Shown here: positions 1-64,000 of the stretch, one piece after another
How positions within the stretch are numbered: position 1 is the stretch's first letter
How the letters are laid out: every line of letters begins with the position of its first letter
Assembly: GCA_018263395.1 (NCBI GenBank)
Contig: JAANXF010000017.1
Span: 16,001-80,000 of the forward strand
Origin: Methanonatronarchaeales archaeon
Lineage (GTDB): Archaea > Halobacteriota > Methanonatronarchaeia > JAANXF01
Length of the DNA stretch: 64,000 nucleotides
Direction: 5' to 3'
Translations under genes and position numbers: made by a program
Notes under the pieces: generated by a model
Database searches by the model: none
What the model was told of the DNA's origin: nothing
The model's input: only the letters and a program-made list of their open reading frames with translations

Positions 1-411
1 CACGGAACCCCCGGTTACTGCGCTGTATACATCCTCGTCCAGCGAGTCCAGGCTGACGTTGACCCTGTCCAGCCCCGCTGCCCTCAGGCCCCGGGCCCTG
101 TCGGCGAGCATCGTGCCGTTAGTCGTTAGTGAGACGTCCCTGAGCCCGGGGGAAACCGCCTCGATTATCCGCTCCAGGTCCTGTCTAACGAGTGGCTCCC
201 CGCCGGTGAACTTCACCTTCTCAACGCCGCGCGTCTTCGCCACCTCGATGAGGTCGACGACCTCTTCCCCGGAGATTTCACCGTCCGCTGGTTCCCACTG
301 ACCCTCTCTATGGCAGTAAAGACACGACTGATTACAGCCCTGCGTCAGGGAGACCCTCAGGTTCGTGACGGGCCTTCCGAACCGATCCTTAACCCTCTGC
401 GTGGTTGACAA
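1..411 (-). CDS. moaA: GTP 3',8-cyclase MoaA (radical SAM), N-terminal part; the gene runs off the window edge
   Basis: The reverse-strand translation reads (M)STTQRVKDRFGRPVTNLRVSLTQGCNQSCLYCHREGQWEP...KVKFTGGEPLVRQDLERII...SLTTNGTMLADRA...NVSLDSLD. It has the CxxxCxxC radical-SAM motif and lies in a moaA-moaB-moaC context. The TTG start at 411 is my guess. It is absent from the ORF track because it is open at the window edge. Confidence 0.8.
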   Translation of the reverse strand, partial: MSTTQRVKDRFGRPVTNLRVSLTQGCNQSCLYCHREGQWEPADGEISGEEVVDLIEVAKTRGVEKVKFTGGEPLVRQDLERIIEAVSPGLRDVSLTTNGTMLADRARGLRAAGLDRVNVSLDSLDEDVYSAVTGGSV

Positions 412-886
412 CGTGTCTGAGCTCCTCCCTAATGATGGACATCCCGGTCTCCACCGCCCCAGTCGAGCCGGGCAGGCAGAAGACCGGCACGCCGTCTATT
501 ACGCCGGCGGTGGTGCGGCTCAGGACGGCGCGGGTCCCGACCACCCGGTAGCTCTTCAGGGCGAACACCGCGGAGAACCCGGTGAGCTCCTTATCGAAAA
601 TGGGCCTCAGCGTCTCGACGGTAACGTCCCTCGGTGCTACCCCGGTTCCGCCGGTGGTGATCACGGCGTCCATGTCGAGCGACGACCTCACCGCCCCCTC
701 GATTTCGCCCGAATCGTCCCTAACCAAGACCCGCTCCACGCGGTGCCCGTCCTCGCACAGCCCCTCCTCGACGAGGTCACCTGACGGGTCGTCACGGGGG
801 TCCCTGCTGTCGCTCACCGTGACGACGGACACCGCGAGGGGCTCCTCCCCCCTCTTGTGGGGATGAACCGCTTCGTCGGAAATCAC
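389..886 (-). CDS. moaB: MoaB/MogA-family molybdenum cofactor biosynthesis protein
   Basis: The 165-aa ORF contains TVSDSR...DAVITTGGTGVAPRDVT...PVFCLPGSTGA, typical of the MoaB/Mog fold. It lies between moaC and moaA. Confidence 0.85.
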   Translation of the reverse strand: MISDEAVHPHKRGEEPLAVSVVTVSDSRDPRDDPSGDLVEEGLCEDGHRVERVLVRDDSGEIEGAVRSSLDMDAVITTGGTGVAPRDVTVETLRPIFDKELTGFSAVFALKSYRVVGTRAVLSRTTAGVIDGVPVFCLPGSTGAVETGMSIIREELRHVVNHAEG

Positions 887-891
887 CGTTA

Positions 892-1371
892 TTACCGTTC
901 GGTCACATCCCTTTTAACTTTTCGCTCCACCCGAACGTCCGTTATCACCGTCTCGGGGTACTGTCCCTCCGCGTCCTTCTCGACCGACTTCACCATGTCC
1001 CAGACCGTCAGGAGGCCGCGGGCGACGCCGTTCAGGGCCTCCATCTCCACCCCGGTCCGCCCGACGCTCCTGACCGTAACCTCAACCCGCACATAATCAT
1101 CCTCGATGGAGAGATGCACGTCCACGCCGCTGATGGGTATGGGGTGGCAGAGCGGGATGTCGTCCCAGGTCTCCTTCACCGCCTGTACGGCGGCGACTCT
1201 GGTCGTGGCGAAGACGTTCCCCTTCTCGACGCCACCCGCCTCTATGAGGCGAAGCGTCCCCTCCCCCAGAATAATCCTGCCCGACGCGGCGGCCTCCCTA
1301 CGAACCTCCTCCTTTCCGCCCACGTCGACCATCCTCACGCCCTCCCCGTCGATGTGGCTGAACTCGCTCAT
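892..1371 (-). CDS. moaC: Cyclic pyranopterin monophosphate synthase MoaC
   Basis: The 159-aa ORF reads SHIDGEGVRMVDVGGKE...ATTRVAAVQAVKETWDDIPLCHPIPISGVDV...GRTGVEMEALNGV, which is MoaC-like throughout. Confidence 0.9.
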   Translation of the reverse strand: MSEFSHIDGEGVRMVDVGGKEEVRREAAASGRIILGEGTLRLIEAGGVEKGNVFATTRVAAVQAVKETWDDIPLCHPIPISGVDVHLSIEDDYVRVEVTVRSVGRTGVEMEALNGVARGLLTVWDMVKSVEKDAEGQYPETVITDVRVERKVKRDVTER

Positions 1372-2855
1372 TCGCCCACCGGGTAGTTCGGCGCCTCGTC
1401 CGTGATCTTCACGTCGTGCGGGTGGCCCTCCGTCCGGCCGCTCGAAGTAATCCTCAGGAACTCGGTCTCCTCCCGCAGCTCCCGAATCGTGAAGGAGCTG
1501 GTGTAACCCATCGCGGACTTCAGCCCCCCGACCAGCTGGTACATCGTGTCCCTCAACGGCCCCCTGTACGGCGTGACGCCCTCTATGCCCTCGGGAACGA
1601 ACTTGGTGCTCCCGATCCTGCCTCCCCCGTCGTCCCTCAGGTAACGGTCTCTGCCGAAGCCACCCGTCATGGCGCCGAGGGAACCCATGCCGCGGTACTC
1701 CTTGTATTGCCTGCCGTTCCTGGAGACTATCCGGCCCGGCGCCTCCGCGGTGCCCGCCAGGAGTCCGCCCAGCATCACTACGTCGGCACCCGCCGCGATG
1801 GCCTTCGCAACGTCCCCGCTGTACCTGATTCCTCCGTCCGCTATGACCGGGACGTCCTCCTCGGCCGCCACGTCAGCGACGGAGGAGACAGCCGTAACCT
1901 GGGGCACACCCACGCCCGTCACTACCCGTGTGGTGCATATCGAGCCCGGGCCGACGCCCACCTTGACGCCGTCGACTCCTATGGATACCAAGTCCTCCGC
2001 GCCCTCCGCAGTGGCGATGTTTCCCACGACGACCTCGGCCTCCACCTCGTCCATGATGGAGGCCGCTGACTCGACGACGTTGAGGTTGTGGCCGTGCGCG
2101 CAGTCCACGAACACTATGTCCACACCGGCCTCGTCCAGGAGGACGGCTCTCTCCGGGTCGAACGGACCCACGGCCGCCGCCGCAACGAGATGCCCCCCCT
2201 CATCCAGGGAGGCACCGACAAGTCCCTCCCTCTCCAGTATGTCGCTGAGCGTGATTATGCCCCGGAGCCCCCCGTCGTCGTCCACCACCGGGAGCCTCTC
2301 TATGCGGTTCTCGTACATCAGGTCCAGGGCCTCGCCCTCTGAGACGTCCGGGCCCACCGTGATGACGTCCCGCGTCATGGCATCGGAGACAGAGGCCTCG
2401 CGTCCCCTCTTCACCAGCGGCGACAGATCCCTCCGGCTGACGACCCCGACGACCCTCTCGTCGTCCACGACGGGGGCACCGCTGACCCCCTCGGACTGAA
2501 GGTCACCCCACGCATCCTTCACCGGCGTATCCGGCGACACCGAGACCACCTCCTTGACGACGAACTCGGATGCGGCCTTTACCTCCTCCACCATGGCCGC
2601 CTGCTCCTCCGCAGGCACGTTGCGGTGAATGACGCCCAGGCCACCCATCTCCGCCATCGCTATGGCCATCCGGGCCTCGGTGACGGTATCCATCGCCGCA
2701 CTGACCACGGGCACGTTCAGCGAAACCCTGCCGGTAACCCGGCTTGAGACCTCCGCCTCCGACGGCTCCACCCTGGAAGCCGCCGGCTTCATCAGCACGT
2801 CGTCGAAGGTGAGTGCCTCCTCGGCCGACTCCACCTTCTCCCCAAAAGAACCCAT
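1368..2855 (-). CDS. guaB: IMP dehydrogenase with CBS pair
   Basis: The 495-aa ORF has FDDVLMKP, an internal CBS-domain segment, the catalytic loop GVGPGSICTTRVV and GIRYSGDVAKA. It overlaps the moaC start by 4 bp. Confidence 0.93.
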   Translation of the reverse strand: MGSFGEKVESAEEALTFDDVLMKPAASRVEPSEAEVSSRVTGRVSLNVPVVSAAMDTVTEARMAIAMAEMGGLGVIHRNVPAEEQAAMVEEVKAASEFVVKEVVSVSPDTPVKDAWGDLQSEGVSGAPVVDDERVVGVVSRRDLSPLVKRGREASVSDAMTRDVITVGPDVSEGEALDLMYENRIERLPVVDDDGGLRGIITLSDILEREGLVGASLDEGGHLVAAAAVGPFDPERAVLLDEAGVDIVFVDCAHGHNLNVVESAASIMDEVEAEVVVGNIATAEGAEDLVSIGVDGVKVGVGPGSICTTRVVTGVGVPQVTAVSSVADVAAEEDVPVIADGGIRYSGDVAKAIAAGADVVMLGGLLAGTAEAPGRIVSRNGRQYKEYRGMGSLGAMTGGFGRDRYLRDDGGGRIGSTKFVPEGIEGVTPYRGPLRDTMYQLVGGLKSAMGYTSSFTIRELREETEFLRITSSGRTEGHPHDVKITDEAPNYPVGE

Positions 2856-3071
2856 GCCGTACTATGGCACCTATCCGTAAAGAAAGTTTACGTGGGCTCA
2901 CCCCTACCCGCCCCATCCGCTGCGGAGTCCCGGGGCCGCCCCACCGAAATTTCCGCGGATTACGGCCCGTCCGTCGAGATTTAAGCAGCACCGGCGAGAA
3001 CAATCCGTGTGACCCGCACCGCTTCCTTCGAAGGCGAGTGCTCAAACAGGTCTCTCCGGAGGAGAAGACCT

Positions 3072-3281
3072 GTGACCTTCGTAGTGCTGGAGGGCCTCGA
3101 CGGCTCCGGCAAGTCCACGCAGACGAAGCGCCTCGCCGAGGAGCTGGGACTCAAGGCCACCGCCGAACCCACGGAGGGACCGGTCGGGACCCTCATCAGG
3201 GGGGAGCTCTCCCGGGGAGACCTCGAACCTGAGATTCTGGCCCTGCTCTTCGCAGCCGACCTTGCAGGACGGAAAGAGTAA
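3072..3281 (+). pseudogene. tmk: 5' remnant of the resident (high-GC) thymidylate kinase gene
   Basis: It encodes (V)[25 protein letters not shown]...[10 protein letters not shown]...ILALLFAAD. Tmk similarity then ends (LAGRKE, stop) exactly where the AT-rich DNA begins. The GTG at 3072 is the likely start; the track ORF starts at 3009. Confidence 0.8.
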
Positions 3282-3346
3282 AGTTTCAGTCTGTCTCTTT
3301 CAATAACTGCAAGTGAGAGATCCCGTATAACTATGAGTGGACTAGA

Positions 3347-4099
3347 ATGAGCGATTTAATCGATAAGCCATTTTTCGTGGTAATTGAGGGATTAGATGGT
3401 AGCGGAAAATCGACTCAAACTGCTGAGTTAAAATCGTGGCTGGACGATTATTGGAATGGAAATAACGGTAAAAGGGGTATAGCGGTTACAAGAGAGCCGA
3501 CCCAAGGAGATATTGGCTCGTTGATAAGGGACAAGTTGGGGACAAATGGCTTTCTCAAGAACACATTTGCCCTCCTCTTTGCAGCTGATAGGTTAGAGAA
3601 TATTGAGCGAAATATCAAGCCCGAGCTCAAAAAAGGAAAAGGTCTTCTATCGGATAGATTTGTTTATTCTACTCTGGCTTATCAAGGAGCGCAAGGTGCA
3701 GATAGGAAGTGGATATGTGAAATCAACAAAAACATCATCTCGCCAGACCTCGTGGTAATACTGAAATTGGACCCAGAGAAGGCCCTTGAGAGAATTGATA
3801 CAACCGCATTACGCGGTTATTCTAAAAAAGAATATTTTGAAAAAAAATTAAACCTTTTGATTAAAATAAACGAGGAGTATGAAAAAATGTTTCACCAAGA
3901 GGGCGAATATTCGAAACTAGCCGGTATGTATCCTTTCCTAGATACGAGCTTTAGGGAGGTAGATGCACAGGGATCTATACGAGAAGTTCAGAATAGGATA
4001 AGGGGGAACGTAAAGGGCCTCTTAAAGGGGGAAATCCCAATAAAGGATTGGAAACACATTAGATTCGAACCAGAGCAGAAATTCATTTCGGAATATTAA
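3347..4099 (+). CDS. tmk: Thymidylate kinase, complete, on AT-rich (foreign-looking) DNA
   Basis: The 250-aa ORF has the P-loop [27 protein letters not shown] and SDRFVYSTLAYQGAQG, plus a lid-like region. Its codon usage is AT-rich (aaa/ata/tta), unlike the neighbouring genes. Confidence 0.88.
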   Translation: MSDLIDKPFFVVIEGLDGSGKSTQTAELKSWLDDYWNGNNGKRGIAVTREPTQGDIGSLIRDKLGTNGFLKNTFALLFAADRLENIERNIKPELKKGKGLLSDRFVYSTLAYQGAQGADRKWICEINKNIISPDLVVILKLDPEKALERIDTTALRGYSKKEYFEKKLNLLIKINEEYEKMFHQEGEYSKLAGMYPFLDTSFREVDAQGSIREVQNRIRGNVKGLLKGEIPIKDWKHIRFEPEQKFISEY

Positions 4100-4121
4100 A
4101 CGGCATTGTTTAAATCAGAAA

Positions 4122-4466
4122 CCCGCCTACTAGGCGGCGCAAGGCCTCGCCCCGGAGTGGCTCTGCGAGATCAACCGTGACGCCCGCGCCCCGGAGGTCG
4201 CCGTGCTGATAGACGTGGAGCCGGGGACCGGAATGGAGCGCGTGACGAACGGCCGGGAGGGCACCGAAATTTTCGAGAAACTCGGCTTCCTGGAACGGGT
4301 GGAGGAGCAGTACCGCGCCATCTTTCGGGGGAACGAGCCCTGGTCCTCGTTGCAGGAGGATTACGGCTTCCTGGACACCGAGCTGAGAACAGTCGACGGC
4401 GAGGGAACGATGGACGAGGTGACGGGCCGCATCCTGGACGCGGTGGGGGACGTGCTTGTAAAATAG
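4122..4466 (+). pseudogene. tmk: 3' remnant of the resident (high-GC) thymidylate kinase gene
   Basis: The in-frame reading from 4122 is PAY(TAG)AAQGLAPEWLCEINRDARAPEVAVLIDVEPGTGMERV...FLERVEEQY...VDGEGTMDEV. It parallels AYQGAQGADRKWICEINKN...ILKLDPEKALERI in the AT-rich copy. A TAG occupies the position of the conserved Gln codon. Confidence 0.75.
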
Positions 4467-4491
4467 CGGTGTCCTTCAGCTCTGTACGGTT

Positions 4492-4851
4492 TCAATATCC
4501 GGAGAGTATCCGTCGCTTCTGGTCCTCCCACCGTTTCCTGAACCAGTAAAAGTACTCAGAGATTTCGGGCTCCTCCCCGAAGAGAACTTCGTAGTCCGAC
4601 ATGGCGGTGGCCCTAACCTTCAGCGGTAGAAGCTCGAAGACCCGGACGTCGTATATCCGGGGAGCCTTGCCCATCAGGTCCCTCTGGAGCTCCAGGTTCT
4701 CCTCCCGGTTCTCCGTGCGGGTTACGACGGCGACGTCTATGTCGGAGCCGGGTCGGAACTCTCCGGTCACGTAGGAGCCGTAACTCACGGCCTCCCCGTC
4801 ATCCAGAAAGGAGAGGTCGTCACGTATCTGTTCCTCAGTCTTCCCGTTCAT
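4492..4851 (-). CDS. Minimal nucleotidyltransferase (MNT/MntA-like antitoxin)
   Basis: The 119-aa ORF has YGSYVTGEFRPGSDIDVAVV, a GS-x10-DxD polymerase-beta-type NTase motif. It overlaps the upstream HEPN gene by 17 bp. Confidence 0.8.
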   Translation of the reverse strand: MNGKTEEQIRDDLSFLDDGEAVSYGSYVTGEFRPGSDIDVAVVTRTENREENLELQRDLMGKAPRIYDVRVFELLPLKVRATAMSDYEVLFGEEPEISEYFYWFRKRWEDQKRRILSGY

Positions 4852-5239
4852 CGAGGAACTCCTCCACGACGCTCGACAGCTCGCCGAGCACGTCCCGGGC
4901 CTTGTCTACTGACTCCAGGGCGAGGTCCTCGTCAAAGCTGTTGTACCTGTGGACAAGGTGGTTCCTGAGGCCGTTACACCGCTTCAGGTCCTCCGCCAGT
5001 TCAGAAGAGAGCGGCCCGTCCTTGAGAGTCTCGATATTGGTGTAGTCATCCTCCACCCGTTTATCGAGGTCCTTGAGCATCATTGCGAGGAGATCCATGG
5101 CAGCCTCTATCGCGGTGTGTAGCCGGTAGAACACACCGCTGACCTCCAGTTCGTCCTTCGGCCTCTCCGGAAGGTCCATCAGCGAGTCCCGGATGTAACG
5201 AACCTTCTCCCTGTACCTCAGCACCCGCTCGTCCTTCAT
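4835..5239 (-). CDS. DUF86/HepT-like HEPN domain protein (toxin partner of MNT)
   Basis: The 134-aa helical ORF carries the Rx4-6H motif in CNGLRNHLVHRYNSFD and is paired with the adjacent MNT. Confidence 0.75.
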   Translation of the reverse strand: MKDERVLRYREKVRYIRDSLMDLPERPKDELEVSGVFYRLHTAIEAAMDLLAMMLKDLDKRVEDDYTNIETLKDGPLSSELAEDLKRCNGLRNHLVHRYNSFDEDLALESVDKARDVLGELSSVVEEFLDERED

Positions 5240-5309
5240 TACCGGACCTACGTGGAGGTCCCCCCGGAAAGTGTTTTTCCCTGTGGAGCATTTCTGGGGG
5301 CTCCTTCAT

Positions 5310-7988
5310 CTACCTCGATACCAGCAGCGTGGCATCCCCTGCCTCCAGCACCTCGACCTCGCGGCCCCCGGAAACCGGTTTCTCCACGACGGAGACGGCG
5401 TCCCGCGGCACATCCACCGACTCGCCGTCCAGCTCCACCGTGACCTCACCGCCCTCCAGCATCTCCGCCACCGCGTCGGGGTCGGCCTTCAGGGCCTCGG
5501 CGGCGCGCTGCGCCTCCCCCTTCAGGGCCGGCCCGAGGACCGAGAAGTCCACGTCCACGTCCACGGGCCGCTCCTCCAGCTCCGGCCTCCCCTTCCTGTA
5601 CGCCGCCTCCCTCACCTTCAGCGTGGCCTCGACGTCGTCCAAGTTTCGCTCCACGACCCCCCCAGCTCCGTAGACCTCAAGGGACACGACCTCGGCGTTC
5701 AGCGGCACGCCCTCCTCCGACTTCCACCTTCGCACCCGTCGAACCACATCCACTACCTCGCCGTAACCCGCCTCGACCTCGCCGTCGATTAGGTCCTCGT
5801 CTGCCGAGGGGAACTCCGCGGCGTGGACGGAGCCATCGCCGTAGTGGCTGTAAAGCTCCTCGCAGAGGTGCGGCGTGAAGGGTGCCATGGCGCGGACCAG
5901 CCCGTCGACGCAACGCCTCAGAGTGGCGCCCGCGGCCGGGTCCTGCCCGGAGTAAAGCCTGCCCTTCACCAGCTCCACGTAGTCGTCAGCCAGTACGTCC
6001 CAGGCGAAATCCCTCAGCCGCTTCGCGGCGTCCTGGAACTGGAACCCCTCCATGTCCCTCTCGACGTCCCGCAGCGTCCGGTTCAGGTGGCTCAGCACCC
6101 AGAGGTCCATGTCAGCGAGTTCGTGCTGAGAGGAGGTATCGCCCCCTGCCGTTTCGCTATCTCCCCCCTGGAGGTGCGGAGAGGACCCACCCTTTCCTTT
6201 CTGAAAGTGCGGGGCGGATCCTCCCTCCCCGTCCGGGAAGTGAGGAGCGGAGAAGCGGAAGAGGTTCCAGAGCTTCCGCATGAAGCGGGAGCCGGCCTTC
6301 ACCTCCCTCTCGCTGTACGGGGTGTCGCTGCCCGGTGCTCCGCCGGACGCGGCCCAGAGCCGGAAGGCGTCAGCAGAGTACTCCTCCACGACCTCCTCGG
6401 GCTGCACGTAGTTGCCGCGGCTCTTCGACATCTTGTGGCCGTCGCCTCCCAGCACCATGCCGTTGATGAGCGCCGTATCCCACGGCACCGTGTCCTCCAG
6501 GGCGTCGGTCCGGAGCAGGGTGTAGAAGGCCCATGTACGGATGATCTCGTGGCCCTGCTCCCGCAGCTGCGTCTCCCGGAACCCATCGGGCCAGCCCCCG
6601 ACGTGCAGCGCCGAGAGGGAGGAGTCCATCCAGGTGTCGAAGACGTCGTCCTCCGCCTCCACGTCGGTGGAGCCGCACCCGTCGCAGGGCCGCGGAGGGT
6701 CGTCCCTCAGAGGATTCAGGGGCAGGTCCTCTATCTCCGGAATCAGGGCTTCGCCGCAGTCGCGGCAGTACCAGACCGGTATCGGGGTGGCGAAGACCCG
6801 TTGACGCGAGATGCACCAGTCCCACTCCACCTCGTCGGCCCAGGCGTCCAGCTTCTTCCTCATGTGCGACGGGACCCAGTCCACCTCGGCGGCCCTCTCC
6901 TTGACCGCCTCGCTGTCCACCTCGACGAACCACTGCTCCGTGGAGAGTATCTCGATCGGGGTCTCGCAACGCCAGCAGAGCCCGACGTGCTGCTCCAGCT
7001 CCTCCTCGTCCTCCAAGTACCCGAGTTCGTCCAGCCTCTCGATGACGGCCTCCTTCGCCCTCGGGATTGTCGTGCCCTCGAACTCGCCGGCCAGGGTGTT
7101 CATGTATCCCCGCTCCGTTATGGCCTCCCGCAGCTCGAGGTCGTGCTCAGCCCACCACTCCACGTCCTGCTTGTCTCCGAAGGTGCAGACCATGACGGCG
7201 CCGGTACCGAAGCCCGGGTCCACGTCCTCGTCGGCGAACACCTCCACCTCCTGCCCGAAGATGGGGACCTTCGCGGTCTCTCCCACGAACTCCGCGTACC
7301 GCTCGTCCTCCGGGTTCACCACGACGCCGACGCAGGCCGGAAGCAGCTCCGGCCGCGTGGAGGCGATGCGGAGCTTTCCACCGTCACCGGTATCGAAGTA
7401 GAAGTAGTTCAGCTTCGTGTCCCGGTGCTCGTGCTCCACCTCGGCGTCCGCGATGGCGGTCTGGCACCGCGGGCACCAGTTCACTGGATACTTACCGCGG
7501 TACGCGTCGCCGCTCCGCACCATCTCGACGAAGCTGCGTTGCGTCTTGGCGAAGTACTCCGGACGCATCGTGACGTACTCGTGGCCCCAGTCCTGGGAGA
7601 ACCCGAGGCGCCGCATCGTGGCCCGCATGGCCTCGATGTTCTCCCACGTCAGGTCCTCGCACATCTCCCGGAACTCGGCCTTCGGCACGTCGTTCTTCGT
7701 GATGCCGTGCCGCTCCTCCACCTTCACCTCTGTCGGGAGCCCGTGGCAGTCCCATCCCTGCGGGAACAGCACGTCGAAACCCCGCATCCGCCTGTACCTC
7801 GCGGTGAAGTCCATGTAGCACCAGCCCAGCGCGTTCCCGATGTGGAAGTTCCCGGTCGGGTACGGCGGCGGCGTGTCGATGGCGTAGCCCGGCTCCCGAC
7901 CGGAGTACGCGTAGACGTCGGAGCCCTCCCACTCCCTCCGCCACTTCGCCTCGACCCTGTGCGCGTCGTACTCCCTGGGGACCTCCAT
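5310..7988 (-). CDS. valS: Valyl-tRNA synthetase
   Basis: The 892-aa ORF has YAIDTPPPYPTGNFHIGNALG, ARYRRMRGFDVLFPQGWDCHGLPTE, an editing-domain region and KMSKSRGNYV. Overall colinearity is with archaeal ValRS. Confidence 0.88.
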   Translation of the reverse strand: MEVPREYDAHRVEAKWRREWEGSDVYAYSGREPGYAIDTPPPYPTGNFHIGNALGWCYMDFTARYRRMRGFDVLFPQGWDCHGLPTEVKVEERHGITKNDVPKAEFREMCEDLTWENIEAMRATMRRLGFSQDWGHEYVTMRPEYFAKTQRSFVEMVRSGDAYRGKYPVNWCPRCQTAIADAEVEHEHRDTKLNYFYFDTGDGGKLRIASTRPELLPACVGVVVNPEDERYAEFVGETAKVPIFGQEVEVFADEDVDPGFGTGAVMVCTFGDKQDVEWWAEHDLELREAITERGYMNTLAGEFEGTTIPRAKEAVIERLDELGYLEDEEELEQHVGLCWRCETPIEILSTEQWFVEVDSEAVKERAAEVDWVPSHMRKKLDAWADEVEWDWCISRQRVFATPIPVWYCRDCGEALIPEIEDLPLNPLRDDPPRPCDGCGSTDVEAEDDVFDTWMDSSLSALHVGGWPDGFRETQLREQGHEIIRTWAFYTLLRTDALEDTVPWDTALINGMVLGGDGHKMSKSRGNYVQPEEVVEEYSADAFRLWAASGGAPGSDTPYSEREVKAGSRFMRKLWNLFRFSAPHFPDGEGGSAPHFQKGKGGSSPHLQGGDSETAGGDTSSQHELADMDLWVLSHLNRTLRDVERDMEGFQFQDAAKRLRDFAWDVLADDYVELVKGRLYSGQDPAAGATLRRCVDGLVRAMAPFTPHLCEELYSHYGDGSVHAAEFPSADEDLIDGEVEAGYGEVVDVVRRVRRWKSEEGVPLNAEVVSLEVYGAGGVVERNLDDVEATLKVREAAYRKGRPELEERPVDVDVDFSVLGPALKGEAQRAAEALKADPDAVAEMLEGGEVTVELDGESVDVPRDAVSVVEKPVSGGREVEVLEAGDATLLVSR

Positions 7989-8014
7989 CGCCCCGGAATT
8001 CAGCGGGACGGCCC

Positions 8015-8150
8015 ATTAATTCTGCTGAGCGGAGTCCGGCAAAATTAATTATAATTATTTTATATGTTAAATATGTTCGGGTATAACCTGCATAATAATT
8101 ATGATAATTATTTATCATTCCGGTAACATTTAAGTAAAAGCGCGGCGTTT
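8015..8150. promoter_or_regulatory. Extremely AT-rich divergent intergenic region with reiterated ATAATTAT-type motifs
   Basis: The sequence aaaattaattataattattttatatgttaaatatg...cataataattatgataattatttatca lies between the valS start (7988, minus strand) and the 8160 ORF (plus strand). It contains multiple TATA-like elements for both directions. Confidence 0.6.
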
Positions 8151-8159
8151 CTTTGTTAC

Positions 8160-8489
8160 ATGAAAACAGCCATCAAAACAGCCGTCTACAGCCCCGTAAT
8201 CGAGGAGGTCCGCGACGAGCGGGAGGTACGGAGGGCCGGGTCCGAAGGTGGGCTGCTCTCCGACGTCCGGGGCGTTGACCCCGCACTGGCCAGAAAAGCC
8301 GCCGTCGTCGTGTCAGACCTCGCCGCGGACCACAGGGCCGTCGAATCGGTGAAGTCCACTCTCGGCGCCCTGGTAGACGACGACCTTTTGCCCTCCACCG
8401 CAGAGAGGCGGATATGCGATACCTACCGACAGAACCTCCCGGAATCCCTCCCGGTGGAAGGGGCCATAGAGCGGATATACTCCGCCTAA
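8160..8489 (+). CDS. Hypothetical protein (109 aa)
   Basis: It is an ATG-initiated ORF with backbone-like composition directly downstream of the AT-rich promoter region. I recognise no motif. Confidence 0.45.
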   Translation: MKTAIKTAVYSPVIEEVRDEREVRRAGSEGGLLSDVRGVDPALARKAAVVVSDLAADHRAVESVKSTLGALVDDDLLPSTAERRICDTYRQNLPESLPVEGAIERIYSA

Positions 8490-8608
8490 AGCGGTGCTCT
8501 CAAAAGGCGCAGGCCTGAAAAACCTCTCTCATTGCCGACCGGCACGGCCCGCGAAGGCCGCCTCCATCGGCCCTCACCGCGTTCTCCACGGGGACGGAGG
8601 CCGACGTC

Positions 8609-9649
8609 CTACTCGACGGTACACACCTCTCCGTCCGTGAACAGCCGATACCGCGTGGCCAGCGCCACCTTCACCAGTGCCAGCATGACGGGGACCTCTA
8701 TCAGGGGACCGATAACGGTGGCCAGGGCTGCGTCGCTGGCGACCCCGAAGGCCGCCACGGCTACGGCGATTGCGAGCTCAAAGTTGTTGGAGCCGGCGGT
8801 GAACGCTATGCTCACCCCCTCCCGGTAGGAGAAGCCGAGGGCTGAGGAGACGAGGTACGCCGCAGTCCAGATCCCGGCGAAGAACAGGAGCAGCGGGGCC
8901 GCCACCAGCCCGACCAACAGGGGGTCCGCCAGCACGTGCTCCCCTTTCAGGGCGAACATGACCAGGACAGTGAAAAGCAGGCCCATCAGTCCGACCGGCG
9001 AGATTCGGGGCACGAACCGGGAGAAGTACGCCTCGCGCCCGACCGTGGCGAATCCGGCTCGTTGCGTACCGTACCCGAGCACGAGGGGGAGACCGAGGAA
9101 CACTAGGACCGTTCGGGCCACGAGGGCGAGGTCGGCCTCCACCGCGGAGCCCTGCAGCACGGTCAGGAGAAGGAAGGCGTAGGGGACGAAGAGCAGGACC
9201 TGCAGCACGCTGTTCACCCCGACGCAGATGGCGCACATCTCCTGGTTCCCACCCGCCAGATCGTTCCACACCAGCACCATGGCGATACAGGGCGCGATGC
9301 CGACCAGAACCAGCCCCGTCAGGAGCCCCGGGTGGTTCCGCAGGAACAGCCACGCGAGGCCGTACATCAGGAAGGGCGCCACTGTCCAGTTGAACCCGAG
9401 GGTGACCCCTATCTCGCGCCGAGCCGTCCGGGAGACCTTCGGCACCGCGCGGTAGTCCACCCTCGCCATGATTGGATACAGCATGGCGAAGAGCCCGGCG
9501 GCGATCGGCAGGCTCGTGCCGGCGACGGAGAACGCGTCCAGCGCCTCAGCCACCCCGGGAAGGACCCGGCCGAACAGGAGACCCGCAGCCATGGCGAGAA
9601 GGATCCAGAGCGTGAGAAAACGGTCCAGGACGTCGAGGTCCCTCGTCAC
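8609..9649 (-). CDS. acr3: ACR3-family arsenite efflux permease
   Basis: The 346-aa polytopic membrane ORF has LVLVGIAPCIAMVLVWNDLAGGN, the conserved Cys-containing ACR3 segment. Its GTG start overlaps the arsR stop. Confidence 0.88.
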   Translation of the reverse strand: MTRDLDVLDRFLTLWILLAMAAGLLFGRVLPGVAEALDAFSVAGTSLPIAAGLFAMLYPIMARVDYRAVPKVSRTARREIGVTLGFNWTVAPFLMYGLAWLFLRNHPGLLTGLVLVGIAPCIAMVLVWNDLAGGNQEMCAICVGVNSVLQVLLFVPYAFLLLTVLQGSAVEADLALVARTVLVFLGLPLVLGYGTQRAGFATVGREAYFSRFVPRISPVGLMGLLFTVLVMFALKGEHVLADPLLVGLVAAPLLLFFAGIWTAAYLVSSALGFSYREGVSIAFTAGSNNFELAIAVAVAAFGVASDAALATVIGPLIEVPVMLALVKVALATRYRLFTDGEVCTVE

Positions 9650-9893
9650 TCCTCGCCCTCCAGCGCCTCCAGCAGCCGCTCCGCCCCCTCCGTCGCGTCG
9701 TAGAAGGCCCCCTCCCCTCCCGGCGCCGCGTCACGAGTCCCGCGCCCCGCAGCGTCGCCAGGCCGTGGCTCACCGCGCTCGACGAGACGTCCAGCACGGC
9801 GTCCAGCTCGCAGACGCAGACCTCCCCCTCCGCCCCGACCAGCGCCCTGACGATGCGGAGCCGGGTCCCGCTGGACAGGGCGGAGAGCGCCAC
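9646..9893 (-). pseudogene. arsR: ArsR-family metalloregulator interrupted by a 1-nt frameshift (or a sequencing error)
   Basis: The N-terminal frame reads LSALSSGTRLRIVRALVGAEGEVCVCELDAVLDVSSSAVSHGLATLRGAGLVTRRREGRG. After the C5 run at 9708-9712 the sensible continuation AFYDATEGAERLLEALEGEE-stop is in another frame, and that frame gives the GTGA overlap with acr3. The span is 248 nt, which is 3n-1. Confidence 0.75.
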
Positions 9894-10272
9894 GAGGTCG
9901 TCATCGACCTCCCCGCCGGCTGCATCCGCCAGGCGCCGCAGCCGCCGCTCCTCCTCGTCCAGCGCCTCCGCGCCGCAGAACCGGCCCAGGGCCTACCTGC
10001 CGCGACGTTCAGGGTCCAGTGGACGTACAGGAACCGGATGTAGGCGACGAACCCCCGCGGTAACTCCCCGCATCACAGACAGGAGCGCTGTCCGGCCACC
10101 GGCAGGGGTACCGGAGGAATGCCGGCGAGGTTGTCCATCAGGGCCGCGAGGTGGTACAGCGTCCGGGCGCTCGGCAACGCTTTCGTGGGCGTAACTGTCG
10201 GCTGCGAGGGATAAAGTGCGAGGGGTGCCTCGCTATGCCCGCCCGGGCGCGTTCAGAGGCAATCTTTGGGCC

Positions 10273-11847
10273 TCACAGGTGGATCAGGTGGGCGTCGCGG
10301 ACTCCGTCTATTGCCCGTATCTCCTCTACCGCCTCGTCAGGGACCTCGCCGTCAGTCTCCATCAGCATCACGGCCTTTCCCCCGGCCTCCTGCCTGCCGA
10401 CCTGCATCCCCGCGATGTTTACGCCGCGGTCCCCCATCGAGGTGCCGACCTCGCCTATCACGCCCGGCTTGTCGACGTGGTGCGTGAACAACATGGTCCT
10501 CTCCATGGGTGCGTCGATGCGGTACCCGTCCACCTCTATAAGGCGGAATGCCTTTTTACCGAAGACCGTGCCGGAGACGGTTTTCCCGCCCTCCGAGGTC
10601 GTCACCTCGATCGTCACCAGATTGGTGAAGTTGTCGGTGTCTCCCTTCGTCTCCGAGATCCTGACGCCCCTGTTCTTCGCCACTATATCGGCGTTGAGGA
10701 ATGTGGGGGGCTCCTGGAGGAGCGGTGTCAGCACGCCCTTGACCCCCGCTATCCGTATCGGCTCGATGTCCTCACGGCTTATCTCTCCGGCCGCCCTGAC
10801 CTGTATCTCTTCTATGGAGCCGGTCAGCATCTGGGATGCGAACCTGCCCAGCTTCTCCGCAAGCATGATGTAGGGGCCAAGCCTATCCATGGCCTCCTTC
10901 GACACGACCGGAACGTTGACGGCGGACCGTATTGGCTCGCCCTTCAGCGCCCTCGTGACCTGACGAGCCGTCGAGACGGCGACACTCCGCTGCGCCTCCT
11001 CGGTCGAGGCCCCGAGGTGCGGGGTCGCGATGAGGTTGTCCAGCTCGAGCAGTGGGTTGTCATCCGGTGGCTCCTCCTCGAAGACGTCGAGGGCCGCACC
11101 GGCTATCTCGCCTTCCTCGAGGGCCCAGTAGAGGGCGTCCTCGTCGATGATGCCGCCGCGCGCCACGTTTAGCAGCCGCGCGCCCTCCTTCATTCTCCCG
11201 ATCTCCTCCTCGCCTATCATGCCCCTGGTCTCGTCCGTCAGGGGGACGTGGAACGTCATGAAGTCGGCCTCCTCCACAATCTCGTCCACGCCCCTGAGCG
11301 TGGTCCCCATCTGGTTCGCCCGGTCCTCCGAGATGTACGGGTCGTAGGCGACGACGTTCATGTCGAAGGCCTGAGCCCTCCTGGCCACCTCGGCTCCTAT
11401 GCGTCCGAGGCCGAAGACGCCGAGCGTCTTGTCGTACAGCTCCACGCCGAGATACTTCGACTTCTCCCACCGTCCAGACTTTACGGACTCGTAGGCCTGC
11501 GGGATGTTTCGAGCGAGGGAGAGCATGAGACCCACGGTGTGCTCCGCCGCGCTTATGGTGGATGACTGCGGCGAGTTGAGGACTACGATTCCGCGCTCCG
11601 TGGCGGCGTCGAGGTCTATGTTGTCCACACCCACTCCGGCGCGCCCGACGACCTTCAGGCGATCGGCCGCCTCGAGAAACTCCGCGTCCACTGCAGTGCC
11701 GCTTCTGACTATTATGGCGTCGAACCCGGGGGCCTCCTCGAGAAGCCTCTCGCGGTCGAAGGTGGTCGCGTCGACGGCCTCCGCCTCCTCCTCGAGGGCT
11801 CTGATTCCCTCCCGGTCGATTGGATCCGTAACCGCAATTCTGAACAT
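10273..11847 (-). CDS. serA: D-3-phosphoglycerate dehydrogenase with C-terminal ACT domain
   Basis: The sequence MFRIAVTDPI...VVGRAGVGVDNIDL...GVFGLGRIGAEVARRA...ATPHLGAST plus a C-terminal ACT-like region supports the call. I prefer the internal ATG (MFRIAV) over the track start at 11907. Confidence 0.88.
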   Translation of the reverse strand: MFRIAVTDPIDREGIRALEEEAEAVDATTFDRERLLEEAPGFDAIIVRSGTAVDAEFLEAADRLKVVGRAGVGVDNIDLDAATERGIVVLNSPQSSTISAAEHTVGLMLSLARNIPQAYESVKSGRWEKSKYLGVELYDKTLGVFGLGRIGAEVARRAQAFDMNVVAYDPYISEDRANQMGTTLRGVDEIVEEADFMTFHVPLTDETRGMIGEEEIGRMKEGARLLNVARGGIIDEDALYWALEEGEIAGAALDVFEEEPPDDNPLLELDNLIATPHLGASTEEAQRSVAVSTARQVTRALKGEPIRSAVNVPVVSKEAMDRLGPYIMLAEKLGRFASQMLTGSIEEIQVRAAGEISREDIEPIRIAGVKGVLTPLLQEPPTFLNADIVAKNRGVRISETKGDTDNFTNLVTIEVTTSEGGKTVSGTVFGKKAFRLIEVDGYRIDAPMERTMLFTHHVDKPGVIGEVGTSMGDRGVNIAGMQVGRQEAGGKAVMLMETDGEVPDEAVEEIRAIDGVRDAHLIHL

Positions 11848-11976
11848 CGCGCCACTTAGATGCAGCGCGCGCCGCTTTATTCTTTCCGGGACGGCCCTGG
11901 CGCACAAGAGGGATGTGAGTGTAGAGTCACAGGTGGAAAAGCTTTATCTATGCACCGTCCGAGTTATCGGCCCCTG

Positions 11977-12372
11977 ATGATGGAATCGTCACAGGCCATC
12001 GAGGTCGCCCGGGACGTGGCCGGCAGGCTGGTGCTCGAAGAGTCACGCGGCTCGCTGGTGAGGGGACTCAGGGTGAAGACGGGCCTGACGCAGAGCGAGC
12101 TGGCCGGGATACTCGGAACCACCAGAGAGCGGGTCTCCCGCGTCGAGAACGGCCACGTCGCTCCGTCCGTCGACTTCCTCGAGAGGTGTTCCAAGACCTT
12201 CGCCCTCGGCGAAGTGGCGAGGGAGATGGACATCAGGGGCGAACTCGACCACAGGGAGCTCGTCAGGGAGGCGAACAGGCTCGGCGTGGACGAGGAGGAC
12301 CTGGACCTGCTGCTCATAGAGGCCCTGACGAGCCTCGACGAGAAGAGGAGGAGCCTGATAAGGGAGCTTTGA
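11977..12372 (+). CDS. XRE-family helix-turn-helix protein
   Basis: GLRVKTGLTQSELAGILGTTRERVSRVENGHVAPS is a classic HTH_3 segment. A TATA-like aagctttatcta lies about 30 nt upstream of the ATGATG at 11977, so I shortened the track ORF (11860). Confidence 0.7.
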   Translation: MMESSQAIEVARDVAGRLVLEESRGSLVRGLRVKTGLTQSELAGILGTTRERVSRVENGHVAPSVDFLERCSKTFALGEVAREMDIRGELDHRELVREANRLGVDEEDLDLLLIEALTSLDEKRRSLIREL

Positions 12373-12373
12373 C

Positions 12374-14629
12374 GTGGTCACCATGAAACCGATTCTGGAC
12401 ATAGAGGACGTAGGGAAGGAGGACTTGGAGAGGGTCGGCGGGAAGGGAGCGAGCCTCGGAAGGCTGGTCGGGGCGGACCTGAACGTGCCGCCCGGGTTCA
12501 TCGTAACCGCCGGCGCGTTCAGAAAATTCATAGACGAAAACGGCATTGCCGACGAGATATTCGCCCTCCTAAGAGAGGTGGACTCCGAGGACTCCCAGAG
12601 CCTCAAGGAGGCAAGCGAGTCCATCGAGGACCTCATAATGGGGGCAGATTTCCCGGCGTACCTCCGGGAGGAAATACGCGGTTTCTACGCCGACCTGGAC
12701 GACGAACCGTACGTCGCCGTCCGGTCGTCGGCGACCGCGGAGGACCTGCCCGACGCCAGCTTCGCCGGTCAGCAGAAAACGTTCCTCAACGTCAGGGGCT
12801 ACGAGGACCTGGAGGAGGGCATCAGGCGTTGCTGGGCCTCCCTGTACACCCCGCGTGCTATATTCTACCGGGAGAATCAGGGGTTCGAGCACGAGCAGGT
12901 CGACATCGCCGTCGTGGTCCAGGTGATGGTGGACGCCGAGAAGGCCGGCGTCATGTTCACCAGCCACCCCACCACCGGAAAGCCGGAGGTCCTGATAGAG
13001 GCGGCGTGGGGCCTCGGCGAATCCGTGGTCGGCGGAGGTGTATCCCCCGACAGCTACTCGGTAGACCGCGCCACGGGAAGGGTCATAGACGTAAACATCG
13101 GTAACAAGGGGATAATGTTCGTGAGGGAGGACGGCTCCACGGTCGAGAAGGAGGTGCCCCGGGAGAGGGCCGAGGCCAGGGTGCTCGACGAGGAGGAGCT
13201 GCGGGGGCTCACCGACCTCGCCGATGAGCTGGAGGGCCACTACGGTTCCCCTCAGGACGTGGAGTGGGCAATAGTAGGCGACGAGGTCTTCCTGCTCCAG
13301 TCCCGTCCGATCACGACGATAAGGGGAGAGGTCGAGGCGGAGGAGGTCACCGGCGAAGTGCTGCTCACCGGGCTCCCCGCGTCCCCGGGACGGGCAGCGG
13401 GTCGGGTAAAGCTCATCTGGTCCGTGAACGAGCTCGACCGCGTGGAGAGTGGCGACGTACTCGTTACCGAGATGACGACCCCGGACATGGTTCCCGGAAT
13501 GAAGCGGGCAGCCGCCATCGTGACGGACGAGGGGGGACTCACCTGCCACGCAGCCATAGTGTCACGGGAGCTAGGGACCCCCTGCATCGTGGGAACCAGC
13601 AAGGCCACTGCCACCCTGTCAGATGGACAGGTGGTCACCATCGACGGGGACCGCGGAAAGGTCTACCGCGGCAACCTCGAGGAGGGTAACGGGGAGTCCG
13701 CGGAAGCCCGGGGGCCGCGGGCCGCCCCGGCCGAGGTCACGGCGACCGAGGTGAAGGTGAACGTATCCATACCGGAGGCCGCGGAGAGGGCAGCCGCCAC
13801 CGGTGCCGACGGCGTGGGACTCCTCCGCCTCGAACACATGGTGCTGGACCTGGAGATGCACCCCTCCGCCTACATAGAGGAGGGCCGCGGGGACGAGTAC
13901 GTCGACGCCCTCTTCGAGGGAGTCTCGCGGGTGGCCGAGGCGTTCTACCCCCGACCGGTGTGGGTCCGGACCCTGGACGCCCCCACCGACGAGTTCCGCT
14001 CCATGGAGGGCGGCGAGAGCGAACCCGTGGAGCAAAACCCCATGATGGGGCTCCGCGGGATCAGGCGCGACCTCGAGGAGACGGAACACTTCGCCCTGGA
14101 GGCCGTGTGCTTCCGGAGACTCGTCGACCGCGGCCTGGACAACGTGGGAATCATGCTGCCCCTCGTATCCGAGGCCGGGCAGGTCGGGCGTGCCCGGGAG
14201 CTGCTGGAGGCGGAGGGGCTGGACCTCGACGCCCTGGACTTTGGAGTGATGGTGGAGACGCCGGCCTCCGCACTCGTGGTCGAGGATATCGCGTCCGAGG
14301 GGGTCGACTTCGTATCCTTCGGAACCAACGACCTCACCCAGTACACGCTCGCCGTCGACAGGAACGACGAGAACGTCAGGGACCTGTACCGGGCGGACCA
14401 CCCTGCCGTCCTGAAACTCATCGAGCGCGTCATCGACACCTGCAGCGACCTGGGCGTGAAGACCTCGATATGCGGACAGGCCGGCAGCGACCCGAGGTTC
14501 GTCGAGACTCTGGTGAACTACGGCATCGACAGCGTATCCGCCAACATCGACGCCGTCTCCAGAATCCGCAGGACCGTGGCCAGGGCCGAGAGGCGTATAA
14601 TGCTGGAATCCGCCAGACGCAGGAGCTAA
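12374..14629 (+). CDS. ppsA: Phosphoenolpyruvate synthase (pyruvate, water dikinase)
   Basis: The 751-aa ORF has the N-terminal ATP-grasp GGKGASLG, the phosphohistidine segment TDEGGLTCHAAIVSRELGTPCIVG and a C-terminal PEP-utilising TIM barrel (SFGTNDLTQY). Confidence 0.93.
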   Translation: MVTMKPILDIEDVGKEDLERVGGKGASLGRLVGADLNVPPGFIVTAGAFRKFIDENGIADEIFALLREVDSEDSQSLKEASESIEDLIMGADFPAYLREEIRGFYADLDDEPYVAVRSSATAEDLPDASFAGQQKTFLNVRGYEDLEEGIRRCWASLYTPRAIFYRENQGFEHEQVDIAVVVQVMVDAEKAGVMFTSHPTTGKPEVLIEAAWGLGESVVGGGVSPDSYSVDRATGRVIDVNIGNKGIMFVREDGSTVEKEVPRERAEARVLDEEELRGLTDLADELEGHYGSPQDVEWAIVGDEVFLLQSRPITTIRGEVEAEEVTGEVLLTGLPASPGRAAGRVKLIWSVNELDRVESGDVLVTEMTTPDMVPGMKRAAAIVTDEGGLTCHAAIVSRELGTPCIVGTSKATATLSDGQVVTIDGDRGKVYRGNLEEGNGESAEARGPRAAPAEVTATEVKVNVSIPEAAERAAATGADGVGLLRLEHMVLDLEMHPSAYIEEGRGDEYVDALFEGVSRVAEAFYPRPVWVRTLDAPTDEFRSMEGGESEPVEQNPMMGLRGIRRDLEETEHFALEAVCFRRLVDRGLDNVGIMLPLVSEAGQVGRARELLEAEGLDLDALDFGVMVETPASALVVEDIASEGVDFVSFGTNDLTQYTLAVDRNDENVRDLYRADHPAVLKLIERVIDTCSDLGVKTSICGQAGSDPRFVETLVNYGIDSVSANIDAVSRIRRTVARAERRIMLESARRRS

Positions 14630-14657
14630 GGAGCTCACCGACGAATCCCCCACCCAG

Positions 14658-15788
14658 ATGCACAGGAGGCGGACCGACGAAGAGGAGGTCCTTAAGCAGC
14701 TCCGCAAAGCCAGGGAGAGGGACAGCTCCTACCGCAGTGACCGCGTCCTGAGCTCGATGTGCACCCACCCGCTCCCGGTCGCGGCCGAGGCCCACCGCCT
14801 CTTCATGGGGACAAACCTCGGCGACCCCGGCCTGTTCCCCGGAGCCGCCGAGGTCGAGTCGAAGGTCGTGGCGGAGCTCTCACGGCTCCTGAACCTGGAG
14901 GGCGGCGCGGGATACGTAACCACCGGCGGCACCGAGTCAAACGTACAGGCCCTGCGCGCAATCAGGAACGTCTCGGACGTCGAGGACCCCGAAATCGTGG
15001 TCCCCAGGTCGGCGCACTTCTCTTTTGACAAGGCCGCCGACATGCTCGGCGTCAGGCTCAGGAGGGCACCTCTGGGTGGGGACTACGCGGTCGACCCCTC
15101 AGGCGCCGAGGACCTGGTCAACGACCGGACCGTCGCACTCGTCGCCGTCGCGGGAACCACGGAGACCGGACAGGTGGACCCGGTCGACGAGCTCGCCGAG
15201 GTCGCGGAGGAACACTGCCTGCTGCTGCACGTCGACGCCGCCTTCGGTGGATTCGTCCTTCCCTTCCTGGACGACGCCCCGGAGTTCGACTTCTCGATCG
15301 ACGCCGTGGACACGATGACGGTGGACCCCCACAAGATGGGGTTCAGCACCATACCGTCCGGTTCACTGCTGCTGAGGGAGGAGGAGCTGCTGGACTCCCT
15401 CGCCACTGCCACACCGTATCTCACATCGGACGAGCAGCACTCCCTCACAGGGACCCGCACCGGGGCCGGAGCCGCCTCCGCCTACGCCGCCATGACGAGG
15501 CTCGGAAGGGAGGGATATCGCGAGGAGGTGGAGAGGTGCATGGGGAACGCGGAGACACTCGCACGCGGCGTCGGGGAGGTGCCCGGACTTGGGCTCTCCC
15601 TGGAGCCGGTGACCAACGTAGTATCGGTGACGGCCGACGAGCCCCACCGGCTCGCAGCGAAACTGGAGGAGAGGGGGTGGAGCGTCTCGGTCTCATCGCT
15701 GCCCGAGGCGCTGCGGCTCGTCGTCATGCCGCACGTCACCCGCGAGACAGTAGAGCAGTTCCTGGACGACCTGGAGGACCTGGCGTGA
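14658..15788 (+). CDS. mfnA: PLP-dependent L-tyrosine/L-aspartate decarboxylase MfnA
   Basis: The 376-aa ORF has SSMCTHP, GYVTTGGTESNVQALR and VDPHKMGFSTIPSGSLL (PLP lysine), the archaeal MfnA pattern. Confidence 0.85.
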   Translation: MHRRRTDEEEVLKQLRKARERDSSYRSDRVLSSMCTHPLPVAAEAHRLFMGTNLGDPGLFPGAAEVESKVVAELSRLLNLEGGAGYVTTGGTESNVQALRAIRNVSDVEDPEIVVPRSAHFSFDKAADMLGVRLRRAPLGGDYAVDPSGAEDLVNDRTVALVAVAGTTETGQVDPVDELAEVAEEHCLLLHVDAAFGGFVLPFLDDAPEFDFSIDAVDTMTVDPHKMGFSTIPSGSLLLREEELLDSLATATPYLTSDEQHSLTGTRTGAGAASAYAAMTRLGREGYREEVERCMGNAETLARGVGEVPGLGLSLEPVTNVVSVTADEPHRLAAKLEERGWSVSVSSLPEALRLVVMPHVTRETVEQFLDDLEDLA

Positions 15789-16753
15789 TGGAAGAGGTCG
15801 CCCGGCGGGCAAGGGAGGCCGTGGAGGAGCGCGGCGCCGGGACCGTGGCGCTGCAGCTCCCCGGGGGCCTAAAGCGCGGGGCCGCAGCCATCGCAGGGGA
15901 GCTCCGTGACCTCGGCGCCGAAGTCGTGATATCCGGCGACCCCTGCTTCGGGGCGTGCGACCCCGCCCCCCCGGACCTCGAAGCCCTCGGCGTCGACCTG
16001 GTACTGCACCTGGGTCACAGCCCGATGGAGTTCGGCACGCTGCCCACCGTACACCTGGAGGTGGGGCCCGACGTCGACGTGGAGCCGGTGGTCAGGGAAG
16101 CCGCGACGCTCCTCGGTGAGGCCGCAGGCCTGGTAACGACCGCGCAGCACACCCGCTCGCTCGAACGCGCCGCCGCCATCCTCGCGGAAGAGGGGGTCGT
16201 GCCGGAGATAGCGGACCGCGGCAGGCGAGGCACCGGCCCCGGCCAGGTCCTCGGGTGTGACCTGGGAAACGCCCGGGTAGACGCGCCGGAGCTGCTCTAC
16301 CTCGGCACGGGACTGTTCCACCCCCTCGGGGCCCGCCTGGCCACGGGGAAGCGCGTGGTGGCCGCCGACCCGTCCACGGGCGAGACGGTGGATCTGGAGG
16401 AGGAGGTGGAGAGCTTCGTCCGCAGGAGGTTCGGCTCGGTCTCCGCAGCCTCGGACGCGGAGACCTGGGGCGTCCTCGTCGGCAGAAAGCCGGGGCAGCG
16501 ACGATTGCGGAAGGCACGGGAGTCCGCAAACCTGCTGGAGGAGAGCGGCAGGGAGGCGAACCTCGTTACGCTCGACCTGGTGACGCCCGAGGCTCTCACG
16601 AACCTCGGCATGGACGCCTACGTCAACACGTCGTGCCCCAGGCTCTCCCTGGACGACGGCGACAGGTTCGACCGCCCCGTTTTGACGCCGCCGGAGCTCG
16701 AACTGATGCTCGGACTGACTCACGAATACCGGTTCGACGAGTTCGAGAGGTAG
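15788..16753 (+). CDS. dph2: Diphthamide synthase Dph2 (2-(3-amino-3-carboxypropyl)histidine synthase)
   Basis: The sequence reads MEEVARRAREAVEERGAGTVALQLPGGLKRGA...ISGDPCFGACD...LYLGTGLFHPLG...YVNTSCPRLS. The ATG overlaps the mfnA stop. The track ORF (15536) is extended upstream in the mfnA region. Confidence 0.85.
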   Translation: MEEVARRAREAVEERGAGTVALQLPGGLKRGAAAIAGELRDLGAEVVISGDPCFGACDPAPPDLEALGVDLVLHLGHSPMEFGTLPTVHLEVGPDVDVEPVVREAATLLGEAAGLVTTAQHTRSLERAAAILAEEGVVPEIADRGRRGTGPGQVLGCDLGNARVDAPELLYLGTGLFHPLGARLATGKRVVAADPSTGETVDLEEEVESFVRRRFGSVSAASDAETWGVLVGRKPGQRRLRKARESANLLEESGREANLVTLDLVTPEALTNLGMDAYVNTSCPRLSLDDGDRFDRPVLTPPELELMLGLTHEYRFDEFER

Positions 16754-16789
16754 CGCCAGACATTTCACGGAACGCGGAGATGACGGGGC

Positions 16790-17389
16790 GTGCGAAAGAA
16801 GCACCTCGAGATGGAGCTCGAGCGCCTCGATGGATTCGACGACCCCTCCGCGAAGCTCGAGCAGTACTCCACGCCGGCGCCGATAGCCGCCGAGGTGCTT
16901 CACCTGGCCCACTCCCGCGGAGAGCTGGAGGGACGCGTCGTCGACCTGGGCTGCGGAACCGGCGTCTTCGCCGTGGGTGCCTCCCTGCTGGGGTCGGACG
17001 CCATCGGGGTCGACGTGGACCCGGGGGCCCTGGAAACGGCCCGGGAAAACGCAAGTGCTTTAGGAGCCGGGGTGGAGTTTATACTGGGCGACGTGGAGGA
17101 CCTGGAGCTGGAGGGAGACCTCGTTATCCAGAACCCGCCGTTCGGTGCACAGTCGCACGGCGCCGATCGGCCCTTCATGGAGAGGGCGATGGAGGCGGCA
17201 CCCGTCGCCTACAGCCTGCACAACGCCGCGACGAGGGACTTCGTGCGCAGACACGTGGAGACCCGCGGTGGAAGGGCGCGCGTGGAGGGAACCTACGAGT
17301 TTCCGATTCCGCGAAGCCACCACTTTCACAGGAGGGACGTCGGTGCGGTGAAGGTCGACCTGTACAGGTTCGAGTCGGAGGATGGATGA
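16790..17389 (+). CDS. METTL5/COG2263-type SAM-dependent (putative rRNA N6-adenine) methyltransferase
   Basis: It has LEQYSTP, the SAM motif VVDLGCGTGVFAVGA and the catalytic NPPFG. It sits in the conserved dph2-MTase-csl4-rpoL neighbourhood. Confidence 0.8.
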   Translation: MRKKHLEMELERLDGFDDPSAKLEQYSTPAPIAAEVLHLAHSRGELEGRVVDLGCGTGVFAVGASLLGSDAIGVDVDPGALETARENASALGAGVEFILGDVEDLELEGDLVIQNPPFGAQSHGADRPFMERAMEAAPVAYSLHNAATRDFVRRHVETRGGRARVEGTYEFPIPRSHHFHRRDVGAVKVDLYRFESEDG

Positions 17390-17942
17390 GATGTCAGAAG
17401 CCAGGATTGTGACCCCGGGAGAGAAGATGGGAAAGACCGAGGAGTACCTCGGCGGCGAGAATACGTTCGTGTCCAACGGGGAGATATACGCTGAGGTGAC
17501 AGGAACCGTGGAGACCGATGGCAGGAAGATTCAGGTGAAGCCCTCGGTTTCGACCCCCCCCGTACCCCGCCTGAACGACGTCGTGGTGGGCAAGGTGTTC
17601 CGAATAAGGAACGCCCTCGCACTCGTCAGGCTCAGCTACGTCGAGGGCAACGAGAGGCGCGAGATACCCTCCCAGGAGGTCGCGGCTCTCCACATATCCA
17701 ACCTGTCGCAGGACTACGTCGACGAGATGTCCGACGTGGTGCGCGAGGGCGACATCGTGAAGGCCCGGGTCACGAACCCGCAGAGCGGAAACATAGACCT
17801 CACGACCGCGGAGCCCGGCCTCGGGGTCGTAAGCGCCAGGTGTCAACGCGACTCCACCAGGCTGAGGAACGAGGACGGAAAGCTCGTTTGTCCGGAGTGC
17901 GGACGCGAGGAGAGCAGGAAGGTATCAGAGGACTACCGGTGA
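17382..17942 (+). CDS. csl4: Exosome complex RNA-binding subunit Csl4
   Basis: It has an N-terminal domain, an S1-like core (VVVGKVFRIRNALALVRL...GDIVKARV) and a C-terminal zinc ribbon (C...CPECG). Confidence 0.85.
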   Translation: MDEMSEARIVTPGEKMGKTEEYLGGENTFVSNGEIYAEVTGTVETDGRKIQVKPSVSTPPVPRLNDVVVGKVFRIRNALALVRLSYVEGNERREIPSQEVAALHISNLSQDYVDEMSDVVREGDIVKARVTNPQSGNIDLTTAEPGLGVVSARCQRDSTRLRNEDGKLVCPECGREESRKVSEDYR

Positions 17943-17947
17943 ACCGT

Positions 17948-18208
17948 ATGGACGTCAAGGTCCTGGAGGTGACGGACACCGAGGTAAAGCTCGAGCTACG
18001 CGGCGAGAGCCACGGCTTCCCCAACCTGCTGAAGGAGGCCCTGCTGCGGGACGGGAGAACCGGGGTCGCGTCGTACGACATCGACCACCCCCTCGAGGGG
18101 GAACCCGTCCTCTACCTCGAGACGAAGGGCGACGACCCCCTGGAGGTCCTGAGGGAGACCCTCGAAACGATCAGGGACGAGATGGAGTCGGCAGAGGCCT
18201 CCATCTAG
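17948..18208 (+). CDS. rpoL: DNA-directed RNA polymerase subunit L (Rpo11)
   Basis: MDVKVLEVTDTEVKLELRGESHGFPNLLKEALL...ASYDIDHPLEGEPVLYLETKGDDPLEVL matches the Rpo11/RpoL pattern. The start is at an internal ATG of track ORF 17840. Confidence 0.88.
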   Translation: MDVKVLEVTDTEVKLELRGESHGFPNLLKEALLRDGRTGVASYDIDHPLEGEPVLYLETKGDDPLEVLRETLETIRDEMESAEASI

Positions 18209-18323
18209 ACACGAAAACCGCCGCTTCCCGACCCGGGAACCGGGCAAACGACCGGCCACAGGATAAGGAGCCACCCCTCACCTCATCGCCACGGCCCCGT
18301 CGAAGCGGCACGGCGAACCCGTC

Positions 18324-18357
18324 GGTAAAGGATACGGTAAAGGATACGTTTTTTTTT
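18324..18357 (+). terminator. Tandem 12-bp repeat (GGTAAAGGATAC x2) followed by a T9 tract; likely intergenic terminator
   Basis: The sequence ggtaaaggatac ggtaaaggatac g ttttttttt lies between the convergent rpoL (ends 18208) and ilvC (ends 18372). Oligo-T tracts are the known archaeal termination signal. Confidence 0.5.
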
Positions 18358-18371
18358 ACGCAGTCACTCCC

Positions 18372-19355
18372 TCAGAGCCAGTCCATCATGTCGCGGAGTC
18401 TCGCGCCGACCCTCTCGACGGGGTGATCGGCCTCGCGTCGCCTCAGTGCCCCGAGGCTGGGCCGGCTGGCCCTGTTCTCCAGGACGAACTCGCGGGCGAA
18501 CTCGCCGCTACGCACCTCGTCCAGCACGTCCTCCATGGCGGCGCGGCTCTCCTCCCCCACCACGCGGTCTCCCCGGGTGAGGCCGCCGTACTCCGCCGTG
18601 TTTGAGACGTTGTCCCACATCCCGGCGAGGCCGCGGCGGTGTACCAGGTCGACGATGAGCTTCAGCTCGTGCAGCGACTCGAAGTAGGCCACCTCTGGCT
18701 GGTACCCGGCGTCCACCATGGTCTCGAAGCTCGCCTTGATGAGGGAGGTGACGCCACCGCAGAGGTCGACCTGCTCACCGAACAGGTCGGTCTCAGTCTC
18801 CTCGGCGAAAGTCGTCTCGATGACGCCGGCCCGCGTGCAGCCGATGCCCCGTGCGTAGGCCAGGGCACGGTCCAGTGCCCCGCCGGTGGCGTCCTGCTCC
18901 ACGGCGACGAGGCCCGGCACGCCGGCTCCCTCGTCGTAGGTCTGCCGAACCAGGTCGCCAGGGCTCTTCGGCGCCACCATGAATACGTCAACGTACTCCG
19001 GCGGCACGATCTGGTTGAAGTGCACGTTGAAGCCGTGCGAAAATGCCAGTCCGTCCCCCTCCTCCAGATTCGGGGCCACCTGGTCCTCGTAGACGCCCGG
19101 CTGCGCCTCGTCCGGTATGAGCATAACGACCACGTCCGCGCCCGCCGCGGCCTCCTCCGTCGGCAGGACGTCCATGCCCTCCGATACGGCCCGCTCCCAG
19201 GAGGGACCCTCGCGGAGCCCCACGACGACGTCGAGGCCGCTGTCCCTCAGGTTCAGGGACTGCGCCCGTCCCTGGGAACCGTACCCAACGACCGCTATGC
19301 GTGAACCCTCGAGGAACGCGGGGTCCGCGTCCTCCTCGTAGAACATATTGACCAT
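18372..19355 (-). CDS. ilvC: Ketol-acid reductoisomerase
   Basis: The sequence is [46 protein letters not shown]...GGVTSLI. ggaggtcaaagg precedes the ATG at 19355. The track ORF (19505) is over-extended. Confidence 0.9.
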
Positions 19356-19556
19356 CCTTTGACCTCCGTCAACGGCACCGCTACGGTCCGGATAATGGCG
19401 CGACGGAAGCATAATAGCAGCGGAAGTGGGCCCCAACCCCGGGGGTTTCAGTGTCCCGAACGTGGAGACGTGCCCCTCCTGAGCGACGCAACCTCCGTAA
19501 CCCATCTCCGTCCCTCGCCGTCAGGAGTTCGGCTCTAAACTGACTCGCTCCGTCAT

Positions 19557-20054
19557 CTACTCAGTCCCCGTGTACTTCGGTCCGCGGGCCATCGCGGCGA
19601 CGCCCGTTCGGGCGACCTCCTTGATGCCGTGCTCCCTGAGCAGGTCCAGCATGGCCTGAATTTTGTCCTCGGTCCCGGTGACCTCCACGGTGACGGTGTC
19701 GCGGGAGACGTCGATGACGGCGCCGCGGAACACGTCGGCCACCTGCATCACCTCGCTCCGTGACTCCGGGCTGGAGACGTCCACCTTCACGAGGGCGAGC
19801 CCCCTCTCGACGCACCCGGCGTCGAGGTGCGTGACCTTGATTACGTCCGGCAGCTTGTTGAGGTGCTTCGTGAGCTGCTCCAGGACCTTCTCGTCCCCGT
19901 CCAGGGTCAGTGTCATCCTCGATACGTCGCTTCGCTCAGTCACACCCACGCTTATGGAGTCGATGTTGAAGCCGCGGCGGGAGAAGAGCCCCGAGACGCG
20001 GTTCAGGACGCCGGGCTGGTTCTCCACGAGCACCCCGATTACGTGTCTGCTCAC
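19557..20054 (-). CDS. ilvN: Acetolactate synthase small (regulatory, ACT) subunit
   Basis: The 165-aa ORF has [34 protein letters not shown] and lies directly downstream of ilvB. Confidence 0.9.
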
Positions 20055-20055
20055 C

Positions 20056-21741
20056 TTATCCCTCCAGTATCTCGTTTATGGCGGCGCCGGCCGGGACCAT
20101 CGGGAAGACGTTCTCCTCCCGGGCCACGCGGAAGTCCAGGACGACCGGGCCGTCGTGCTCCAGCGCCTCCCGGACGGCGTCCTCCACCTCGCTCGGCCTC
20201 TCGACCGTGACCCCCTTTACGCCGTAGGACTCTGCTACGCGGGCGAAGTCCGGGACCTGGTCCAGGTCAGTGGAGCTGTAGCGCTCCCCGAAGAAGAGCT
20301 CCTGCCACTGCCGAACCATGCCGAGGTAACCGTTGTTCAGTATCGCGACCTTGACCGGTATGTCGTTCAGGGCCACGGTGGCGAGCTCCTGTATGTTCAT
20401 CTGGAGGGAGCCGTCGCCTGCCACGTCCCAGACCGTGGCGCCGGGCCTGCCCACCTGTGCACCTATGGCGGCCGGGAACCCGTACCCCATGGTCCCGAGC
20501 CCGCCGCTGGAGACGAGGCTCCGGGGCTTGGTGTAATCGAAGAACTGGGCCGCCCACATCTGGCACTGCCCCACCTCAGTTGCGATGACGGTGTCCTCCG
20601 GGGAGTGCTGATTTATGGCCTCAACGACGCTCTGGGGCTTGATGACGTCGTCCGACTCCTCGTAGTCCAGCGGGTACTCCCTCTTCCAGCGCTTCACCTT
20701 CTCGCGCCACTCGGAGCCGTCCCTCACCGCCATCTCCTCCAGCGTTGAGTTCAGCTCCCCGAGCACGTCCCCCGCGTCCCCGACTATCGGGACGTGGGCC
20801 TCCACGTTCTTGGATATCTCGGCCGGGTCTACGTCGATGTGGATGACGGTGGCGTTCGGGGCGAAGGCGTCGAGCTTGCCGGTAACCCGATCGTCGAAGC
20901 GGGCGCCGACGGCTATGAGCAGGTCGCTCTCGGTGACGGCGTAGTTCGCGGCCTTCGTGCCGTGCATGCCCAGCATCCCGAGGCTCAGCGGGTCCCGCTC
21001 GTCGAAGGCCCCGAGCCCCATCAGGGTGGTCGTCACCGGGGCCCCCGTGATCTCGGCCAGCCTCCGCAGCTCCCGGGACGCCCCGCTGGCTATCACTCCG
21101 CCGCCCGCGTAGACGACGGGTCTGTCGGCCCCTGAGATGGCCTCCGCCGCCCTCTTCACCTGCCGCGGGTGACCACCGTACGTCGGGGAGTACCCCCTGA
21201 TGCCCCTCTTCACGTCGTCCACCGAGGGGTACTCCACGTCGGTCTCGGCCGTCTGTACGTCCTTCGGCAGGTCCACGACGACCGGGCCGGGCCTCCCGGT
21301 GTTCGCGAGGAAGAAGGCCTCCCTCATGACGCCGGGCAGCTCGTCCGCGTCCTGGACCAGGTAGTTGTGCTTCGTTATCGGCATCGTTATCCCGGTGACG
21401 TCCGCCTCCTGGAAGGCGTCGTTACCTATCATGCCCGTCGGGACCTGCCCCGTTACGGCGAGAATGGGCACCGAGTCCATGTGGGCCGTCGCGATGCCAG
21501 TTACGAGGTTCGTGGCGCCGGGCCCGCTGGTCGAGAGACACACCCCCACCTCGCCGGTGGCCCTTGCGTAGCCGTCGGCGGCGTGGGCCGCGGCCTGCTC
21601 GTGCCTGGTGAGCACGTGGTTCAGGTCCGCGTCGTAGAGCGTGTCGTACAGGTTGATTATCGCGCCGCCGGGGTACCCGAATACGGTGTCCACTCCCTCG
21701 GCGTCGAAGCTCTCCAGCACGACGTCGCATCCATTCCTCAT
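20056..21741 (-). CDS. ilvB: Acetolactate synthase large (TPP-dependent) subunit
   Basis: The 561-aa ORF has [23 protein letters not shown] and the TPP motif [14 protein letters not shown]...NNGYLGMV. Confidence 0.92.
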
Positions 21742-23225
21742 GCCTCCTCCTCCAGCAACCGGTTCACCCCGTCGATCATCGCCTCCACGCTAGCCATGAT
21801 TATGTCCGCGCGGGCGCCGTGGGCCGTGACGATTCTGCCGTCCCTGCTCAGCTTGATCACGACCTCGACCAGGGCGTCGGTCCCGCCCGTTATGGCCTCG
21901 ACGCGGTAGTTCTCCAATTGGATGTCGGCCATCCCCTTAATAGCTTTCCTGAGCGCCCTGATGGGGGCGTCCACCGGACCCACCCCCGTGGACGCCTCGT
22001 CGACCGTTTCGTCATCTATGTTCAGTCTAACGGACGCCGTAGGGGTGACCTTGTTCCCGGAGACCACTGTGAGGTCCTCCAGACGCACCACCGGCTCCTT
22101 CTCGAACTTCAGCACCGTCTCGGCTATGGCCTCGACGTCCGCGTCCGTTATCAGCTTCCCCTTGTCCGAGAGGTCCTTCACGCGCTCGGTTATCTCCACC
22201 ACCTGCTCCTCCGAGGCCTCGACGCCCCGCTCCCCGAGGTAGGCCCTCACCGAGGAGCGCCCTATGTGCTTCCCCAGGACGAACCTCCGCTTTCTGCCGA
22301 CCGCCTCCGGCGTTATGGGCTCGTAGGTCGATTCGTCCCTGAGCATTCCGTGCACGTGTACCCCGCTCTCGTGCGTGAAGGCGTTCTCACCGACGATGGG
22401 TTTGTTGAGGGCGATGGGCATCCCGGTGAGTCGGGACACGAGCCTCGACGCCTCGTAGAGCTGTCCCATGTCCACGCCGCAGGCGAGTTCGTTCAGTGCG
22501 CTCGCGTTGGAGACGACCTCCTCCAGCGACGCGTTGCCGGCCCTCTCCCCGATACCGTTGACGGTGACGTGTACCTCGGAGGCCCCGGAGAGGAGTGCCT
22601 CCACGGTGTTGGACGTGGCGTTGCCGAAGTCGTTGTGACAGTGGACCGCGAGCGGGACTTCGAAGGAGCCCGACAGCCTCTCGAATAGCGAGGAGGTCCT
22701 CCTCGGCGTCAGTACCCCGACCGTGTCGCAGAAGACCAGTCGGTCCGTGCCCGCCTCCACCCCCCTGCCGTAGAGCTGCTCCAGGAAGTCCGTGTCGGCC
22801 CTGGAGGCGTCCTCCGCCGACAGCTCCACCACCAGGCCGTGGTCCCTGGAGAGCTCCGTCATCTCCGTGGCCAGGTCCAGCACCTCCTCTCCGGTCCTGC
22901 CGAGCTTCTCCTCTATGTGGGTCCTGGACGAGGGCAGCACGAGGTGTACGGCGTCTACGCCGCACCCGGCGGCCTGCTCTATGTCGGTGTCCAGTGCACG
23001 GCAGTAGCTGGCCACCTCGGCCTCCAGCCCCTCGTCCGCCACCCGCCCTATGCCCCTCCTCTCCCCCTCGGAGGTGGCGACGGAGCCGGCCTCGATGGTG
23101 TCGACCCCCATGGAGTCCAGCTGCCTGGCTATCCAGAGCTTCTCCTCCGAGGTGAGCGAGATCCCGGGCGTCTGCTCACCGTCCCTCAGCGTCGTGTCCA
23201 GGACCCTGAACTCCCCTTCGTGCAC
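21738..23225 (-). CDS. 2-isopropylmalate synthase / (R)-citramalate synthase family enzyme
   Basis: It has [27 protein letters not shown] and a C-terminal LeuA-dimer-like regulatory domain. LeuA and CimA cannot be separated by eye. Confidence 0.85.
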
Positions 23226-23336
23226 TGTGCCCCGTATTCTGCAGGCACTCGATTAAGTCTTGTCTTCGGGGATGGGGCGACCTGGCCGTCTGAAGGAAAG
23301 GGTTAATAGCTCCCTGATAGATATAAAGCCGGTGTT

Positions 23337-23579
23337 TTGGTGGTCGTCGGAGTCACCCTCGTAAACGTCACCCCCGGAAATGAGAAGAGCGTCTTCAGAG
23401 CCCTGAAGGACCTCGGCGGCGTGCGTGAGATCCTGCACGTGTTCGGCGAGTACGACTTCATTGCGATAGTCGACGTGGAGGGGCTGTCAAACCTTAACTC
23501 CGTGGTCGACCGGCTGCGCGAGGTCGACGGAGTAACCTCCACCCAGACGATAATAGGGGCGGAGATGCCCGCCCCATGA
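23337..23579 (+). CDS. Stand-alone Lrp/AsnC ligand-binding (RAM) domain protein
   Basis: The 80-aa ORF reads [48 protein letters not shown]...[14 protein letters not shown]-like gatagatataaag lies just upstream. Confidence 0.7.
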
Positions 23580-23608
23580 GAGGGGTCCGTGGAGGAGGTG
23601 CGTCGTAA

Positions 23609-26600
23609 GTGGCCGAGGCGGGGGATTACGGCTCAGAGTCAATCCAGGTGCTGGAGGGTCTCGAGGCCGTAAGGAAGAGGCCCGGGATGTACATCGGCGG
23701 CACCGGGGCCAGGGGCCTGCACCACCTGGTCTACGAGGTGGTCGACAACTCGGTCGACGAGGCCATGGCGGACCACTGCTCCAGAATCCAGGTCTCCCTC
23801 CTCGAGGACAACGTGGTGGAGGTCAGCGACGACGGGCGCGGGATCCCGATAGAGGAGCACCCGGAGTACGGCGTCCCGGCCGTCGAGGTGGTCATGACGC
23901 GGCTGCACGCCGGCGGCAAGTTCGACCACAAGAGCTACAAGGTCAGCGGCGGCCTGCACGGCGTCGGGGTGTCCGTCGTCAACGCGCTAAGCGAGTGGCT
24001 CGTCGTGGAGGTCCGGAGGGACGGAAAGTTCTACAGGCAGAGGTTCGAGCGCGGGGTGCCCAGCAGGCCGGAGGTCGAGGAGGACTCCAGGGAAGAGGGG
24101 TCCGGGACCACGGTGAGGTTCAGGCCGGACCCCGAGCTCTTCGGGGATGGCAGGATCAGGTTCGACAGCCTCGTGGAGCGCATGAGGGAACTCGCCTTCC
24201 TGAACGAGGGCCTCAAGATCACGATAAGCTCCGGGGATGAGGAGAGGACGTTCAGGTACGAGGGGGGCATCTCCTCCTTCGTCGAGCACGTGAACCGGAA
24301 CCGCGACCCGCTGACCGGCGTCGTACACCTGGATGACGGGGACGAGGAGGTGCGGGTCGAGGCTGCTCTGCAGTGGACCTCGGAGTACGTCTCCTCGGTG
24401 TTCGCGTTCGCGAACAACATCAACACGCGGGAGGGCGGCACCCACCTGTCCGGGTTCAGGGGCGGCCTCACCCGCGCCGTGAACGAGTACGCGGAGAAGG
24501 AGGCCGGCGTCGAGGAGAGGTTCTCCGGTGACGACGTGAGGGAGGGCCTGACGGCCGTGATAAGCGTGATGATTCCGGAGCCCCAGTTCGAGGGCCAGAC
24601 CAAGACGAAGCTGGGCAACAGCGAGGTCAGGGGCGTGGTCGAGTCCATAGTCTACGACGGCGTCTCCAGGTTCCTGCAGGAGCACCCGACTGAGGCTGAC
24701 GGGATAGTGGAGAAGGCGCTCCACGCCCTTCGCGCGAGGAAGGCCGCCTCGGAGGCCAAGAAGCTGACGCGGCGAAAGAACGCCCTCAAGTCCACGCGGC
24801 TGCCGGGAAAGCTGGCGGACTGCTCCTCCAGGAAGCGCGAGGGCACGGAGCTCTTCATAGTGGAGGGGGACTCCGCCGGCGGCTCCGCGAAGCAGGCCCG
24901 GGACCGGGAGTTCCAGGCCATTCTTCCCCTGAAGGGCAAGATACTGAACGTGGAGAAGGCCCGGCTGGACAGGATTCTGAACAATGACGAGATAAGGAGC
25001 CTCATCACCGCCCTGGGGACCGGGATAGGCGACGAGTTCGACCTGGACGACGCCCGCTACTCCAAGGCAATCATAATGAGCGTCGATGGAGAGGAGCACG
25101 GCCTCGTGAGGGGTCCCGGGGGGGAGGCCCGCCTCGTCAGGATAGGGGAGTTCATTGATTCCGTGCTGGGTATGGACGGGGAGTTCGAGGGGTACGATGT
25201 CCTCTGCTTCGGCCTGGACGACCACGAGACCAGGTTCCGCCAGATAAACTACGTCGTTAGGCACGAGATTGAGGAGCCGCTCTACGAAATCGAGACGGCC
25301 TACGGGAGGAGCGTGAAGGTCACAGCCTCCCACAGCATCTTCGTGTACCGAGACGGCGAGGTGGAGCTCGCCAGAGGAGACGATATAAAGGAAGGAGACC
25401 TCGTTGTCGCCCCGAGAAACGTTCCTCTGCCGATGGAGCGCGAGGACGAAATCGATTTAGTCGAGGCCCTTATGGAAAGTGGGGCCTCCTGTTCCGAGGT
25501 ATTCCTTCAGGGCGGAGGCGCTGAGAACCTCCTGAAGAAAAAGGTCCTCGCCGAACACACCGGTACCGAGGCCGCGCGGAGGAGGGGGCGGGTCCCAAAA
25601 GAGGTTCTCCACAAGCTTAAGGCGGCGAGGGAGGAGGGGGGGCTCACCCAGTCGGACGTGTGCGAGGCTGTCGGCGTAAAGCAGCCCATAACGGTGTCTC
25701 ACTGGGAGGGGGGCATAAATCGACCCTCCCTCGAGAACTTCGAGGCCTACTGCGATGCAGTAGGAGTGCCCTTCGACGACGTGGCTAACGAGATAGAGGT
25801 CAAGTCCTCCCAGCTTGAAGAGAAGTGGAGCGGGGAGTACTCCGACTCCGGGCGGAACAGGGTCAGGTCCCGCGCCCGGCTGAGCGAACTAGAACCCGGG
25901 GATCTCGACCGCCTGCCCGATGACGCCGATGTCGAGCTGACGCCCGAGCACTACGCGGACCGGGGAATCGGAAGGTTCGTGAAGGTCGACGAGACCTTGA
26001 TGGAGCTGATGGGCTTCTACGTCGCCGAGGGAAGCTGCTCACCCCGTAACGGTATCCGGCTCTCGGTGGACGAGGAGCGACTAGTGGAGAAGTACCTCCA
26101 CGCGTTCCAGCACGTCTTCGGAATCGGGGCAAAGTTCTACGGCTACGAGGAGAGGACGGGTGAGGTCAAGCTCCTCAATCGCCCCGCGGCCATAGCGTGG
26201 AGAGAGGTACTCGAACTCGACGCCGAAACCTCATCCGAGAAGTCGATACCCGGCCTCGTGTTTAACGCTCGCCCCGAGGAGCGGAGGGCCTTCCTCCGCG
26301 GCCTCCTCGACGGAGACGGAACCGTGGCGGGAGACAGGGTAACGTGGTACACGGCCTCCCGCGGCCTCGCCAGCGGCCTGATGTACCTCCTCTCCTCCCT
26401 CGGAGTAACGGCCTCCCTGTCGGTCACGGATGCGGACGAGATTCCGGACGGCGAGATAAGGGGCGAACCCATCCGGACTGTCAGCGACCGGTACACCGTG
26501 ACGGTATCCGCAAGGTCGGACCTCGAAAGGATACGGGAGGTCTGGAGCGGCATCCCCGGTTCCGGGAGAATCAGGGAACGAGTCGATCGGGGATGGGACA

Positions 26601-27178
26601 ACGAGGCCAACCGGTCCTTCGAGGAGGTCAGCGACGACCTGTTCGCCCTCCCCGTCCGGTCGGTAAGGGAGGTGGAGCCGTCCGGGAGAAAGGTCTACGA
26701 CTTCTCCGTCGAGGAAGACGAGAACTTCGTCGCAGGAATCGGCGGCCTCTGCGCCCACAACACGGACGCCGACGAGGACGGGGCCCACATCGAGACGCTG
26801 CTCCTGACGTTCCTCTACCGGTATATGAAGCCCCTGATAGAGAGGGAAATGGTGTACCTCGCCAAGCCACCTCTCTACAGGGTGAGGAAGGGCGGCGGGG
26901 ACCACTACGTCTACACCGAGGGGGAAAAGGAGGAGCTGCTGGGAGAGATAGGGCGGCGCGGAGTATCGATGCAGCGCTACAAGGGCCTCGGCGAGATGTC
27001 GCCGAAGCAGCTCTGGGAAACGACGATGGACCCGGACAGCCGCGTCCTGCTACGGGTGGAGAACCCGGACGACGTGGAGGCCGACGAGCTCTTCACGACC
27101 CTGATGGGTAAGCACGTGGAGCCCCGCAGGGAGTTCATAAAGCGGCACGCGACGGAGGTGGAGAACCTTGACATCTGA
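23609..27178 (+). CDS. gyrB: DNA gyrase subunit B, interrupted in frame by an intein
   Basis: The GHKL N-terminus ([38 protein letters not shown]) is followed by Toprim ([14 protein letters not shown]). The sequence ...ARYSKAIIM / intein / [19 protein letters not shown] restores the canonical IIMTDADVDGAHI junction. Confidence 0.93.
25079..26761 (+). mobile_element. 561-aa intein with LAGLIDADG homing-endonuclease core and an embedded XRE-like HTH
   Basis: It starts with Ser (SVDGEE...), has block [12 protein letters not shown] and LAGLIDADG motifs [10 protein letters not shown] and [12 protein letters not shown], and ends ...[23 protein letters not shown] followed by Thr+1. An internal [29 protein letters not shown] resembles an HTH_3. 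Confidence 0.88.
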
Positions 27179-29672
27179 GGCGTCCGAGGCGAACAGGATA
27201 GCTCAGGAGATAGTGGACACCCCCCTCGTGGACAAGATGAGGGAGGCCTACCTCGAGTACTCCATGTCCGTCATCGTCGGGCGTGCGATACCGGACGTCC
27301 GTGACGGACTGAAGCCGGTGCAGCGACGAATCCTCTACGCCATGCACGACATGGGTCTCAGGCACGACAGGCCCTACAAGAAGTCCGCCACCGTGGTCGG
27401 CGAGACGATGGGGAAGTACCACCCCCACGGCGACGCCGCGATATACGACACCCTCGTCAGGATGGCGCAGGACTTCTCCCTCCGCAACCCGCTGGTCGAC
27501 GGTCACGGAAACTTCGGCTCGATGGACGGCGACTCCCCGGCGGCGATGCGGTACACCGAGGCCCGGCTCACGGAGCTCTCCGGCGAACTGCTGGAGGACC
27601 TGGATAAGTCGACGGTGGAGTGGCGCGACAACTTCGACGGCTCCCTGCAGGAGCCCGAGGCCCTTCCGTCGAAGGCCCCGAACCTCCTGATAAACGGCGC
27701 CAGCGGCGTGGCCGTCGGGATGGCCACGAACGTTCCGCCCCACAACCTGCGGGAGGTCTGCGACGCCGGGATACGCCTCATAGACGAACCTGACTGCACC
27801 GTGGAGGAGCTGATGGAGCACGTGAGGGGACCGGACTTCCCGACCGGCGCAACGATAACGCGGGACGGAATACGGCAGGCCTACGCCACGGGCACCGGCA
27901 AGGTCACGATGCGTGGCAGGGCCCGCGTCGAGGAGGGCGAGAAGCGCGACACGGTGGTCATAGAGGAGGTTCCCTACCAGGTCAACAAGGCACGACTCGT
28001 GAAGTCGACCTCGGACCTCGTGACGGAGGGACACCTGGAGGGCATACGGGACCTCAGGGACGAGTCCGACCGCGAGGGGGTACGGGTCGTCCTGGAGCTG
28101 GAGAGAGGGGTCTCGGGACACGCCGTGCTGAACCAGCTCTACGAGTCCACGCGCATGGAGAGCACCTTCGGCGTGATAAACCTCTCCATAGTTGACGGCG
28201 AGCCGCGGCTCCTGACGCTGAAGGAGACCCTCGAGCAGTTCCTGAAGCACCGGGTCGAGGTGGTGGAGCGCCGGACCCGTCACGAGCTCGAGAGGGCGAG
28301 GTCCAGGGCACACGTCCTGAAGGGCCTCAGAACCGCGCTCGCGGACATAGAGGCCGTCGTGGAGCTGATACGGGAGAGCGAGGACACCGCGGAGGCGAGG
28401 CAGGGCCTGATGGAGGAGTTCGACCTGACGGAGGAGCAGGCGAAGGCGATACTGGACATGAGGCTCCGCCGCCTCACCTCCATGGAGGCACGGGAGGTCG
28501 AGGAGGAGCACGCCTCCCTGCTGAGCGACATAGAGCGCTACGAGGAGGTCCTTTCCTCCCGCGAGGAGGTTCACTCCATAATCCGGGAGGAGCTCGCCCA
28601 CCTGAAGGAGGAGTACGGCGACGAGCGCCGCACCGAGATCGTGGAGGGCGGCGACAGGACGATACGCGACCTCGTGGTGGAGGAGACTGTGCTCCTGACG
28701 AGGAGCAGCGAGGACTACGTCAAGAGGACGCCGCTCGTGGATTACAGGCTCCAGAACCGGGCCGGGACCGGGATCATCGGGGCCGACCCGGGCGGCGGCG
28801 AAATCGTCGAGTCCCTGGTGGCCAGCACGCTGGACAGGCTGCTGGTCTTCACGGAGTCGGGACAGGTCTTCGATACCGACGTCTTCAGGCTGCCTGAGAG
28901 GGACCGCACCTCGAAGGGACGGCCCCTCGTCATGTCGCTGCAGGAGCTGGGCGACGAGGAGGTCGCCGCGACGCTGGCCCTGCCCGAGGACGCCGAGGGC
29001 TGCCTGCTCTTCGCCACGAGGCGCGGAAAGGTGAAGAAGACCGACCTCTCCCGCTACGGAAACATCTTCTTCGTCGGCATACGGGCGATAGAGCTGGAGG
29101 AGGGCGACTCCCTGGTTGACGTGGCGCTCGTGAGGGAGGGGCAGGACGTGGTGCTCGGCACCGCCTCAGGCCAGTCGGTGAGGTTCCCGCAGGGCGAGGC
29201 CCGCGAGATGGGTCGCGCCACCCGCGGCGTGCGCGGCGTCGAACTGGACGAGGGGGACGAGGTGACGGCTATGGAGGCCGCGGAGCCCGGCGACATGGTT
29301 CTCTCCGTCACCTCCACGGGGTACGGCAAGATGACGCCCCTGGAGGGCTACAGGCGGACGCACCGCGGCGGAAAGGGCGTGATCAGCGTGAAGACGCGGG
29401 GCGGAAGACTGGCGGGGCTGAGGGCGGTCTCGGGGGACGAGGAGGCCGTGCTCACCACTGCGGGCGGCCGGACCATACGGTTCCCGCTCAGCGGCGTCTC
29501 AACCATGTCCAGAAACACCCAGGGAGTGAAGCTGATGGACGTGAGGGACGACCGCGTCGTGGGCGTCGAGATCGCGCCACCCGGGGAGGACGAGCCGGAG
29601 GAGGTCGAAGAGGTTGAGGGAGAGGCAGAGGATGGAGAGACTGAGGGCGGAGAGGGGGAGAAAGAGAGCTAA
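27168..29672 (+). CDS. gyrA: DNA gyrase subunit A
   Basis: The 834-aa ORF has [19 protein letters not shown], the [10 protein letters not shown] active-site Tyr region and C-terminal beta-pinwheel repeats. Its TTG start overlaps the gyrB end. Confidence 0.93.
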
Positions 29673-29696
29673 TTAAGGGCCCCGGAATAGGCGATT

Positions 29697-30036
29697 TCAG
29701 CCGAACTCCTCCTCGTAGATACTCTCCAGTTCATTTTCGAGCCGAGGAAACTCGTCCTTTACGACGTTCCAGACGATGGACCAGTCGATTCCGAAGTAGT
29801 GGTGAATCAGCCTGTCACGCATACCGGCCATCTTTCTCCACTCAACCCCCATGCCTCTTCCTGAACTCGTCCGACAGGTTCTTCGCCGCCTCCCCGATTA
29901 CCTCGAAGCTCCTCGCGAAGGCCCTCTTGAGTACCCCGTCCTCCTCCAGTTCCTCGAGTGTCAGGCCGCGGCTGTTCCTCCTCAGGAAACCGATTTCTTC
30001 TATGACGTGTCTGAGGAACTCCTCGTCGGGCCTCAA
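29697..30036 (-). pseudogene. hepT: HepT/DUF86 HEPN toxin with a +1 frameshift in a homopolymer
   Basis: Frame 1 reads (M)RPDEEFLRHVIEEIGFLRR...FEVIGEAAKNLSDEFRKRHGG-stop. Frame 2 continues VEWRKMAGMRDRLIHHYFGIDWSIVWNVVKDEFP...EEFG-stop and carries the Rx4H motif. The switch is at the C5 run 29846-29850. The span is 340 nt, which is 3n+1. Confidence 0.75.
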
Positions 30037-30331
30037 ACCATATGACTACCTCCCTCTCCACCCGGGGCCTCACGTAGCGGTGCAGACCCCTTTTGGTGAC
30101 GAGGTCCACCCTCTCGTCGAGCACGTCCTCGAGGAAGAACGCCAGGTCCATGAAGTGGTCGAAGGTGCCCTCCCCCGTCCTGAACTCTACGACGATGTCT
30201 ATGTCGCTCCCCTCGACGGCCTCGCCCCTGGCCGCCGAGCCGAAGAGCCCGATGGACTCCACGCCGAACTCTCTCTGCATCCGGGAAAGCTCCTGCCGCA
30301 GGACCCCCAGGACCTCGTCCCTGGAACGCAT
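29807..30331 (-). CDS. mntA: MntA-type nucleotidyltransferase (antitoxin); the ORF lacks a stop at the expected end and reads through hepT
   Basis: The sequence is MRSRDEVLGVLRQELSRMQREFGVESIGLFGSAARGEAVEGSDIDIVVEF...VTKRGLHRYVRPRVEREVVIW. The conserved domain ends near 30040. The frame then stays open to 29807, a high-GC read-through. Confidence 0.7.
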   Translation of the reverse strand: MRSRDEVLGVLRQELSRMQREFGVESIGLFGSAARGEAVEGSDIDIVVEFRTGEGTFDHFMDLAFFLEDVLDERVDLVTKRGLHRYVRPRVEREVVIWFEARRGVPQTRHRRNRFPEEEQPRPDTRGTGGGRGTQEGLREELRGNRGGGEEPVGRVQEEAWGLSGERWPVCVTG

Positions 30332-30523
30332 GGGAACCACTCTCCACTCAGAAAACATAACTCTGCCTGCGAATCCGGCGTCACCCGACTGCACGATTTC
30401 CTCCATCGAGTCGGTAAAGTCTCCAGCGAGAACCCATCCTCCAGGTCCGCAGGGATGGAGGGAGGGCTGTCATCCATCGATTCGAAGCCCCGGATGGGCA
30501 CCGGGGTTTCCGGGGACGTGCAT

Positions 30524-30853
30524 TCAGGCGACTTCGACGCCCGTCTCCACGGCTCTGTAGACGATGTTCGGCCTTCTGTCTCTCCTCTTTTCGAATTCCT
30601 CAGGGGTGAGGCAGATGAACTCCGGGTCGGGAAGCTCGTCGTAGTTCCAGTGGCGGTAGAACAGCTTCGGCCTCGCGTAGTTGCTGACTCCCTCGAAGTC
30701 GGGGGAGACGAGGACGAGGTCCACATCGCTGGAGGGCCTGTAGTCCTCCCCGGCCCTGGAGCCAAAGACTATGACGAGGGCCAGCTCGATGCCCTCCTCC
30801 TCGGCCGTCCTGAGCACGTTTACCCTGGCTTTTTCTACCGTCTCTTTATCCAT
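30524..30853 (-). CDS. Minimal nucleotidyltransferase (MNT)
   Basis: The 109-aa ORF has LVIVFGSRAGEDYRPSSDVDLVLVS and overlaps the upstream HEPN gene. Confidence 0.8.
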   Translation of the reverse strand: MDKETVEKARVNVLRTAEEEGIELALVIVFGSRAGEDYRPSSDVDLVLVSPDFEGVSNYARPKLFYRHWNYDELPDPEFICLTPEEFEKRRDRRPNIVYRAVETGVEVA

Positions 30854-31188
30854 CTCAACAGTTCCTCCACAGCATCGAGCCGGGGTTTCACCTCGTCCAT
30901 ACCCAGGTCCGCGGTATCGGGGTAGCGGACCGCCGTGTACGCCGGGTTCAGGTCCTCCAGGGCCGACATGAACCTCTCAGGCACCTCCAGCTCAACGTAC
31001 AGTCTTACGAGGTCGTGGGTAAAAGAGTATTCGCCTCTCCGCCGAATTTCCAGTGACTTCATGCCCTTCTCCGCCGCCTGGTGACCGAAGAAAATGGCTG
31101 CTTCTCTCTCACCTATTCCCAGATTCTTGTAGGCGGTCTCAAGATCGCGTTCCGCCTGTTTCATCCACCTCTCGGCCTCTCCTTCCAC
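30835..31188 (-). CDS. Classical HEPN domain protein (COG2250-like), partner of the MNT
   Basis: The 117-aa ORF reads WMKQAERDLETAYKNL...AIFFGHQAAEKGMKSL...THDLVRLY...AYTAVRYPD. Confidence 0.8.
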   Translation of the reverse strand: MEGEAERWMKQAERDLETAYKNLGIGEREAAIFFGHQAAEKGMKSLEIRRRGEYSFTHDLVRLYVELEVPERFMSALEDLNPAYTAVRYPDTADLGMDEVKPRLDAVEELLRWIKRR

Positions 31189-31219
31189 ATATCAATTATG
31201 CGTGGCCCCTCACTTTAAA

Positions 31220-31375
31220 CTACAAGTCTTGTCCACAGTGGACCGATGTGGCCGAGATACGGCAGGGACTCTCTCCGAGCTTCCTGAGGTTCTTCCGGAC
31301 GATTCTCCGGGATTTATCGTCGAGACTTTCTATGAACTCGTTGGCGTCGGGGTGCAGCAGGACGTCGTAGCTCAT
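31220..31375 (-). pseudogene. RelE/ParE-like toxin, apparently 3'-truncated (51 codons)
   Basis: My own translation is MSYDVLLHPDANEFIESLDDKSRRIVRKNLRKLGESP, then CRISATSVHCGQDL-stop. The N-terminal half matches the RelE/ParE pattern, but the C-terminal catalytic half is missing. It is ATGA-coupled to the upstream small ORF and is not in the ORF track. Confidence 0.45.
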
Positions 31376-31500
31376 TCGAGCTCAACGAGCTCGTCCCTGT
31401 CCATCCCCTCGGTCTCCCGCATCTTCTCGGCGAGCCTCTTCCGGCTGTGCTCCCGGATCAGCTCGGCCAGGATGTCGTAGTCGTAGTAGGTATCCCCCAT
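31372..31500 (-). CDS. Small (42-aa) putative antitoxin upstream of the RelE-like remnant
   Basis: The sequence is MGDTYYDYDILAELIREHSRKRLAEKMRETEGMDRDELVELE-stop. Its stop overlaps the ATG of the downstream relE-like ORF. It is not in the ORF track. Confidence 0.4.
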   Translation of the reverse strand: MGDTYYDYDILAELIREHSRKRLAEKMRETEGMDRDELVELE

Positions 31501-31508
31501 GCCTCGGG

Positions 31509-31903
31509 TTACTGTAACTCTGGTGCCGCCTTTTTGGCCTCTTTGAGAAACTCCTCCGCGTCTCGGAGGAAACGCTCGGCGTCCTCCTGGTCGTCGAGGA
31601 AGACGACCTCGTAGTCGGCCTCCTGCCTCTTGGCCTGGTACCTCGATAACTTGCCGTAGAACTCCTCGTCCATGAGTTCCTCCTCGTGGATCACGTGTTT
31701 TCCGAAGAGGGCGATGGCTCCCGACTGCGACCTTGGCGAGAGCTCCAGCCTCGCCAGAAGCTCGAAGACTGCGTGATACATGCAGTAGAAGGCCCTGTCC
31801 TCGACGGTCCTGAGCGACCGGTCGTTCTCGAAGCGAAGGCGAACTCGGCCTCCGCGAGCATCTCCTCAGCCACGTCGAAGTGGTCAGACTGCTGCCCGTC
31901 CAC
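31509..31903 (-). pseudogene. HEPN domain protein disrupted by a 5-bp tandem duplication
   Basis: The N-terminal frame reads MDGQQSDHFDVAEEMLAEAEFAF. The C-terminal frame reads ENDRSLRTVEDRAFYCMYHAVFELLARLE...RQEADYEV. The two are offset by the duplicated cgaag/cgaag at 31829-31838. The span is 395 nt, which is 390+5. Confidence 0.75.
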
Positions 31904-32309
31904 TCCTCAGCACCTCCTCGGTGAAGCGGGTGGACCTCGTCCTCTCGAACTCCTCCTCGGTCCTCACGACGGGGGCGATGTGGACGCCGTGCTCCAGGGC
32001 GACCTTCGAGGCGACCTCGTACACCCTCTCCTTCTCCCTCTCCGTCCCCACCACGACGAAGACGTCCACGTCGCTGAATCGCCGCTCCTCACCCCTCGCA
32101 ACCGACCCGAAAAGGACGAGCTCCTGGAGAGAACCCTCCATCTCCTCCTTCACCCTTTCGGCGAACTCGAAAACTCTCCTGAGAGTTTTCTTCGATGCAG
32201 AAGATCTCCGATCTTTGAATCCTCGAAGGCACTCCTCTGTGCCGGGTCTTCTCCATGTCTCTGGTAACTCAATCTCTCCCCCGCAATCATACGTCTGCCC
32301 CGGAACCAC
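31884..32309 (-). CDS. Nucleotidyltransferase (MNT), partner of the disrupted HEPN gene
   Basis: It has LQELVLFGSVARGEERRFSDVDVFVVV. The start is uncertain; the GTG at 32309 is the only upstream start codon in frame. Confidence 0.7.
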   Translation of the reverse strand: MVPGQTYDCGGEIELPETWRRPGTEECLRGFKDRRSSASKKTLRRVFEFAERVKEEMEGSLQELVLFGSVARGEERRFSDVDVFVVVGTEREKERVYEVASKVALEHGVHIAPVVRTEEEFERTRSTRFTEEVLRSGRAAV

Positions 32310-32426
32310 GAAACAGGAAATCCCCGGTCCCGAATCCCGCGAAAGCGAACATCTGACGCGACCGCTCCACGGCCACCGAGGGGCTTTTCCGGTTTGGGCC
32401 TAGCCGTCTCCGTATTCCCGCCTGTT

Positions 32427-32446
32427 TAACCGTGTCTAACCGTGTC
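32427..32446. repeat. Perfect tandem 10-bp direct repeat TAACCGTGTC x2
   Basis: The repeat taaccgtgtc taaccgtgtc lies in the 386-bp non-coding leader of the low-GC cassette. Confidence 0.6.
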
Positions 32447-32647
32447 CCTACCGCCCCGGAACGCGGTCATGGCGCATTGACCCGGCGTTCAAAACATGTC
32501 TTAACACCCCGTATTGGCACATCTCCCTCAAGATAACAGCCCAGAAAACCCCTATTCTGTGCTGTTTTGAGGAATAATCAGGAAAACTGCCGCCATCAAA
32601 ACGCTGTTACGGCTCTTAACTGTCCCTGTTTTAGTCAGTTAACGGGC

Positions 32648-32679
32648 ATAACACCAGATAACACCGATAGTTTTAATAA
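32648..32679 (+). promoter_or_regulatory. Direct repeats ATAACACC (x2, 10-bp phasing) abutting a TATA-like TTTTAATAA; putative promoter/operator of the cassette
   Basis: The sequence gcATAACACCagATAACACCgatagTTTTAATAAgcgccctgacataacaATG places the TATA-like element about 20 nt before the ATG at 32696, so the transcript is leaderless or near-leaderless. Confidence 0.5.
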
Positions 32680-32695
32680 GCGCCCTGACATAACA

Positions 32696-33739
32696 ATGGG
32701 TATCATGGGGAGAAAGTACCTCGTTGACATTCCGGCCCACCTGGCCCGCAGGACGGATGCCCTGATAGACTCCGGTGACTACGAGTCCGTCTCCGCGTTT
32801 GCACGTGCTGCCTTCGAGAACCAGCTCCTTCTCCACGCCTCAAATGAAGAAACAATTCTAGTCGATGATGCTCCGGATACCGGAACAGCTCCAACCCAAG
32901 AATCCGCTTCAGATGATGAGCAGGCGATTGATAGTTGGCGGGAGGCGCTGTCACTGTCCAAGCTAAACGCCGAAAGCGTGGAAACAGCCGAGGCCGAGCC
33001 GATAACCGACGGGCCGATATGGGGGCAGTTCAACAAGCTCCTCCCCATCAAGATAGGGGTGCGGGGTCTGGCGGTCCTCCAGTCGGATGAGGGCGGGCCG
33101 GTCCCACTCGAAGAATTCCGGAAAATCGTCGGTGAGCAGGCATCGCAGGTCCGCACACACCTAGGGAGGCTAGACGATGCGCAGGGCAGGCGCAGGGGCG
33201 AGAAGATGGCCGCCGGACTGCCGGACGGAAGCAGTGAGAAGTCCGTAAGGCGCTACCGCAACCACTTCCTAGGCTCCCTGGACAGCGACGGGGACATGCG
33301 GGGTGCGCTGGCCGAGATGGGATTTGTCAGGCTGTATGTGGACGGCGACGGGGAGATGGCATCCCTGACCGATGCGGGACTCGACTTTGCTGAGATCGCC
33401 AGCCCGGTTCTGGATGGGAAGGATGAGCCGACCATGACGCTCTCCGAGGATGAGAGGAAATTCCTGATTCGCCACATGGCCGAGAACATCCCGGGGGAGA
33501 TTGAGGGCATGAGGCAGATTCTGGACTGGATAGAGAATGGCCACAACACTCCTAACAAGTTAAATAAAAAGGTCGCAACAATGAATGAGGAATGGTCGGA
33601 AAAGATGGCTAAAACTATGAGAACGGGGCTACTCGGAAGGATGTACGACCTCAGGCTGGTCGAGAGGGAGTGGGAGGGGATACGGGTGACCTATTCATCC
33701 AAAGACCAAGAATCGCTCATTGCTTCCGGGGAGGTGTAG
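32696..33739 (+). CDS. Ribbon-helix-helix N-terminal domain protein with probable winged-helix C-terminal region; function unknown
   Basis: The N-terminus MGIMGRKYLVDIPAHLARRTDALIDSGDYESVSAFARAAFENQLL is a typical RHH/CopG beta-alpha-alpha pattern. An acidic linker and an unassigned roughly 250-aa region follow. I prefer the ATG at 32696 to the track start at 32567. Confidence 0.6.
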   Translation: MGIMGRKYLVDIPAHLARRTDALIDSGDYESVSAFARAAFENQLLLHASNEETILVDDAPDTGTAPTQESASDDEQAIDSWREALSLSKLNAESVETAEAEPITDGPIWGQFNKLLPIKIGVRGLAVLQSDEGGPVPLEEFRKIVGEQASQVRTHLGRLDDAQGRRRGEKMAAGLPDGSSEKSVRRYRNHFLGSLDSDGDMRGALAEMGFVRLYVDGDGEMASLTDAGLDFAEIASPVLDGKDEPTMTLSEDERKFLIRHMAENIPGEIEGMRQILDWIENGHNTPNKLNKKVATMNEEWSEKMAKTMRTGLLGRMYDLRLVEREWEGIRVTYSSKDQESLIASGEV

Positions 33740-33744
33740 CCATT

Positions 33745-35745
33745 ATGGAAGACAAGTTTGAGGCATATGAAAAGGGCTCTAGAGATACCACGGTTAACTG
33801 GGATAACACTCTGAAGGGGATTAAGGATAGCTATGACCAGCACAGGGGTCTTGTCCATGGCATCCAGAAAGATGCAATCCAAAACGGGTGGGATGCCCGC
33901 ATTAATAGAGAGCAGGGAACTGGTTGGAAGTTTACATTCGAGCTCGTTAGGGATGGGGATGATGCGCTCTTTGTGATGAGGGATGAGGGCACGACTGGTC
34001 TTACTGGCAGAATCTTAGAAGAGGAGGAATACACCGAAGAGCTGCCACCGGGGGAGCGATGGGCGCGATTTGAGAGCCTAGCGTTTATAAAGGAGGAGGC
34101 TGGAGGATCGCTTGGATCAAGAGGGCAGGGAAAATTCATATTTGTTGCTGGTTCGGGCAATAAGACAATAGTTTATGATACCTATCGTGAGGACGGCACG
34201 TACCGAGCAGGGATGCGTAGAGTTAAAAAAACAAGATCTCCTGTGGTAGCTTGGGACGGTGAAGAGGGAAGGGAGAAGTTCGACGATCTTACCGGAAACC
34301 TCCTTGAGCCGTTTCAGTCGGTTGGAACCCGTGTTGTCATAGTTGATCCGGTGGATGAGCTCTTAGAGTCTGTTGAATCAGGAGGTTTTCTCCGATATGT
34401 TGGGGAAACTTGGTGGGAGATTATTCTAAAATACGATGCAACAATCGAGCTAGTTGTTGATGGTGAGACATTTACTGCTACTATACCTGAGGAATTCAAC
34501 CTCGTTGAGGAGGATACCGACAATCTTCGATGTTGGACTAGGGAGTTCGAAATGGTTGAGGACGAGTACAAGATTAAAAAGCTCCACATAATCAGTTCCA
34601 ATGACGATGTACCAAATGATTTAAATGGAATTTCGATTCAACGGGGTGGGATGAAGGTTGATGTGATTGAGCCAAAATACCTTCCCAGAGATATCTCAAA
34701 AAGTATCTATGGCTACATCACTGTCGATGATGATGTTGAAGATGAGCTGAAGCGAGCTGAGAATCTGACACATTACGGCTTCAGTTATCGCTATAAAGCG
34801 CCCAAAGCAATCAGGAATTACGTTGAAAAACAGTGCGAGAAATTTGCCCAAGAGAAGCTCGGGTGGCAGAGCTCTAGGCAGGCTGTAAGGGCCAGAAGGC
34901 AGAGAAACGCTGAGAGGATGGCACTAAGGCAGATAAACAGAATAGCGGAGGAGTTCGATTTCCCCTCCACGCCCGGGATGGGTGGTGATTCAGGAGGATC
35001 AGGGGGAACAGGTGGAAACGGGGGCGGCGGTGGCAGTCCAAAACCGCTTCGTATTTGGATGCCTGACTTGAAGCTGCCTCGTGAGGACGATTTGAGGGTA
35101 GATTATGGTGAAAGCGTTGGCGACATCCAAGCCAAAGCAATAAATGAAAGCGCTGACCCTCTTGAGGTTAAGCTAAAAATTTACATCCGCAAGAATGATG
35201 AACTCAAAAGAGTCTATTTGAACGAGGAGCTCTGGCTCTCCTCCGGAACAAGTAGTGATAGCTATGGACCTTTTGAACAGCACTTTGAGGAGGAAGAATT
35301 TGATCCTGGAAGATACACGGTAGTTGCACGTCTAATCTTATTGAGTGATGAGGACTTTGGGGGTGTCCTTGACGAGAAAAGAAAGTCTTTTTATCTAGAA
35401 GAAGAGCCACCCTCAGGTGGAGGAATTTTCGAAGATTGCGAAGCCGTCGAATTCGATACAACATCTCGGCTGATGGGCTGGGTAACCGGGGGCGATGAGG
35501 GGGGTTATCGTCTTCAGTACAATGTCCTTCACCCAGCGTATAAAGACGTTTGGGAGAGCGAGGAAGACCTAGCGGAATACCTATTTCGCATTATGGCCCT
35601 CGAACTTTATCGAGTGGACCTTGAACGTGGGGAGCCGGTCATTTTTACGGATTTGGGAGGGGAAGTATCACCAGGGGAAATTGCGTATGAAATAGTCGAA
35701 GAACTTAGTGAATTCACGTATCAATACCATGCGGGTGAGGGGTAA
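33745..35745 (+). CDS. GHKL (Bergerat-fold, MORC/HATPase_c_3-like) ATPase with Gly-rich linker and beta-rich C-terminal region
   Basis: The Bergerat motifs are readable. N-box: GIQKDAIQNGWDA. G1: VMRDEGTTGLTG. G2: GGSLGSRGQGKFIF. Motif IV-like: VGTRVVIVD. These are followed by GGDSGGSGGTGGNGGGGGS and a roughly 250-aa tail. GGAGGTG lies 9 nt upstream of the ATG at 33745. Confidence 0.7.
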   Translation: MEDKFEAYEKGSRDTTVNWDNTLKGIKDSYDQHRGLVHGIQKDAIQNGWDARINREQGTGWKFTFELVRDGDDALFVMRDEGTTGLTGRILEEEEYTEELPPGERWARFESLAFIKEEAGGSLGSRGQGKFIFVAGSGNKTIVYDTYREDGTYRAGMRRVKKTRSPVVAWDGEEGREKFDDLTGNLLEPFQSVGTRVVIVDPVDELLESVESGGFLRYVGETWWEIILKYDATIELVVDGETFTATIPEEFNLVEEDTDNLRCWTREFEMVEDEYKIKKLHIISSNDDVPNDLNGISIQRGGMKVDVIEPKYLPRDISKSIYGYITVDDDVEDELKRAENLTHYGFSYRYKAPKAIRNYVEKQCEKFAQEKLGWQSSRQAVRARRQRNAERMALRQINRIAEEFDFPSTPGMGGDSGGSGGTGGNGGGGGSPKPLRIWMPDLKLPREDDLRVDYGESVGDIQAKAINESADPLEVKLKIYIRKNDELKRVYLNEELWLSSGTSSDSYGPFEQHFEEEEFDPGRYTVVARLILLSDEDFGGVLDEKRKSFYLEEEPPSGGGIFEDCEAVEFDTTSRLMGWVTGGDEGGYRLQYNVLHPAYKDVWESEEDLAEYLFRIMALELYRVDLERGEPVIFTDLGGEVSPGEIAYEIVEELSEFTYQYHAGEG

Positions 35746-36405
35746 ATGGCGGTTATAATCCGAGAGACTCGAGAAATAGCCGGTAAAAGAAGTGAGGTTA
35801 AGATATACAGGACAGATGGCCTTCTGACAAGGGAGGAGAAACAAAGGGCCGAGGAACTCGACGACCTGATTCAAAGGGAGATGAGTGCTATAGTCGAAGA
35901 CCTAAAAGAAAAGTCCTTAATAACAGGAGAAGGGGAGAAAAAGAATTTGGAAATTTGGTACAAAATCGGGGGGGGTCTACAGTTCATAGATCAAACAGAT
36001 TTAATCGAAGATCGAGACAGAAAGTACATATGGAGGGCTATTTACGACCATTCCGGCCCCCTCCATACGGGGGATATACCAGTAAGGGCAGATCGCCCTA
36101 AAAACAACGATTTCAGATATGCATATTTACTTGCTAAAAACTTCGATTGGGAATTCGTTGAATCAGGTGGAACATGGACTACTTGGGGTGAATTTTTTGA
36201 CTCGCCAGTTATACGTAATGACCAACGAATCATCGACTGGTTGGGAACTGTCAAAGAGAGGAGAGGGGACCAAGGTCTACAGGATTGGATACGGCCACTT
36301 ACGGTAGAAATTCGAAGAGAACTTAAAAATGTGGATACCGGTGTATTCGAAAAAGCAAGATTAGTAGAGAGGCTAGAACGTATCTATAATTCGATCAAAG
36401 GGTAG
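35746..36405 (+). CDS. Hypothetical 219-aa protein, translationally abutting the GHKL ATPase gene
   Basis: Its ATG immediately follows the upstream TAA (taaATG). I can recognise no catalytic motif. It is Trp-rich and helical-looking (EIWYKIGGGL, TWTTWGEFF, IIDWL). Confidence 0.55.
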   Translation: MAVIIRETREIAGKRSEVKIYRTDGLLTREEKQRAEELDDLIQREMSAIVEDLKEKSLITGEGEKKNLEIWYKIGGGLQFIDQTDLIEDRDRKYIWRAIYDHSGPLHTGDIPVRADRPKNNDFRYAYLLAKNFDWEFVESGGTWTTWGEFFDSPVIRNDQRIIDWLGTVKERRGDQGLQDWIRPLTVEIRRELKNVDTGVFEKARLVERLERIYNSIKG

Positions 36406-36413
36406 TATTCGGA

Positions 36414-37031
36414 CTAATTGGCGTAAATACATGCTTTATTTAGGGTGCAGTTATTGCAATCGGGATTAGGCCTGCAATATACTGCAGGGAAATCCAGTAA
36501 CGCCAGATTATAAGTTCGATAGTCTGAGTTTGGTAGTAACTTCTGTGCCTTTTTAGCAATTTTTTTCTGATCCGATATCCCAAAATACCTAGAAATCAGA
36601 CGCCTCACATTGGTATCAAGGATTGGAAATCTCCTATTTGCAGCAAAGCAAGCTGTCGCGTTTGCGATGTAGTCTCCGAGCTCATCTATCCCTTTGAGCT
36701 CCTCCGGGTTCGTTGGTGTATTTCCACCGTATTTTTCCCCCACCTCCTCGACGGTCTCGTGCATCATCTTGAGTCGACGATTCACAAGTCCCAGGGTTTC
36801 CAGAATCTCCCTTAGGTCGTCCTCGTTGGCCCGGCTGAGGTCCTCCATCGTGGGATACCTTTTAATGAATTCATTGTAAACCCCCTCAACCTGATCGGCC
36901 CGTGTTCGCCTCAACATGATTTCGGCCATCAGAACCCGGTATGGGTCATCCGTGGCACGCCAGGGATAGCTTCTCAGGTTCTCCTCGGCGAACTCCAGCA
37001 GCGTGTTTACGAAGAACTCCTCTTCCTTCAT
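36414..37031 (-). CDS. HhH-GPD superfamily DNA glycosylase (MutY/Nth/Mig-like) with 4Fe-4S loop
   Basis: It has YPWRATDDPYRVLMAEIMLRRTRADQV, an HhH region, the catalytic-Asp segment PILDTNVRRLISRYFG and the C-terminal Cys cluster CRPNPDCNNCTLNKAC. It overlaps the methyltransferase stop by 4 bp. Confidence 0.8.
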   Translation of the reverse strand: MKEEEFFVNTLLEFAEENLRSYPWRATDDPYRVLMAEIMLRRTRADQVEGVYNEFIKRYPTMEDLSRANEDDLREILETLGLVNRRLKMMHETVEEVGEKYGGNTPTNPEELKGIDELGDYIANATACFAANRRFPILDTNVRRLISRYFGISDQKKIAKKAQKLLPNSDYRTYNLALLDFPAVYCRPNPDCNNCTLNKACIYAN

Positions 37032-38407
37032 TGGGCCTCGACGGAGGCCGGAACGCTCTGCTTGGAAACCGGCTCGACTTGGGCGCCCGCGAACTTTCTG
37101 AGAAGCGACTCGGCCATCCTTTTAGCGAGGAGCGGCGGCACGGCGTTCCCGATCTGCCCGTACTGGGCGGTTCTGGGGCCGCTGAATCTGTAGTCGTCCG
37201 GGAAGGACTGAATGCGGGCTGCCTCCCTCACTGTGAACGTTCTTGCCTGCTTATCATCTGGGTGTATGAAGCGGTTGCCGTCCTTTGCGAGATGAGCGAA
37301 GATGGTTGTGCTGGGCGCATTCCAGCTCTGCTTTCGGTACTTGTCCTTGAAGGAGCTCATGTCGTACTTTATACAATTCCTGATGTCCTGCTCATAATCA
37401 CCCTCAACCACGTCCTTCGCAGTGTGCCCCTGTTTCATGGCCCGGTACAGTCGCTGGTCCCTTCGCATATGGCTCCGAGCGATGTGGTCTGTGAGGTGCT
37501 CGGGGATATCCGGTACAACGAAATCCAAGAACTCTTGGCCCGTTTCATCAAGGTTCCTGTAGTGACTGAAGAAGCAATCCTTGTGATACTCGACCTGCTT
37601 CTCACCGTTGCGCCTACCCTCGTTAATCTTTCTGACTTTATCCCTCTCATCGTCGGGGATATCTGTAAATGTGTACTTTGCCTCCAACTCGGGAAGGTCA
37701 CCAATTGTGTCCCAGAGGGTGACTTGGGGCTTCTTCCCGTCTCCGTGCGTCCTTTCCGGGAAGGGGTTTTTGATGGACTGGTTATTTCCTATCAGGAAGA
37801 TTCTACGCCTGTTCTGGGGCACACCGTAGTCGGCGGCGTTGAGCTTGAGGTACGTATCTTGGATGAGCTTATCCTGTCTTTCGTTCTCGAAAGTGTACCC
37901 GATGCTCTCAAGGTCCTGACGAATTATCTGGACGTACGGGGTGCCGTCCTCACCCTTCTTTGATGCCAGCCCGAGAACGTTTTCAAAAACTATGAAGCTC
38001 GGGCTGAGGGTTTTTACTAGGTCGATGTAGGCCATATACAGGTCATCACGCGAATCGTTTTCAAATTTTGAGTTCCCGACGCCGTACCCGGAGCGTGGGC
38101 CGATTAGGGAGAACGACTGACACGGGGGACCACCGATGATAACATCTACCTGACCGTTACATAGGTCGAGAATCTCCTTTTTGGTATCCTCATCGTTGAG
38201 GTCCCCCAAGATTACCCTGTTGGGGTCCTTGTCTCTCTCTTTAAAGTGGGAACGCAGTGTCTGACAGGCGTATTCATTTTTATCCACAGCACACACGGTC
38301 TCGAACGAGTAACCGTCAATCTCGTCTGCAAGCTCGAAGCCGAGGTAAAAACCCCCTCCTCCTGCGAAGAGGTCTAACACTCCGAGCTTCTCGGACATCC
38401 CGTCCAA
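37028..38407 (-). CDS. dcm: DNA (cytosine-5)-methyltransferase
   Basis: All signature motifs are present: I LDLFAGGGGF, IV GGPPCQSFS, VI FVFENVLG, VIII QNRRRIFLIG, IX REAARIQSFPDDY and X GNAVPPLLA. There is a long variable (TRD) region between VIII and IX. Confidence 0.93.
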   Translation of the reverse strand: MDGMSEKLGVLDLFAGGGGFYLGFELADEIDGYSFETVCAVDKNEYACQTLRSHFKERDKDPNRVILGDLNDEDTKKEILDLCNGQVDVIIGGPPCQSFSLIGPRSGYGVGNSKFENDSRDDLYMAYIDLVKTLSPSFIVFENVLGLASKKGEDGTPYVQIIRQDLESIGYTFENERQDKLIQDTYLKLNAADYGVPQNRRRIFLIGNNQSIKNPFPERTHGDGKKPQVTLWDTIGDLPELEAKYTFTDIPDDERDKVRKINEGRRNGEKQVEYHKDCFFSHYRNLDETGQEFLDFVVPDIPEHLTDHIARSHMRRDQRLYRAMKQGHTAKDVVEGDYEQDIRNCIKYDMSSFKDKYRKQSWNAPSTTIFAHLAKDGNRFIHPDDKQARTFTVREAARIQSFPDDYRFSGPRTAQYGQIGNAVPPLLAKRMAESLLRKFAGAQVEPVSKQSVPASVEAQ

Positions 38408-38610
38408 TTGGTCCTAGGGGATAATTTTCTTTGAGGTCGCCCAATAGCCGTACTTCTAGAGGGCGTTCTCTGGACCTCCATACAAACCGGTGGAGGAGAT
38501 GGGCGTGGTTGGTGCTGAAAGATGAATAGTTTCACACTCCTCTTCCCGTAAGGAGTTTCGTATCTGCGGGAGAAGATGACCCGGGGAATACCGGCCTAGG
38601 AGGAACACAA

Positions 38611-38880
38611 ATGTCGCCCGATGTAATGGATTATTCGAAGCTTTCCACGGAGGCGTTCAGGGCTGTCTGGCAGACGCTTCTCGCACTGGCCCCCGGCCTG
38701 CACCCGGACGAGATAGGGCAGGAGGGTGGCGGATGGGGGGAGCACCCCGTTATCAGCGCGATTGGACAGGAGGCCCTGCGTCGATACGAAGCCGGCGATT
38801 TCGACGCCGACGACCTCTACGACTTCGAGGCCCAGCGCTCCGGTCTCCCGCACAGGGAGTTGTATCCCGGCTACGGGTAA
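38611..38880 (+). CDS. Hypothetical 89-aa protein
   Basis: The ATG ORF is preceded by ctaggaggaacacaa and has backbone-like GC. I recognise no motif. Confidence 0.4.
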   Translation: MSPDVMDYSKLSTEAFRAVWQTLLALAPGLHPDEIGQEGGGWGEHPVISAIGQEALRRYEAGDFDADDLYDFEAQRSGLPHRELYPGYG

Positions 38881-38962
38881 GACGGGTTCAGCTGGCCGGG
38901 TCTCCGGGTCTAAACCGCTGGCCGGAATCATTTTGACTTATCGGTATGAGGGTTTCGAGGGG

Positions 38963-39259
38963 ATGCTTGTAACCGCGATGGACCCGCTGGGGAACCTGAT
39001 AGAGCTGGGCGAGGAGAGGTGGGGACACATAGTCACGGGGCACCCGGAGATGGAGAGCAGGCTAAAGGAGGTTGAAACCGCTCTGAGGGACCCGGACCTG
39101 GTGCGGAGGAGCAGGTACGACGACGAGGTAAACCTGTACTACAGGCGGATCGGCGAGGATTACGTCTGCGTCGTGGCGAATCCGCTCAAGGGATTCGTCC
39201 TCACGTCCTACGTGACAGAAGCTATAAAGGAGGGAGCGGAGATATGGAGGAAGGGATGA
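38963..39259 (+). CDS. Small putative toxin-like protein paired with a DUF2283 protein
   Basis: The sequence is MLVTAMDPLGNLIELGEERWGHIVTGHPEMESRLKEVETALRDPDLVRRS...VCVVANPLKGFVLTSY. It overlaps the downstream DUF2283-like ORF. The family assignment (DUF4258-like) comes from memory of gene pairing only. The start is uncertain (an alternative TTG lies near 38933). Confidence 0.45.
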   Translation: MLVTAMDPLGNLIELGEERWGHIVTGHPEMESRLKEVETALRDPDLVRRSRYDDEVNLYYRRIGEDYVCVVANPLKGFVLTSYVTEAIKEGAEIWRKG

Positions 39260-39450
39260 GGGTCCACTACGACGAGGAGGGCGACGTGCTCTACCTCAAT
39301 CTGAAGCCCGGAGCAGAGGCCGTCGCCGAGGAGACCGGGGACGAGACGCTCGTCCGGAAGGACCCAGAGACGGGGGAGATCGTCGGCTACACCGTTATGC
39401 ACTTCCGTAAGAGAGCCGGCCAGAAGAAGGGAATCGAACTCGAAGCCTGA
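39244..39450 (+). CDS. DUF2283-like small protein (putative antitoxin)
   Basis: RVHYDEEGDVLYLNLKPG...DPETGEIVGYTVMHF matches the YDxExDxLYIxL pattern of DUF2283. Confidence 0.6.
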   Translation: MEEGMRVHYDEEGDVLYLNLKPGAEAVAEETGDETLVRKDPETGEIVGYTVMHFRKRAGQKKGIELEA

Positions 39451-39456
39451 AGTACC

Positions 39457-39588
39457 CGCCTCACCGATTATCTCTATCCTCCTGATTACGGCGTCCTGAA
39501 GCTGGCGTGATTCGAGAAAATCGTCCCTGGTGCTTCCCTCCACGTAGCCCTCTATCAGCTCCACGGATTCGAGGAGGGGAGACATCAT
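39457..39588 (-). pseudogene. N-terminal remnant (about 44 codons) of a HepT/DUF86 HEPN gene
   Basis: MMSPLLESVELIEGYVEGSTRDDFLESRQLQDAVIRRIEIIGEA is the conserved DUF86 N-terminal half. The RxxxxH half is missing, and the ORF continues as antisense of the DUF2283 gene. Confidence 0.6.
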
Positions 39589-39611
39589 TGTTGGACCGTG
39601 TACATGTGGTG

Positions 39612-39829
39612 ATGGAGTTCTACGCCTCTGAGGAGCTCAGGGACGACAGGGAGCGGGGAGAGGAGGTGTACGGGAAGTTCCTGGAGGAGATGGAGGCGGA
39701 TCACCCGTCAAAGTCGTGGCTATCGACTTCGACGAGGGGGAAGTCATCCGCGTCGCCGAGGGGGACGTCGAGGAAATCAGCCGCAGGGTCAAGGGCGGCA
39801 CGGCGGAGAGACACGGCCTGACCGGATGA
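39612..39829 (+). pseudogene. Small (about 72-aa) protein with an apparent 1-nt deletion
   Basis: The sequence MEFYASEELRDDRERGEEVYGKFLEEMEADHP is followed, in another frame, by the sensible continuation VKVVAIDFDEGEVIRVAEGDVEEISRRVKGG...-stop. The switch is near 39702-39709. The span is 218 nt, which is 3n-1. Confidence 0.4.
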
Positions 39830-39926
39830 TGCTTACGGCTTTCCTAAAAAGTAGTCCTGTTCCAACGTCCAGCCGTATCTCCGGACACTCGAAACAAATT
39901 TACGTGATTGTATCTAATCACACCCT

Positions 39927-40181
39927 ATGGCGAAGATGAGGTCGGTGCAGGTCCGGTTTCCGGAGGAGGAGCTGAGGCGCATCGACAGGTACGTGGAGAG
40001 GGGAGAGTACCCCTCGCGGTCGGAGTTCATCAGGGACGCCGTTCGTAAGGCGGAGGCCATCCGTTCCATCGGGACCATGAGGCGCCTCGTCGAGGATGAG
40101 GGCCTGACCGAGCAGGAGCTGGTCGAGGGTGGAATGGAGGTCCGGGAGGAGCTGTTCAGAGAGCTCGTCGGGGACGGGTGA
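39927..40181 (+). CDS. Ribbon-helix-helix (CopG-like) antitoxin
   Basis: SVQVRFPEEELRRIDRYVERGEYPSRSEFIRDAVRKA is a classic RHH. It lies directly upstream of a PIN gene. Confidence 0.8.
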   Translation: MAKMRSVQVRFPEEELRRIDRYVERGEYPSRSEFIRDAVRKAEAIRSIGTMRRLVEDEGLTEQELVEGGMEVREELFRELVGDG

Positions 40182-40182
40182 C

Positions 40183-40589
40183 GTGAAGGTCCTGCTGGAT
40201 TCCTCGACGCTCTACTCCGCTATCGCCTACGACGGAAACGAGAGCGACCTGCTGAAGGCTGTCATCGAGAGGCACCAGCCGGTCATCTCCGACTACGTCC
40301 TCGAAGAGCTGCGGAGGAACTTCTCCCGGAAGCTCTCGGGCCACCGCAGGGACGAGGTCCTGCCGAACTGGAAACCCTCGCCTCCGCCTGCGAGGTCAGG
40401 GAGATGGCCGAGTACTCGGGAAATATCGATGAAGCGAGGTCGATTATAAGCGACAAGGACTCACCGGTCCTCGCGTGCGCCATGCTTCCCGAAGTAGACC
40501 TGCTTATCACCAGCGACGCAGAGTTCGGAGAGGCGGAGCACCCCGACGTGAGGGTAGCCTTCCCGGATGGTGCGTGGGAAGCGATATAG
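40183..40589 (+). pseudogene. vapC: PIN-domain (VapC-like) toxin with an apparent 1-nt deletion
   Basis: The N-terminal frame reads (V)KVLLDSSTLYSAIAY...VISDYVLEELRRNF...RRDEVL. The C-terminal frame reads AELETLASACEV...DKDSPVLACAMLPEVDLLITSDAEF. The switch is near 40358-40365. The span is 407 nt, which is 3n-1. Confidence 0.7.
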
Positions 40590-40684
40590 TCCTTAATTCA
40601 ACGCGTCAGAACCAGATGAACCTGCTCTGAATACTTTCTCTGTCCTCTCCGCAAACGGGTTGTGTCTGGGTTACTGTTAATAGG

Positions 40685-42595
40685 TTGAAATCACACATCG
40701 AGGTGTCCTGGAGGGGATGGAGAAGTGCCCGTAAAGAGGCTGCCAGTGGTGAGGATTTGAGTGCGACCCCGAGAAAAAGTGCCGAGGACCTCGCCGAGGA
40801 CCAGCGCCAGATATCCATAGCGGAGTTCTTCGAGAAGAACAGGCAGATACTGGGCTTCGACTCGTCCACGAGGGCGCTGATAACGAGCGTGAAGGAGGGC
40901 GTGGACAACGCGCTGGACGCCTGCGAGGAGGCCGGGCACCTGCCGAATACCCTGGTCGAGATAAGCGAGACGGACGAGGGCTACTACCGGGTGGCCATCG
41001 AGGACGACGGCCCCGGAATCGTGAGGGAGCAGATACCGAAGATTTTCGGGAAGCTGCTGTACGGGTCCAGGTTCCACGCCAACAGGCAGTCCAGGGGGCA
41101 GCAGGGGATCGGGATAAGCGCGGCGGTGCTCTACTCGCAGCTCACCACGGGCACGCCCGCCAGGATAATCAGCAAGACGGGCTCCGACAGTGACGCTCAC
41201 CTCTACGAACTCATAATCGACACCGCCAGCAACGAGCCGGAGATATCGAGGGACGAGGTCTACGACTGGGACAGGCCACGGGGGACCCGCATCGAGCTGC
41301 TGATGGACGGGCGCTACATCCGGGTCAGGAAACAGTCGATATACACCTACATCAAGAACACCGCGACCGTGAACCCTCACGCCACACTGACCCTGGTGGA
41401 GCCCGACGGGAACAGGGAGACCTTCAGCAGGGCGGTCTACGACCTCCCGCCGGAACCCAGGGAGATAGAGGTCCACCCGCTGGGAATCGAGCTAGGTCAG
41501 CTGATGAAGATGCTGAAGGAGACCGACTCCTACAAGCTCTCCGGGTTCCTGACCTCGGAGTTCAACAGGCTCGGAAGCACCAACGCGGAGAAGATATGCG
41601 AGGCAGCCGACCTCCCGGTGGGCAGGCGTCCCTCGAAGATGGAGAGGGAGGAGGCGAGGAGGCTGCTGGACGCCTTCGAGGAGGTGAACCTGGTCCCTCC
41701 CCCGGTCGACTGCCTTTCCCCCATCGGCGAGGACGGGATATACAGGGGTCTGGAGAAGGAGTACCCGGGCGCCGAGCTCATCTCTGCCACCACCCGAAAC
41801 CCAGAGGTGTACGGCGGCAGCCCGTTCACGGTAGAGGCGGGAATCGCCTACGGGGGCGACCTGGAGAGCGAGGGCAGGGCGGACCTGCTCAGGTTCGCCA
41901 ACAGGGTTCCGCTGCTCTACCAGAGGGGCGCCTGCGCGATAGCCTCCGCGGTCGAACGGATAAACTGGAAGACCTACGAACTGACGCACAGGGGCAACAA
42001 CGGGATGCCGGAGGGCCCCGTCGTCATGCTGGTCCACGTCGCCTCGACGAACGTGCCCTTCACGTCGGAGAGCAAGGTCGCGATCGCGGACATACCGGCC
42101 ATCAAGGACGAGGTGGAGAACGCGCTGCGCGAGGTCGCCAGGGACATGAGGCGGCACGTGAAGCGCCGCAAGAAGCTCCAGGAGCGCCGCAAGAAGGAGT
42201 CGGTGGTGAAGAGAATACTGCCCAGGATAGCGGAGAAGAGCGCCGAGGTCAGCGGGGGAGAGGCCCCCTCCGTGCGGCCCGTCGTCGCGAAGATAATGAA
42301 CAGTGTCCTGGTGGCCAGGGAGACGGAGAGCGTGGGGGGAAGGGACGTCACGAGGCTCAGGGTGGCGAACTTCGACTCGAGGAGCCGCGACCTCAGGGTC
42401 TCCTACACCGCGCCGGGGGAGGCGGAGTCGGCCTCGCCCCCGCCCTCCGTCGAGAGACGGGACGGCGGGTTCAGGCACACCTGGAGGGTCACAGTTGACA
42501 GCGGCGGAGTCGAGGAGGTGGAGATGATAGGGGGAGGCGAGGGAGAGGTAACTGTTTCCGGCGTGGAGCCGGAGGACGTGGTAATCGATGGATAG
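40685..42595 (+). CDS. top6B: DNA topoisomerase VI subunit B
   Basis: It has [17 protein letters not shown], the GHKL motifs [15 protein letters not shown] and GQQGIGISA, and a transducer domain. The start is uncertain: TTG at 40685, or TTG at 40757 downstream of a TATA-like ttaatagg. Confidence 0.9.
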
Positions 42596-43667
42596 GGACG
42601 CCGAGACGGTCGAGGCGATAGTGGAGCTGGCCGGCGGCATCAGGGGCCAGATAGAGGACTGGGAGGTGCCGAGGGTCGAGGTGCCGACGCGATCGAAGGC
42701 GAACATAGAGTTCGACGAGGGGAGCCGGGTCTGGAAGTACGGCGACCGGACCTCCACGCGCAGCGCCAAGAGCGTCAGGGGCGCCTACCGCCTCCTGAAG
42801 CTTCTCTACACGGTCGGGTTCTTCAGGGAGCAGCTGGAGCAGGACCGCTCCTCGACGCTGAGGGAGATGTACTACATCTCGGAGAACTGGAGCGACGCGA
42901 AGTTCCGGGAGCAGGGCGAGAGCGACAAGCTCATAGAGGACCTCGAGATAGTCACGGGCCTGAAGAGGGAGAACTTCCACGTGCGGCCGGAGGAGGACGG
43001 CGCCACCGTGCTGGGCCCGCTCCGCATAAGGGAGAAGACCAGGAGGGGGGAGCGCGAGATACACTGCCAGGAGGACGTCGGGGAGGGAGGCTACCAGGTG
43101 CCGAACAACCTGGAGAACGTCGAGTTCCTGGAGCACGACGCCGAGCTCGTCGTGGCCGTGGAGACCGGCGGCATGAGGGACCGGCTCGTGGAGAACGGGT
43201 TCGACGAGGAGTACGGCGCGATACTGGTCCACCTGAAGGGGCAGCCCAGCCGCTCCACGAGGAGGCTGGTAAAGCGGTTGAACGAGGAGCAGGGCCTCCC
43301 CGTGGCTGTCTTCACGGACGGCGACCCGTGGAGCTACCGCATCTTCGGCTCCGTGGCCTACGGCTCTATAAAGTCCGCCCACCTCTCCGAGTACATGGCG
43401 ACGCCGGACGCGAGGTTCCTCGGCGTTCGGCCGTCGGACATAACGGACTACGACCTGCCGAGCGACGACCTGACGGACCAGGATATACGGGCCCTCCGCA
43501 ACATGAAGACGGACCCCAGGTTCGAGGACGACTTCTGGAGCGGGGAGATAGAGCTCCAGCTCGACCTCGGGAGAAAGTCGGAGCAGCAGTCCCTCGCCAA
43601 GTACGGCCTCGACTACGTCACGGAGACCTACCTGCCGGAGCGACTCGGCGAGATGGGGCTGGCTTAG
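42588..43667 (+). CDS. top6A: DNA topoisomerase VI subunit A (Spo11 homologue)
   Basis: The 359-aa ORF has LREMYYISE (active-site Tyr region) and Toprim VVAVETGGM...[11 protein letters not shown]. It overlaps the top6B stop. Confidence 0.92.
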
Positions 43668-43705
43668 GGCAGTTTTTATCTCCGACACAGACTGATGAAA
43701 AGGGG

Positions 43706-44110
43706 ATGAACGGGAAGAGGGTTAACGCGAAATCAGCGGTGACGACCCTCATCTACGCAGCGCTGAGTATCCTGCTCATCTTGGCCTTCGCCCTCCTTCA
43801 GCCCGTCTTTACCCCAAGTTCGACGTCCTTCCCGCTCATAGTGCAGAATCAGGATCACGTGAATCATACGATAGACGTGACTCTTCTGAACGGTTCGGGC
43901 GAGGCGGTTTTTGGGGAGCAGTTATACGTGGAGGAATTGGGGAGTGACCGGACGCACGTCGACTTGTCCCATGAGAGATACGTAGCTAAGGTTGAGGTGG
44001 ACGGCGTCGAGGTGCGACGCTCTCTCTGGGCCGACTCCGTACGCGTGGACATCATCGTGGGTAGAGTCGATGGCGAACTGGATGTGCAGATACTGCCCGC
44101 GATTACCTGA
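43706..44110 (+). CDS. Small membrane-anchored hypothetical protein (134 aa)
   Basis: MNGKRVNAKSAVTTLIYAALSILLILAFALL is an N-terminal TM anchor, followed by a beta-rich segment. The start is at an internal ATG of track ORF 43328. Confidence 0.5.
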   Translation: MNGKRVNAKSAVTTLIYAALSILLILAFALLQPVFTPSSTSFPLIVQNQDHVNHTIDVTLLNGSGEAVFGEQLYVEELGSDRTHVDLSHERYVAKVEVDGVEVRRSLWADSVRVDIIVGRVDGELDVQILPAIT

Positions 44111-44133
44111 GAGTTTTCTTAACTCCTATTCGT

Positions 44134-44373
44134 GTGAATGAGGGGGAGGAGGCATTGGTGGTCCCACCACTCTCATCCTCTTCTCAGCACCGTTTTCAAG
44201 GCCTCCCGTTCAGGCGTTTCGCGTCATCCGTGACTACCGGTGCATCAATACCTGAGGAGCTGAGGGAGGATGGCGTCATGGAAGTCGCAAGAACGGAGGG
44301 TGACAAGAAGGTCTACCGGTTAACCGAAGAGGGGGAGTTGCTGCTAACGGCCGTTGGGAAGGAGAATAGCTGA
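44134..44373 (+). CDS. Questionable ORF with a winged-helix-like C-terminus; possibly a degraded regulator
   Basis: The C-terminal IPEELREDGVMEVARTEGDKKVYRLTEEGELLL resembles the wing of a PadR/MarR-type wHTH. The N-terminal half looks non-protein-like. Confidence 0.25.
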   Translation: MNEGEEALVVPPLSSSSQHRFQGLPFRRFASSVTTGASIPEELREDGVMEVARTEGDKKVYRLTEEGELLLTAVGKENS

Positions 44374-44661
44374 CTTTTCGTGTGTCCGCCGAGCCGCAAC
44401 ATTTTAACGTTCGACCGGTGCAGGTCGTAGTGGTTCCATGTCCGGGAGTCCAGGTACAGGGGGCCTTCTGGAAGTAGGAGATTGTTGTCTTCGTTGTCTT
44501 CGAGGCGCAGAAAGCTCCTGTGGAGTTTCGAGTTCGCACGTCGCGTCGAGAATGAACTCGGGGACTGGCAGGAGAGGGTGGTAATGTTCGGGCCCGTAGC
44601 AGGGATTAGGGGCGTGAGGTAGCGACGTGGGGGTCGTGAGCGAGCGGTCTCGAAAAGATAG

Positions 44662-45096
44662 GTGCAGTCGGAGCCAGTTTTATGGCTGTCGGGTGCGTAC
44701 TTTAAGACGGTGGCTTCCGGCTCAGTCGAGGAGAAGGCCTACAAGGCGCGTGAACTCGTAGAGGAGGGCGAGTTCGACTACCAGCGGGCCCTCGACATGG
44801 AGGGGGAGTTTAGGCCCCGGAAGGTATCTTCTCGGGCCTGCGAGGCCGTGTTCCACGCCCTGGTGGAGTTGACCGACGTGGTCCTGGCAAGGCATGGCAG
44901 GGTGTCGCCCAAGAACCACGAGGGTCGCGTGAACGCCCTGCTCGACGTAGGTAGAAGCGACCTGGCGGACCTGTACGAGGAGGCCATGTTCAGGCTGCAC
45001 GACCAGGGTTACTACGAGCAGAAGCTCTGGCCCAGGGCGAAGGAGACCATCGACAGGGTGAAGGCGATGGTCGAGAAGGAGCTCGGGCCGGAGTAA
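44662..45096 (+). CDS. PaREP1-like/HEPN-like helical protein
   Basis: AYKARELVEEGEFDYQRALDM...SSRACEAVFHALVELTDVVLARHG...HEGRVNALLDVGRSDLADLYEEAMFRLHDQGYYE fits the archaeal PaREP1 pattern as I remember it. Confidence 0.5.
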   Translation: MQSEPVLWLSGAYFKTVASGSVEEKAYKARELVEEGEFDYQRALDMEGEFRPRKVSSRACEAVFHALVELTDVVLARHGRVSPKNHEGRVNALLDVGRSDLADLYEEAMFRLHDQGYYEQKLWPRAKETIDRVKAMVEKELGPE

Positions 45097-45397
45097 CGAG
45101 GCAATCGAGCCTGTTCACCTTTTGGCCGGAAGGTTTTGGCGTTTGGTCAGTTGTAGGTCTTAGCAGGTTCTATCTCTGAGTCCTCGGGGTGTAGGCAGGG
45201 GGATGCCCTTCGGGACTCGAGGATTGCGGATCTTCTGCGTCGCAGGAAACTCCGGCGAAGTTTTTCGAATTTGCCCGGCGGGTCGGGGAGCACCTCGAAC
45301 AGGCGCAGACGGACCTCAAAAACGTTGCCAAGAGACCTCTTCCGCCAGGAAAAAGATAAATCCCTCGCGGCCGAGAAGTTTTTCTGAGGTATTCTAG

Positions 45398-46588
45398 TTG
45401 ACCGAGATACGTCCGGATGTAAACTGGGTCGGCGCCATCGACTGGGACATCAGGGAGTGCGGGGCGTACACCACGCCTCACGGCACGACGTACAACTCGT
45501 ACCTCGTCGAGGGCGAGGAATCCACGGCGCTGGTGGACGCCGTGAAGCGGGGGTTCGCAGACCAGGTTCTCTACAGGATACGGAAACACATGGATCCCGG
45601 AGAGGTGGATTACCTGGTCTGTCTTCACGCCGAACCGGACCACGCAGGCGACATCGGGGCACTCGCGGAGGCCACCGGGGCGGAGGTCGTTTGCCGCGAG
45701 AAGTGCAGGGATGCACTGGAGGGACACCTCGCCGGCGACCTGGACTACGTTTCGAGGGAGGACGGCGAGACGCTGGAACTCGGCGAAAGGAGCCTGCGCG
45801 TGATCGACGCCTCCATGCTGCACTGGCCCGATTCGACGTTTGCGTACCTGGAGGACGAGAACGTCCTGTTCCCAAACGATGCATTCGGGCAGCACGTCGC
45901 CTCCTCTACGAGATTCGCGGACGAGACGCGTTGGGTGATGGAGGAGGCCACGAGGTACTACGCCGCCATCCTGCAGATGTACTCCGGACTGGTCTCCCGG
46001 AAGCTGGAGGAGCTGGGCGAGCTCGAAATCGACGTGATCGCACCCGCGCACGGAACCGTGTGGCGACCGGCAGAGGAGGCGGCCGGGGACGGCCCGACCG
46101 TCGGGGACGTGCTCGAGAAGTACGGGCAGTGGAGCGGGAGTGTCCGCAGGGACAAGGCGGTGGTGGCGTACGACACGATGTGGGGCTCCACGGGCAAGAT
46201 GGCGCGGGCCATCGCGGAGGGCCTGATGGAGGGCGGCTACGACGCAAGGGTGTACCACCTTCGCAGCAGCGACTTCACCGACGTGGCGGCGGAGATCCTG
46301 GAGAGCAGGGCCCTCTTCCTCGGCTCCCCGACCATAAACAGCACGATTTACCCGAGTGTGGGCGAGTTCCTGACCTTCCTTGAGGGGCTCAGGCACGGCG
46401 GAGACGCCCTCGCGTTCGGTTCCTACGGGTGGGCCTCCGCGGCGGAGAGGGAGCTATCGGAACAGCTTCGGGAAGCCGGCTTCGACGTCGACGAGGGACT
46501 GACGTCCAGGTACGTCCCGGCCGACGACGCCCTGGTGGCGTACAGGCGGCTGGGGAGGGAATACGCCGAGGCCCACCGCGCACCGTAA
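45398..46588 (+). CDS. fprA: Flavodiiron protein (FprA-type: metallo-beta-lactamase-like plus flavodoxin domains)
   Basis: It has YNSYLVEGEESTALVD, the diiron motif CLHAEPDHAGD, a flavodoxin-like C-terminal half (AVVAYDTMWGSTGKMA) and a TTG start. Confidence 0.85.
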   Translation: MTEIRPDVNWVGAIDWDIRECGAYTTPHGTTYNSYLVEGEESTALVDAVKRGFADQVLYRIRKHMDPGEVDYLVCLHAEPDHAGDIGALAEATGAEVVCREKCRDALEGHLAGDLDYVSREDGETLELGERSLRVIDASMLHWPDSTFAYLEDENVLFPNDAFGQHVASSTRFADETRWVMEEATRYYAAILQMYSGLVSRKLEELGELEIDVIAPAHGTVWRPAEEAAGDGPTVGDVLEKYGQWSGSVRRDKAVVAYDTMWGSTGKMARAIAEGLMEGGYDARVYHLRSSDFTDVAAEILESRALFLGSPTINSTIYPSVGEFLTFLEGLRHGGDALAFGSYGWASAAERELSEQLREAGFDVDEGLTSRYVPADDALVAYRRLGREYAEAHRAP

Positions 46589-46694
46589 CATTTTTATACT
46601 TGGAGTCACTTCTCATCCCGTTGTATCTTACCGAGGGTGCTCAGGCGGTTTTCGGACTCGTTTGCCGGTCGCCGGGGCGCGGGGGTAACCAGAG

Positions 46695-47705
46695 TTGGTC
46701 GAATCTGAGGAGTTAAAGAGCAGCGTAGAGGTAGAGGAGGGGGAGAAGCGTGCCGAGGCCGAAACCGGGACGAAGAGGGAGTCCCAGGGCGAGTACGAGG
46801 AGGAGCTGAAGTGTCCCGAGTGCGAGTCCCCTGAGCTGAGGCATGATTACAAGCGCGCGGAGCTGGTGTGTGACGACTGCGGACTCGTGGTCGACGACGC
46901 CTTCATAGACACGGGTCCCGAGTGGAGGGCCTTCGACAACGAGCAGAGGCAGAAGAGGGCGAGGACCGGTGCCCCCATGACGATGACGCAGCACGACAAG
47001 GGCCTTACCTCCGTTATAGGGAGCGACGACACGGACTCCTACGGCTCGCCGCTATCATCGAGCAAGCAGCAGCAGTTCTACCGGCTGAAGAAGTGGCAGC
47101 GCCGCGCGAGGCTGTCCGACTCGAACGAGCGGAACATGGCGCTCGCGCTCGGGGAGATCAACCGCATGTCCTCGCAGCTCGACATACCGCAGTCCATACA
47201 GGAGACGGCGTCCGTGATATACCGCTCGGCGACGAAGGCCGACCTGATACGTGGCCGCTCCATAGAGGGGGTTTCCGGTGCCGCGCTCTACATCGCGTGC
47301 AGGCACCTGAACGTCCCGAGGACGCTGGACGAAATCGCCGAGGTTGCCAGAATTCCGAAAAAGGAGCTGGGCCGCACGTTCCGCTTCATCGCCTCCGAGC
47401 TGAACATAAACATGATGCCGGCCAGCCCCATTGACTACGTCCCGCGATTCTGCTCCAAGCTGGGGGCCTCGCAGGAGGTCCGAAAGGAGGGCGAGGACAT
47501 ACTGAGGAAGGCCAGCGAAATCGGAATCACGTCCGGGCGCTCGCCCACCTCCATCGCCGCAGCCGCCATATACATAGCCGGAATCCAGTGCGGCGAATCC
47601 ATCACGCAGCGCGAGGTGGCGGACGCCACCTGCACCACCGAGGTCACCGTGCGCAACAGGTACAAGGAGCTGGCAGAGGAACTCGACCTGGACCTCAGGG
47701 CGTAG
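46695..47705 (+). CDS. tfb: Transcription initiation factor IIB (TFB)
   Basis: It has the zinc ribbon [27 protein letters not shown], a B-finger region and two cyclin-like repeats ([34 protein letters not shown]). TTTTTATA at 46591-46598 is a candidate TATA box. Confidence 0.92.
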
Positions 47706-47766
47706 AAAGCCCGTAGAGCGGGAGGGAGAGGGGCCGGGCTGAACCCTTCGTACCTATACTTCGTAC

Positions 47767-48672
47767 CTATAGCTCCCGGTACGCCGAGTCCAGCCCGCCG
47801 GCGGCTTCCCGCAGGGCCTCCAGCTCGTGGTCTGCGAGGTCCAGCTCCACGACCTCCTTCACGCCGCCTTCGCCCAGGACGCACGGGACGCCGAGGCAGG
47901 GCCCCTCGATGCCGTACTCCCCGTCCAGCACCACGCTGCAGGGCAGCACCTCGCCGGTGTCGTTCATGACGGCCTCCACGACGTGGGTCAGTCCCCGGGC
48001 CGGGGCAAACTCGGTGGCGTCCTTCCGCTCGATGACCCGCATGGAGCTCTGACGCAGGGACTCCGTTATCTCCCTCCTCTCGTCAGCGGTGAACTCCGGA
48101 GTTTCGCCCCCCACGCTTACCGTGCTGAACACCGGTACCTGGGCCTCGCCGTGCTCGCCGAGCACAGACGCCTCCACGGACGTGACGGGGACGTCGAAGC
48201 GCCGGGAGAGGACGTAGCGGAAGCGGGCGGAGTCCAGGCGCCCGGCGAACCCGATAACCCGGCCCCGGTCCCTGTCACCGGCCTCCAGACCGTACCGGTT
48301 CAGCACGTCCACGGGGTTGGTCGTCGTGATGGAGACCGCATCCGGAGACACCTCCTCGATGGAGCCGAACACGGTACTCACGATGGGCGCGTTGGCTCCG
48401 GCGAGGTCCATCCGGGTCATTCCCGGCCTCCTCGGCCGACCCGCCGTCACCACGAATACGTCAGCGCCCTCCGCGTCCTCGTAGTCGCCCTGGTACACGT
48501 CCGCGTCGGAATCGTACGCGATGGCGTGCATGGTGTCCAGGGCCTGTCCCTGCGCGGCCTCCTCCATGATGTCGATATAAACCAGTTCGTCCACGACCCC
48601 GGTCAGCGCGATTTCGTAACCCGCGGCCGCTCCAACCGTTCCGGCCGCACCCACGACTGCTGCCTTGCGCAT
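47767..48672 (-). CDS. mdh: Malate/L-lactate dehydrogenase family (LDH-like MDH)
   Basis: The sequence is MRKAAVVGAAGTVGAAAGYEIAL...VVTAGRPRRPGMTRMDL...GEHG. I use the internal ATG rather than the over-extended track start (48792). Confidence 0.88.
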   Translation of the reverse strand: MRKAAVVGAAGTVGAAAGYEIALTGVVDELVYIDIMEEAAQGQALDTMHAIAYDSDADVYQGDYEDAEGADVFVVTAGRPRRPGMTRMDLAGANAPIVSTVFGSIEEVSPDAVSITTTNPVDVLNRYGLEAGDRDRGRVIGFAGRLDSARFRYVLSRRFDVPVTSVEASVLGEHGEAQVPVFSTVSVGGETPEFTADERREITESLRQSSMRVIERKDATEFAPARGLTHVVEAVMNDTGEVLPCSVVLDGEYGIEGPCLGVPCVLGEGGVKEVVELDLADHELEALREAAGGLDSAYREL

Positions 48673-48833
48673 GCCCCTCCTATCGTGAGGACGTCCCAAA
48701 AAGATGGCTACGGTCGTCCCTCCACCACCAGTCTGCGGAACCGGTCGCTCCGACCACGTTCCGCCGAAGCGGGGCCTTCCTCCGGTTGCCAAACCCTTAT
48801 TCTCGCTCCCCCCGAAATGGTCTAGGAGGCTAC

Positions 48834-49268
48834 ATGGCTCGTGAGGAGATAGAGTTCGGGGACAGTCGAAACGTCATCGGATGCTGCGAAAACACCGAAC
48901 TTGAGGATTACAACGACGGCGAGTTCAGGGGGGAGACGATGGAGGTCGGCCTGTACCTCGCGATGGCGAGACAGGCGCAGCGGGAGGGATTTCCCGAGAT
49001 CGGTCGCGTGCTGGAGGACATAGCGTGGGACGAAGCGTACCACGCCGCCCGATTCGCCGAGCTCAACGGCAGGGTCTCGGAGTCGACGGAGGAGAACCTC
49101 GAAAAGATGCTGAAGGGCGAGAGGGGTGCAAACAGGCACAAGCTCGGCGTGGCCCTCGAGGCCGTGGAGGCGGGAATCGACGAGGCGCACGACTGCTGGA
49201 ACGAGGCCTCTCGCGACGAGCATCGACACGCCGAGGCCCTCAGGGGCCTCCTCGAAAGGCACTTCTGA
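48834..49268 (+). CDS. Rubrerythrin/ferritin-like diiron protein
   Basis: It has EVGLYLAMARQAQREGFPEIGRVLEDIAWDEAYHAARF and EASRDEHRHAEAL (ExxH pairs). The start is at an internal ATG of track ORF 48786. Confidence 0.7.
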   Translation: MAREEIEFGDSRNVIGCCENTELEDYNDGEFRGETMEVGLYLAMARQAQREGFPEIGRVLEDIAWDEAYHAARFAELNGRVSESTEENLEKMLKGERGANRHKLGVALEAVEAGIDEAHDCWNEASRDEHRHAEALRGLLERHF

Positions 49269-49355
49269 CGCTCCGTCCCCCCTCCGGGGTCCCGGAACGC
49301 CCCGGATCCTCCCTCTGGTACTCCCTTTAATACGGCGAAAACGCAACGTCTTGGC

Positions 49356-49781
49356 GTGAGCTACGAGTTCCTGGAACACACCGCGGACGTGAAGTTCAGG
49401 GCCACCGGCGGGTCGCTGGAGGAGCTCTTCGAGTCGGCGGCGGAGGCGCTGGTGGCCTCGATGGTGGACCCATCGACCGTCCGCCCGGAGGTGGAGGTCG
49501 AGGTGGAGGTGGAGGGCGACGACCTGACGGAGCTGCTGTTCCTCTGGCTCGACGAAGTAGTCTTCCTCGTCTCCGCCAGGACCATGCTGTTCCACAAGTT
49601 TGAAGTCGAGGAGGTCGAACACTTGGACGGGGCGCACAGGGCCAGGTGTAGGGGACTCGGCGAGGAGGCCGACCTCGACAGGCACAGCTTCGAGACCGAG
49701 GTGAAGGCCGTCTCCTACCACGGGATGGAGGTGGAGGAGACGGACGGCGGCTGGGAGGCCAGCGTGATACTGGACGTGTGA
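49356..49781 (+). CDS. Archease (RtcB activator)
   Basis: YEFLEHTADVKFRATGGSLEELFESAAEAL...VKAVSYHGMEV is the canonical archease signature. It lies immediately upstream of rtcB. Confidence 0.9.
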   Translation: MSYEFLEHTADVKFRATGGSLEELFESAAEALVASMVDPSTVRPEVEVEVEVEGDDLTELLFLWLDEVVFLVSARTMLFHKFEVEEVEHLDGAHRARCRGLGEEADLDRHSFETEVKAVSYHGMEVEETDGGWEASVILDV

Positions 49782-51226
49782 TTATGAGGAGAGAGGAACT
49801 GGTCAGAAGAGGGGACAACCTCTGGGAGGTACCGCAGGGGTACAAAAACTGTATGAGGGCGCCGGGCAGGCTCTACTCGAGCGACGAGCTGCTCCCGGAC
49901 GTGGAGGAGGACTGCCTGGAGCAGCTGGCAAACGTGGCCTGCCTCCCCGGGATACACAGGTACTCCATCGCCATGCCCGACACCCACCTGGGCTACGGGT
50001 TCCCCATCGGGGGAGTAGCGGCCCTCGACGCGGAGGAGGGCGTGGTGTCGCCGGGGAGCGTCGGGTTCGACATAAACTGCGGCATCCGCGTGCTCCGCAC
50101 CGATATCAGGAGGGAGGAGCTGACCGACGTGAAGGGCCTCGTGGACAGCCTCTTCGAGAGGATTCCCAGCGGCGTGGGCTCGAAGAGCGAGTTCCGCGTC
50201 TCGAAGGACGAGCTGAAGAAGTTCCTAGAGAGGGGGTCGCAGCACGCCGTCGACGAGGGGTTCGGCCGCAGGGAGGACTACGAGCACTGCGAGGAGAATG
50301 GCATGATGGAGGAGGCCGACTCGTCGAAGGTTAGCGAGAGGGCCCTCGAGCGCGGAAAGGCCCAGATAGGCACCCTCGGCTCGGGAAACCACTTCACCGA
50401 GGTTCAGTACGTGGACGAGGTCTACGACGAGGAGGCGGCGGAGGTCTTCGGCCTTTTCGAGGACCAGGTACTCGTCATGATACACACGGGCTCCCGCGGC
50501 TTCGGACACCAGGTCGCCACGGATTACATCAAGAGGCACGAGGACGCCATGGAGAGGCACGGCGTGGAGCTCCCGGACAGGCAGCTCGCCGCAGCCCCGG
50601 CCCAGAGTCGGGAGGGACAGGACTACCTGGCCGCTATGGCGTGTGCCATGAACTACTCCTGGAGCAACAGGCAGATGCTGACGCACTGGGCCCGGGAGGT
50701 GGTCGCCGACCACCTCGACATGGACGAGGAGGCCCTGGGCCTTGATGTGGTCTACGACGTCGCTCACAACACCGCGAAGCGCGAGAGCTACGAGTTCGAC
50801 GGCGAGCGCAGGGATGTCCACGTACACAGGAAGGGCGCTACCAGGAGCTTCGGACCCGGGCTCGAGGCCGTGCCGGAGAGGTACCGGGACGTCGGGCAGC
50901 CGGTACTCATCGCCGGAACCATGGGCAGCCCGAGCTTCGTACTGCACGGGACCGATACCGCGATGGAGGAGTCGTTCGGCACGACGTGCCACGGCGCCGG
51001 AAGGACGATGTCCAGGACCGCGGCGAAGAAGAAGTTCTGGGGCCGCACGGTTCAGGAGGAACTCGCCGAGCGACAGATGTACGTCCGCGCCACCAGCGGC
51101 GCCGTCCTCGCGGAGGAGGCCCCCCTCGCATACAAGGAGAGCCAGTCAGTCGTGGACATCGTCGACAGGGTCGGGCTCTCCAGGAAGGTGGTCAAGGTGC
51201 AGCCAATGGGCACAATCAAGGGTTAG
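49778..51226 (+). CDS. rtcB: RNA-splicing ligase RtcB
   Basis: The 482-aa ORF has PDTHLGYGFPIGGV, GFDINCGIR, GSGNHF, HTGSRGFGHQ and TCHGAGR. No intein is present. Confidence 0.93.
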   Translation: MIMRREELVRRGDNLWEVPQGYKNCMRAPGRLYSSDELLPDVEEDCLEQLANVACLPGIHRYSIAMPDTHLGYGFPIGGVAALDAEEGVVSPGSVGFDINCGIRVLRTDIRREELTDVKGLVDSLFERIPSGVGSKSEFRVSKDELKKFLERGSQHAVDEGFGRREDYEHCEENGMMEEADSSKVSERALERGKAQIGTLGSGNHFTEVQYVDEVYDEEAAEVFGLFEDQVLVMIHTGSRGFGHQVATDYIKRHEDAMERHGVELPDRQLAAAPAQSREGQDYLAAMACAMNYSWSNRQMLTHWAREVVADHLDMDEEALGLDVVYDVAHNTAKRESYEFDGERRDVHVHRKGATRSFGPGLEAVPERYRDVGQPVLIAGTMGSPSFVLHGTDTAMEESFGTTCHGAGRTMSRTAAKKKFWGRTVQEELAERQMYVRATSGAVLAEEAPLAYKESQSVVDIVDRVGLSRKVVKVQPMGTIKG

Positions 51227-52893
51227 GTGAAGAGGTCCTCGAAGCGCCTTATCTCCGGACCGGAGCCCAGCAGGACCACCTCGTCCCCCTCTTCTACGAA
51301 TTCGCCGCCGTGGGCAGGAATCACCGCGTCCTCCCCACGCACCAACGCGACGACGAGGCAGCCCGTCCTTCGCCGTATGTCCCCGGCACGCAGCTCCTCA
51401 CCGACCAGTCCCCCAGCGCTCCTCCTCGCTGCGACCGCGTCGAACGGTGGGTCCACGGCCCCGAGTCGCACGAGGCTCTGCATGAGCATCCTCGCACTGA
51501 CCGTGGGCATTGAGATGGGGTGGTCTACACCTGCCCATAGAAATTTTGACATCGACCCCTCAGATACCGCTCTCGCCGATATGTGGACCTCCGGGTTCAG
51601 GGACCTGGCCTCCAGGGCCGACTGTATAGATGCACTGTCGTCGTTCAGGGCGATTACGAACTCTCCAGCCCCGGGAACGCTGGCCTCCTTCAGCGCGTCC
51701 CTCGACGTTGCGTCCCCGACAACCTGCCCGTCCAACTCCTTCTCATCGAGGTCCACGACGGTGGCCTCTATACCGGCCGAGTGGAGCCTCTCGTGGGCCT
51801 CGGCTCCCACGTCGCCGTACCCCGCGATAACGACGTCCCCGAGGCCCTCAGTGTCGCTGGTCAGCCTGGCGAGGTCCTTCACGTTCTCCTTGCTGCCGAG
51901 CGCAATCAGGGCCGCCCCGAGAACCTCGACGTCCGGTTCTGGGTTCAGCACGAGTTCGTCGCCTCTCCAGAGCCCGACGATGAGGGCCTCGGTCCTGCCC
52001 CCGATGTCAGCGACTCGCATCCCCGACAGCTGGGAGCCCTCGGTTATGTAGAACATGGAGGGGTTGAGGTCGCCTATGACCTCCGCGCCCTCCTCCACCT
52101 TGATCGGCGGGGGCCAGTCCGCGGGGGTCGGTATCGCCAGCGTCCAGTCCACGAGGCCCCTCCCCATCGCCCTCTTCAGGAGGATCACGTGGTCCGCACC
52201 CGCAAGCTCCGCGTACCTGGCGTTCTCCTTCCTCTCGACCAGTGAGACCATCGACAGCTCCCCCAGACTCCTCGCCGCCAGCAACGACCCGATGTTATCC
52301 GCGTCAGACCCGCATGCAACTATTCCCCCCGCTTTCCCGACGTTCGCCCTCTCCAGCGTGTCGGTTTCGTCGGGTTTACCGAATACCACGTCGAGGCCCC
52401 GCCTCGCAAGAATCAGTGCCTCTGACTCGTCGCTGATGATGAAGAGGTACGGGACGCCGAGTTCATCGAGTGTCTCGGCGAACTTGACGACCAGCTCGTT
52501 GTAACCCGTGAAGACGATGTGGTCCTTCAGGGAGCTCGACGTCGGTGGACGGGGTGCGACCCTCTCCTCCACCCAGAGCGCCACCAGGGTCGCGACTATG
52601 AAGAACAGCAGGGTGAAACCGACCACTATGAGGAAGGCGGAGAGGAGGTTCATCCCCAGCGACGAGAAGGGTGAGTACCCCCCGTAACCGACGGTGGTGA
52701 TCGTCTCCAGCACGAAGACGAAGGCCTGGGCCCAGGTCATGGGCTTCCCCTCCTGAGTGATCACGAGGTGCCTGACAAGGGGAATGGACACCACGATCAG
52801 CGTAATGAGGAGGGCGAGGGCCAGACGGATCAGTCTCCTCATACGGTCGGTGCGCCTCATCCCCCTTAAGGAGGTGCCCCCGGGCAAAACCAT
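51223..52893 (-). CDS. Potassium channel with tandem RCK/TrkA domains
   Basis: It has an N-terminal two-TM pore with ETITTVGYGG, then two Rossmann-type RCK-N segments (IVFTGYNELV; VVIAGYGDVGAE) and TrkA-C-like regions. The start may be the internal MRRTDRM (52860). Confidence 0.85.
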   Translation of the reverse strand: MVLPGGTSLRGMRRTDRMRRLIRLALALLITLIVVSIPLVRHLVITQEGKPMTWAQAFVFVLETITTVGYGGYSPFSSLGMNLLSAFLIVVGFTLLFFIVATLVALWVEERVAPRPPTSSSLKDHIVFTGYNELVVKFAETLDELGVPYLFIISDESEALILARRGLDVVFGKPDETDTLERANVGKAGGIVACGSDADNIGSLLAARSLGELSMVSLVERKENARYAELAGADHVILLKRAMGRGLVDWTLAIPTPADWPPPIKVEEGAEVIGDLNPSMFYITEGSQLSGMRVADIGGRTEALIVGLWRGDELVLNPEPDVEVLGAALIALGSKENVKDLARLTSDTEGLGDVVIAGYGDVGAEAHERLHSAGIEATVVDLDEKELDGQVVGDATSRDALKEASVPGAGEFVIALNDDSASIQSALEARSLNPEVHISARAVSEGSMSKFLWAGVDHPISMPTVSARMLMQSLVRLGAVDPPFDAVAARRSAGGLVGEELRAGDIRRRTGCLVVALVRGEDAVIPAHGGEFVEEGDEVVLLGSGPEIRRFEDLFT

Positions 52894-52968
52894 TTTTGGG
52901 CAACCCGGTAAACAAAAATTGTAAACGTTACAAAAAAGTTTATTAAAGTTCCGGACACTCGGGATTCA

Positions 52969-53988
52969 ATGACGGGACGCGGATTCCTCGACACGATCGA
53001 GGACAGGTCTCCCCTTTACGTCCTGCTGCTGGGGAACACCGAAAGTGCGAAGATACCGGGGATATCCGCCGCGGGCGCCAGCCCGGAGCTCACCGATTAC
53101 ACACCGGCCGCCGACGCCGAGTTCCTGCTGCACGGGGAGTGCCGCTGCATCGACGGGGTACCCGTCACCCCGGACGGCATCCCGACGCCCGCCGTGATAA
53201 GCTGCGCCGCCCTATCACTGCTCGACGCCCCCGTCCTCCTCGCCGACGCCGGACTCGGGCCGGAGCCGGAGGCACCCGTCCTTAACCTCGGCGGCTCCCC
53301 CGGCGGCGACGTCCGGGAACCGAAGCCGGTCCCGGACGCACGGGGGCTCTTCGACCGCGGAGCCGCCCTGGGCCGCGAGCTCTCCAGGAGCGACACCTAC
53401 CTCGTCGTCGCGGAGTCCATAGCCGGCGGAACCACCACCGCCCAGGGAGTCCTGACCGCCCTCGGACACGACGCCACCGTCTCCAGCTCCCTCCCCGACA
53501 ATCCTCTGGAGCTCAAGCGCGAAGCGGTCCGGGAGGGTCTCGACGCCTCCGGCCTCGCCCCCGGTGACGCCTCCGGCCTCGAAGCCGCAGAGGATATGGG
53601 CGACCCCGTCCTCCCCGCCGTGGCCGGTATCGCCGGCGGCGCTGACTGCCCCGTCCTGCTCGCCGGCGGCACACAGATGGGCGCAGCCGCGGCCCTCCTC
53701 CGCGCCACCGGCGACACTCGCGACCTCGCGATAGGCACCACGCGCTGGATAGTTGAGGACGGCTCCAGCGACGCGGAGGAACTCGCCGCCGAGACCGGTT
53801 CGGAGCTGCTCAACTCCGAACTCTCGTTCGAAACCTCACGATACCCCGGCTTGAGGGCGTACGAGGACGGGGCCGTAAGGGAGGGGGTGGGCGCGGGAGG
53901 TCTCTCCCTTCTCGCCGAACAGCGGTTCGGCGCGGAACCGCTGCTGGACGAGGTGGAGGCGGTTTACGAATCCTTGGTGGACACCTGA
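52969..53988 (+). CDS. cobT: Archaeal CobT-type (UPF0284) nicotinate-nucleotide-dimethylbenzimidazole phosphoribosyltransferase
   Basis: It has LLLGNTESAKIPGISAAGASPELTDYTPAADAEF and VAESIAGGTTTA. The TATA-like aaaagtttattaaag lies about 25 nt upstream of the ATG. Confidence 0.8.
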   Translation: MTGRGFLDTIEDRSPLYVLLLGNTESAKIPGISAAGASPELTDYTPAADAEFLLHGECRCIDGVPVTPDGIPTPAVISCAALSLLDAPVLLADAGLGPEPEAPVLNLGGSPGGDVREPKPVPDARGLFDRGAALGRELSRSDTYLVVAESIAGGTTTAQGVLTALGHDATVSSSLPDNPLELKREAVREGLDASGLAPGDASGLEAAEDMGDPVLPAVAGIAGGADCPVLLAGGTQMGAAAALLRATGDTRDLAIGTTRWIVEDGSSDAEELAAETGSELLNSELSFETSRYPGLRAYEDGAVREGVGAGGLSLLAEQRFGAEPLLDEVEAVYESLVDT

Positions 53989-54023
53989 AGTCCCGCGGAA
54001 CCGCGGTTATCGAATTGTCTGGA

Positions 54024-54096
54024 TAGTCCCGGGCGGATTCGAACCGCCGTCCTGGGGACCAGAACCCCAGAGGATTGACCGCTACCCTACGGGACT
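54024..54096 (-). tRNA. tRNA-Gln (anticodon CUG), no encoded CCA
   Basis: I folded the cloverleaf by hand. The acceptor is AGUCCCG/CGGGACU, and the D arm is GGGU-AGCGGUCA-AUCC. The anticodon stem UGGGG/CCCCA carries the loop UUCUGGU. The T arm is GGCGG-UUCGAAU-CCGCC, and the discriminator is A. Confidence 0.9.
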
Positions 54097-54136
54097 TCAG
54101 CCTATAGAGAGTGGGCGGTGGGGAAATATTTTCGCC

Positions 54137-54256
54137 CTACCCGAAGCCGAGGACCTTGCCGCAGTGGGGGCAGGAGTGCATCTCGCGGCCATCGTCCTCC
54201 TCCGTCTCCACGTTGCTCCACCGGACGACGCCCCTGCAGTGGGAACAGATGGCCAT
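54137..54256 (-). CDS. 39-aa zinc-ribbon protein (not in the ORF track)
   Basis: My own translation is MAICSHCRGVVRWSNVETEEDDGREMHSCPHCGKVLGFG-stop, with two CxxC pairs. It lies 6 nt downstream of trmB on the same strand. Confidence 0.5.
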   Translation of the reverse strand: MAICSHCRGVVRWSNVETEEDDGREMHSCPHCGKVLGFG

Positions 54257-54262
54257 CGGGGG

Positions 54263-54991
54263 TTAATCCGCCGCCCCGGAGGTAATACTTTCGGGGTCGG
54301 ACCCTGCCCGTTTGAGCCGGAAGCGGAAGAAGGTCTCGAAGAGCTGCATCATCCCCGGGCTGTCGCTGAATATGCCTCTCCTTCCGTCCTCCGTCTCGAA
54401 CGACACGAGCATCTCGGAGTCCCCGATGACCACGAATCCGTTCATCCTTATGGGATGGGCGAAATCGTCGGGGAACGGCCGGGTGTCGACGTCGACTTCC
54501 GCGGTGGTCACCACCCTGGTTTCCGCCGCCGTCTCGCTCAGTTCAGGTTCCAGGTCCGCGACGACGCCGGGGTAATCAATTATCCATACCTTCTCTCTGG
54601 ACGCGCGAATTATCTCGCGGCCCCTCTCGACGACGTTTCTCTCCCCCGTGATGGTCCAGACCCCTCCCTTGCTCTCCTTCCGGGACTCCGTGTACGCCTT
54701 CTTCAGCGTCTGGAGGGCCTCCCGCTCCTCAGAGCGCCTCAGCCTCTTCAGGCGGTCCATAGCCTCCTCCGGCTCCACCGCCCTGTAAACTGTAGGTCGG
54801 GAACCGGACGTCTCGACCAGTCCCCGGTCGGCGAGCCTGTCGAGGGCTCCGTAGACGTTGGAGCGCGGCACCCCGCTTTCCTCGTGCACCTCCTTGGCCG
54901 TCGCCTCCCCCAGCCTGGTGAGGGCGGTGAACGCCAGGGCCCCGTACTTGGTCGGCCCCAGCTTCTCGAGTTTTTTCGCCGCGTCATCCAC
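54263..54991 (-). CDS. trmB: TrmB-family transcriptional regulator
   Basis: The N-terminal wHTH is LGPTKYGALAFTALTRLGEATAKEVHEESGVPRSNVYGALDRLADRGLV, with a TrmB-type C-terminal domain and a GTG start. Confidence 0.85.
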   Translation of the reverse strand: MDDAAKKLEKLGPTKYGALAFTALTRLGEATAKEVHEESGVPRSNVYGALDRLADRGLVETSGSRPTVYRAVEPEEAMDRLKRLRRSEEREALQTLKKAYTESRKESKGGVWTITGERNVVERGREIIRASREKVWIIDYPGVVADLEPELSETAAETRVVTTAEVDVDTRPFPDDFAHPIRMNGFVVIGDSEMLVSFETEDGRRGIFSDSPGMMQLFETFFRFRLKRAGSDPESITSGAAD

Positions 54992-55022
54992 ACGGCCGAA
55001 TCCACCGGGACAGTAATTAATG

Positions 55023-55040
55023 TTGTTGTTTTAACAACAA
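55023..55040. promoter_or_regulatory. Perfect 8-bp inverted repeat TTGTTGTT-tt-AACAACAA abutting an A/T-rich TATA-like element; candidate TrmB operator
   Basis: The sequence is aatgTTGTTGTTttAACAACAAaaaatatatg. It lies in the 56-83 bp divergent spacer between trmB and the surface-protein/RND gene pair. Confidence 0.5.
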
Positions 55041-55074
55041 AAAATATATGTCCACTTCTCGAAGAGGGTTGGGC

Positions 55075-56517
55075 ATGAGAAAGCTTCCTCCCGTTATCGC
55101 GACGCTCACATTGGTGGCACTGCTGCTGGCGTCCACACAGCCGTCTTCCGCCATTCTGGGAATCGAGGACCTGCCGCCCACCCACCAGGAAAAGTTCGCC
55201 GACGACTGGTGGGACGTCGACTCAGAGCCCGAGTTCGACGCCGAGGTCATGCAGAGCGAGATCGGTCCCGGGAAGCCGCAGCAGATCCACGTCCTACTTA
55301 CCAACGTCGGCCAGACCACGGGCTTCGACTCCGTCAACGACCCGGCAAGCGGAGGCGCACACGTCACCAGCGACCCGGTGAACGACACCAAGGCCGCCGG
55401 CAAAGAACTCGGCTACGACCAGGAGGGGACCACCGCAAAGAACCTGGTCGCCACTCTCGAGGGCAAGGGCCCGATAGAGGTGGACACCCGGACCGCCTCC
55501 TCGCCCTCCCCCGTGATCTCCGGCGCATCCGCCCAGCTGCCCTTCACGGTCACCGTGGACGAGGACGCGGAATCAGGAACATACGAACTCAACTTAACCC
55601 TCTCCTACAACTACCTGCAGGACGCCGCGGTGTTCTACGACAGCGGCAACTTCGTCCCCTACAGGTACCACAGGCGGACCGAAACCACGATACCCGTAAA
55701 GGTGACCGTCGAGGAGAACCCCGTGTTCGAGGTGATCGACGTGGAGGTCGCCGAGGGCGAACTCCGGCTGAGCAGGGAGTCCACGGTCGCAGTCACCTAC
55801 CGCAACATCGGGCAGGACACCGCCTACCGGGCCGAGTCCAGCCTGACCACGAAGCCGCCGTTCTCCACGCAGGGAACCGTCCGCCCCTCCGGAGGCGCGT
55901 CCGCCGACACCACGTTCCTCGGAGACCTCGCACCCGGAGAAGAGGCCACCGCGACCTACGAGCTCTCGGTCTCCAGGGACGGACTCGCAAAGAACTACAG
56001 CCTCAAGTCCAGAGTCAGCTTCGAGGACTCCGGTGGCAACACCGAGACCTCACGCGCCCTCAAGACCGTGCTGAGCGTCAGGCCCTTCGAGAAGCAGTTC
56101 CGCGTGGTCGACGCCGAGCTCGGGTCCGAACTGACACCAGGAGGGGAGTCCGCCCTGACGGTCACGTTCGAGAACACCGGGGACAGGCCGGCAAACGACG
56201 CGGTCGGCCGCATCAGCGTCGCCGACCCATTCACGTCGACTAGCGACACCGCCTACCTCGGAGACATCGAACCCGGCTCGACGGCGACCGCGAGGTTCAG
56301 GCTCTCCGCCGCCGGCGACGCCATGCCGAAGCGCTACGGCGTCGACTCCGAGGTCAAGTACAGGGACGAGAACGGCCGCACCAAGCTCTCCGACAACATG
56401 AAGGCCGAGGTCCAGGTCGGAGAGACCTCCGGCGGCCCCCTCGGCGCACCCGGTCTCACAGCCGCCTCCGCCGCCGCGGCCCTCGCCCTCCTGGCGCTCC
56501 TCGCCAGACGCAGATAG
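55075..56517 (+). CDS. Secreted repeat-rich cell-surface protein (COG1361-like) with PGF-CTERM-like anchor
   Basis: The signal-like MRKLPPVIATLTLVALLLASTQPSSA is followed by repeated beta-rich modules. The C-terminus is GAPGLTAASAAAALALLALLARRR (Pro-Gly-x, hydrophobic helix, basic tail). The track ORF starts at 55048. Confidence 0.7.
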   Translation: MRKLPPVIATLTLVALLLASTQPSSAILGIEDLPPTHQEKFADDWWDVDSEPEFDAEVMQSEIGPGKPQQIHVLLTNVGQTTGFDSVNDPASGGAHVTSDPVNDTKAAGKELGYDQEGTTAKNLVATLEGKGPIEVDTRTASSPSPVISGASAQLPFTVTVDEDAESGTYELNLTLSYNYLQDAAVFYDSGNFVPYRYHRRTETTIPVKVTVEENPVFEVIDVEVAEGELRLSRESTVAVTYRNIGQDTAYRAESSLTTKPPFSTQGTVRPSGGASADTTFLGDLAPGEEATATYELSVSRDGLAKNYSLKSRVSFEDSGGNTETSRALKTVLSVRPFEKQFRVVDAELGSELTPGGESALTVTFENTGDRPANDAVGRISVADPFTSTSDTAYLGDIEPGSTATARFRLSAAGDAMPKRYGVDSEVKYRDENGRTKLSDNMKAEVQVGETSGGPLGAPGLTAASAAAALALLALLARRR

Positions 56518-56582
56518 ATGCCTCGCCGCCCCCTAGAGAAGATGAGGGACTTCGAGTCGAGCACCTCTGAGAGGGAGGAGAG

Positions 56583-58874
56583 ATGCTGAGCGACCTTTTC
56601 AGCCGGATAGGGACTATCGCGTCCAGGCACCCCGCCGCCATGCTCGCACTCGCCCTGCTCCTATCCTTCGCCGCGGTACAGGGCGCCGGCATGATAGGGT
56701 TCGCCTCCGGCTCTGACACCTTCATCCAGAAGGACACCCAGATATTCCAGACCTACGACACCTACAAGGAGAACTTCCTCTCCGAGAACATCGTCCTCCT
56801 CGTCGAGACCGACGACGTAACTGCCCCCAAAGAAATCCGGGCAATAAAACGCTTCGACAAAACCACCTCCCAAATCGAGGGCGTCGAAAACGTCTTCAGC
56901 GTCGCCGACGTCGCCGCACCCGGCGAAACCGTCCCCAACCACCCAGAAATCGTTCGGCGCCTCGACGCCGCCCCGCCCGGAAACCTCGAGCGCGTCATGC
57001 CGGACACCAAGCGCTCTTTCGTCCTCGTGGAGCTCGAGCAGGGCCTCTCCGAAGAACAGACCCGGCAGACCTATCCCCGGGTCCAGGACTCCGCCCGCTT
57101 CGCCGAGTTCCCCGCCGGCACCTCCACCCTCCTCACCGGCTCACCGGTCTTCGGCCTGCAGATGCAGGGGGCCATGCAGCGCGACCTCGGCGCCATGTTC
57201 GGGGCCGCCGCCCTCCTCATGGTCCTCGCCCTCACCCTGTTCTTCGCAAACGTCGAGTTCCGGCTGCTGCCGCTGCTCATCGTGCTCGTCGGCGTCTTCT
57301 GGACCTTCGGTGGCATGGGGTTCCTCGCCGTCCCCATGACCATGGTTTCGATGGCGATATTCCCGATCCTCGTCGGCATAGGTATCGACTACGCCGTCCA
57401 GTTCCACAGCCGGGTCCAGGAGGAGATGGAGGACGGCTCAGCCTCCGACGCCATACCCACCGCCTACCGCACCACCGGACCCGCCGTCCTCGTCGCCCTC
57501 GTCGCCACCGGACTCGGATTCGTCGCCATGATGACCTCCCCCATACCGATGATAGGGGACTTCGGCATGATGTCCCTCATCGGGGTCGTCGCCGCCTTCC
57601 TCGCCGTAATAATCCTACTCGTCCCGACCTACCTCCTGCTGGGGCGGTACGCCCCCGACCTCTCCGGACGCATCCCCTCGGCCGGAACCGGGTTCAACCC
57701 GCTGGAGAGGATGGACCTGGAGACCCACCTCGGCAACGCCGCCCTCACCGCGGCGAAGCACCCGGTTCTGATACTGCTCGCCTCCACGGTACTCATGGCG
57801 GGCGGATACGCCGTCTCGGACCAGGTCGACGTCGAGATACAGGAGGAGGCCCTCATTCCCCAGGACATGCCGGCCCTCCTCAACATACAGAAGTTCCAGG
57901 ACCTCGGAGGAGGAGGCCGCCCCATCGCCGTCGTCGTCAAGGGGGACGTACTCGCCCCGGAGACTCTGGAGTGGATGCGGGATTTTGAGAAGCGACAGGT
58001 AGAGAAGAACCCCTACTTCGTCGGTCACAGCTCCATCGCCGACTCCGTCGCAGCCGCCAACGGCGGAGAGATACCGGACAGTCGCTCCGAGGTCGAACGG
58101 ATCGTGGAGAACCTGCCGGACGTGCCGGTGGAGAGCCAGCTCGAGGGGAACTCCCAGGCCGTCGTCCGCCTCGACCTACCCGGGTTCATAGGATTCGAGA
58201 AGTTCATGGACACCATAAACGCGCTCGACCGGGACCTCCGGTTCAATCGGCCGCCGCCCGGCGTATCAACCGCCGTCACCGGCGACATGGTGCTTATGAC
58301 CACGGCGTTCGACGCCATCGCCACCGGCCGAACCTTCATGAGCGTCCTCGCCCTCGGACTCATATTCGTAGCCCTGACCGCGATATACCGCGACCCCGTC
58401 AAGGCCCTCGTCCCCCTGATACCACTCGCGTTCGTCATCGGGTGGAACGGCGCCGCCATGTTTCTGACGGGGACGGACTACACCCCGCTCACCGCCACAC
58501 TTGGGGCACTCACAATCGGCGTCGGCTCCGAGTACACGATCCTCATGATGGAGCGCTACTTCGAGGAGCGGGAAGACCTGCCGCCCCTCGAAGCAATGGA
58601 GACCGCCGCCTCAAAGATCGGCCGCGCCATAACCGTCTCGGGCCTCACAACGGTCTTCGGATTCAGCGCACTAATGGCCAGCGACTTCCCCATGGTCCAG
58701 AACTTCGGCAAAGTCACGGTCATCACCGTCCTCCTCGCCCTCCTCGCCGCCTTCGTCGTGCTGCCGCCGGTCGTAGTGGGTCTCGACCGCTGGAGGGGAC
58801 GCGGCATCAGGGTCAGCCTGAGGGAGGCGGTGTCATTCTCCCTTTCCTTCCTACTGTCCGGATGGAAACGGTGA
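56583..58874 (+). CDS. MMPL/RND-superfamily exporter (COG1033-like)
   Basis: The 763-aa ORF has two blocks of about 6 TM helices, each preceded by a large extracytoplasmic loop. This is the typical MMPL architecture and pairing with a COG1361-like protein. Confidence 0.8.
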   Translation: MLSDLFSRIGTIASRHPAAMLALALLLSFAAVQGAGMIGFASGSDTFIQKDTQIFQTYDTYKENFLSENIVLLVETDDVTAPKEIRAIKRFDKTTSQIEGVENVFSVADVAAPGETVPNHPEIVRRLDAAPPGNLERVMPDTKRSFVLVELEQGLSEEQTRQTYPRVQDSARFAEFPAGTSTLLTGSPVFGLQMQGAMQRDLGAMFGAAALLMVLALTLFFANVEFRLLPLLIVLVGVFWTFGGMGFLAVPMTMVSMAIFPILVGIGIDYAVQFHSRVQEEMEDGSASDAIPTAYRTTGPAVLVALVATGLGFVAMMTSPIPMIGDFGMMSLIGVVAAFLAVIILLVPTYLLLGRYAPDLSGRIPSAGTGFNPLERMDLETHLGNAALTAAKHPVLILLASTVLMAGGYAVSDQVDVEIQEEALIPQDMPALLNIQKFQDLGGGGRPIAVVVKGDVLAPETLEWMRDFEKRQVEKNPYFVGHSSIADSVAAANGGEIPDSRSEVERIVENLPDVPVESQLEGNSQAVVRLDLPGFIGFEKFMDTINALDRDLRFNRPPPGVSTAVTGDMVLMTTAFDAIATGRTFMSVLALGLIFVALTAIYRDPVKALVPLIPLAFVIGWNGAAMFLTGTDYTPLTATLGALTIGVGSEYTILMMERYFEEREDLPPLEAMETAASKIGRAITVSGLTTVFGFSALMASDFPMVQNFGKVTVITVLLALLAAFVVLPPVVVGLDRWRGRGIRVSLREAVSFSLSFLLSGWKR

Positions 58875-58896
58875 GAAGAGAGTACAAATCTTTCAT

Positions 58897-61095
58897 TCAG
58901 GTACTTTGGGACCGCTGAATTAATAGACGTTGGATGTATCTCGTGACTTTTGTATGGGATAGGGAGAACTCGTCGAATTCTGAGTATTCGGATTTGGCGG
59001 CTTCAAACTTCTCTGCCGAGTAAAATTTTCCTTCTCTGAGCTTTTCCAAATAGTCCGAACCAAGGGGAGCAAGGAATTCATTAATAAACCAATTTTTTTC
59101 GACCGCTACGATAACGTTGTCTCTCACACTGTTTAAGTAATAGTCATCGATTAGGAAGCAGACTAGGGGGAGTTGTATACGGAGGTCCTGAATGATTGCA
59201 TCAACTTCCTGCTCATGGATTTGTTCATGCTCCAATTGGTTGATGATGGGCTTTATGGAATTCTTAAATGGTTCCCTTGCTTTAACAAAGAGTCTCGGTC
59301 TGTCCTTGGACCTAAGCACTGACCACAGGACGAACTTCCACAATGCCATCCATCGGTTAAAGGATCTTTCGAGGGCGAGTTCCGGACTCTCCTCGGAAGT
59401 CGCAGCCTTTTCAAGTTCTCTAGTAATTTTTTTGATGGCGTTCTCCCGAATCTCTTCCCACTCTGGAGTCTCTAGTGGCTTTGGGGTTTCCTCCTCACTA
59501 TCCTCTCCAGGTCCCCGGACGGGAGAGGAAGGGGGGGCGTCGGAATCTGAATCTTGGTAATCGAGTTTGGTAAAATCGAAATTGCTCAGGAAATGAGAGA
59601 GAGCCAAGCGGTCTTTCGGCCGTTCACCGTACATCTCCAAAACTTCGATGATGCCGTCACGCCACTCTGTTCGCTCCCCCTCTCTGATGGTCCTTCGAGG
59701 CGGCAACCCTGATATTCTATCCTTCGAGAGCCAACGCCAACGCGTTTTGATCGCCTCCTTTCCCGGAGTTACAAACTCGAGACGTACCTGCGTCGGTTCC
59801 GAACAGAATTCGACGCCTCCCTCGTCTAGTTCGGAGACAAACTCGTCATCTTCCTGGCGGGCGAGGTACTTCGAATCCTCATCCTTTTTCTTAGGGTGGG
59901 TTAACTGAACGTTTACTTGCGTATCTGGTCCCGGAGGTCCCTTATCCTTTAATTTAACCCTAATCTGTTTCTCTTTTAAAAGAGCCTCTTGTATATTAAT
60001 CTCTCCTCGAATTTCCGCATCTGGAAATTTTGGGTAGGAATATGCGATGCTCTTGAGGTCGATTTTTTCTATGGTGAACGAGTCAGAGGAAATGAGGTGG
60101 TCGAATCCGTCTCTGCCTAGGGCCTTCCTGAGAATGGCGGTCTCAATATTTCCTTCTCCTCCAGCGGTTAGGAGTGCAGCTCTTGTTAGGTTAGGGCTGC
60201 CGTACAAGCAGTAGGAATGCTGATGTCCTTTTAGGATAAGCGCCTTTCCGTGGATGAATCGAGTGGGCTCTTCGCTGAAATTGATTTCTCGAAGCCCTAC
60301 TTTGCATCCAGTCTCCTCAAGTTCGGGAATAGCTTCATGAGGAAAACCTCGGACCTTCTCGGGCTGGATATATAGCTGAAAAGAGGAGCACCCAGCTTCG
60401 GCCAACATTTTAAGAGGCTCTCCCTTCTCGTCCCAGAATGGGGAGATGATGTGGGCTTCCTCAATCTCCTCCTCAATTATATCTAGGATGTTGGGGAGTA
60501 TGGGGGATTGGAGGTTGTGGAGGAAACGGAGTGCGTCGGTGCCTGCTTGCCCTTCAACCGCTTCCAAGACCTCCTCGTGAGCTTTCCGCAGAACTTCCTG
60601 ATGGCGTTGAGAAGAAACCAATTCAGTTTTAATAATCTCATCTATAAAAGATGCTACGCCACGAATGGCGCTGATCTCCTCAGGAGTTGATTCGTGATGA
60701 CCAAATTCAAAAGAGTCCGCTATCTCTCCATTTTTGTCCCATCCTCTGTTTGTCAGATTGAAACTGCCGAAAAGCACTTTCACGTATCCGGGCCCCGAAA
60801 GGAGACAGACCTTCGGATGAAAAGTTCCACTGGTTGGGACGTAATCTAGATAGTATCGATGGCCAAGATGGTTCGTATCTGTAGATCTTTGGTATTCTGA
60901 TATATCGGTGAGAACTAGGGTTTCGCGCACCCCCAAAGAGGAGAGGGTTTTGAGAGCTACATTTTCGAAAAACGCTGGGTCGAAATTGAAGGTAAGGAAG
61001 ATGGCGTAGTCCGCTTCGTCGATTCCTCTAAGGTTTTTGCGGAGATTCTGTTCCGGCTTTCCTCGCTCGCCCAACTTGTTAGCCGCCGTTGACAA
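58897..61095 (-). CDS. Two-HKD phospholipase-D-family (nuclease-like) protein with long unassigned C-terminal region
   Basis: There are two HKD-type motifs: TFHPKVCLLSGPGYVKVLFGSFNLTNRGW and FIHGKALILKGHQHSYCLYGSPNLTRAAL. About 400 further residues include an acidic Ser/Pro/Glu linker and a helical tail. It sits on lower-GC DNA, and its TTG start overlaps the upstream gene by 17 nt. Confidence 0.7.
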   Translation of the reverse strand: MSTAANKLGERGKPEQNLRKNLRGIDEADYAIFLTFNFDPAFFENVALKTLSSLGVRETLVLTDISEYQRSTDTNHLGHRYYLDYVPTSGTFHPKVCLLSGPGYVKVLFGSFNLTNRGWDKNGEIADSFEFGHHESTPEEISAIRGVASFIDEIIKTELVSSQRHQEVLRKAHEEVLEAVEGQAGTDALRFLHNLQSPILPNILDIIEEEIEEAHIISPFWDEKGEPLKMLAEAGCSSFQLYIQPEKVRGFPHEAIPELEETGCKVGLREINFSEEPTRFIHGKALILKGHQHSYCLYGSPNLTRAALLTAGGEGNIETAILRKALGRDGFDHLISSDSFTIEKIDLKSIAYSYPKFPDAEIRGEINIQEALLKEKQIRVKLKDKGPPGPDTQVNVQLTHPKKKDEDSKYLARQEDDEFVSELDEGGVEFCSEPTQVRLEFVTPGKEAIKTRWRWLSKDRISGLPPRRTIREGERTEWRDGIIEVLEMYGERPKDRLALSHFLSNFDFTKLDYQDSDSDAPPSSPVRGPGEDSEEETPKPLETPEWEEIRENAIKKITRELEKAATSEESPELALERSFNRWMALWKFVLWSVLRSKDRPRLFVKAREPFKNSIKPIINQLEHEQIHEQEVDAIIQDLRIQLPLVCFLIDDYYLNSVRDNVIVAVEKNWFINEFLAPLGSDYLEKLREGKFYSAEKFEAAKSEYSEFDEFSLSHTKVTRYIQRLLIQRSQST

Positions 61096-62746
61096 ATTTA
61101 TCTAGAATCTTCAGCCCGTCTTGGGTGGGGGATATACTTGTGTCACCTAAGGTGGCTAGGCCTAGATCTCGGAGGGTTGATTTGGAACTGTTGAGTCTTG
61201 TCGTGCGGTGCCCCGCGTCGTGATCACGCTTCATGACATATCCGTCCTCCCCTCTACTGAAGTAGGTGGGGATATTTGGTTTGCTTAATGCAATGTTTCT
61301 GGCCTCGCGGATTACGTATTCATTGAAGAAATCACGTGCAAACTCCTCGACAGTAAGGCGCTGATTCAATACCTCTTGGTGGAGGTAGTCAACAAAGCGA
61401 ACGATGCTCAAATCGTTATTGGCGTGGTTTTGTATCCAGGCCCATGAGGATGAACGTGTTTCTTTGAGGCGAAAGTTCCTCATGTACAGGGTGAGGAGTA
61501 GGACAATCCAGACTGAGCCGATTTTCTCTTGGTTACGATTATTGGCCATAGCCGCTTCGAGTTCCTCCACCAGCTTCACTTCATTTAAGTGATGATCCAG
61601 CCCAACTCGCCGATCAAATTCTCGACTGGGCTCTCTGTAGGGCTCTCCCCACGACGTTTCTGTTATACTTTGCGACGTTGACTCTACGAGATAGCTAAGG
61701 TTGGTGGTTTCTGGTGAATCGATATCTTCCGTGATTGATTCGATTAATGAGAGAGAGTCTCTGGTGATATCGCTTACGAAATCGTCAGGATTATTTGTTC
61801 CTCCACCCTCAATTTCTGAAAGAAACGACGATAGAAGGCATTCTAGACAATAAGTAAAGAAATCGTTGGCCGTAAAGATGCTCCATCTTTCAACAATTTC
61901 GTTTAGCTCCTCAGGTATGGCTATGCTTTGGTACGTATCCCCGGTCGGTATCGCCCTCAGATAAGAGGCGCTACGAAAAGTGGATGTATCCAAGGGCGTT
62001 CCGAGTTGGCCTACCCTTTCGGCAAGAAAGAGGATATACAGCAGGGACTGTTTGCGGAAGATGTGCCGCTTGTCGCTAGAACTGGACCTATCCCTCAGGA
62101 AAATTTCCCTCAGCGCTTCTCGTTCCGGCGCATCCTCGTCACCCAACCGGCAGAGGCAAACAGATTTTCCGGCTTCTAAGAGTCCTCGTTTAGTTGCTGT
62201 GCTCTTTTTAGATATGGCTTTAAGCCCGGCTTTAGTTGCAACTTTGTCGAAGAGCGAAGCAATCTCTTTACCCCGGTCGGTAGGCTTGTCGTATTTGTCG
62301 CCTTCAGTAATACGGAGCAACCCGATGGTATGGGTGGGACCCCGGTAATCTTGGGTGTAGCCTCCTCCTAGACTCGATAGAAATCTGAAATCGAGGTCTA
62401 CCGTGTCTTCCCCTTCCTCCCAGGTCCTGCTTCCCTTAATCTCTCCCTCCATCGCCCGATGGTCTTCTGAGCCATTCTCAGCGCGGTGGGCAATACACGA
62501 AAGGAGGTAGGCCCTCTCCAGCTCATAGATTCCATCACGCAAATCGTTCCAATCTTCGATGTCATCCTCTTTGTCGAGCTCGTGGGCACACCACGTGTAG
62601 AACGAGTAATATCGAGCTCTTTGTGAAGTAGTGGTAATTCCGTGAAGAAGGTCAGCTACTAACCTATCCGAGGCTCTGTTTGCCCCCAAGGGTTCTCTTG
62701 CTCCCTGCTCTTCTGTCTGAGCCGTCCAGAAAGGCCTACTTCCCAT
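61079..62746 (-). CDS. Hypothetical 555-aa protein, operon partner of the PLD-family protein
   Basis: It is a long ATG-initiated ORF on lower-GC DNA with non-repetitive, protein-like composition (e.g. GITTTSQRARYYSFYTWC, ELERAYLLSCIAHRA). I recognise no family or catalytic motif. Confidence 0.6.
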   Translation of the reverse strand: MGSRPFWTAQTEEQGAREPLGANRASDRLVADLLHGITTTSQRARYYSFYTWCAHELDKEDDIEDWNDLRDGIYELERAYLLSCIAHRAENGSEDHRAMEGEIKGSRTWEEGEDTVDLDFRFLSSLGGGYTQDYRGPTHTIGLLRITEGDKYDKPTDRGKEIASLFDKVATKAGLKAISKKSTATKRGLLEAGKSVCLCRLGDEDAPEREALREIFLRDRSSSSDKRHIFRKQSLLYILFLAERVGQLGTPLDTSTFRSASYLRAIPTGDTYQSIAIPEELNEIVERWSIFTANDFFTYCLECLLSSFLSEIEGGGTNNPDDFVSDITRDSLSLIESITEDIDSPETTNLSYLVESTSQSITETSWGEPYREPSREFDRRVGLDHHLNEVKLVEELEAAMANNRNQEKIGSVWIVLLLTLYMRNFRLKETRSSSWAWIQNHANNDLSIVRFVDYLHQEVLNQRLTVEEFARDFFNEYVIREARNIALSKPNIPTYFSRGEDGYVMKRDHDAGHRTTRLNSSKSTLRDLGLATLGDTSISPTQDGLKILDKFVNGG

Positions 62747-62810
62747 TGCTGCACTCTCTCAGACTGTAGTATCACGTTGTTTGGAAAAGTGCTGCGGTGG
62801 CATTAGGATT

Positions 62811-63974
62811 CTACCCCCGCTCCCCCTTCGCCACGTCCCTCAGCAGCAGCGCACCGACTGCGACACCGGCCAGCACCGCGAGGAAAACCGCCACGATGCC
62901 GCTCGCGGTGTAGAGCCCTGCCAGCACCAGCGGTGCGAAGCCGTATCCCAGGAAGCGGAAGGAGTTGTAGATGGAGGCCGCGGTGCCCCGGGCCTCCGGC
63001 ACAAGCTCCACGGACAGAGTGTTGTATGACGTGAAGACCGTGTGGGCGCCGAACCCCAGCAGCATCAGGCCCGCCACGAAGCTGTACACCTGCACCCTGG
63101 CCGCCACCAGGAGCAACACGAGGCCGCCCAGCGCCATGACTCCGAACCCGAGCAGCGCCGTCCTACGGCGACCGAGTCCGTCCGCCAGGTACCCCGCCAT
63201 CGCTCCGGCCGGAATCCCCATGCCGAGCCCGAGGGACACGATTGTTCCGATTCTGCCCTCGCCCAGTCCCAGCGGCGGCCCGGCCAGGAAGTCGGAGGAG
63301 TAGGACGCGGCCCCGATGAGGCCGAAGAACACCGCCGCGGAGGAGAGCGACATCATGACCACGGACCGGTTCCGCAGCACCGTCCCCAGCCGTGTCGCCG
63401 TCTCCCGAAGAGCGTAGGACTCCCCCCGGTTCCGGATGATGGCGACGTACATGAGGCCCACCACGGCCGACACGGCCGCGAGTAGCACGAAGAAGACGCG
63501 CCAGCCGTACAGCTCCTGCGTCCACCCCCCAGTGAACGGTCCCAGCACGTTCCCCACCGCGATGAACATCGAGAACAGCCCCATGACGCGTCCCCTGAGC
63601 TCCGGTCCGAACTGGTGCCCGATGGCGCCCATCAGCACAGGCGCGATGAAGGCGGAGCCACTGCCCTGCACCGCCCGCGCCCCCAGCATGAACGAGAAAT
63701 CCGGAGACGCCGCCACGCCCAGGGCCCCGCCGCCGTACAGCAGAAACCCGAACGCCAGCACCCGTCGCTCCCCCAGCGTCTCCGCCACCGCCCCCGACAC
63801 GAGGAGCAGCAGGGCAAACGGCACCATGTACGCCGTGATGAGGCTGTTCGCCTGCGCCACCGTCACCCCGAGCTCCGCCTGGAACGTCGGTATCAGGGGA
63901 AATATGGCGTCCCCGCCGAACGGGCCCAGGAAGGCACCGACCGGCAGGAGCCACCGCAGTCTGCTCCTCTCCAC
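62811..63974 (-). CDS. Major facilitator superfamily transporter
   Basis: The 387-aa ORF has about 12 predicted TM segments and the MFS loop motif-like LADGLGRRRT. Confidence 0.8.
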   Translation of the reverse strand: MERSRLRWLLPVGAFLGPFGGDAIFPLIPTFQAELGVTVAQANSLITAYMVPFALLLLVSGAVAETLGERRVLAFGFLLYGGGALGVAASPDFSFMLGARAVQGSGSAFIAPVLMGAIGHQFGPELRGRVMGLFSMFIAVGNVLGPFTGGWTQELYGWRVFFVLLAAVSAVVGLMYVAIIRNRGESYALRETATRLGTVLRNRSVVMMSLSSAAVFFGLIGAASYSSDFLAGPPLGLGEGRIGTIVSLGLGMGIPAGAMAGYLADGLGRRRTALLGFGVMALGGLVLLLVAARVQVYSFVAGLMLLGFGAHTVFTSYNTLSVELVPEARGTAASIYNSFRFLGYGFAPLVLAGLYTASGIVAVFLAVLAGVAVGALLLRDVAKGERG

Positions 63975-64000
63975 TCCCCAAACATCGGTCCGGCGTTAAA

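What the first reader, a model, noticed from the sequence alone, without database searches (positions are those of the whole stretch)
3009..4466. Resident thymidylate kinase split and gutted by an AT-rich insert that carries its own complete tmk
What the sequence shows:
- The high-GC tmk reads normally from the P-loop to ...ALLFAAD (up to 3260), then loses similarity.
- High-GC sequence resumes at about 4122 as PAY-TAG-AAQGLAPEWLCEINRD... and continues to a normal Tmk C-terminus.
- So the central DR(Y/F)-containing segment (roughly 25-30 codons) is missing, and a TAG replaces the conserved Gln codon.
- Between the fragments, in the same orientation, lies about 0.85 kb of strikingly AT-rich DNA. 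It encodes a full-length Tmk with all motifs ([28 protein letters not shown]).

Inference: this is either in-situ xenologous displacement of an essential gene caught at an intermediate stage, or an addiction-like insertion that destroys an essential gene while supplying the replacement. No endonuclease, integrase or terminal repeats are visible in the insert.
Basis: partly seen in the sequence, partly recalled or inferred. Interest (0 to 1): 0.72.

Follow-up and report, generated by a model that had tools for sequence, protein, structure and literature searches.

The report
Rescue tmk cassette splitting resident tmk
In a salt-loving archaeon, the essential thymidylate kinase gene is cut in two by an AT-rich insert carrying its own complete replacement copy, and three diverged lineages show the same arrangement with flanks that look only recently broken, so the insert may have entered this gene more than once.

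Summary
A 65%-GC Methanonatronarchaeales MAG has its tmk split into an N-fragment (3072-3260) and a C-fragment (4122-4466). Between them lies about 0.86 kb of 40%-GC DNA with a complete dTMP kinase gene (3347-4099).

It is not an assembly chimera. Nine independent Logan contigs carry it; the five retrieved are base-identical across both junctions. Two diverged lineages from other projects (cassette Tmk 74-76% identical) have the same architecture. Four related contigs carry an intact resident-type tmk at the syntenic site, which shows that 36 bp (63 bp in the window) were replaced.

In-situ displacement is therefore supported, but it is not a simple decaying relic:
- The fragments still look like working genes: dN/dS 0.2-0.3, low GC2, and 0-1 disruptions each.
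- Synonymous sites between lineages are saturated.
- The cassette stays AT-rich (GC3 0.35-0.42, host 0.8-0.9) and non-halophilic (pI 8.4, host 4.3-5.0).
- Host markers do not group the insert-bearing lineages together.

The best reading is a target-specific "disrupt-and-rescue" cassette acquired horizontally or repeatedly (about 0.45). No nuclease, integrase, repeats or external reservoir was found. The rivals are vertical inheritance and a long-lived polymorphism.

The parts
3072..3260 (+). N-terminal fragment of the resident GC-rich short-form tmk. It runs from the GTG start through the P-loop [10 protein letters not shown] to ...ALLFAAD. The reading frame then continues into junction DNA and stops at TAA 3279-3281.
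   Evidence: Pfam PF02223 positions 1-64. GC3 0.86. 82-84% amino-acid identity to the intact orthologues L008 and L009. Called as a 69-aa gene in independent assemblies.
3261..3272 (+). Left junction filler CTTGCAGGACGG. It may be a decayed remnant of the resident ...RLED codons (CTCGAGGACGC in L008).
   Evidence: Alignments. The similarity was judged by eye and is weak; this is an inference.
3273..3283 (+). Conserved left-end motif of the cassette, AAAGAGTAAAG. It contains the TAA that terminates the N-fragment frame.
   Evidence: Invariant in all three lineages although synonymous sites in the ORF are saturated. Unique in the window.
3297..3311 (+). Conserved leader element CTTTCAATAACTGCA, which is TATA-box-like, about 40 nt upstream of the cassette ATG. 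It is a putative archaeal promoter belonging to the cassette.
   Evidence: Conserved block CTTTCAATA-N-CTGCA in W, L006 and L007. The promoter function is an inference.
3347..4099 (+). Cassette tmk: a complete 250-aa long-form dTMP kinase. It is AT-rich and non-halophilic in composition. It is the only intact tmk seen at this locus and is presumed to be the working enzyme.
   Evidence: Pfam E 9.7e-40. TIGR00041 155.3 bits against a cut-off of 83.25. PDB 2pbr E 7.6e-19. dN/dS 0.055. GC3 0.42. pI 8.39.
4100..4121 (+). Window-specific 22-nt AT-rich filler after the cassette stop codon. Together with the stop codon it forms the hairpin TTAAAC-GGCATT-GTTTAA (4096-4113). It is absent from L006 and L007, where the resident sequence resumes 4 nt after the stop.
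   Evidence: the predicted fold contains this hairpin.
4123..4137 (+). Perfect palindrome CCGCCTA-C-TAGGCGG, created from the resident ...CTCGCCTACCAGGCCG... It includes the CAG-to-TAG change (4131-4133).
   Evidence: Origin by quasipalindrome correction is an inference.
4122..4466 (+). C-terminal fragment of the resident tmk: (P)AY*AAQGLAPEWLCEINRD... through to the normal C-terminus and TAG stop.
   Evidence: Pfam positions 100-167. GC3 0.855. 67-68% identity to intact L008 and L010, with dN/dS 0.24-0.28.

Best explanation
**What it is.** The AT-rich insert is a self-contained expression cassette. It has a conserved ~75-nt leader with a TATA-like element, followed by a complete long-form dTMP kinase gene that ends essentially at its stop codon. 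The cassette sits inside the host's own short-form tmk and replaces 36-63 bp that encode the core beta-3 strand.

**Consequence for the host.** The cassette gene supplies the cell's dTMP kinase activity. The resident halves are dead. The host therefore cannot lose the insert.

**How it got there (inferred).** The same cassette, at the same position, is found in three diverged lineages. Each lineage's flanking fragments still look like that lineage's own recently functional gene. I therefore read the cassette as a target-specific 'disrupt-and-rescue' element that entered tmk horizontally or repeatedly from an AT-rich, non-halophilic-type gene pool. Whatever machinery mobilises it would act in trans.

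**Shown versus inferred.**
- Shown: the architecture, its reproducibility, the empty-site orthologues, the functional status of the cassette gene, the unrelaxed fragments, and the unameliorated composition.
- Inferred: recurrent or horizontal insertion, the promoter, the expression pattern, and any drive mechanism.
For: 1. **Real and reproducible.** Nine independent contigs carry the locus; the five retrieved are identical across both junctions. L006 and L007 come from other projects and have the same N-fragment / cassette / C-fragment order.
2. **Empty-site alleles exist.** An intact resident-type tmk occupies the syntenic site in L008-L011. Alignment shows exactly GTCCAGCACCAG...GTCTGC (36 bp) replaced in L006 and L007.
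3. **The cassette is functional.** TIGR00041 scores above its cut-off, all motifs are present, and dN/dS is 0.055.
4. **The fragments are not old pseudogenes.**
   - dN/dS is 0.20-0.30 between split lineages, against 0.37-0.51 between intact genes.
   - GC2 is 0.41-0.46 against GC3 0.82-0.87, as in intact genes.
   - Unique replacements at conserved sites are 1-3 of 30-38, the same as in intact genes.
   - Disruptions are few: none in the L007 C-fragment, one frameshift in L006, and one TAG plus a junction deletion in the window.
   - Meanwhile pS between lineages is 0.57-0.64, which is saturated for this GC3.
5. **The cassette is unameliorated in all three lineages.** GC3 is 0.35-0.42 against 0.78-0.90 for the host. 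pI is 8.4, 5.3 and 5.5, and (D+E)/(I+K) is 0.8-1.0, against host values of pI 4.3-5.0 and 1.8-3.7.
6. **Patchy distribution.**
   - The IMPDH quartet (W,L008 | L009,L010) is supported 18:3:2.
   - The ValRS grouping of the two insert-bearers W+L007 has 1 supporting site, against 6 and 6 for the alternatives.
   - L006 shares LEA_2-tmk synteny with the intact L010, while W shares IMPDH-tmk synteny with the intact L008 and L009.
7. **Arms are lineage-specific right up to the junction,** with no co-conversion signal.
8. **The right junction differs** between W and L006/L007, as expected for separate events.
Against: - No nuclease, integrase or transposase lies in or next to the cassette. There are no terminal inverted repeats, no target-site duplication and no att-like repeats.
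- No free copy of the cassette-type Tmk above 46% identity was found anywhere. All three known copies sit in split tmk genes. The searches covered 5.8 billion proteins, IMG/VR, INPHARED phages and PLSDB plasmids.
- The cassette's left-end motif was not found elsewhere in the window or in metagenome contigs.
- L006 and L007 have identical junction positions, which could equally mean a single event.
- Synonymous sites are saturated everywhere, so relative timing cannot be read from dS.
- The host phylogeny rests on two or three partial marker genes from short metagenomic contigs.
- Only three insert-bearing lineages are known.
Confidence: 0.45

Rival explanations
1. One ancient in-situ xenologous displacement, inherited vertically. 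A foreign tmk landed once in the tmk of a common ancestor. The three lineages inherited it, and the fragments are relics on their way out.
For: - The architecture is shared: a homologous 5' leader with invariant blocks and the same target position.
- The cassette tree (W,(L006,L007)) has divergences of 74-83% amino-acid identity, the same order as neighbouring host proteins (MNT 71%, HepT 67%, ValRS 82%).
- There are no mobility genes or repeats.
- No external reservoir was found.
Against: - After divergence to saturated synonymous sites, neutral fragments should be riddled with stops and indels and should have lost the codon-position GC pattern. Instead they show dN/dS 0.2-0.3, GC2 0.41-0.46, and 0-1 disruptions.
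- Cassette GC3 (0.35-0.42) and non-acidic composition show no amelioration in any lineage.
- Intact-gene lineages (L008, L010) are as close or closer to W and L007 than these two are to each other. The 36 bp cannot be regained by simple excision.
Confidence: 0.2
2. An old presence/absence polymorphism. The split allele and the intact allele have coexisted for a long time within recombining populations. Homologous recombination with intact alleles keeps refreshing the arms of the split allele, while the cassette, which has no partner in the intact allele, evolves on its own. This resembles a Goddard-Burt cycle without a visible endonuclease.
For: - The arms are fresh and lineage-specific right up to the junction.
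- Junction features are shared.
- The distribution among sampled contigs is patchy.
- A region that seldom finds a recombination partner could escape GC-biased conversion and stay AT-rich (inference from established work on GC-biased gene conversion and AT-biased mutation).
Against: - No intact allele closer than 69% identity to the window's fragments was found in the protein collection, whose sources include Logan assemblies.
- The five retrieved contigs carrying the window's locus are identical and split.
- It needs a force that maintains both alleles through speciation-level divergence.
- It does not by itself explain the non-halophilic amino-acid composition.
Confidence: 0.2
3. The fragments are still functional polypeptides, either a split protein or a moonlighting one, and are conserved for that reason. 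In that case the nested arrangement is a stable, selected gene structure.
For: - Codon-level purifying selection is as strong as in intact orthologues.
- The N-fragment is an intact ORF with its start codon and upstream TATA-like TTTAAG in both W and L006.
Against: - The C-fragment has no consistent ORF. There is a TAG at the AYQ codon plus loss of ERYVYSSL in W, a +2 frameshift in L006, and no conserved start codon.
- The deleted 12 codons include the core beta-3 strand (xVCERY, aligned to WVIGDRH of E. coli Tmk; from established Tmk structures). The halves therefore cannot rebuild a kinase.
- There is no intron or BHB signal and no conserved pairing between the junctions.
Confidence: 0.08
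4. A metagenomic assembly chimera that joins a GC-rich genome to an AT-rich genome through shared tmk k-mers.
For: The composition switches sharply at both junctions. The source is a MAG.
Against: - The junctions are not at homologous tmk positions. The left junction joins resident codon 63 to the cassette's 5' leader.
- Nine independent per-run assemblies carry the locus, and the five retrieved are identical over 2-3 kb across both junctions.
- Two diverged lineages from different projects (one a Logan assembly, one a JGI metagenome) reproduce the architecture.
Confidence: 0.02

Closest known systems
Xenologous (in-situ) gene displacement, as described for mosaic operons (Omelchenko et al. 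2003, from my own knowledge; the term is used in papers listed)
   Same: An essential gene is functionally replaced at its own chromosomal position by a distant homologue from another clade, and the neighbouring genes are unchanged.
   Different: The displacing gene lies inside the displaced one, and both remnants are retained. The same nested structure recurs in three diverged lineages with undecayed remnants and an unameliorated xenologue.
Homing endonuclease genes, with or without introns or inteins, in conserved motifs of essential genes. An example is the free-standing mobE that splits nrdA of phage Aeh1 (Friedrich et al. 2007, from my own knowledge).
   Same: The insertion lies between the two most conserved DNA stretches of an essential nucleotide-metabolism gene (FAADR and ERYVYSSLAYQ). 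Empty-site alleles exist in relatives, and the distribution is patchy.
   Different: There is no endonuclease ORF and no splicing element. The host gene is not restored or kept functional in pieces; it is replaced by a cargo copy. 36-63 bp of target are deleted. No co-conversion tracts are seen.
Integrative elements that repair the gene they interrupt by carrying a substitute segment, such as tRNA-gene integrators and e14 / phage 21 in icd (from my own knowledge; papers mentioning these are listed)
   Same: The element compensates for disrupting its target by bringing replacement coding sequence and leaves a displaced remnant of the host gene.
   Different: Those elements carry only the 3' segment as part of attP, encode an integrase, and are flanked by att repeats. 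Here a whole independent gene with its own leader is supplied, and there is no integrase or repeat.
Synthetic home-and-rescue (HomeR) and cleave-and-rescue gene drives (PMC7968924)
   Same: The design logic matches: an insert inside an essential gene that destroys it while carrying a recoded rescue copy with little nucleotide similarity to the target. The cassette is about 40% GC against 68% in the target, and 33% identical in protein sequence.
   Different: The synthetic drives carry the nuclease (Cas9 plus gRNA) that creates the drive. No nuclease is linked here, so drive is unproven.

Membership tests
dTMP (thymidylate) kinase: the cassette ORF 3347-4099 | Scores above the curated cut-off of the equivalog model and covers the whole kinase domain | tested here: met
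   TIGR00041 155.3 bits against a cut-off of 83.25, model positions 4-196 of 196. Pfam PF02223 E 9.7e-40. Solved Tmk 2pbr E 7.6e-19.
dTMP (thymidylate) kinase: the cassette ORF 3347-4099 | Catalytic motifs: P-loop GxxGxGKS/T, the DR motif after helix 3, and DR(Y/F)xxSxxAYQ | tested here: met
   [15 protein letters not shown] and SDRFVYSTLAYQG are invariant in all three cassettes and in P0126.
dTMP (thymidylate) kinase: the cassette ORF 3347-4099 | Enzymatic activity, shown by complementation of a tmk defect | not testable with these tools
   Only indirect support is available: dN/dS 0.055 between L006 and L007.
Single ancestral resident tmk: the two GC-rich fragments | The fragments are co-linear, non-overlapping parts of one orthologue found intact at the syntenic site in relatives | tested here: met
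   Pfam positions 1-64 and 100-167. Intact genes in L008-L011 lie between IMPDH/MoaC and ValRS. DNA alignment.
In-situ xenologous gene displacement | The displacing gene belongs to a different clade from the displaced orthologue, and the flanking synteny is conserved | tested here: met
   - The cassette is 33% identical to the resident gene.
- It shares the C-terminal extension with long-form Tmks of low-GC archaea, and these score highest against the cassette profile.
- The cassette and resident clades each have 100% bootstrap support. A cassette-plus-resident grouping appears in 28 of 100 replicates.
- Synteny is conserved.
Homing-endonuclease element | Encodes an endonuclease (LAGLIDADG, GIY-YIG, HNH, etc.) | tested here: not met
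   The only ORF of 60 aa or more with a family match is the Tmk. The rest of the cassette is about 110 nt.
Homing-endonuclease element | Co-conversion of flanking sequence with the element | tested here: not met
   Arms next to the junction are no more alike among insert-bearers than between insert-bearers and intact alleles.
Homing-endonuclease element | Presence/absence alleles at one conserved site among relatives, with a patchy distribution | tested here: met
   The phylogenetic resolution is weak.
Self-splicing intron, archaeal BHB intron or intein | A recognisable ribozyme or BHB structure, or an in-frame intein, whose removal restores the host ORF | tested here: not met
   - There is no Rfam intron hit.
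- There is no conserved pairing between the junctions; z-scores are -1.7, -0.25 and +1.8.
- The frames differ and stop codons intervene.
- Joining the fragments would still lack 12-21 codons.
Integrase-type integrative element, transposon or IS | A recombinase gene plus att direct repeats, or terminal inverted repeats with a target-site duplication | tested here: not met
   No such ORF is present. Only short repeats at chance level are seen at the ends. The target is deleted, not duplicated.

The most novel reading that the evidence does not exclude
The cassette would be a new kind of mobile genetic element. It would be a trans-mobilised, target-specific 'disrupt-and-rescue' cassette that repeatedly invades an essential gene (tmk) at one conserved site. 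It avoids killing the host not by splicing but by carrying a recoded substitute gene. This makes it impossible to lose, and would make it a natural counterpart of synthetic home-and-rescue gene drives.
Probability: 0.35. Interest if true: 0.85.

Novelty: new variant of a known kind. Interest (0 to 1): 0.62.

Why it matters
Selfish elements that sit in essential genes are thought to survive by splicing themselves out (introns, inteins) or by restoring the interrupted end (tRNA or icd integrators). A cassette that replaces the whole gene it destroys would be a third solution, and the same logic engineers now build into home-and-rescue gene drives.

Even under the conservative reading, this is an unusually clear record of in-situ xenologous displacement of an essential gene, with both remnants, empty-site alleles and three diverged copies. 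It also raises three concrete puzzles:
- How does a salt-in halophile run on a non-acidic, basic Tmk?
- Why does the cassette not drift toward host GC content?
- What keeps the broken halves looking intact?

Tried and rejected
- **Assembly chimera:** rejected by independent assemblies and diverged replicas.
- **Intron or BHB intron:** no Rfam hit and no shared pairing between the junctions. Joined exons would lack the beta-3 strand.
- **Terminal repeats or target duplication:** only chance-level short repeats.
- **Viral or plasmid origin:** nothing in IMG/VR by protein pattern or motif. The best INPHARED hit is Halovirus HCTV-5 Tmk at 31% identity. The best PLSDB hits are at or below 37.5% identity.
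- **Metagenome scan with the conserved left-end motif:** nine hits, all chance matches with no tmk nearby.
- **A CRISPR spacer or other copy of the deleted 36-bp target in the window:** none found.
- **Link to the other low-GC islands of the window:** those at 32.6-38.4 kb and 58.9-62.7 kb are defence or RM-type islands with acidic proteins, so there is no link to the cassette.
- **Co-conversion of arms:** not seen.
- **Relative dating from dS:** abandoned because every comparison is saturated.
- **Literature:** no report of this locus was found.
Full report
**1. What is in the window**

The window is about 65% GC. The name attached to the identical database protein is 'MAG: Methanonatronarchaeales archaeon'.

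Between 3201 and 4100 the GC content falls to 0.35-0.48 and then recovers. The reading frames and Pfam show three co-oriented pieces of thymidylate kinase:

| Piece | Coordinates | Pfam PF02223 positions | Notes |
|---|---|---|---|
| GC-rich N-fragment | 3072-3260 | 1-64 | Frame runs on to TAA at 3279-3281 |
| AT-rich complete ORF | 3347-4099 (250 aa) | 1-168 | E 9.7e-40 |
| GC-rich C-fragment | 4122-4466 | 100-167 | In-frame TAG at 4131-4133 |

The insert has no other ORF with a family match, no terminal inverted repeats and no target duplication.

**2. It is not an assembly artefact**

- The exact cassette protein is encoded on nine independently assembled contigs from separate runs, SRR10589499-508.
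- The five retrieved contigs are 100% identical to the window over 2-3 kb spanning both junctions.
- Two other projects yield diverged versions with the same order of N-fragment, full tmk and C-fragment. These are L006 (Logan ERR11420198, cassette Tmk 76% identical) and L007 (JGI 3300007852, 74% identical).

**3. Empty-site alleles and the exact lesion**

A search with the rejoined fragments found four intact resident-type Tmks, 55-69% identical. They lie on contigs that share the window's synteny, with MoaA-MoCF-MoaC-IMPDH upstream and ValRS downstream.

The intact genes read ...ALLFAADR-VQHQPRLEDAVC-ERYVYSSLAYQAAQG... The DNA alignments show the following:

- In L006 and L007 the cassette replaces exactly these 12 codons (36 bp). 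The resident sequence resumes 4 nt after the cassette's stop codon.
- The window has lost a further 9 codons (R before the 12-codon block and ERYVYSSL after it). It carries 22 extra AT-rich bases after the stop and has CAG changed to TAG.
- The missing piece is therefore 21 codons in the window, not 25-30, because the resident enzyme is a short-form Tmk.
- The deleted codons include the strand that aligns with beta-3 (WVIGDRH) of E. coli Tmk (established structure knowledge). The halves could not rebuild a kinase even if they were rejoined.

**4. The cassette**

Its left part is conserved in blocks across the three lineages. The blocks are AAAGAGTAAAG (which supplies the stop for the N-fragment frame), then 13 nt, then CTTTCAATA-N-CTGCA (TATA-like). 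L006 and L007 also have a GGTGA Shine-Dalgarno sequence before the ATG.

The gene product looks like a working dTMP kinase:

- It exceeds the NCBIfam dTMP-kinase equivalog cut-off (155 against 83 bits).
- It keeps all motifs and aligns with solved Tmks.
- It evolves under strong purifying selection. dN/dS is 0.055 for L006-L007, and dS against W is saturated.

Its relationships point to a foreign origin:

- It is only 33% identical to the resident enzyme.
- Apart from the three nested copies, its best relatives (38-46% identical) are 'long-form' Tmks of 249-268 aa that share its C-terminal extension (GE.P...DY).
- These relatives are ordinary chromosomal genes of low-GC archaea. Examples are L018 (38% GC, not split) and proteins labelled Methanoperedens and Methanocellales.
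- No close relative exists in IMG/VR, INPHARED or PLSDB.

**5. Why this is not a simple relic**

(a) *The fragments look like live genes.*

- dN/dS between split lineages is 0.20-0.30 (N: W-L006 0.20; C: W-L007 0.21, L006-L007 0.20, W-L006 0.30). Between intact genes the C-fragment region gives 0.37-0.51.
- GC2 is 0.41-0.46 and GC3 is 0.82-0.87, as in intact genes.
- Lineage-unique replacements at conserved sites are 1-3 of 30-38 in both classes.
- Disruptions are minimal. There are none in 122 codons of the L007 C-fragment, one +2 slip in a GA run in L006, and one TAG plus the junction deletion in W.
- Yet pS between lineages is 0.57-0.64. By my hand calculation this is about the saturation level expected for GC3 near 0.85.
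- Assume roughly 3% of substitutions create stops and an indel-to-substitution ratio near 0.1 (my assumptions). Then even 0.05 neutral substitutions per site would give 2-3 disruptions per 366 nt.
- By inference, the inactivations are much younger than the divergence of the lineages, and younger than the divergence of the cassettes.

(b) *The cassette has not ameliorated.*

- GC3 is 0.35-0.42 in all three lineages, against 0.78-0.90 in neighbouring host genes.
- The protein is non-halophilic in composition. pI is 8.4, 5.3 and 5.5, (D+E)/(I+K) is 0.8-1.0, and lysine is about 10%. Host proteins have pI 4.3-5.0 and ratios of 1.8-3.7.
- Even the window's other low-GC islands encode acidic proteins.

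(c) *Insert-bearers do not group together on host markers.*

- The IMPDH quartet (W,L008 | L009,L010) is supported 18:3:2.
- For ValRS, grouping W with L007 has 1 supporting site, against 6 and 6 for the alternatives. Identities are W-L007 0.826, W-L010 0.834 and L007-L010 0.853.
- L006 shares LEA_2-tmk synteny with the intact L010.

(d) *The arms are lineage-specific up to the junction,* with no co-conversion signal.

(e) *The right junction differs* between W and L006/L007.

**6. Interpretation**

Firmly shown:
- The host tmk has been displaced in situ by a foreign long-form tmk nested inside it.
- The cassette gene is the only intact tmk at the locus.

My best explanation for the rest is that the cassette behaves as a target-specific 'disrupt-and-rescue' element. 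It would have entered tmk horizontally or more than once, from an AT-rich gene pool that has not yet been sampled (confidence about 0.45).

The main weaknesses of this reading:
- There is no cis-encoded nuclease or recombinase, and no repeats.
- No reservoir copies have been found.
- Only three lineages are known.
- The phylogeny rests on short contigs.

The rivals are:
- one ancient event with vertical descent (0.2), which is contradicted by points a-c;
- a long-lived presence/absence polymorphism whose arms are refreshed by recombination with intact alleles (0.2);
- fragments that are still functional (0.08), which is contradicted by the inconsistent C-fragment ORFs;
- an assembly chimera (0.02).

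**7. Comparison with known systems**

- It works like an in-situ xenologous displacement and meets that definition.
- It resembles homing elements in site choice and patchiness, but fails the defining tests: no endonuclease, no co-conversion and no splicing.
- It resembles integrators that carry a replacement gene end, such as those targeting tRNA genes or icd. Unlike them it has no integrase or att sites and brings a whole gene.
- Its logic matches synthetic home-and-rescue drives (PMC7968924), minus the linked nuclease.
- I found no description of this locus or of a natural nested 'gene inside its own homologue' cassette.

**8. Verdict**

The feature is real and reproducible. I rate it as a new variant of a known kind, with about a one-in-three chance that it represents a new type of mobile element.

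Noticed in passing
window 4492-5239 (minus strand): An MNT (nucleotidyltransferase, 119 aa) and HepT (134 aa) toxin-antitoxin pair lies immediately downstream of the tmk C-fragment and converges on it. GC is somewhat lower at 0.585. L006 also has the pair (71% and 67% identity), but L007, L008 and L010 do not, so this intergenic slot is itself variable.
   Followed up: partly
window 4096-4137: Two adjacent hairpins or palindromes occur only in the window's right junction. One is TTAAAC-GGCATT-GTTTAA, overlapping the cassette stop codon. The other is the perfect palindrome CCGCCTA-C-TAGGCGG. Three changes relative to relatives (T to C, CAG to TAG, GCC to GCG) all increase the symmetry of the second one, which suggests quasipalindrome (template-switch) correction or selection for a terminator.
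   Followed up: partly
window 32567-38407: A low-GC island (0.42-0.56). It holds a C-5 cytosine DNA methylase (37031-38407, minus strand), an adjacent HhH-GPD glycosylase (36417-37031, minus strand), and three large ORFs with no Pfam match (390, 691 and 219 aa). It looks like a restriction-modification or defence island.
   Followed up: partly
window 58897-62746 (minus strand): A second low-GC island (about 0.48). It holds a 732-aa protein with an N-terminal PLD-like nuclease domain and an overlapping 555-aa ORF with no family match. It is possibly a two-gene defence system.
   Followed up: partly
window about 6150-6260 (ValRS, minus strand, aa 578-612): ValRS carries a tandem 11-residue repeat (SAPHFPDGEGG-like). 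It has three copies in the window, two in L007 and L010, and only the first few residues of one unit in L011. This is a lineage-specific expanding insertion in an aminoacyl-tRNA synthetase.
   Followed up: partly
L007 1276-1567: A 290-nt intergenic region of mixed composition lies between the tmk C-fragment and ValRS. It has a GC-rich, structured-looking stretch and could hold a small RNA gene. It was not examined.
   Followed up: no
L019, L020, L023, L024, L025 (metagenome contigs, 53-65% GC): The left-end motif scan hit, by chance, an identical AT-rich segment of about 130 nt embedded in five GC-rich JGI contigs. It is unrelated to tmk, and its nature is unknown.
   Followed up: no
L007 68-76 and 117-125: In L007 the 9-mer CTGAGATGA occurs twice, once at the left junction and again about 50 nt downstream, bracketing the conserved leader block. 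The repeat was seen by eye in the sequence and is not present in W or L006.
   Followed up: no

What the first reader, a model, noticed from the sequence alone, without database searches (positions are those of the whole stretch)
29697..40589. An accessory/defence island of about 11 kb wedged between the gyrBA and top6BA topoisomerase operons
Everything between the gyrA stop (29672) and the top6B promoter (about 40680) is accessory. Its contents, in order, are:
- three MNT/HEPN pairs;
- a RelE-like remnant with a small antitoxin;
- the GHKL-methyltransferase cassette;
- a DUF2283 pair;
- a HepT remnant;
- an RHH-PIN pair.

No integrase, transposase, tRNA or obvious flanking direct repeat is visible, so the way the island grows is unclear. 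Clustering of TA modules with restriction-modification-like genes is the established hallmark of defence islands. That raises the prior that the unassigned genes inside are defence-related.
Basis: partly seen in the sequence, partly recalled or inferred. Interest (0 to 1): 0.6.

Follow-up and report, generated by a model that had tools for sequence, protein, structure and literature searches.

The report
Old, still-changing island between topoisomerase operons
The 11 kb between the gyrase and topoisomerase VI genes of this uncultured archaeon is a real accessory island. It is old and layered rather than one recent insert: mostly dead toxin-antitoxin genes surround a DNA-methylase scaffold whose neighbouring ATPase module has been swapped for a different one in a related archaeon.

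Summary
29673-40756 holds only accessory genes, and the inventory is largely right.

**Insertion.** In two class-level relatives, gyrB-gyrA-top6B-top6A is one cluster with only 4 or 104 nt between gyrA and top6B. The 11.1 kb is therefore an insertion.

**Age.** It is not young. A closer relative (Logan contig L169, GyrA 70.6% identical) has a 10.6-kb island at the same junction.
- Shared genes: decayed MNT/HepT pair 1, MNT 3, gene A, mig-dcm and u89.
- Different genes: other TA modules, and a PADLOC PDC-M33-like module where the window has B-C.
- The swap borders lie inside gene A and inside mig.

**Composition.** Only about 33.7-36.9 kb is strongly foreign (GC3 0.41-0.56 against 0.89 for the backbone). 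The TA zones are backbone-like.

**Gene state.** Five of seven toxin genes are frameshifted or truncated. Gene-end stubs mark module junctions. I found no integrase, tRNA, att-like repeat or flank duplication.

**The cassette.** B is a GHKL+S5 ATPase by fold. C has a new all-alpha fold. B-C pairs recur across many phyla, often followed by dcm and mig.

**Reading.** This is a long-lived accretion and replacement hotspot with a restriction-modification-like GHKL system. The defence function is inferred, not shown. The scan had already noted the cassette on this same DNA.

The parts
27168..29672 (+). gyrA, left flank (backbone)
   Evidence: 834-aa ORF, GC3 0.89. Followed directly by top6B in G001 and G003.
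29697..30036 (-). HepT 1 (toxin), one frameshift near 29842-29852
   Evidence: Two ORFs hit PF01934 at profile positions 2-51 and 78-120. Frames read. Identical in Logan contig L163. Its 3' end is conserved in L169.
30034..30331 (-). MNT 1 (antitoxin). The ORF runs on to 29807 with no stop at the usual end.
   Evidence: PF01909 7.6e-14. Its 5' part is 89% identical in nucleotides to L169 3583-3676, where it is fused to the HepT 1 tail by an internal deletion.
30384..30441 (-). 3' tail of a lost HEPN gene (ortholog of the 108-aa HEPN in L169)
   Evidence: 82% nucleotide and 74% amino-acid identity to the end of the L169 HEPN gene.
30524..31188 (-). HEPN 2 (30835-31188) plus MNT 2 (30524-30853). 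Intact pair, absent from L169.
   Evidence: PF05168 6.7e-23 over the full profile; PF01909 3.1e-7. No counterpart in L169.
31202..31500 (-). 42-aa small ORF (31372-31500) plus a 5' stub of an unidentified toxin-like gene (31202-31375) with an in-frame stop, cut off by HEPN 2
   Evidence: No family hit. Frames. No paralog in the genome.
31509..32141 (-). MNT 3 (31884-32141, intact) plus HEPN 3 (31509-31903, frameshifted near 31850)
   Evidence: PF01909 3.1e-11. PF05168 covers only profile positions 42-115, with the N-terminal part in another frame. MNT 3 is 49% identical to the L169 MNT.
32240..32659 (.). Spacer with no homology in L169. Logan contigs break here (32322 and 32385).
   Evidence: Not repeated elsewhere in the genome.
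32696..33739 (+). Gene A, 347 aa, with an RHH-like N-terminus seen by eye. Shared scaffold gene.
   Evidence: No family hit. 70% identical to L169 A. GC3 0.70. Precedes B in 14 of 75 loci.
33745..35745 (+). Gene B, 666 aa: GHKL+S5 ATPase, helical linker, Gly-rich loop, beta-sandwich and helical C-terminus
   Evidence: Model pLDDT 82.5. Foldseek probability 1.0 to Topo VI-B, Hsp90 and MORC. Invariant GHKL motifs. 441 homologs. GC3 0.465.
35746..36405 (+). Gene C, 219 aa: beta-hairpin plus all-alpha fold, with no known relative
   Evidence: pLDDT 87. No PDB fold or sequence match. 232 cluster representatives; the 150 listed are 79-274 aa, most 190-270 aa, with no longer fusion protein among them. 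Follows B in 59 of 75 loci. GC3 0.41.
36414..37031 (-). mig-type HhH-GPD mismatch glycosylase. Only its first ~43 codons are shared with L169 at nucleotide level.
   Evidence: PF00730 3.6e-17. PADLOC 'Type II nicking endonuclease' model 1.3e-39. mutY model below its cut-off. 54% amino-acid identity to L169.
37028..38407 (-). dcm, C5 cytosine methyltransferase. Shared scaffold gene.
   Evidence: PF00145 1.6e-65. 77% amino-acid and 74% nucleotide identity to L169. GC3 0.685.
38611..38880 (+). u89, unknown 89-aa gene. Shared with L169, where it is 136 aa.
   Evidence: 78% nucleotide and 78-83% amino-acid identity. No family hit.
38963..39450 (+). 98-aa BECR-like candidate toxin (38963-39259) plus DUF2283 (39244-39450). 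Intact pair, absent from L169.
   Evidence: PF10049 1.9e-8. Weak PBECR2 hit, E 0.047. A 40%-identical paralog lies beside another DUF2283 at C17:63812-64305.
39442..39588 (-). HepT 5' stub (first ~45 codons), cut off at the end of the DUF2283 gene
   Evidence: PF01934 profile positions 1-40 only. Frames.
39588..39829 (+). Frameshifted, truncated small gene (39588-39760) fused to the 3' tail of a lost RHH_12 antitoxin gene (39763-39829)
   Evidence: 77% nucleotide identity, with a 1-nt gap, to an intact 83-aa paralog on C5. The tail is 87% identical to the L169 RHH_12 gene.
39927..40589 (+). RHH antitoxin (39927-40181, intact) plus PIN toxin (about 40178-40589, frameshifted near 40350). Absent from L169.
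   Evidence: PF01402 2.5e-8; weak PIN_3 hit. Frames. Same sequence in Logan contig L162.
40757..43667 (+). top6B-top6A, right flank (backbone)
   Evidence: Upstream region and gene start are conserved in L169. GC3 0.89.

Best explanation
The gyrA-top6B junction of this archaeal lineage is a long-lived accretion and replacement hotspot that needs no integrase.

Shown:
- The ancestral state in the class is a contiguous gyrB-gyrA-top6B-top6A cluster.
- An island was already present in the common ancestor of this genome and the L169 organism.
- Since then, modules have been added, swapped and truncated in both lineages.
- Junctions fall inside resident genes and leave 5' or 3' gene stubs.
- The most recent layer in the window is B, C and the 3' two-thirds of mig (33682-36903, GC 0.466). 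It sits between the older scaffold genes A and dcm, which have diverged about as much as gyrA.
- In L169 the same slot holds a different, distantly related GHKL module resembling PADLOC PDC-M33.
- Most TA toxins are inactivated.

Inferred:
- Exchange happens by homologous recombination in the conserved scaffold genes (A on the left, mig 5' end plus dcm on the right). Illegitimate recombination accounts for the breaks inside TA genes.
- A-B-C/dcm/mig works as a restriction-modification-like system. Dcm marks self DNA. Mig repairs the T:G mismatches that m5C deamination creates. A, with its RHH-like N-terminus, acts as controller. The B dimer is an ATP-driven GHKL clamp which, together with C, acts on unmethylated incoming DNA. 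It may do this through a nuclease site not yet recognised, or through MORC-like trapping or compaction.
For: Ancestral adjacency:
- G001: gyrB-gyrA, 104 nt, top6B-top6A.
- G003: the same order with a 4-nt gap.

The junctions are real:
- Logan contigs L163 (25746-38709) and L162 (32385-46405) span both sides at 99.97-99.99% identity with no gaps.

Old shared island:
- L169 has gyrA (70.6% amino-acid identity) and the top6B start 10.6 kb apart.
- Homology is collinear for A (74% nt), mig 5' end plus dcm (74% nt), u89 (78% nt) and MNT 3.
- Pair 1 is also present there, as a deletion relic, though its order relative to the HEPN tail differs.
- The contents otherwise differ.

Layering:
- GC3 values: gyrA/top6B 0.89, TA genes 0.70-0.88, A 0.70, dcm 0.685, mig 0.56, B 0.465, C 0.41.
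- Tetranucleotide distance reaches the 98th-99th percentile only over the cassette.

Stubs and lesions.

No mobility signals. No scanned island product matched an integrase or transposase family.

Cassette:
- B has a GHKL+S5 fold and invariant motifs.
- B-C is paired in 59 of 75 loci. dcm is present in 33 and mig in 20, in many phyla and with overlapping genes.
- The slot-mate in L169 hits PDC-M33A at 3e-19 and PDC-M33C at 5.5e-20. It aligns with B over GHKL motifs II and III and over the S5 region.
- MORC and paraMORC ATPases have been predicted to work in RM operons with cytosine methylases and VSR repair genes (PMC2292703).
Against: - Only one closer relative exists, so the order of events is not polarised. 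Either B-C or the M33-like module could be the older occupant.
- The order of the HEPN tail and pair 1 differs between the two lineages and is not explained.
- No nuclease, helicase or methyl-reading domain was recognised in A, B or C.
- The general-base position of the B N-box is Asp, not the usual Glu.
- Distant B-C pairs stand alone without dcm or mig. A methylase is therefore not obligatory for the family.
- The toxin-versus-antitoxin decay bias (5 of 7 against 1 of 7) rests on too few genes to be significant.
- hhalign probabilities for B against the L169 proteins are low, because the target is a single sequence.
Confidence: 0.7

Rival explanations
1. A single mobile element, such as an integrative element or a degraded provirus, inserted recently between gyrA and top6B and brought all 11 kb with it.
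For: GC dips across the interval. It holds accessory genes only.
Against: No scanned product matched an integrase or transposase family, and there is no tRNA, att-like repeat or flank duplication. The TA zones are backbone-like in composition. The island, with a shared scaffold, already exists in a relative whose GyrA is only 70.6% identical. B has no relative in plasmid, phage or viral-contig collections.
Confidence: 0.04
2. The region is an old, fixed part of the chromosome with housekeeping or regulatory roles, not a variable island.
For: Its position and five or six genes are conserved between the window and L169. Their divergence is similar to that of gyrA.
Against: Class-level kin have no insert. 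More than half of the content differs between the two lineages. Many genes are frameshifted or truncated. The gene families are TA and RM types.
Confidence: 0.08
3. The cassette is a methylation and repair unit rather than a defence system. B-C would be a MutL-like matchmaker that helps Mig repair the T:G mismatches caused by Dcm methylation, as MutL stimulates Vsr in E. coli.
For: B has the GHKL+S5 architecture shared with MutL. In the close clade B-C is tightly linked to dcm and mig, with overlapping genes. One locus sits between mutS and uvrC. MutL-Vsr cooperation is discussed in PMC2292703.
Against: Distant B-C pairs occur without dcm or mig, sometimes beside Abi_2, GmrSD or IS66 genes. 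The distribution across phyla is patchy. In L169 B-C is replaced by a PADLOC candidate defence module while dcm and mig stay. A methylase that exists only to create damage for its partners to repair has no evident benefit.
Confidence: 0.15
4. The juxtaposition is an assembly or binning artefact of the MAG.
For: The genome is a 78%-complete MAG. Logan contigs break at 32322/32385 and at 38709/38837.
Against: Other Logan contigs from different runs cross each of those points and both island borders without a gap. L169, from another study, shows the same gyrA ... A ... dcm ... top6B layout.
Confidence: 0.01

Closest known systems
Defence islands and integrase-free defence hotspots between conserved core genes (Makarova et al. 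2011; later hotspot surveys in E. coli and Pseudomonas; cited from my own knowledge)
   Same: TA, RM-like and candidate defence genes cluster at one fixed junction between core genes. Content turns over between relatives, and there is no dedicated recombinase.
   Different: The flanks are two essential topoisomerase operons that form one cluster in kin. Most toxins are dead. A methylase and regulator scaffold persists while the effector module next to it is exchanged. The host is an archaeon with a small genome.
MORC / paraMORC GHKL ATPases of predicted restriction-modification operons (Iyer, Abhiman and Aravind 2008, PMC2292703)
   Same: A GHKL+S5 ATPase is linked to a cytosine methyltransferase and a very-short-patch-type repair gene. 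The distribution is patchy and laterally mobile.
   Different: B has no sequence-profile match to HATPase_c_3 or any Pfam family. There is no helicase and no recognisable nuclease. The repair gene is an HhH-GPD glycosylase rather than Vsr. B has an obligate partner C with a new fold and a distinct beta-sandwich C-terminus.
PADLOC candidate system PDC-M33 (PADLOC-DB v2, untested candidate)
   Same: It occupies exactly the same slot between A and mig-dcm in the relative L169. Its A component aligns with B over GHKL motifs II and III and over the S5 region.
   Different: B, C and A give no PADLOC hit even at E up to 10. PDC-M33 has three components including DUF6339, and C is unrelated to DUF6339.
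MntA/HepT and HEPN/MNT toxin-antitoxin pairs (type VII TA; HEPN survey in PMC3710099)
   Same: Adjacent minimal nucleotidyltransferase and HEPN/HepT genes. The RX4HXY motif is present in HepT 1.
   Different: Two of the three toxins are frameshifted, and a further HepT is only a 45-codon stub.
M.MthTI / Mig.MthI-type pairing of a C5 methyltransferase with a T:G mismatch glycosylase (cited from my own knowledge)
   Same: Overlapping dcm and a short HhH-GPD glycosylase of the MutY/Nth type. By eye the glycosylase carries a four-Cys motif of the kind that binds an Fe-S cluster.
   Different: No classical type II endonuclease accompanies them. The partner is the B-C GHKL module.
Tiamat, a GHL ATPase-nuclease defence protein (bioRxiv 10.64898/2026.09.30.754977)
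   Same: A GHKL-family ATPase in a defence context, sometimes near methyltransferases. A dimeric clamp model has been proposed.
   Different: Tiamat carries a C-terminal PD-(D/E)xK nuclease (NOV_C/DUF3883) and TPR-like core folds. B shows none of these and has no PADLOC hit.

Membership tests
Defence island / variable hotspot | Cluster of TA, RM or defence-type genes between core genes | tested here: met
   3 of the genome's 10 MNT-domain matches lie in 2.7 kb.
Defence island / variable hotspot | Content differs between related genomes at the same junction | tested here: met
   Window compared with L169. The junction is empty in G001 and G003.
Defence island / variable hotspot | Atypical composition of the whole island | tested here: not met
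   Only about 33.7-36.9 kb is an outlier (98th-99th percentile). The TA zones lie at the 48th-81st percentile.
Integrative mobile element | Integrase, recombinase or transposase gene | tested here: not met
   No such family among the island products scanned.
Integrative mobile element | tRNA target or flanking direct repeats / target duplication | tested here: not met
   The only tRNA is at 54024. No significant flanking repeat or flank copy.
MNT/HEPN (MntA/HepT) toxin-antitoxin | Adjacent MNT and HEPN/HepT genes | tested here: met
   Three pairs.
MNT/HEPN (MntA/HepT) toxin-antitoxin | Intact toxin reading frame | tested here: not met
   Met only for pair 2. HepT 1 and HEPN 3 are frameshifted.
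MNT/HEPN (MntA/HepT) toxin-antitoxin | Toxicity neutralised by the cognate MNT | not testable with these tools
   Needs expression in a laboratory strain.
MORC/paraMORC GHKL ATPases of RM operons | Bergerat-fold ATPase with conserved N-box, G1 and G2 motifs | tested here: met
   Invariant D43/N47, D80/G85-G88 and G124/G127/G129-K130. Fold matches to Topo VI-B, Hsp90 and MORC at probability 1.0. The N-box acid is Asp, not Glu.
MORC/paraMORC GHKL ATPases of RM operons | S5 / transducer domain after the GHKL domain | tested here: met
   Alignments of 360-440 columns to Hsp90, MORC and TRAP1 N-terminal plus middle domains. Invariant R300 and near-invariant K304.
MORC/paraMORC GHKL ATPases of RM operons | Sequence membership in a described MORC or paraMORC family (for example Pfam HATPase_c_3) | tested here: not met
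   No Pfam, NCBIfam, PADLOC or PDB sequence hit.
MORC/paraMORC GHKL ATPases of RM operons | Operon partners: DNA methylase and VSR-type repair gene | tested here: met
   dcm in 33 of 75 loci and mig in 20 of 75, often overlapping. The repair gene is HhH-GPD rather than Vsr.
MORC/paraMORC GHKL ATPases of RM operons | Associated SF2 helicase and/or nuclease | tested here: not met
   None found in the window cassette or in the conserved B-C-dcm-mig loci.
Type II restriction-modification with V-type repair gene | Methyltransferase plus restriction endonuclease of matching specificity | tested here: inconclusive
   The methyltransferase is present. No recognisable endonuclease was found, and B-C is only a candidate.
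PADLOC PDC-M33 | Proteins match the PDC-M33A and PDC-M33C models | tested here: not met
   The window's A, B and C give no such hit, even at E up to 10. The slot-mate in L169 does match.

The most novel reading that the evidence does not exclude
B-C is the core of an undescribed two-gene immune module: a GHKL+S5 clamp ATPase plus a partner with a new fold. It is known almost only from uncultured bacteria and archaea of many phyla. It plugs into a Dcm/Mig(/A) 'self-marking' scaffold as an exchangeable effector. The window and L169 would then capture two distantly related GHKL effectors swapped into the same scaffold by recombination inside the flanking genes. That would be a modular methylase-plus-clamp form of restriction, possibly acting without a classical nuclease, in the manner of MORC proteins.
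Probability: 0.45. Interest if true: 0.72.

Novelty: new variant of a known kind. Interest (0 to 1): 0.52.

Why it matters
**How accessory DNA accumulates.** The island shows, with mapped breakpoints, how accessory and defence genes can gather and turn over at one spot for a long time without any recombinase. The spot lies in the middle of what is otherwise a single topoisomerase gene cluster.
- Modules land inside resident TA genes.
- Toxins decay.
- A methylase and regulator scaffold persists while its effector is exchanged.

**An unannotated protein pair.** The island also points to a widespread pair of proteins with no family annotation: the GHKL ATPase B (441 homologs at 90% clustering) and the new-fold protein C (232 clusters at 50%). 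This pair is linked to cytosine methylation. It could give an experimental route into what prokaryotic MORC-like ATPases do with methylated or unmethylated DNA, a question open since 2008.

Tried and rejected
- **Closer relatives via GyrA in JGI metagenome contigs:** the best match was 50% identity, so nothing useful.
- **GTDB relatives:** only class-level kin exist. G002 has unrelated housekeeping genes after gyrA.
- **Strain variants in Logan assemblies of the same study:** all are identical to the window.
- **Repeated spacers or 'gene-start stubs' between TA cassettes,** as earlier notes report elsewhere in this genome: no self-similarity inside the island.
- **Copies of the gyrA 3' end or the top6B 5' end inside the island,** as seen near gyrA in other genomes of the scan: none found.
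- **Cassette-border sequences elsewhere in the genome:** not repeated.
- **Rfam families and promoter/terminator scans:** nothing above background.
- **tblastx of the island against the genome:** swamped by high-GC compositional hits and discarded.
- **B in plasmid, phage and viral-contig collections:** no match.
- **C against PDB by fold and by profile, and distant C relatives against Pfam:** nothing.
- **C against DUF6339 of L169:** no relation.
- **'RelE-like' label for the 51-aa stub:** no support from Pfam, NCBIfam or paralogs.
- **WonAB (PMC12137116) as a possible GHKL precedent:** its ATPase is an ABC/OLD type, so it is not relevant.

Full report
**Setting.** The window is contig C9:16001-80000 of a 1.17-Mb, 78%-complete archaeal MAG. 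It is the only representative of its family in GTDB, and its nearest species representatives are class-level (GyrA about 51% identical). Genome GC is 0.627.

**Observation.** Between the gyrA stop (29672) and top6B (start 40757 by the gene call on Logan contigs, 40685 for the longest ORF) lie about 11.1 kb.
- HepT+MNT (pair 1);
- HEPN+MNT (pair 2);
- a 42-aa ORF plus a 51-aa stub;
- HEPN+MNT (pair 3);
- three genes without any family (A 347 aa, B 666 aa, C 219 aa);
- an HhH-GPD glycosylase overlapping a C5 methyltransferase on the other strand;
- an 89-aa gene;
- a 98-aa protein plus DUF2283;
- a HepT N-terminal stub;
- RHH plus PIN.

No tRNA lies nearer than 54024. No island product that I scanned matched an integrase or transposase family. 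There are no significant direct or inverted repeats, no Rfam hit, and no copy of either flank inside the island.

**State of the genes.** Six-frame reading shows the following.
- HepT 1 has one frameshift near 29850.
- HEPN 3 has one near 31850.
- PIN has one near 40350.
- The 51-aa 'RelE-like' ORF is a 5' stub with an in-frame stop that ends where HEPN 2 begins. No profile or paralog supports the RelE label.
- The HepT stub (39442-39588) ends where DUF2283 ends.
- A small gene at 39588-39760 has a 1-nt gap relative to an intact 83-aa paralog on contig C5 and is also truncated.

Intact pairs are HEPN 2/MNT 2 and the 98-aa protein with DUF2283. The second pair has a paralogous pair on C17.

Counted this way, 5 of 7 toxin genes are disabled against 1 of 7 antitoxin genes. 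That is a trend only. The lesions are not assembly errors, because Logan assemblies of five other runs match the window at 99.94-100% with no gaps.

**Is it an insertion?** Yes. In G001 the order is gyrB, gyrA, 104 nt, top6B, top6A. In G003 it is the same with a 4-nt gap. A third relative, G002, has unrelated housekeeping genes after gyrA. JGI metagenome contigs held nothing closer than 50% GyrA identity.

**Is it recent?** No. This is the main correction.

The only close homolog of gene A (70% identity) lies on Logan contig L169, which comes from a different study. L169 starts in gyrA (70.6% amino-acid and 73% nucleotide identity) and ends in the top6B start, with 10.6 kb between them.

Homologous segments:

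| Segment | Identity |
|---|---|
| Relic of pair 1: MNT 1 5' end fused to the HepT 1 3' end by an internal deletion | 84-89% nt |
| MNT 3 | 49% aa |
| A plus 36 nt upstream | 74% nt |
| First ~43 codons of mig plus all of dcm | 74% nt; Dcm 77% aa |
| u89 | 78% nt |
| 3' tail of an RHH_12 antitoxin gene | 87% nt |
| top6B upstream region | 71% nt |

The 3' tail of the L169 HEPN gene also survives in the window, at 30384-30441, but in a different order relative to pair 1.

Modules not shared:
- In the window only: HEPN 2/MNT 2, the 42-aa ORF plus stub, B-C, the 98-aa/DUF2283 pair, the HepT stub and RHH/PIN.
- In L169 only: a MazE/PIN_3 pair, a PIN_2 gene, and four ORFs between A and mig. These four match the PADLOC candidate system PDC-M33: 304 and 330 aa against M33A (3e-19 and 3e-4), and 224 aa against M33C/DUF6339 (5.5e-20).

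The island therefore predates the split of two lineages that have diverged as far as 70% GyrA identity. Both lineages have kept remodelling it since.

**Layering.** Composition agrees with the comparison.
- GC3 values: gyrA and top6B 0.89, TA genes 0.70-0.88, shared scaffold genes A 0.70 and dcm 0.685, mig 0.56, B 0.465, C 0.41.
- The unshared block 33682-36903 has GC 0.466, against 0.577 and 0.536 for the shared flanks.
- Tetranucleotide distance to the genome is ordinary over the TA zones (48th-81st percentile). It is extreme only over the cassette (98th-99th percentile).
- The swap borders lie in the last ~20 codons of A and inside mig.

That pattern fits replacement by homologous recombination within conserved scaffold genes. 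This is an inference. At four other junctions a resident gene is cut and leaves a 5' or 3' stub, which points to illegitimate joins rather than site-specific integration.

**The cassette.**
- B has 441 homologs (at 90% clustering) at 42-58% identity or better. None is annotated.
- An AlphaFold model built from 39 sequences (pLDDT 82.5) matches Topo VI-B, Hsp90/GRP94/TRAP1 and MORC2/3/4 at probability 1.0 over 360-440 aligned columns.
- The N-box (D43...N47), G1 (D80, G85-L-T-G88), G2 (G124-x-R-G-x-G-K130) and R300/K304 are invariant or nearly so.
- No sequence profile recognises B.
- The C model is confident (pLDDT 87): a beta-hairpin plus helices. It has no match in PDB by fold or by profile.
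- A full HMMER scan with the C profile finds 232 cluster representatives. The 150 listed are 79-274 aa, most 190-270 aa, with no longer fusion protein among them; the ten distant ones I scanned have no significant Pfam domain.

Across 75 loci from many bacterial and archaeal phyla, B is followed by C in 59, by dcm in 33, by mig in 20, and preceded by A in 14. In the close clade the order is B-C-dcm-mig with overlapping genes. Distant B-C pairs stand alone, sometimes beside Abi_2, GmrSD or IS66 genes. B is absent from the plasmid, phage and viral-contig collections.

The L169 slot-mates align with B over 'TTGLTG' and 'GxGK' and over the S5 segment. The hhalign statistics are weak because the target is a single sequence. 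On that basis the two lineages appear to carry different, distantly related GHKL modules next to the same Dcm.

**Mechanism (inferred).**
- Dcm methylates host DNA.
- The glycosylase corrects T:G mismatches from m5C deamination. It matches the PADLOC 'Type II nicking endonuclease' model at 1e-39. It scores below the cut-off on the mutY model, which is 277 positions long against its 205 aa.
- A is a controller, judged by its RHH-like N-terminus, which I saw by eye only.
- B2 with C is an ATP-driven clamp acting on unmethylated foreign DNA.

This follows the model proposed for MORC and paraMORC ATPases in RM operons (PMC2292703) and echoed for Tiamat (bioRxiv 10.64898/2026.09.30.754977). The missing nuclease is the main gap. 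A repair-only role is the main rival.

**Verdict.** The island is real, and the label 'accessory/defence island' is fair. It is best described as an old hotspot without an integrase. It holds a mostly dead TA array and a methylase scaffold whose GHKL effector module is exchangeable. As an island it is ordinary. The mapped effector swap and the unannotated B-C family are the parts worth following. The scan had already flagged the cassette on this same DNA (e1-2768705).

Noticed in passing
window 23609-27178: gyrB is 1189 aa, against 627 aa in G001. It carries an intein with LAGLIDADG and HTH domains, according to the Pfam list for the same gene on L163. Kin G002, G003, G004 and G017 show intein-sized inserts in gyrA, gyrB or top6B.
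   Followed up: no
window 32322/32385 and 38709/38837: Independent Logan assemblies of several runs break at the same places beside the cassette. These stretches are not repeated elsewhere in the MAG.
   Followed up: partly
L169:5507-7403: The PDC-M33A-like GHKL protein of the relative is split into two ORFs (304 and 330 aa) that overlap by 11 nt. It is either a frameshifted pseudogene or a natural two-gene form.
   Followed up: no
G000 C5:33945-34533: An intact 83-aa paralog (77% nucleotide identity) of the island's frameshifted small gene lies just downstream of an MNT-domain gene. It may be an unrecognised antitoxin-like family that travels with MNT modules.
   Followed up: partly
G000 C17:62634-64305: A second TA cluster holds an MNT (69% nucleotide identity to MNT 3), a DUF2283 and a 40%-identical paralog of the 98-aa BECR-like protein. 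This is probably the TA array described in earlier notes on this genome.
   Followed up: partly
L007:4330-13691 (ENA contig ctg833068): In one bacterial genome the B-C-dcm-mig cassette sits exactly between mutS and uvrC, so DNA-repair genes lie on both sides.
   Followed up: no
window 29807-30406: The MNT 1 reading frame has no stop at its expected end and runs about 75 codons into HepT 1 in another frame. Its upstream 25 codons are the tail of a lost HEPN gene in the same frame.
   Followed up: partly
window 4597-4833: Another MNT-domain match (C9:20597-20833) lies next to the low-GC tmk insert noted earlier, so the window holds several separate accessory inserts.
   Followed up: no

What the first reader, a model, noticed from the sequence alone, without database searches (positions are those of the whole stretch)
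32696..38407. Compact low-GC five-gene cassette: RHH/wHTH protein + MORC-like GHKL ATPase + small unknown protein, convergent with C5-methyltransferase + mismatch glycosylase
What the sequence shows:
- Three plus-strand genes are tightly coupled, with a 5-nt gap and then taaATG abutment.
- They meet a minus-strand dcm-glycosylase pair (4-bp overlap) with only 8 nt between the convergent stops.
- The whole block is visibly lower in GC than the backbone and is embedded in a toxin-antitoxin array.
- The 666-aa protein has all four Bergerat ATP-binding motifs (DAIQNGWDA, DEGTTGL, GSRGQGK, GTRVVIVD).
- I can find no nuclease, helicase or kinase motif in it or its two partners.

Established knowledge: prokaryotic MORC/paraMORC GHKL ATPases are known to sit in restriction-modification-like operons next to DNA methylases.

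Inference: this is a methylation-linked defence or epigenetic module. Its effector component is not one of the usual nucleases, and its DNA-recognition subunit may be the RHH + winged-helix protein. I do not recognise this gene combination as any named defence system.
Basis: partly seen in the sequence, partly recalled or inferred. Interest (0 to 1): 0.85.

Follow-up and report, generated by a model that had tools for sequence, protein, structure and literature searches.

The report
Methylase-linked paraMORC-like ATPase defence cassette
An archaeal genomic island carries an unannotated ATPase and partner protein that across many phyla travel with a cytosine DNA methylase and its mismatch-repair enzyme, so it is probably a restriction-like defence module with no recognisable nuclease.

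Summary
Five genes sit at the stated coordinates with the stated junctions, in a low-GC island between gyrA and top6B of a Methanonatronarchaeales MAG, flanked by toxin-antitoxin pairs.

D and E are an ordinary Dcm plus Mig-type T:G glycosylase pair.

B (666 aa) has no Pfam, NCBIfam, PADLOC or PDB sequence hit. Its AlphaFold model is a GHKL plus S5-transducer ATPase resembling Hsp90, MORC and GyrB. C (219 aa) gives a confident model with no PDB match.

B-C is the conserved core:
- They are adjacent in 40 of 41 complete loci from more than 15 phyla, all MAGs, and co-evolve (rho 0.87).
- A Dcm lies within 4 kb in 21 of 41 loci. All but a truncated contig and one with only a faint Vsr-like fragment carry a Mig or Vsr enzyme.
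- The methylase has been swapped between near-identical B-C pairs.

A is optional.

Verdict: real. It is an uncharacterised minimal branch of the paraMORC-type, methylase-linked restriction-like systems predicted in 2008. This is a new variant of a known kind. Its mechanism and its defence role are inferred, not shown.

The parts
32696..33739 (+). Gene A, 347 aa. It has an N-terminal ribbon-helix-helix-like segment, an acidic linker and two winged-helix-like regions. It is an optional upstream DNA-binding partner or regulator.
   Evidence: ORF; NCBI MBS1263804.1 is annotated as hypothetical. There is no Pfam hit. Only sub-threshold matches exist, and all are to wHTH proteins: MepR, YgaV, STN1, PaaX and Penicillinase_R. 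The RHH assignment is by sequence pattern only. Homologues lie directly upstream of B in L007, L010, L015, L022, L023, L039, L044 and L045. A 70%-identical homologue sits upstream of a different GHKL module in L054.
33745..35745 (+). Gene B, 666 aa. A divergent GHKL plus S5-transducer ATPase (paraMORC2-like) with a long helix, a Gly-rich linker, a beta-sandwich and a C-terminal helical bundle.
   Evidence: AF2 model with pLDDT 82. Foldseek against PDB matches Hsp90, MORC2/3, TRAP1, GyrB and Top6B at E 7.5e-10 to 1e-6. There are 441 homologues, all about 665 aa and all hypothetical. hhalign against the sister GHKL family gives probability 97.6% and E 4.8e-12.
33832..34434 (+). B residues about 30-230: the Bergerat ATP-binding domain. 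Motif I is QKDAIQNGWDA, with Asp43 in place of the usual Glu. Motif II is DEGTTGLTG. It also has a disordered ATP lid, motif III GSRGQGK and motif IV GTRVVIV.
   Evidence: The motif columns are invariant. Secondary structure and the low-pLDDT lid (residues 115-125) are.
34441..34785 (+). B residues about 233-347: the S5-like transducer domain. It contains the invariant GMK304 loop, a candidate gamma-phosphate lysine. It also contains the E339-x3-H343 motif (nt 34759-34773), with His343 invariant.
   Evidence: The ExxxH motif aligns with the invariant E440-P-P-x-H444 of the sister family.
35047..35742 (+). B residues 435-666: an unassigned beta-sandwich plus helical bundle carrying the invariant N593/H596 motif (YNxxHPAY). 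It is preceded by a disordered Gly-rich linker (residues 405-431, nt 34957-35037).
   Evidence: No profile or PDB sequence match was found. The motif resembles LNxDHPxI of the G3 protein of the sister module only weakly (hhalign E 0.41).
35746..36405 (+). Gene C, 219 aa. The obligate partner of B: an N-terminal beta-hairpin plus a Trp-rich helical domain with a fold that has no known match.
   Evidence: AF2 pLDDT 86.7 and pTM 0.83. The best Foldseek PDB match has E 1.3. There is no Pfam hit in 32 members. The family has 234 representatives among 1.84 billion; all 150 listed are under 275 aa, with no room for a fused domain. C is adjacent to B in 40 of 41 loci and co-evolves with B at rho 0.87. 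Invariant residues are D39, W71, W96, W144, W147, D159 and R161.
36414..37031 (-). Gene D, 205 aa. A Mig-type HhH-GPD T:G (and U:G) mismatch DNA glycosylase with a C-terminal Cys cluster.
   Evidence: PF00730 at 3.6e-17. PADLOC/REBASE-type 'Type II nicking endonuclease' at 1.3e-39. The best PDB match is 1KEA (Mig.MthI) at E 3.3e-39 over the full length. NCBI names it 'G/T mismatches repair enzyme'.
37028..38407 (-). Gene E, 459 aa. A C5-cytosine DNA methyltransferase (Dcm family) with a TTG start and a 4-bp overlap with D.
   Evidence: PF00145 at 1.6e-65 and TIGR00675 at 1.4e-56. It matches M.HaeIII and M.HhaI in the PDB. The motifs PPCQSFS, ENV, QNRRR and GNAVPP are visible in the translation. 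NCBI names it 'Modification methylase MthTI'.

Best explanation
The cassette is a restriction-modification-like, methylation-keyed defence or addiction module built around a paraMORC-type ATPase.

**Shown or directly supported**
- B is a GHKL plus S5 ATPase with every ATP-binding motif conserved.
- C is its co-evolving, translationally coupled partner.
- The pair is recurrently joined to a C5-methyltransferase plus a T:G mismatch enzyme.
- Methylase lineages and repair-enzyme types are exchangeable.
- B-C is exchangeable in place with a homologous GHKL-G3-DUF6339 module, while A, Mig and Dcm stay.

**Inferred mechanism**
- B dimerises on ATP, as other GHKL proteins do, and with C forms an ATP-gated clamp on DNA.
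- Dcm marks the host genome with 5-methylcytosine, which keeps the B-C complex off self DNA. This could work by direct read-out of the mark or by using the methylase as the specificity subunit.
- Unmethylated incoming DNA is clamped. It is then either cut, by a cryptic site such as the family-specific ExxxH motif or by a recruited host nuclease, or blocked for replication and transcription.
- Mig (Vsr in other loci) only repairs the T:G mismatches that 5mC deamination creates.
- A (RHH plus winged helices) acts as a controller-type regulator or as a DNA-targeting adaptor. In other loci the small protein S, an Mrr_N protein or a sigma-r4/alpha-CTD protein fills that position.
For: **B is a GHKL plus S5 ATPase**
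- The AF2 model and Foldseek matches support this.
- The motifs are invariant.

**B and C form a unit**
- The TAA-ATG junction abuts.
- They are adjacent in 40 of 41 loci.
- Mantel rho is 0.87.

**Linkage to Dcm**
- 21 of 41 complete loci have a Dcm within 4 kb. Fifteen of these have a Mig-type enzyme and four a Vsr; L044 has only a faint Vsr-like fragment and L018 is truncated.
- Overlapping B-C-Dcm-Mig operons occur in Dehalococcoidia, Chloroflexi, Atribacteria, Aminicenantes and LCP-89, and in four further metagenome contexts. Convergent arrangements occur in the window, L006, L007 and L008.
- Across loci, B versus Dcm gives Mantel rho 0.51, p 0.007.
- In L006 versus L008, B is 82% identical but Dcm only 25%. 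The dependence is therefore on a C5-methyltransferase in general, not on one enzyme.

**In-place module swap**
- L054 is syntenic with the window from gyrA to top6B at about 74% nucleotide identity.
- It keeps A (70% aa identity), Mig and Dcm, but has GHKL-G3-DUF6339 instead of B-C.
- The GC3 pattern fits this history: B and C 0.41-0.47, against A and E about 0.70.

**The trait runs through the superfamily**
- The sister GHKL family is homologous to B (hhalign 97.6%).
- It is linked to Dcm in 20 of 42 and 28 of 38 loci, to Mig in 20 of 42 and to Vsr in 16 of 38.

**Defence-island neighbours**
- The window has toxin-antitoxin arrays.
- Other loci have ThsB-TIR, an AspBHI-like type IV enzyme, a FokI-like enzyme, SLFN_AlbA_2, HepT/MNT, DUF3800, AAA_15 and integrases.
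- The sister module lies next to AbiGI/GII on Lactococcus plasmid pS127.

**Precedents**
- AbiR is toxic without the M.LlaKR2I methylase (PMC13064643).
- The GHKL-nuclease VcSduA (paraMORC3/Shedu) needs its ATPase for defence (PMC12137116).
Against: - No nuclease or other effector domain is detectable in A, B or C, and no experiment exists for any member.
- About half of the B-C loci have no methylase nearby. These are the 28-32%-identity clade in sponge-symbiont and other Proteobacteria. There B-C sits between housekeeping genes such as hisD, guaA and an acyl-CoA dehydrogenase. That is hard to reconcile with a toxic restriction activity that needs a linked methylase.
- In L010 and L015 a FokI-like endonuclease already lies between Dcm and Mig, so B-C need not be the restriction component there.
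- Motif I has Asp instead of the catalytic Glu, so ATP turnover may be slow or regulatory.
- The B C-terminal domain and C were not compared with AlphaFold DB, so a cryptic known fold cannot be excluded.
- One context (L051/L052, between mutS and uvrC/ogt) points to repair rather than defence.
Confidence: 0.5

Rival explanations
1. B-C is a MutL-like accessory for repair of deaminated 5-methylcytosine. The GHKL clamp would coordinate or stimulate the Mig glycosylase (or Vsr) and downstream steps. The cassette would then be a self-contained methylation-plus-repair unit rather than a defence system.
For: - Fifteen Dcm-linked B-C loci carry a Mig-type enzyme and four a Vsr; L044 has only a faint Vsr-like fragment and L018 is truncated.
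- In L051/L052 the B-C-Dcm-Mig operon lies between mutS and uvrC/ogt, and L047 lies next to a DNA_alkylation repair gene.
- From established knowledge, discussed in PMC2292703: E. coli MutL, a GHKL plus S5 protein, stimulates Vsr. From my own knowledge: human MLH1 binds the HhH-GPD T:G glycosylase MBD4.
Against: - Dcm-Vsr and Dcm-Mig pairs work without such partners in many genomes.
- B-C occurs without Dcm, Mig or Vsr in half of the loci.
- No MutL_C or DNA_mis_repair signature is present.
Confidence: 0.13
2. B-C (with A) is a nuclease-free, MORC-style DNA-compaction or silencing machine, or a modification-dependent (type IV-like) sensor. It would read cytosine-methylation state and silence or exclude foreign DNA, or regulate the island itself, without cutting.
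For: - No nuclease is detectable.
- The architecture is that of a clamp: GHKL, then S5, a long helix, a flexible linker and a C-terminal helical bundle.
- Structural neighbours include MORC2 and MORC3.
- In L028 the upstream partner carries an Mrr_N domain, the modified-DNA-binding module of Mrr.
- The stand-alone B-C clade tolerates the absence of a linked methylase.
Against: - An operon that both makes 5mC and attacks 5mC would be self-defeating unless the specificities differ.
- The MORC-specific S5 motif is absent.
- Related GHKL modules do pair with PD-(D/E)xK nucleases.
Confidence: 0.17
3. There is no functional link. A-B-C and Dcm-Mig are two independent modules that merely share defence islands, and B-C has some unrelated ATP-dependent role.
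For: - B-C is found alone in about half of the loci.
- In L010 and L015, Dcm, a FokI-like endonuclease and Mig already form a complete restriction-modification unit next to A-B-C.
Against: - Overlapping or under-20-nt junctions between C and Dcm are seen in at least 10 independent operons.
- The association persists through inversion, methylase replacement, a Mig-to-Vsr switch and replacement of B-C by a homologous module.
- The same linkage is seen across the sister family, in 48 of 80 loci.
Confidence: 0.08

Closest known systems
paraMORC (especially paraMORC2) and MORC ATPases of restriction-modification operons (Iyer, Abhiman and Aravind 2008, PMC2292703)
   Same: - The ATPase has the GHKL plus S5 architecture with intact ATP motifs.
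- An ExxxH motif follows the S5 domain.
- The distribution is sporadic across Bacteria and Archaea and is driven by lateral transfer.
- The genes are linked to DCM methylases and T:G repair endonucleases.
   Different: - B is not detected by HATPase_c or HATPase_c_3 profiles.
- It lacks the MORC S5 signature.
- It has Asp for Glu in motif I.
- It carries its own beta-sandwich plus helical C-terminal domain.
- It pairs with a novel-fold protein C instead of a helicase and nuclease.
- The repair enzyme here is a Mig glycosylase rather than Vsr.
- All B family members found are from MAGs, so they were not available in 2008.
- Direct homology to a reference paraMORC2 sequence could not be tested.
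Mza (mzaABCDE) anti-phage system
GHKL-G3-DUF6339 three-gene modules (uncharacterised; haloarchaeal, cyanobacterial, Deinococcus and Lactococcus plasmids)
   Same: - The GHKL is homologous (hhalign 97.6%).
- The small protein S and the A protein are shared as upstream partners.
- Dcm plus Mig or Vsr linkage is the same.
- The module occupies exactly the place of B-C in the syntenic locus L054.
   Different: - It has three genes rather than two.
- C is not detectably related to DUF6339 (hhalign E 0.07, probability 0.8%).
- The middle protein G3 is absent here, with at most a weak motif echo in the C-terminal domain of B.
- These modules are themselves annotated only as hypothetical or DUF6339.
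Shedu type I-D / paraMORC3 (VcSduA, PMC12137116)
   Same: An N-terminal GHKL ATPase with a clamp-like middle domain is required for anti-phage defence.
   Different: VcSduA is a single protein with a C-terminal DUF4263 PD-(D/E)xK nuclease and has no methylase dependence. B has no such domain.
M.MthTI / Mig.MthI of Methanothermobacter plasmid pFV1, and Dcm-Vsr pairs
   Same: D is a close homologue of Mig.MthI (1KEA, E 3e-39). E is a Dcm-family methylase that NCBI names after M.MthTI. The overlapping methylase and repair genes counteract 5mC deamination.
   Different: By my recollection, the pFV1 system has a classical type II endonuclease. Here no endonuclease is recognisable and the neighbouring genes are A-B-C.
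Lactococcal AbiR with M.LlaKR2I (PMC13064643)
   Same: It is a multi-gene defence whose toxicity to the host is neutralised by the methylase of a neighbouring restriction-modification system (C5 type by my recollection). It shows how a methylase-keyed, non-classical restriction module can work.
   Different: The proteins are unrelated: sigma70-like, ParB-like and nuclease-Snf2.

Membership tests
GHKL (Bergerat-fold) ATPase superfamily | The four ATP-binding motifs (N-box ExxxNxxD, G1 DxGxG, G2 GxxGxG, G3 GT) in the right order on the right secondary-structure elements. | tested here: met
   D43xxxN47xxDA lies in helix 35-50. D80..G85LTG88 follows the beta-hairpin. The lid (residues 115-125) is disordered. 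G124SRGQGK130 lies at the helix N-terminus. G194TR lies in strand 194-200. All are invariant in 34 sequences. The one deviation is Asp in place of the catalytic Glu.
GHKL (Bergerat-fold) ATPase superfamily | Fold similarity to solved GHKL plus transducer structures. | tested here: met
   Foldseek against PDB gives Hsp90, MORC3, MORC2, TRAP1, GRP94, GyrB, Top6B and Topo II ATPase. E-values are 7.5e-10 to 1e-5, probability 1.00, over 350-500 aligned columns.
GHKL (Bergerat-fold) ATPase superfamily | Match to sequence profiles (Pfam HATPase_c or HATPase_c_3, or PDB sequences). | tested here: not met
   No hit at E up to 1 for B or at E up to 0.1 for 29 relatives. The family profile finds nothing in the PDB. 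hhalign against single GHKL sequences (Top6B, an L005 HATPase_c_3 protein) is negative.
MORC family proper | The GhXhhpXXRhl signature in the S5 domain (PMC2292703). | tested here: not met
   The equivalent segment in B is G295-I-S/A-I-Q-R-G-G-M-K-V/I. The Arg position holds Met303, with Lys304 one residue later.
paraMORC2 (Iyer 2008) | GHKL plus S5 with a strongly conserved ExxxH motif at the C-terminal end of S5. | tested here: met
   E339-N-L-T-H343 in the window, with consensus EGxEH. His343 is invariant. The Glu is replaced (NQxPNH) in the distant stand-alone clade. The motif aligns with the invariant E440PPxH444 of the sister family.
paraMORC2 (Iyer 2008) | Demonstrable homology to a reference paraMORC2 sequence. 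| not testable with these tools
   No reference sequence or profile of paraMORC2 was available. The taxon pattern of the sister family (cyanobacteria, Lactococcus, archaea) fits the published description but does not prove identity.
paraMORC / MORC restriction-modification operons | Conserved neighbourhood with DNA methylase and Vsr-type repair genes. | tested here: met
   A Dcm lies in 21 of 41 B-C loci, with Mig in 15 and Vsr in 4. In the sister family Dcm is present in 48 of 80 loci.
Shedu / paraMORC3 | A DUF4263 PD-(D/E)xK nuclease domain. | tested here: not met
   No Pfam or PADLOC hit.
MutL | DNA_mis_repair transducer and MutL_C dimerisation/endonuclease domains. | tested here: not met
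   No Pfam or NCBIfam hit. MutL is not among the top 50 Foldseek matches.
DUF6339 (for protein C) | Match to PF19866 or to a DUF6339 family profile. | tested here: not met
   There is no Pfam hit in 32 C-family members. hhalign of A2 against A5 gives probability 0.8% and E 0.07. Only the position in the operon and the size are equivalent.
Ribbon-helix-helix / winged-helix DNA-binding proteins (for protein A) | Profile match to RHH and wHTH families. | tested here: inconclusive
   No RHH profile hit was found. The C-terminal two-thirds give only sub-threshold hits, but all are to wHTH proteins: MepR at E 0.11, YgaV at 0.19, PaaX at 0.0097 and Penicillinase_R at 0.011.
Type II restriction-modification with T:G repair (Dcm + Mig/Vsr + endonuclease) | A C5-methyltransferase with catalytic motifs IV, VI, VIII and X. 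| tested here: met
   PF00145 at 1.6e-65. The motifs PPCQSFS, ENV, QNRRR and GNAVPP are present.
Type II restriction-modification with T:G repair (Dcm + Mig/Vsr + endonuclease) | A T:G mismatch enzyme adjacent to the methylase. | tested here: met
   D matches 1KEA (Mig.MthI) at 3.3e-39 and overlaps E by 4 bp.
Type II restriction-modification with T:G repair (Dcm + Mig/Vsr + endonuclease) | A recognisable restriction endonuclease. | tested here: not met
   None is present in the cassette. A FokI-cleavage-domain protein is present only in L010 and L015.

The most novel reading that the evidence does not exclude
B-C is a nuclease-free, ATP-gated DNA clamp that recognises DNA lacking the host's 5-methylcytosine mark and silences or excludes it by entrapment or compaction. 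That would make it a prokaryotic counterpart, and possibly an evolutionary antecedent, of eukaryotic MORC-mediated silencing linked to DNA methylation. Protein C would be a new fold that reads or relays methylation state.
Probability: 0.15. Interest if true: 0.85.

Novelty: new variant of a known kind. Interest (0 to 1): 0.6.

Why it matters

This family is the most stripped-down version seen here: one GHKL ATPase, one small novel-fold partner, a methylase and its repair enzyme, and no nuclease or helicase. It is widespread in uncultured Bacteria and Archaea and is invisible to Pfam, NCBIfam and PADLOC.

Two natural experiments support a real functional dependence on cytosine methylation:
- the in-place swap with a homologous three-gene module in a sister genome
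- the exchange of methylases between near-identical B-C pairs

These features make it a compact, tractable system for asking what a paraMORC actually does to DNA and how methylation gates it. The related module on Lactococcus and haloarchaeal plasmids offers cultured entry points.

Tried and rejected
**Searches that found nothing**
- Sequence-profile detection of the GHKL domain failed with Pfam, NCBIfam, PDB phmmer/hmmsearch and hhalign against the window's own Top6B and an L005 HATPase_c_3 protein. The assignment rests on structure and motifs.
- B gave no tblastn hit in cultured plasmid or phage collections.
- The first metagenome scan, with the single L054 GHKL protein, found nothing. The rescan with an alignment worked.
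- PDB profile searches with the sister GHKL, G3, C and DUF6339 alignments gave nothing.
- No att-like direct repeats bound the island.

**Homologies considered and rejected**
- HEPN for C. There is an R97x4H102 pattern, and paraMORC-HEPN fusions are a precedent (PMC3710099). I rejected it because there is no Pfam or Foldseek HEPN match and H102 falls below 80% across the wider family.
- C as DUF6339: not supported.
- C or the C-terminal domain of B as G3: not supported beyond a short motif.
- A related to the Mrr_N protein of L028: not detected.
- AbiR as the identity of the Lactococcus relative: rejected, because AbiR proteins are sigma70-, ParB- and Snf2-like.

- One Foldseek job went on the viral library. 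It returned rIIA, Hsp90 and topoisomerase hits, which is consistent with the assignment but adds little. That left none for the C-terminal domain of B or for A.

Full report
**Observation.** The five ORFs exist exactly as described.
- A is 32696-33739 (+), B is 33745-35745 (+) and C is 35746-36405 (+).
- D is 36414-37031 (-) and E is 37028-38407 (-).
- The junctions are TAG-CCATT-ATG, TAA-ATG, an 8-nt spacer between the convergent stops, and an ATGA overlap between D and E.
- The block is compositionally foreign. GC is 0.505, against 0.64-0.67 for the flanking gyrA and top6B.
- GC3 is 0.41-0.47 for B and C, 0.56 for D and about 0.70 for A and E. It is 0.87-0.89 for the housekeeping genes.
- The flanks are toxin-antitoxin pairs. 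Upstream there are three nucleotidyltransferase genes, two with Pfam-confirmed HEPN partners. Downstream there is a DUF2283 pair and an RHH plus frameshifted PIN.
- The window is from a Methanonatronarchaeales MAG. NCBI calls A, B and C hypothetical, D a 'G/T mismatches repair enzyme' and E 'Modification methylase MthTI'.

**The minus-strand pair is ordinary.**
- E is a Dcm-family C5-methyltransferase (PF00145 at 1.6e-65, TIGR00675) with the canonical motifs.
- D is a full-length homologue of the Mig.MthI T:G mismatch glycosylase (PDB 1KEA, E 3.3e-39).
- D also matches the REBASE-derived 'Type II nicking endonuclease' model in PADLOC.
- Such pairs counteract 5mC deamination.

**Protein B.**
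- There is no hit in Pfam, NCBIfam or PADLOC. There is none in 29 relatives and none in PDB sequences, even with a family profile.
- A template-free AlphaFold model built from 30 homologues is good (pLDDT 82).
- Its first roughly 400 residues match Hsp90, MORC3/MORC2, TRAP1, GRP94, GyrB, Top6B and Topo II ATPase regions by Foldseek (E 7.5e-10 to 1e-5, probability 1.00).
- The four Bergerat motifs are invariant in 34 family members and lie on the expected elements. The catalytic Glu is replaced by an invariant Asp43.
- An S5-type transducer follows, with an invariant GMK304 loop and an E339xxxH343 motif.
- After that come a long helix, a disordered Gly-rich linker, a beta-sandwich and a helical bundle carrying an invariant YNxxHP motif.
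- The MORC-specific S5 signature of Iyer et al. is not met. The ExxxH motif is the signature they give for paraMORC2.

**Protein C.**
- The model is confident (pLDDT 86.7, pTM 0.83) but has no PDB structural match (best E 1.3).
- It has no Pfam hit in 32 members and no PDB profile hit.
- An exhaustive HMMER search of 1.84 billion representatives finds only 234 relatives. None of the 150 listed exceeds 274 aa, so no fused domain is apparent.
- Invariant residues are mostly tryptophans, plus D39, D159 and R161. This does not look like a classical active site.

**Protein A.**
- It has an RHH-like N-terminus (by pattern only), an acidic linker and two regions whose only, sub-threshold, matches are winged-helix proteins.
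- Its assignment as a DNA-binding protein is plausible but not proven.

**Conservation of the neighbourhood.**
- A scan of GTDB species representatives gave 41 true loci, all MAGs, from more than 15 phyla including Asgard archaea. Six metagenome look-ups added six independent contexts.
- B and C are adjacent in 40 of 41 complete loci, and their pairwise identities correlate at rho 0.87.
- A Dcm lies within 4 kb in 21 of 41 loci. Fifteen of those have a Mig-type glycosylase and four a Vsr; L044 has only a faint Vsr-like fragment and L018 is truncated.
- In many bacterial phyla the four genes form an overlapping B-C-Dcm-Mig operon. In the window, L006, L007 and L008 the Dcm pair is convergent.
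- B and Dcm identities correlate only moderately (rho 0.51, p 0.007). In L006 versus L008, B is 82% identical but Dcm only 25%. The methylase has therefore been replaced under a constant B-C.
- The upstream position varies. A is present in about 9 loci. A conserved 75-aa helical protein, here called S, is present in about 9. An Mrr_N/RHH-like protein is present in L028, and a sigma-r4/alpha-CTD protein in L019. Some loci have nothing.
- A distant clade (28-32% identity, mostly sponge-symbiont Proteobacteria) has B-C alone among housekeeping genes.

**The sister-locus swap.**
- The closest homologue of A (70% identity) lies in a contig, L054, that is syntenic with the window from gyrA through the toxin-antitoxin genes to top6B, at about 74% nucleotide identity.
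- A, Mig and Dcm are retained there. Between them, instead of B-C, lie four genes: a GHKL protein split in two (304 and 330 aa), a 346-aa protein (G3) and a DUF6339 protein.
- Using an alignment of that GHKL with B N-termini as the query, a metagenome scan returned 80 loci.
- In these the GHKL is a single protein of about 630 aa, followed by G3 and DUF6339.
- Dcm is present in 48 of 80 loci, Mig in 22 and Vsr in 16. The small protein S is present in 7.
- Profile-profile comparison shows B is homologous to this GHKL family (probability 97.6%, E 4.8e-12, 258 columns). The match runs through the shared ExxxH motif.
- C is not detectably related to DUF6339 or to G3.
- The sister module occurs on plasmids of cultured Halorussus, Halobacterium, Halomicrobium, Halobaculum, Haloplanus, Synechococcus, Deinococcus and Lactococcus. 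In Lactococcus it lies next to AbiGI/GII. It is always annotated as hypothetical or DUF6339.

**Interpretation.**
- Methylation linkage survives inversion, methylase replacement, a Mig-to-Vsr switch and replacement of B-C by a homologous module. This argues for a real functional dependence of these GHKL modules on a C5-methyltransferase.
- Other features fit a restriction-like defence or addiction module in which Dcm provides the self mark. These are the position of B-C where a restriction gene would sit, the upstream regulator or adaptor position, mobility, low GC and defence-island neighbours.
- There are also precedents: Mza, the GHKL-nuclease VcSduA (PMC12137116) and AbiR, whose toxicity is neutralised by a methylase (PMC13064643).
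- What B-C does to DNA is unknown. No nuclease is detectable. The family-specific ExxxH motif and the C-terminal YNxxHP motif are the only candidate catalytic or interaction sites.
- The stand-alone clade and the L010/L015 loci, which already have a FokI-like endonuclease, weaken the simple view that B-C is the restriction enzyme.
- Three rivals remain open:
  - a MutL-like helper of T:G repair, supported by the constant Mig/Vsr presence and the mutS/uvrC context of L051
  - a nuclease-free MORC-like clamp or silencer
  - mere co-location

**Novelty.**
- The general class, paraMORC ATPases in DCM/Vsr-containing restriction-modification-like operons, was described computationally in 2008. One relative, Mza, has been validated.
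- This B-C family is new in several respects. It is unannotated in every library tried and is confined to uncultured organisms. It is reduced to two genes plus the methylase pair, and its partner protein has an unmatched fold.
- I therefore rate it a new variant of a known kind, of moderate to high interest, mainly as a minimal model for what paraMORCs do.

Noticed in passing
window 23609-27178 (+): gyrB encodes a 1189-aa protein interrupted by an intein. The insert carries a LAGLIDADG homing-endonuclease domain and an HTH_3 domain, and sits between the Toprim domain and the GyrB C-terminal domain.
   Followed up: partly
window 58897-62746 (-): This is a second low-GC island (GC about 0.48 against 0.65). 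It holds a 732-aa PLD-like (PLDc_2) protein overlapping a 555-aa protein with no Pfam hit, and lies between an MMPL transporter and an MFS transporter. It may be another horizontally acquired nuclease-type defence pair.
   Followed up: partly
window 3347-4099 (+) and 4492-4851 (-): This is a third low-GC patch (GC 0.47). It encodes a thymidylate kinase, with a stand-alone nucleotidyltransferase (MNT-type) gene nearby.
   Followed up: no
window 39927-40589 (+): An RHH antitoxin gene is followed by a PIN-like toxin gene that appears frameshifted into two ORFs (40129-40449 and 40404-40589). It is probably a decaying VapBC pair.
   Followed up: partly
L054 5507-9130 compared with window 33745-36405: In a sister Methanonatronarchaeia contig, B-C is replaced in place by GHKL(304+330)-G3-DUF6339, while A, Mig, Dcm and the gyrA/top6B flanks are conserved at about 74% nucleotide identity. 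The GHKL there is split into two ORFs, unlike in about 80 relatives.
   Followed up: yes
L002, L004, L005, L012, L017, L020, L021, L024, L049, and L082, L093, L096, L102, L107, L126, L127: A conserved helical protein of about 75 aa ('S', consensus F.RLA.KRTN.VL..LR.LGNCSN...Y.YT.EEV..IF) has no Pfam hit. It precedes both the B-C type and the GHKL-G3-DUF6339 type modules, as an alternative to A.
   Followed up: partly
L051 / L052 4330-13691: In one bacterial lineage the B-C-Dcm-Mig operon is inserted between mutS and uvrC, followed by an O-methyltransferase, ogt and an integrase. This is a DNA-repair context rather than a defence island.
   Followed up: no
L093 2418-10598: At least two GHKL-type modules lie in tandem: a DUF6339 gene with an S-like ORF, then 638/335/252-aa genes, then GHKL-G3-242 aa. 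A Mig gene and a Dcm gene follow downstream. This suggests duplication or stacking of these systems.
   Followed up: no
L005 12001-13659: A second GHKL protein, this one canonical (HATPase_c_3 at 3.6e-21, 552 aa), is inserted between the Dcm and Mig genes of a B-C-Dcm-Mig operon. Two different paraMORC-like ATPases therefore sit in one operon.
   Followed up: no
L015 10791-12077 (-) and L010 / L015 upstream: A 5mC-dependent AspBHI-like type IV endonuclease (RE_AspBHI_N plus Mrr_cat) lies convergent to the A-B-C genes, in a locus that also encodes a Dcm and a FokI-cleavage-domain protein.
   Followed up: no
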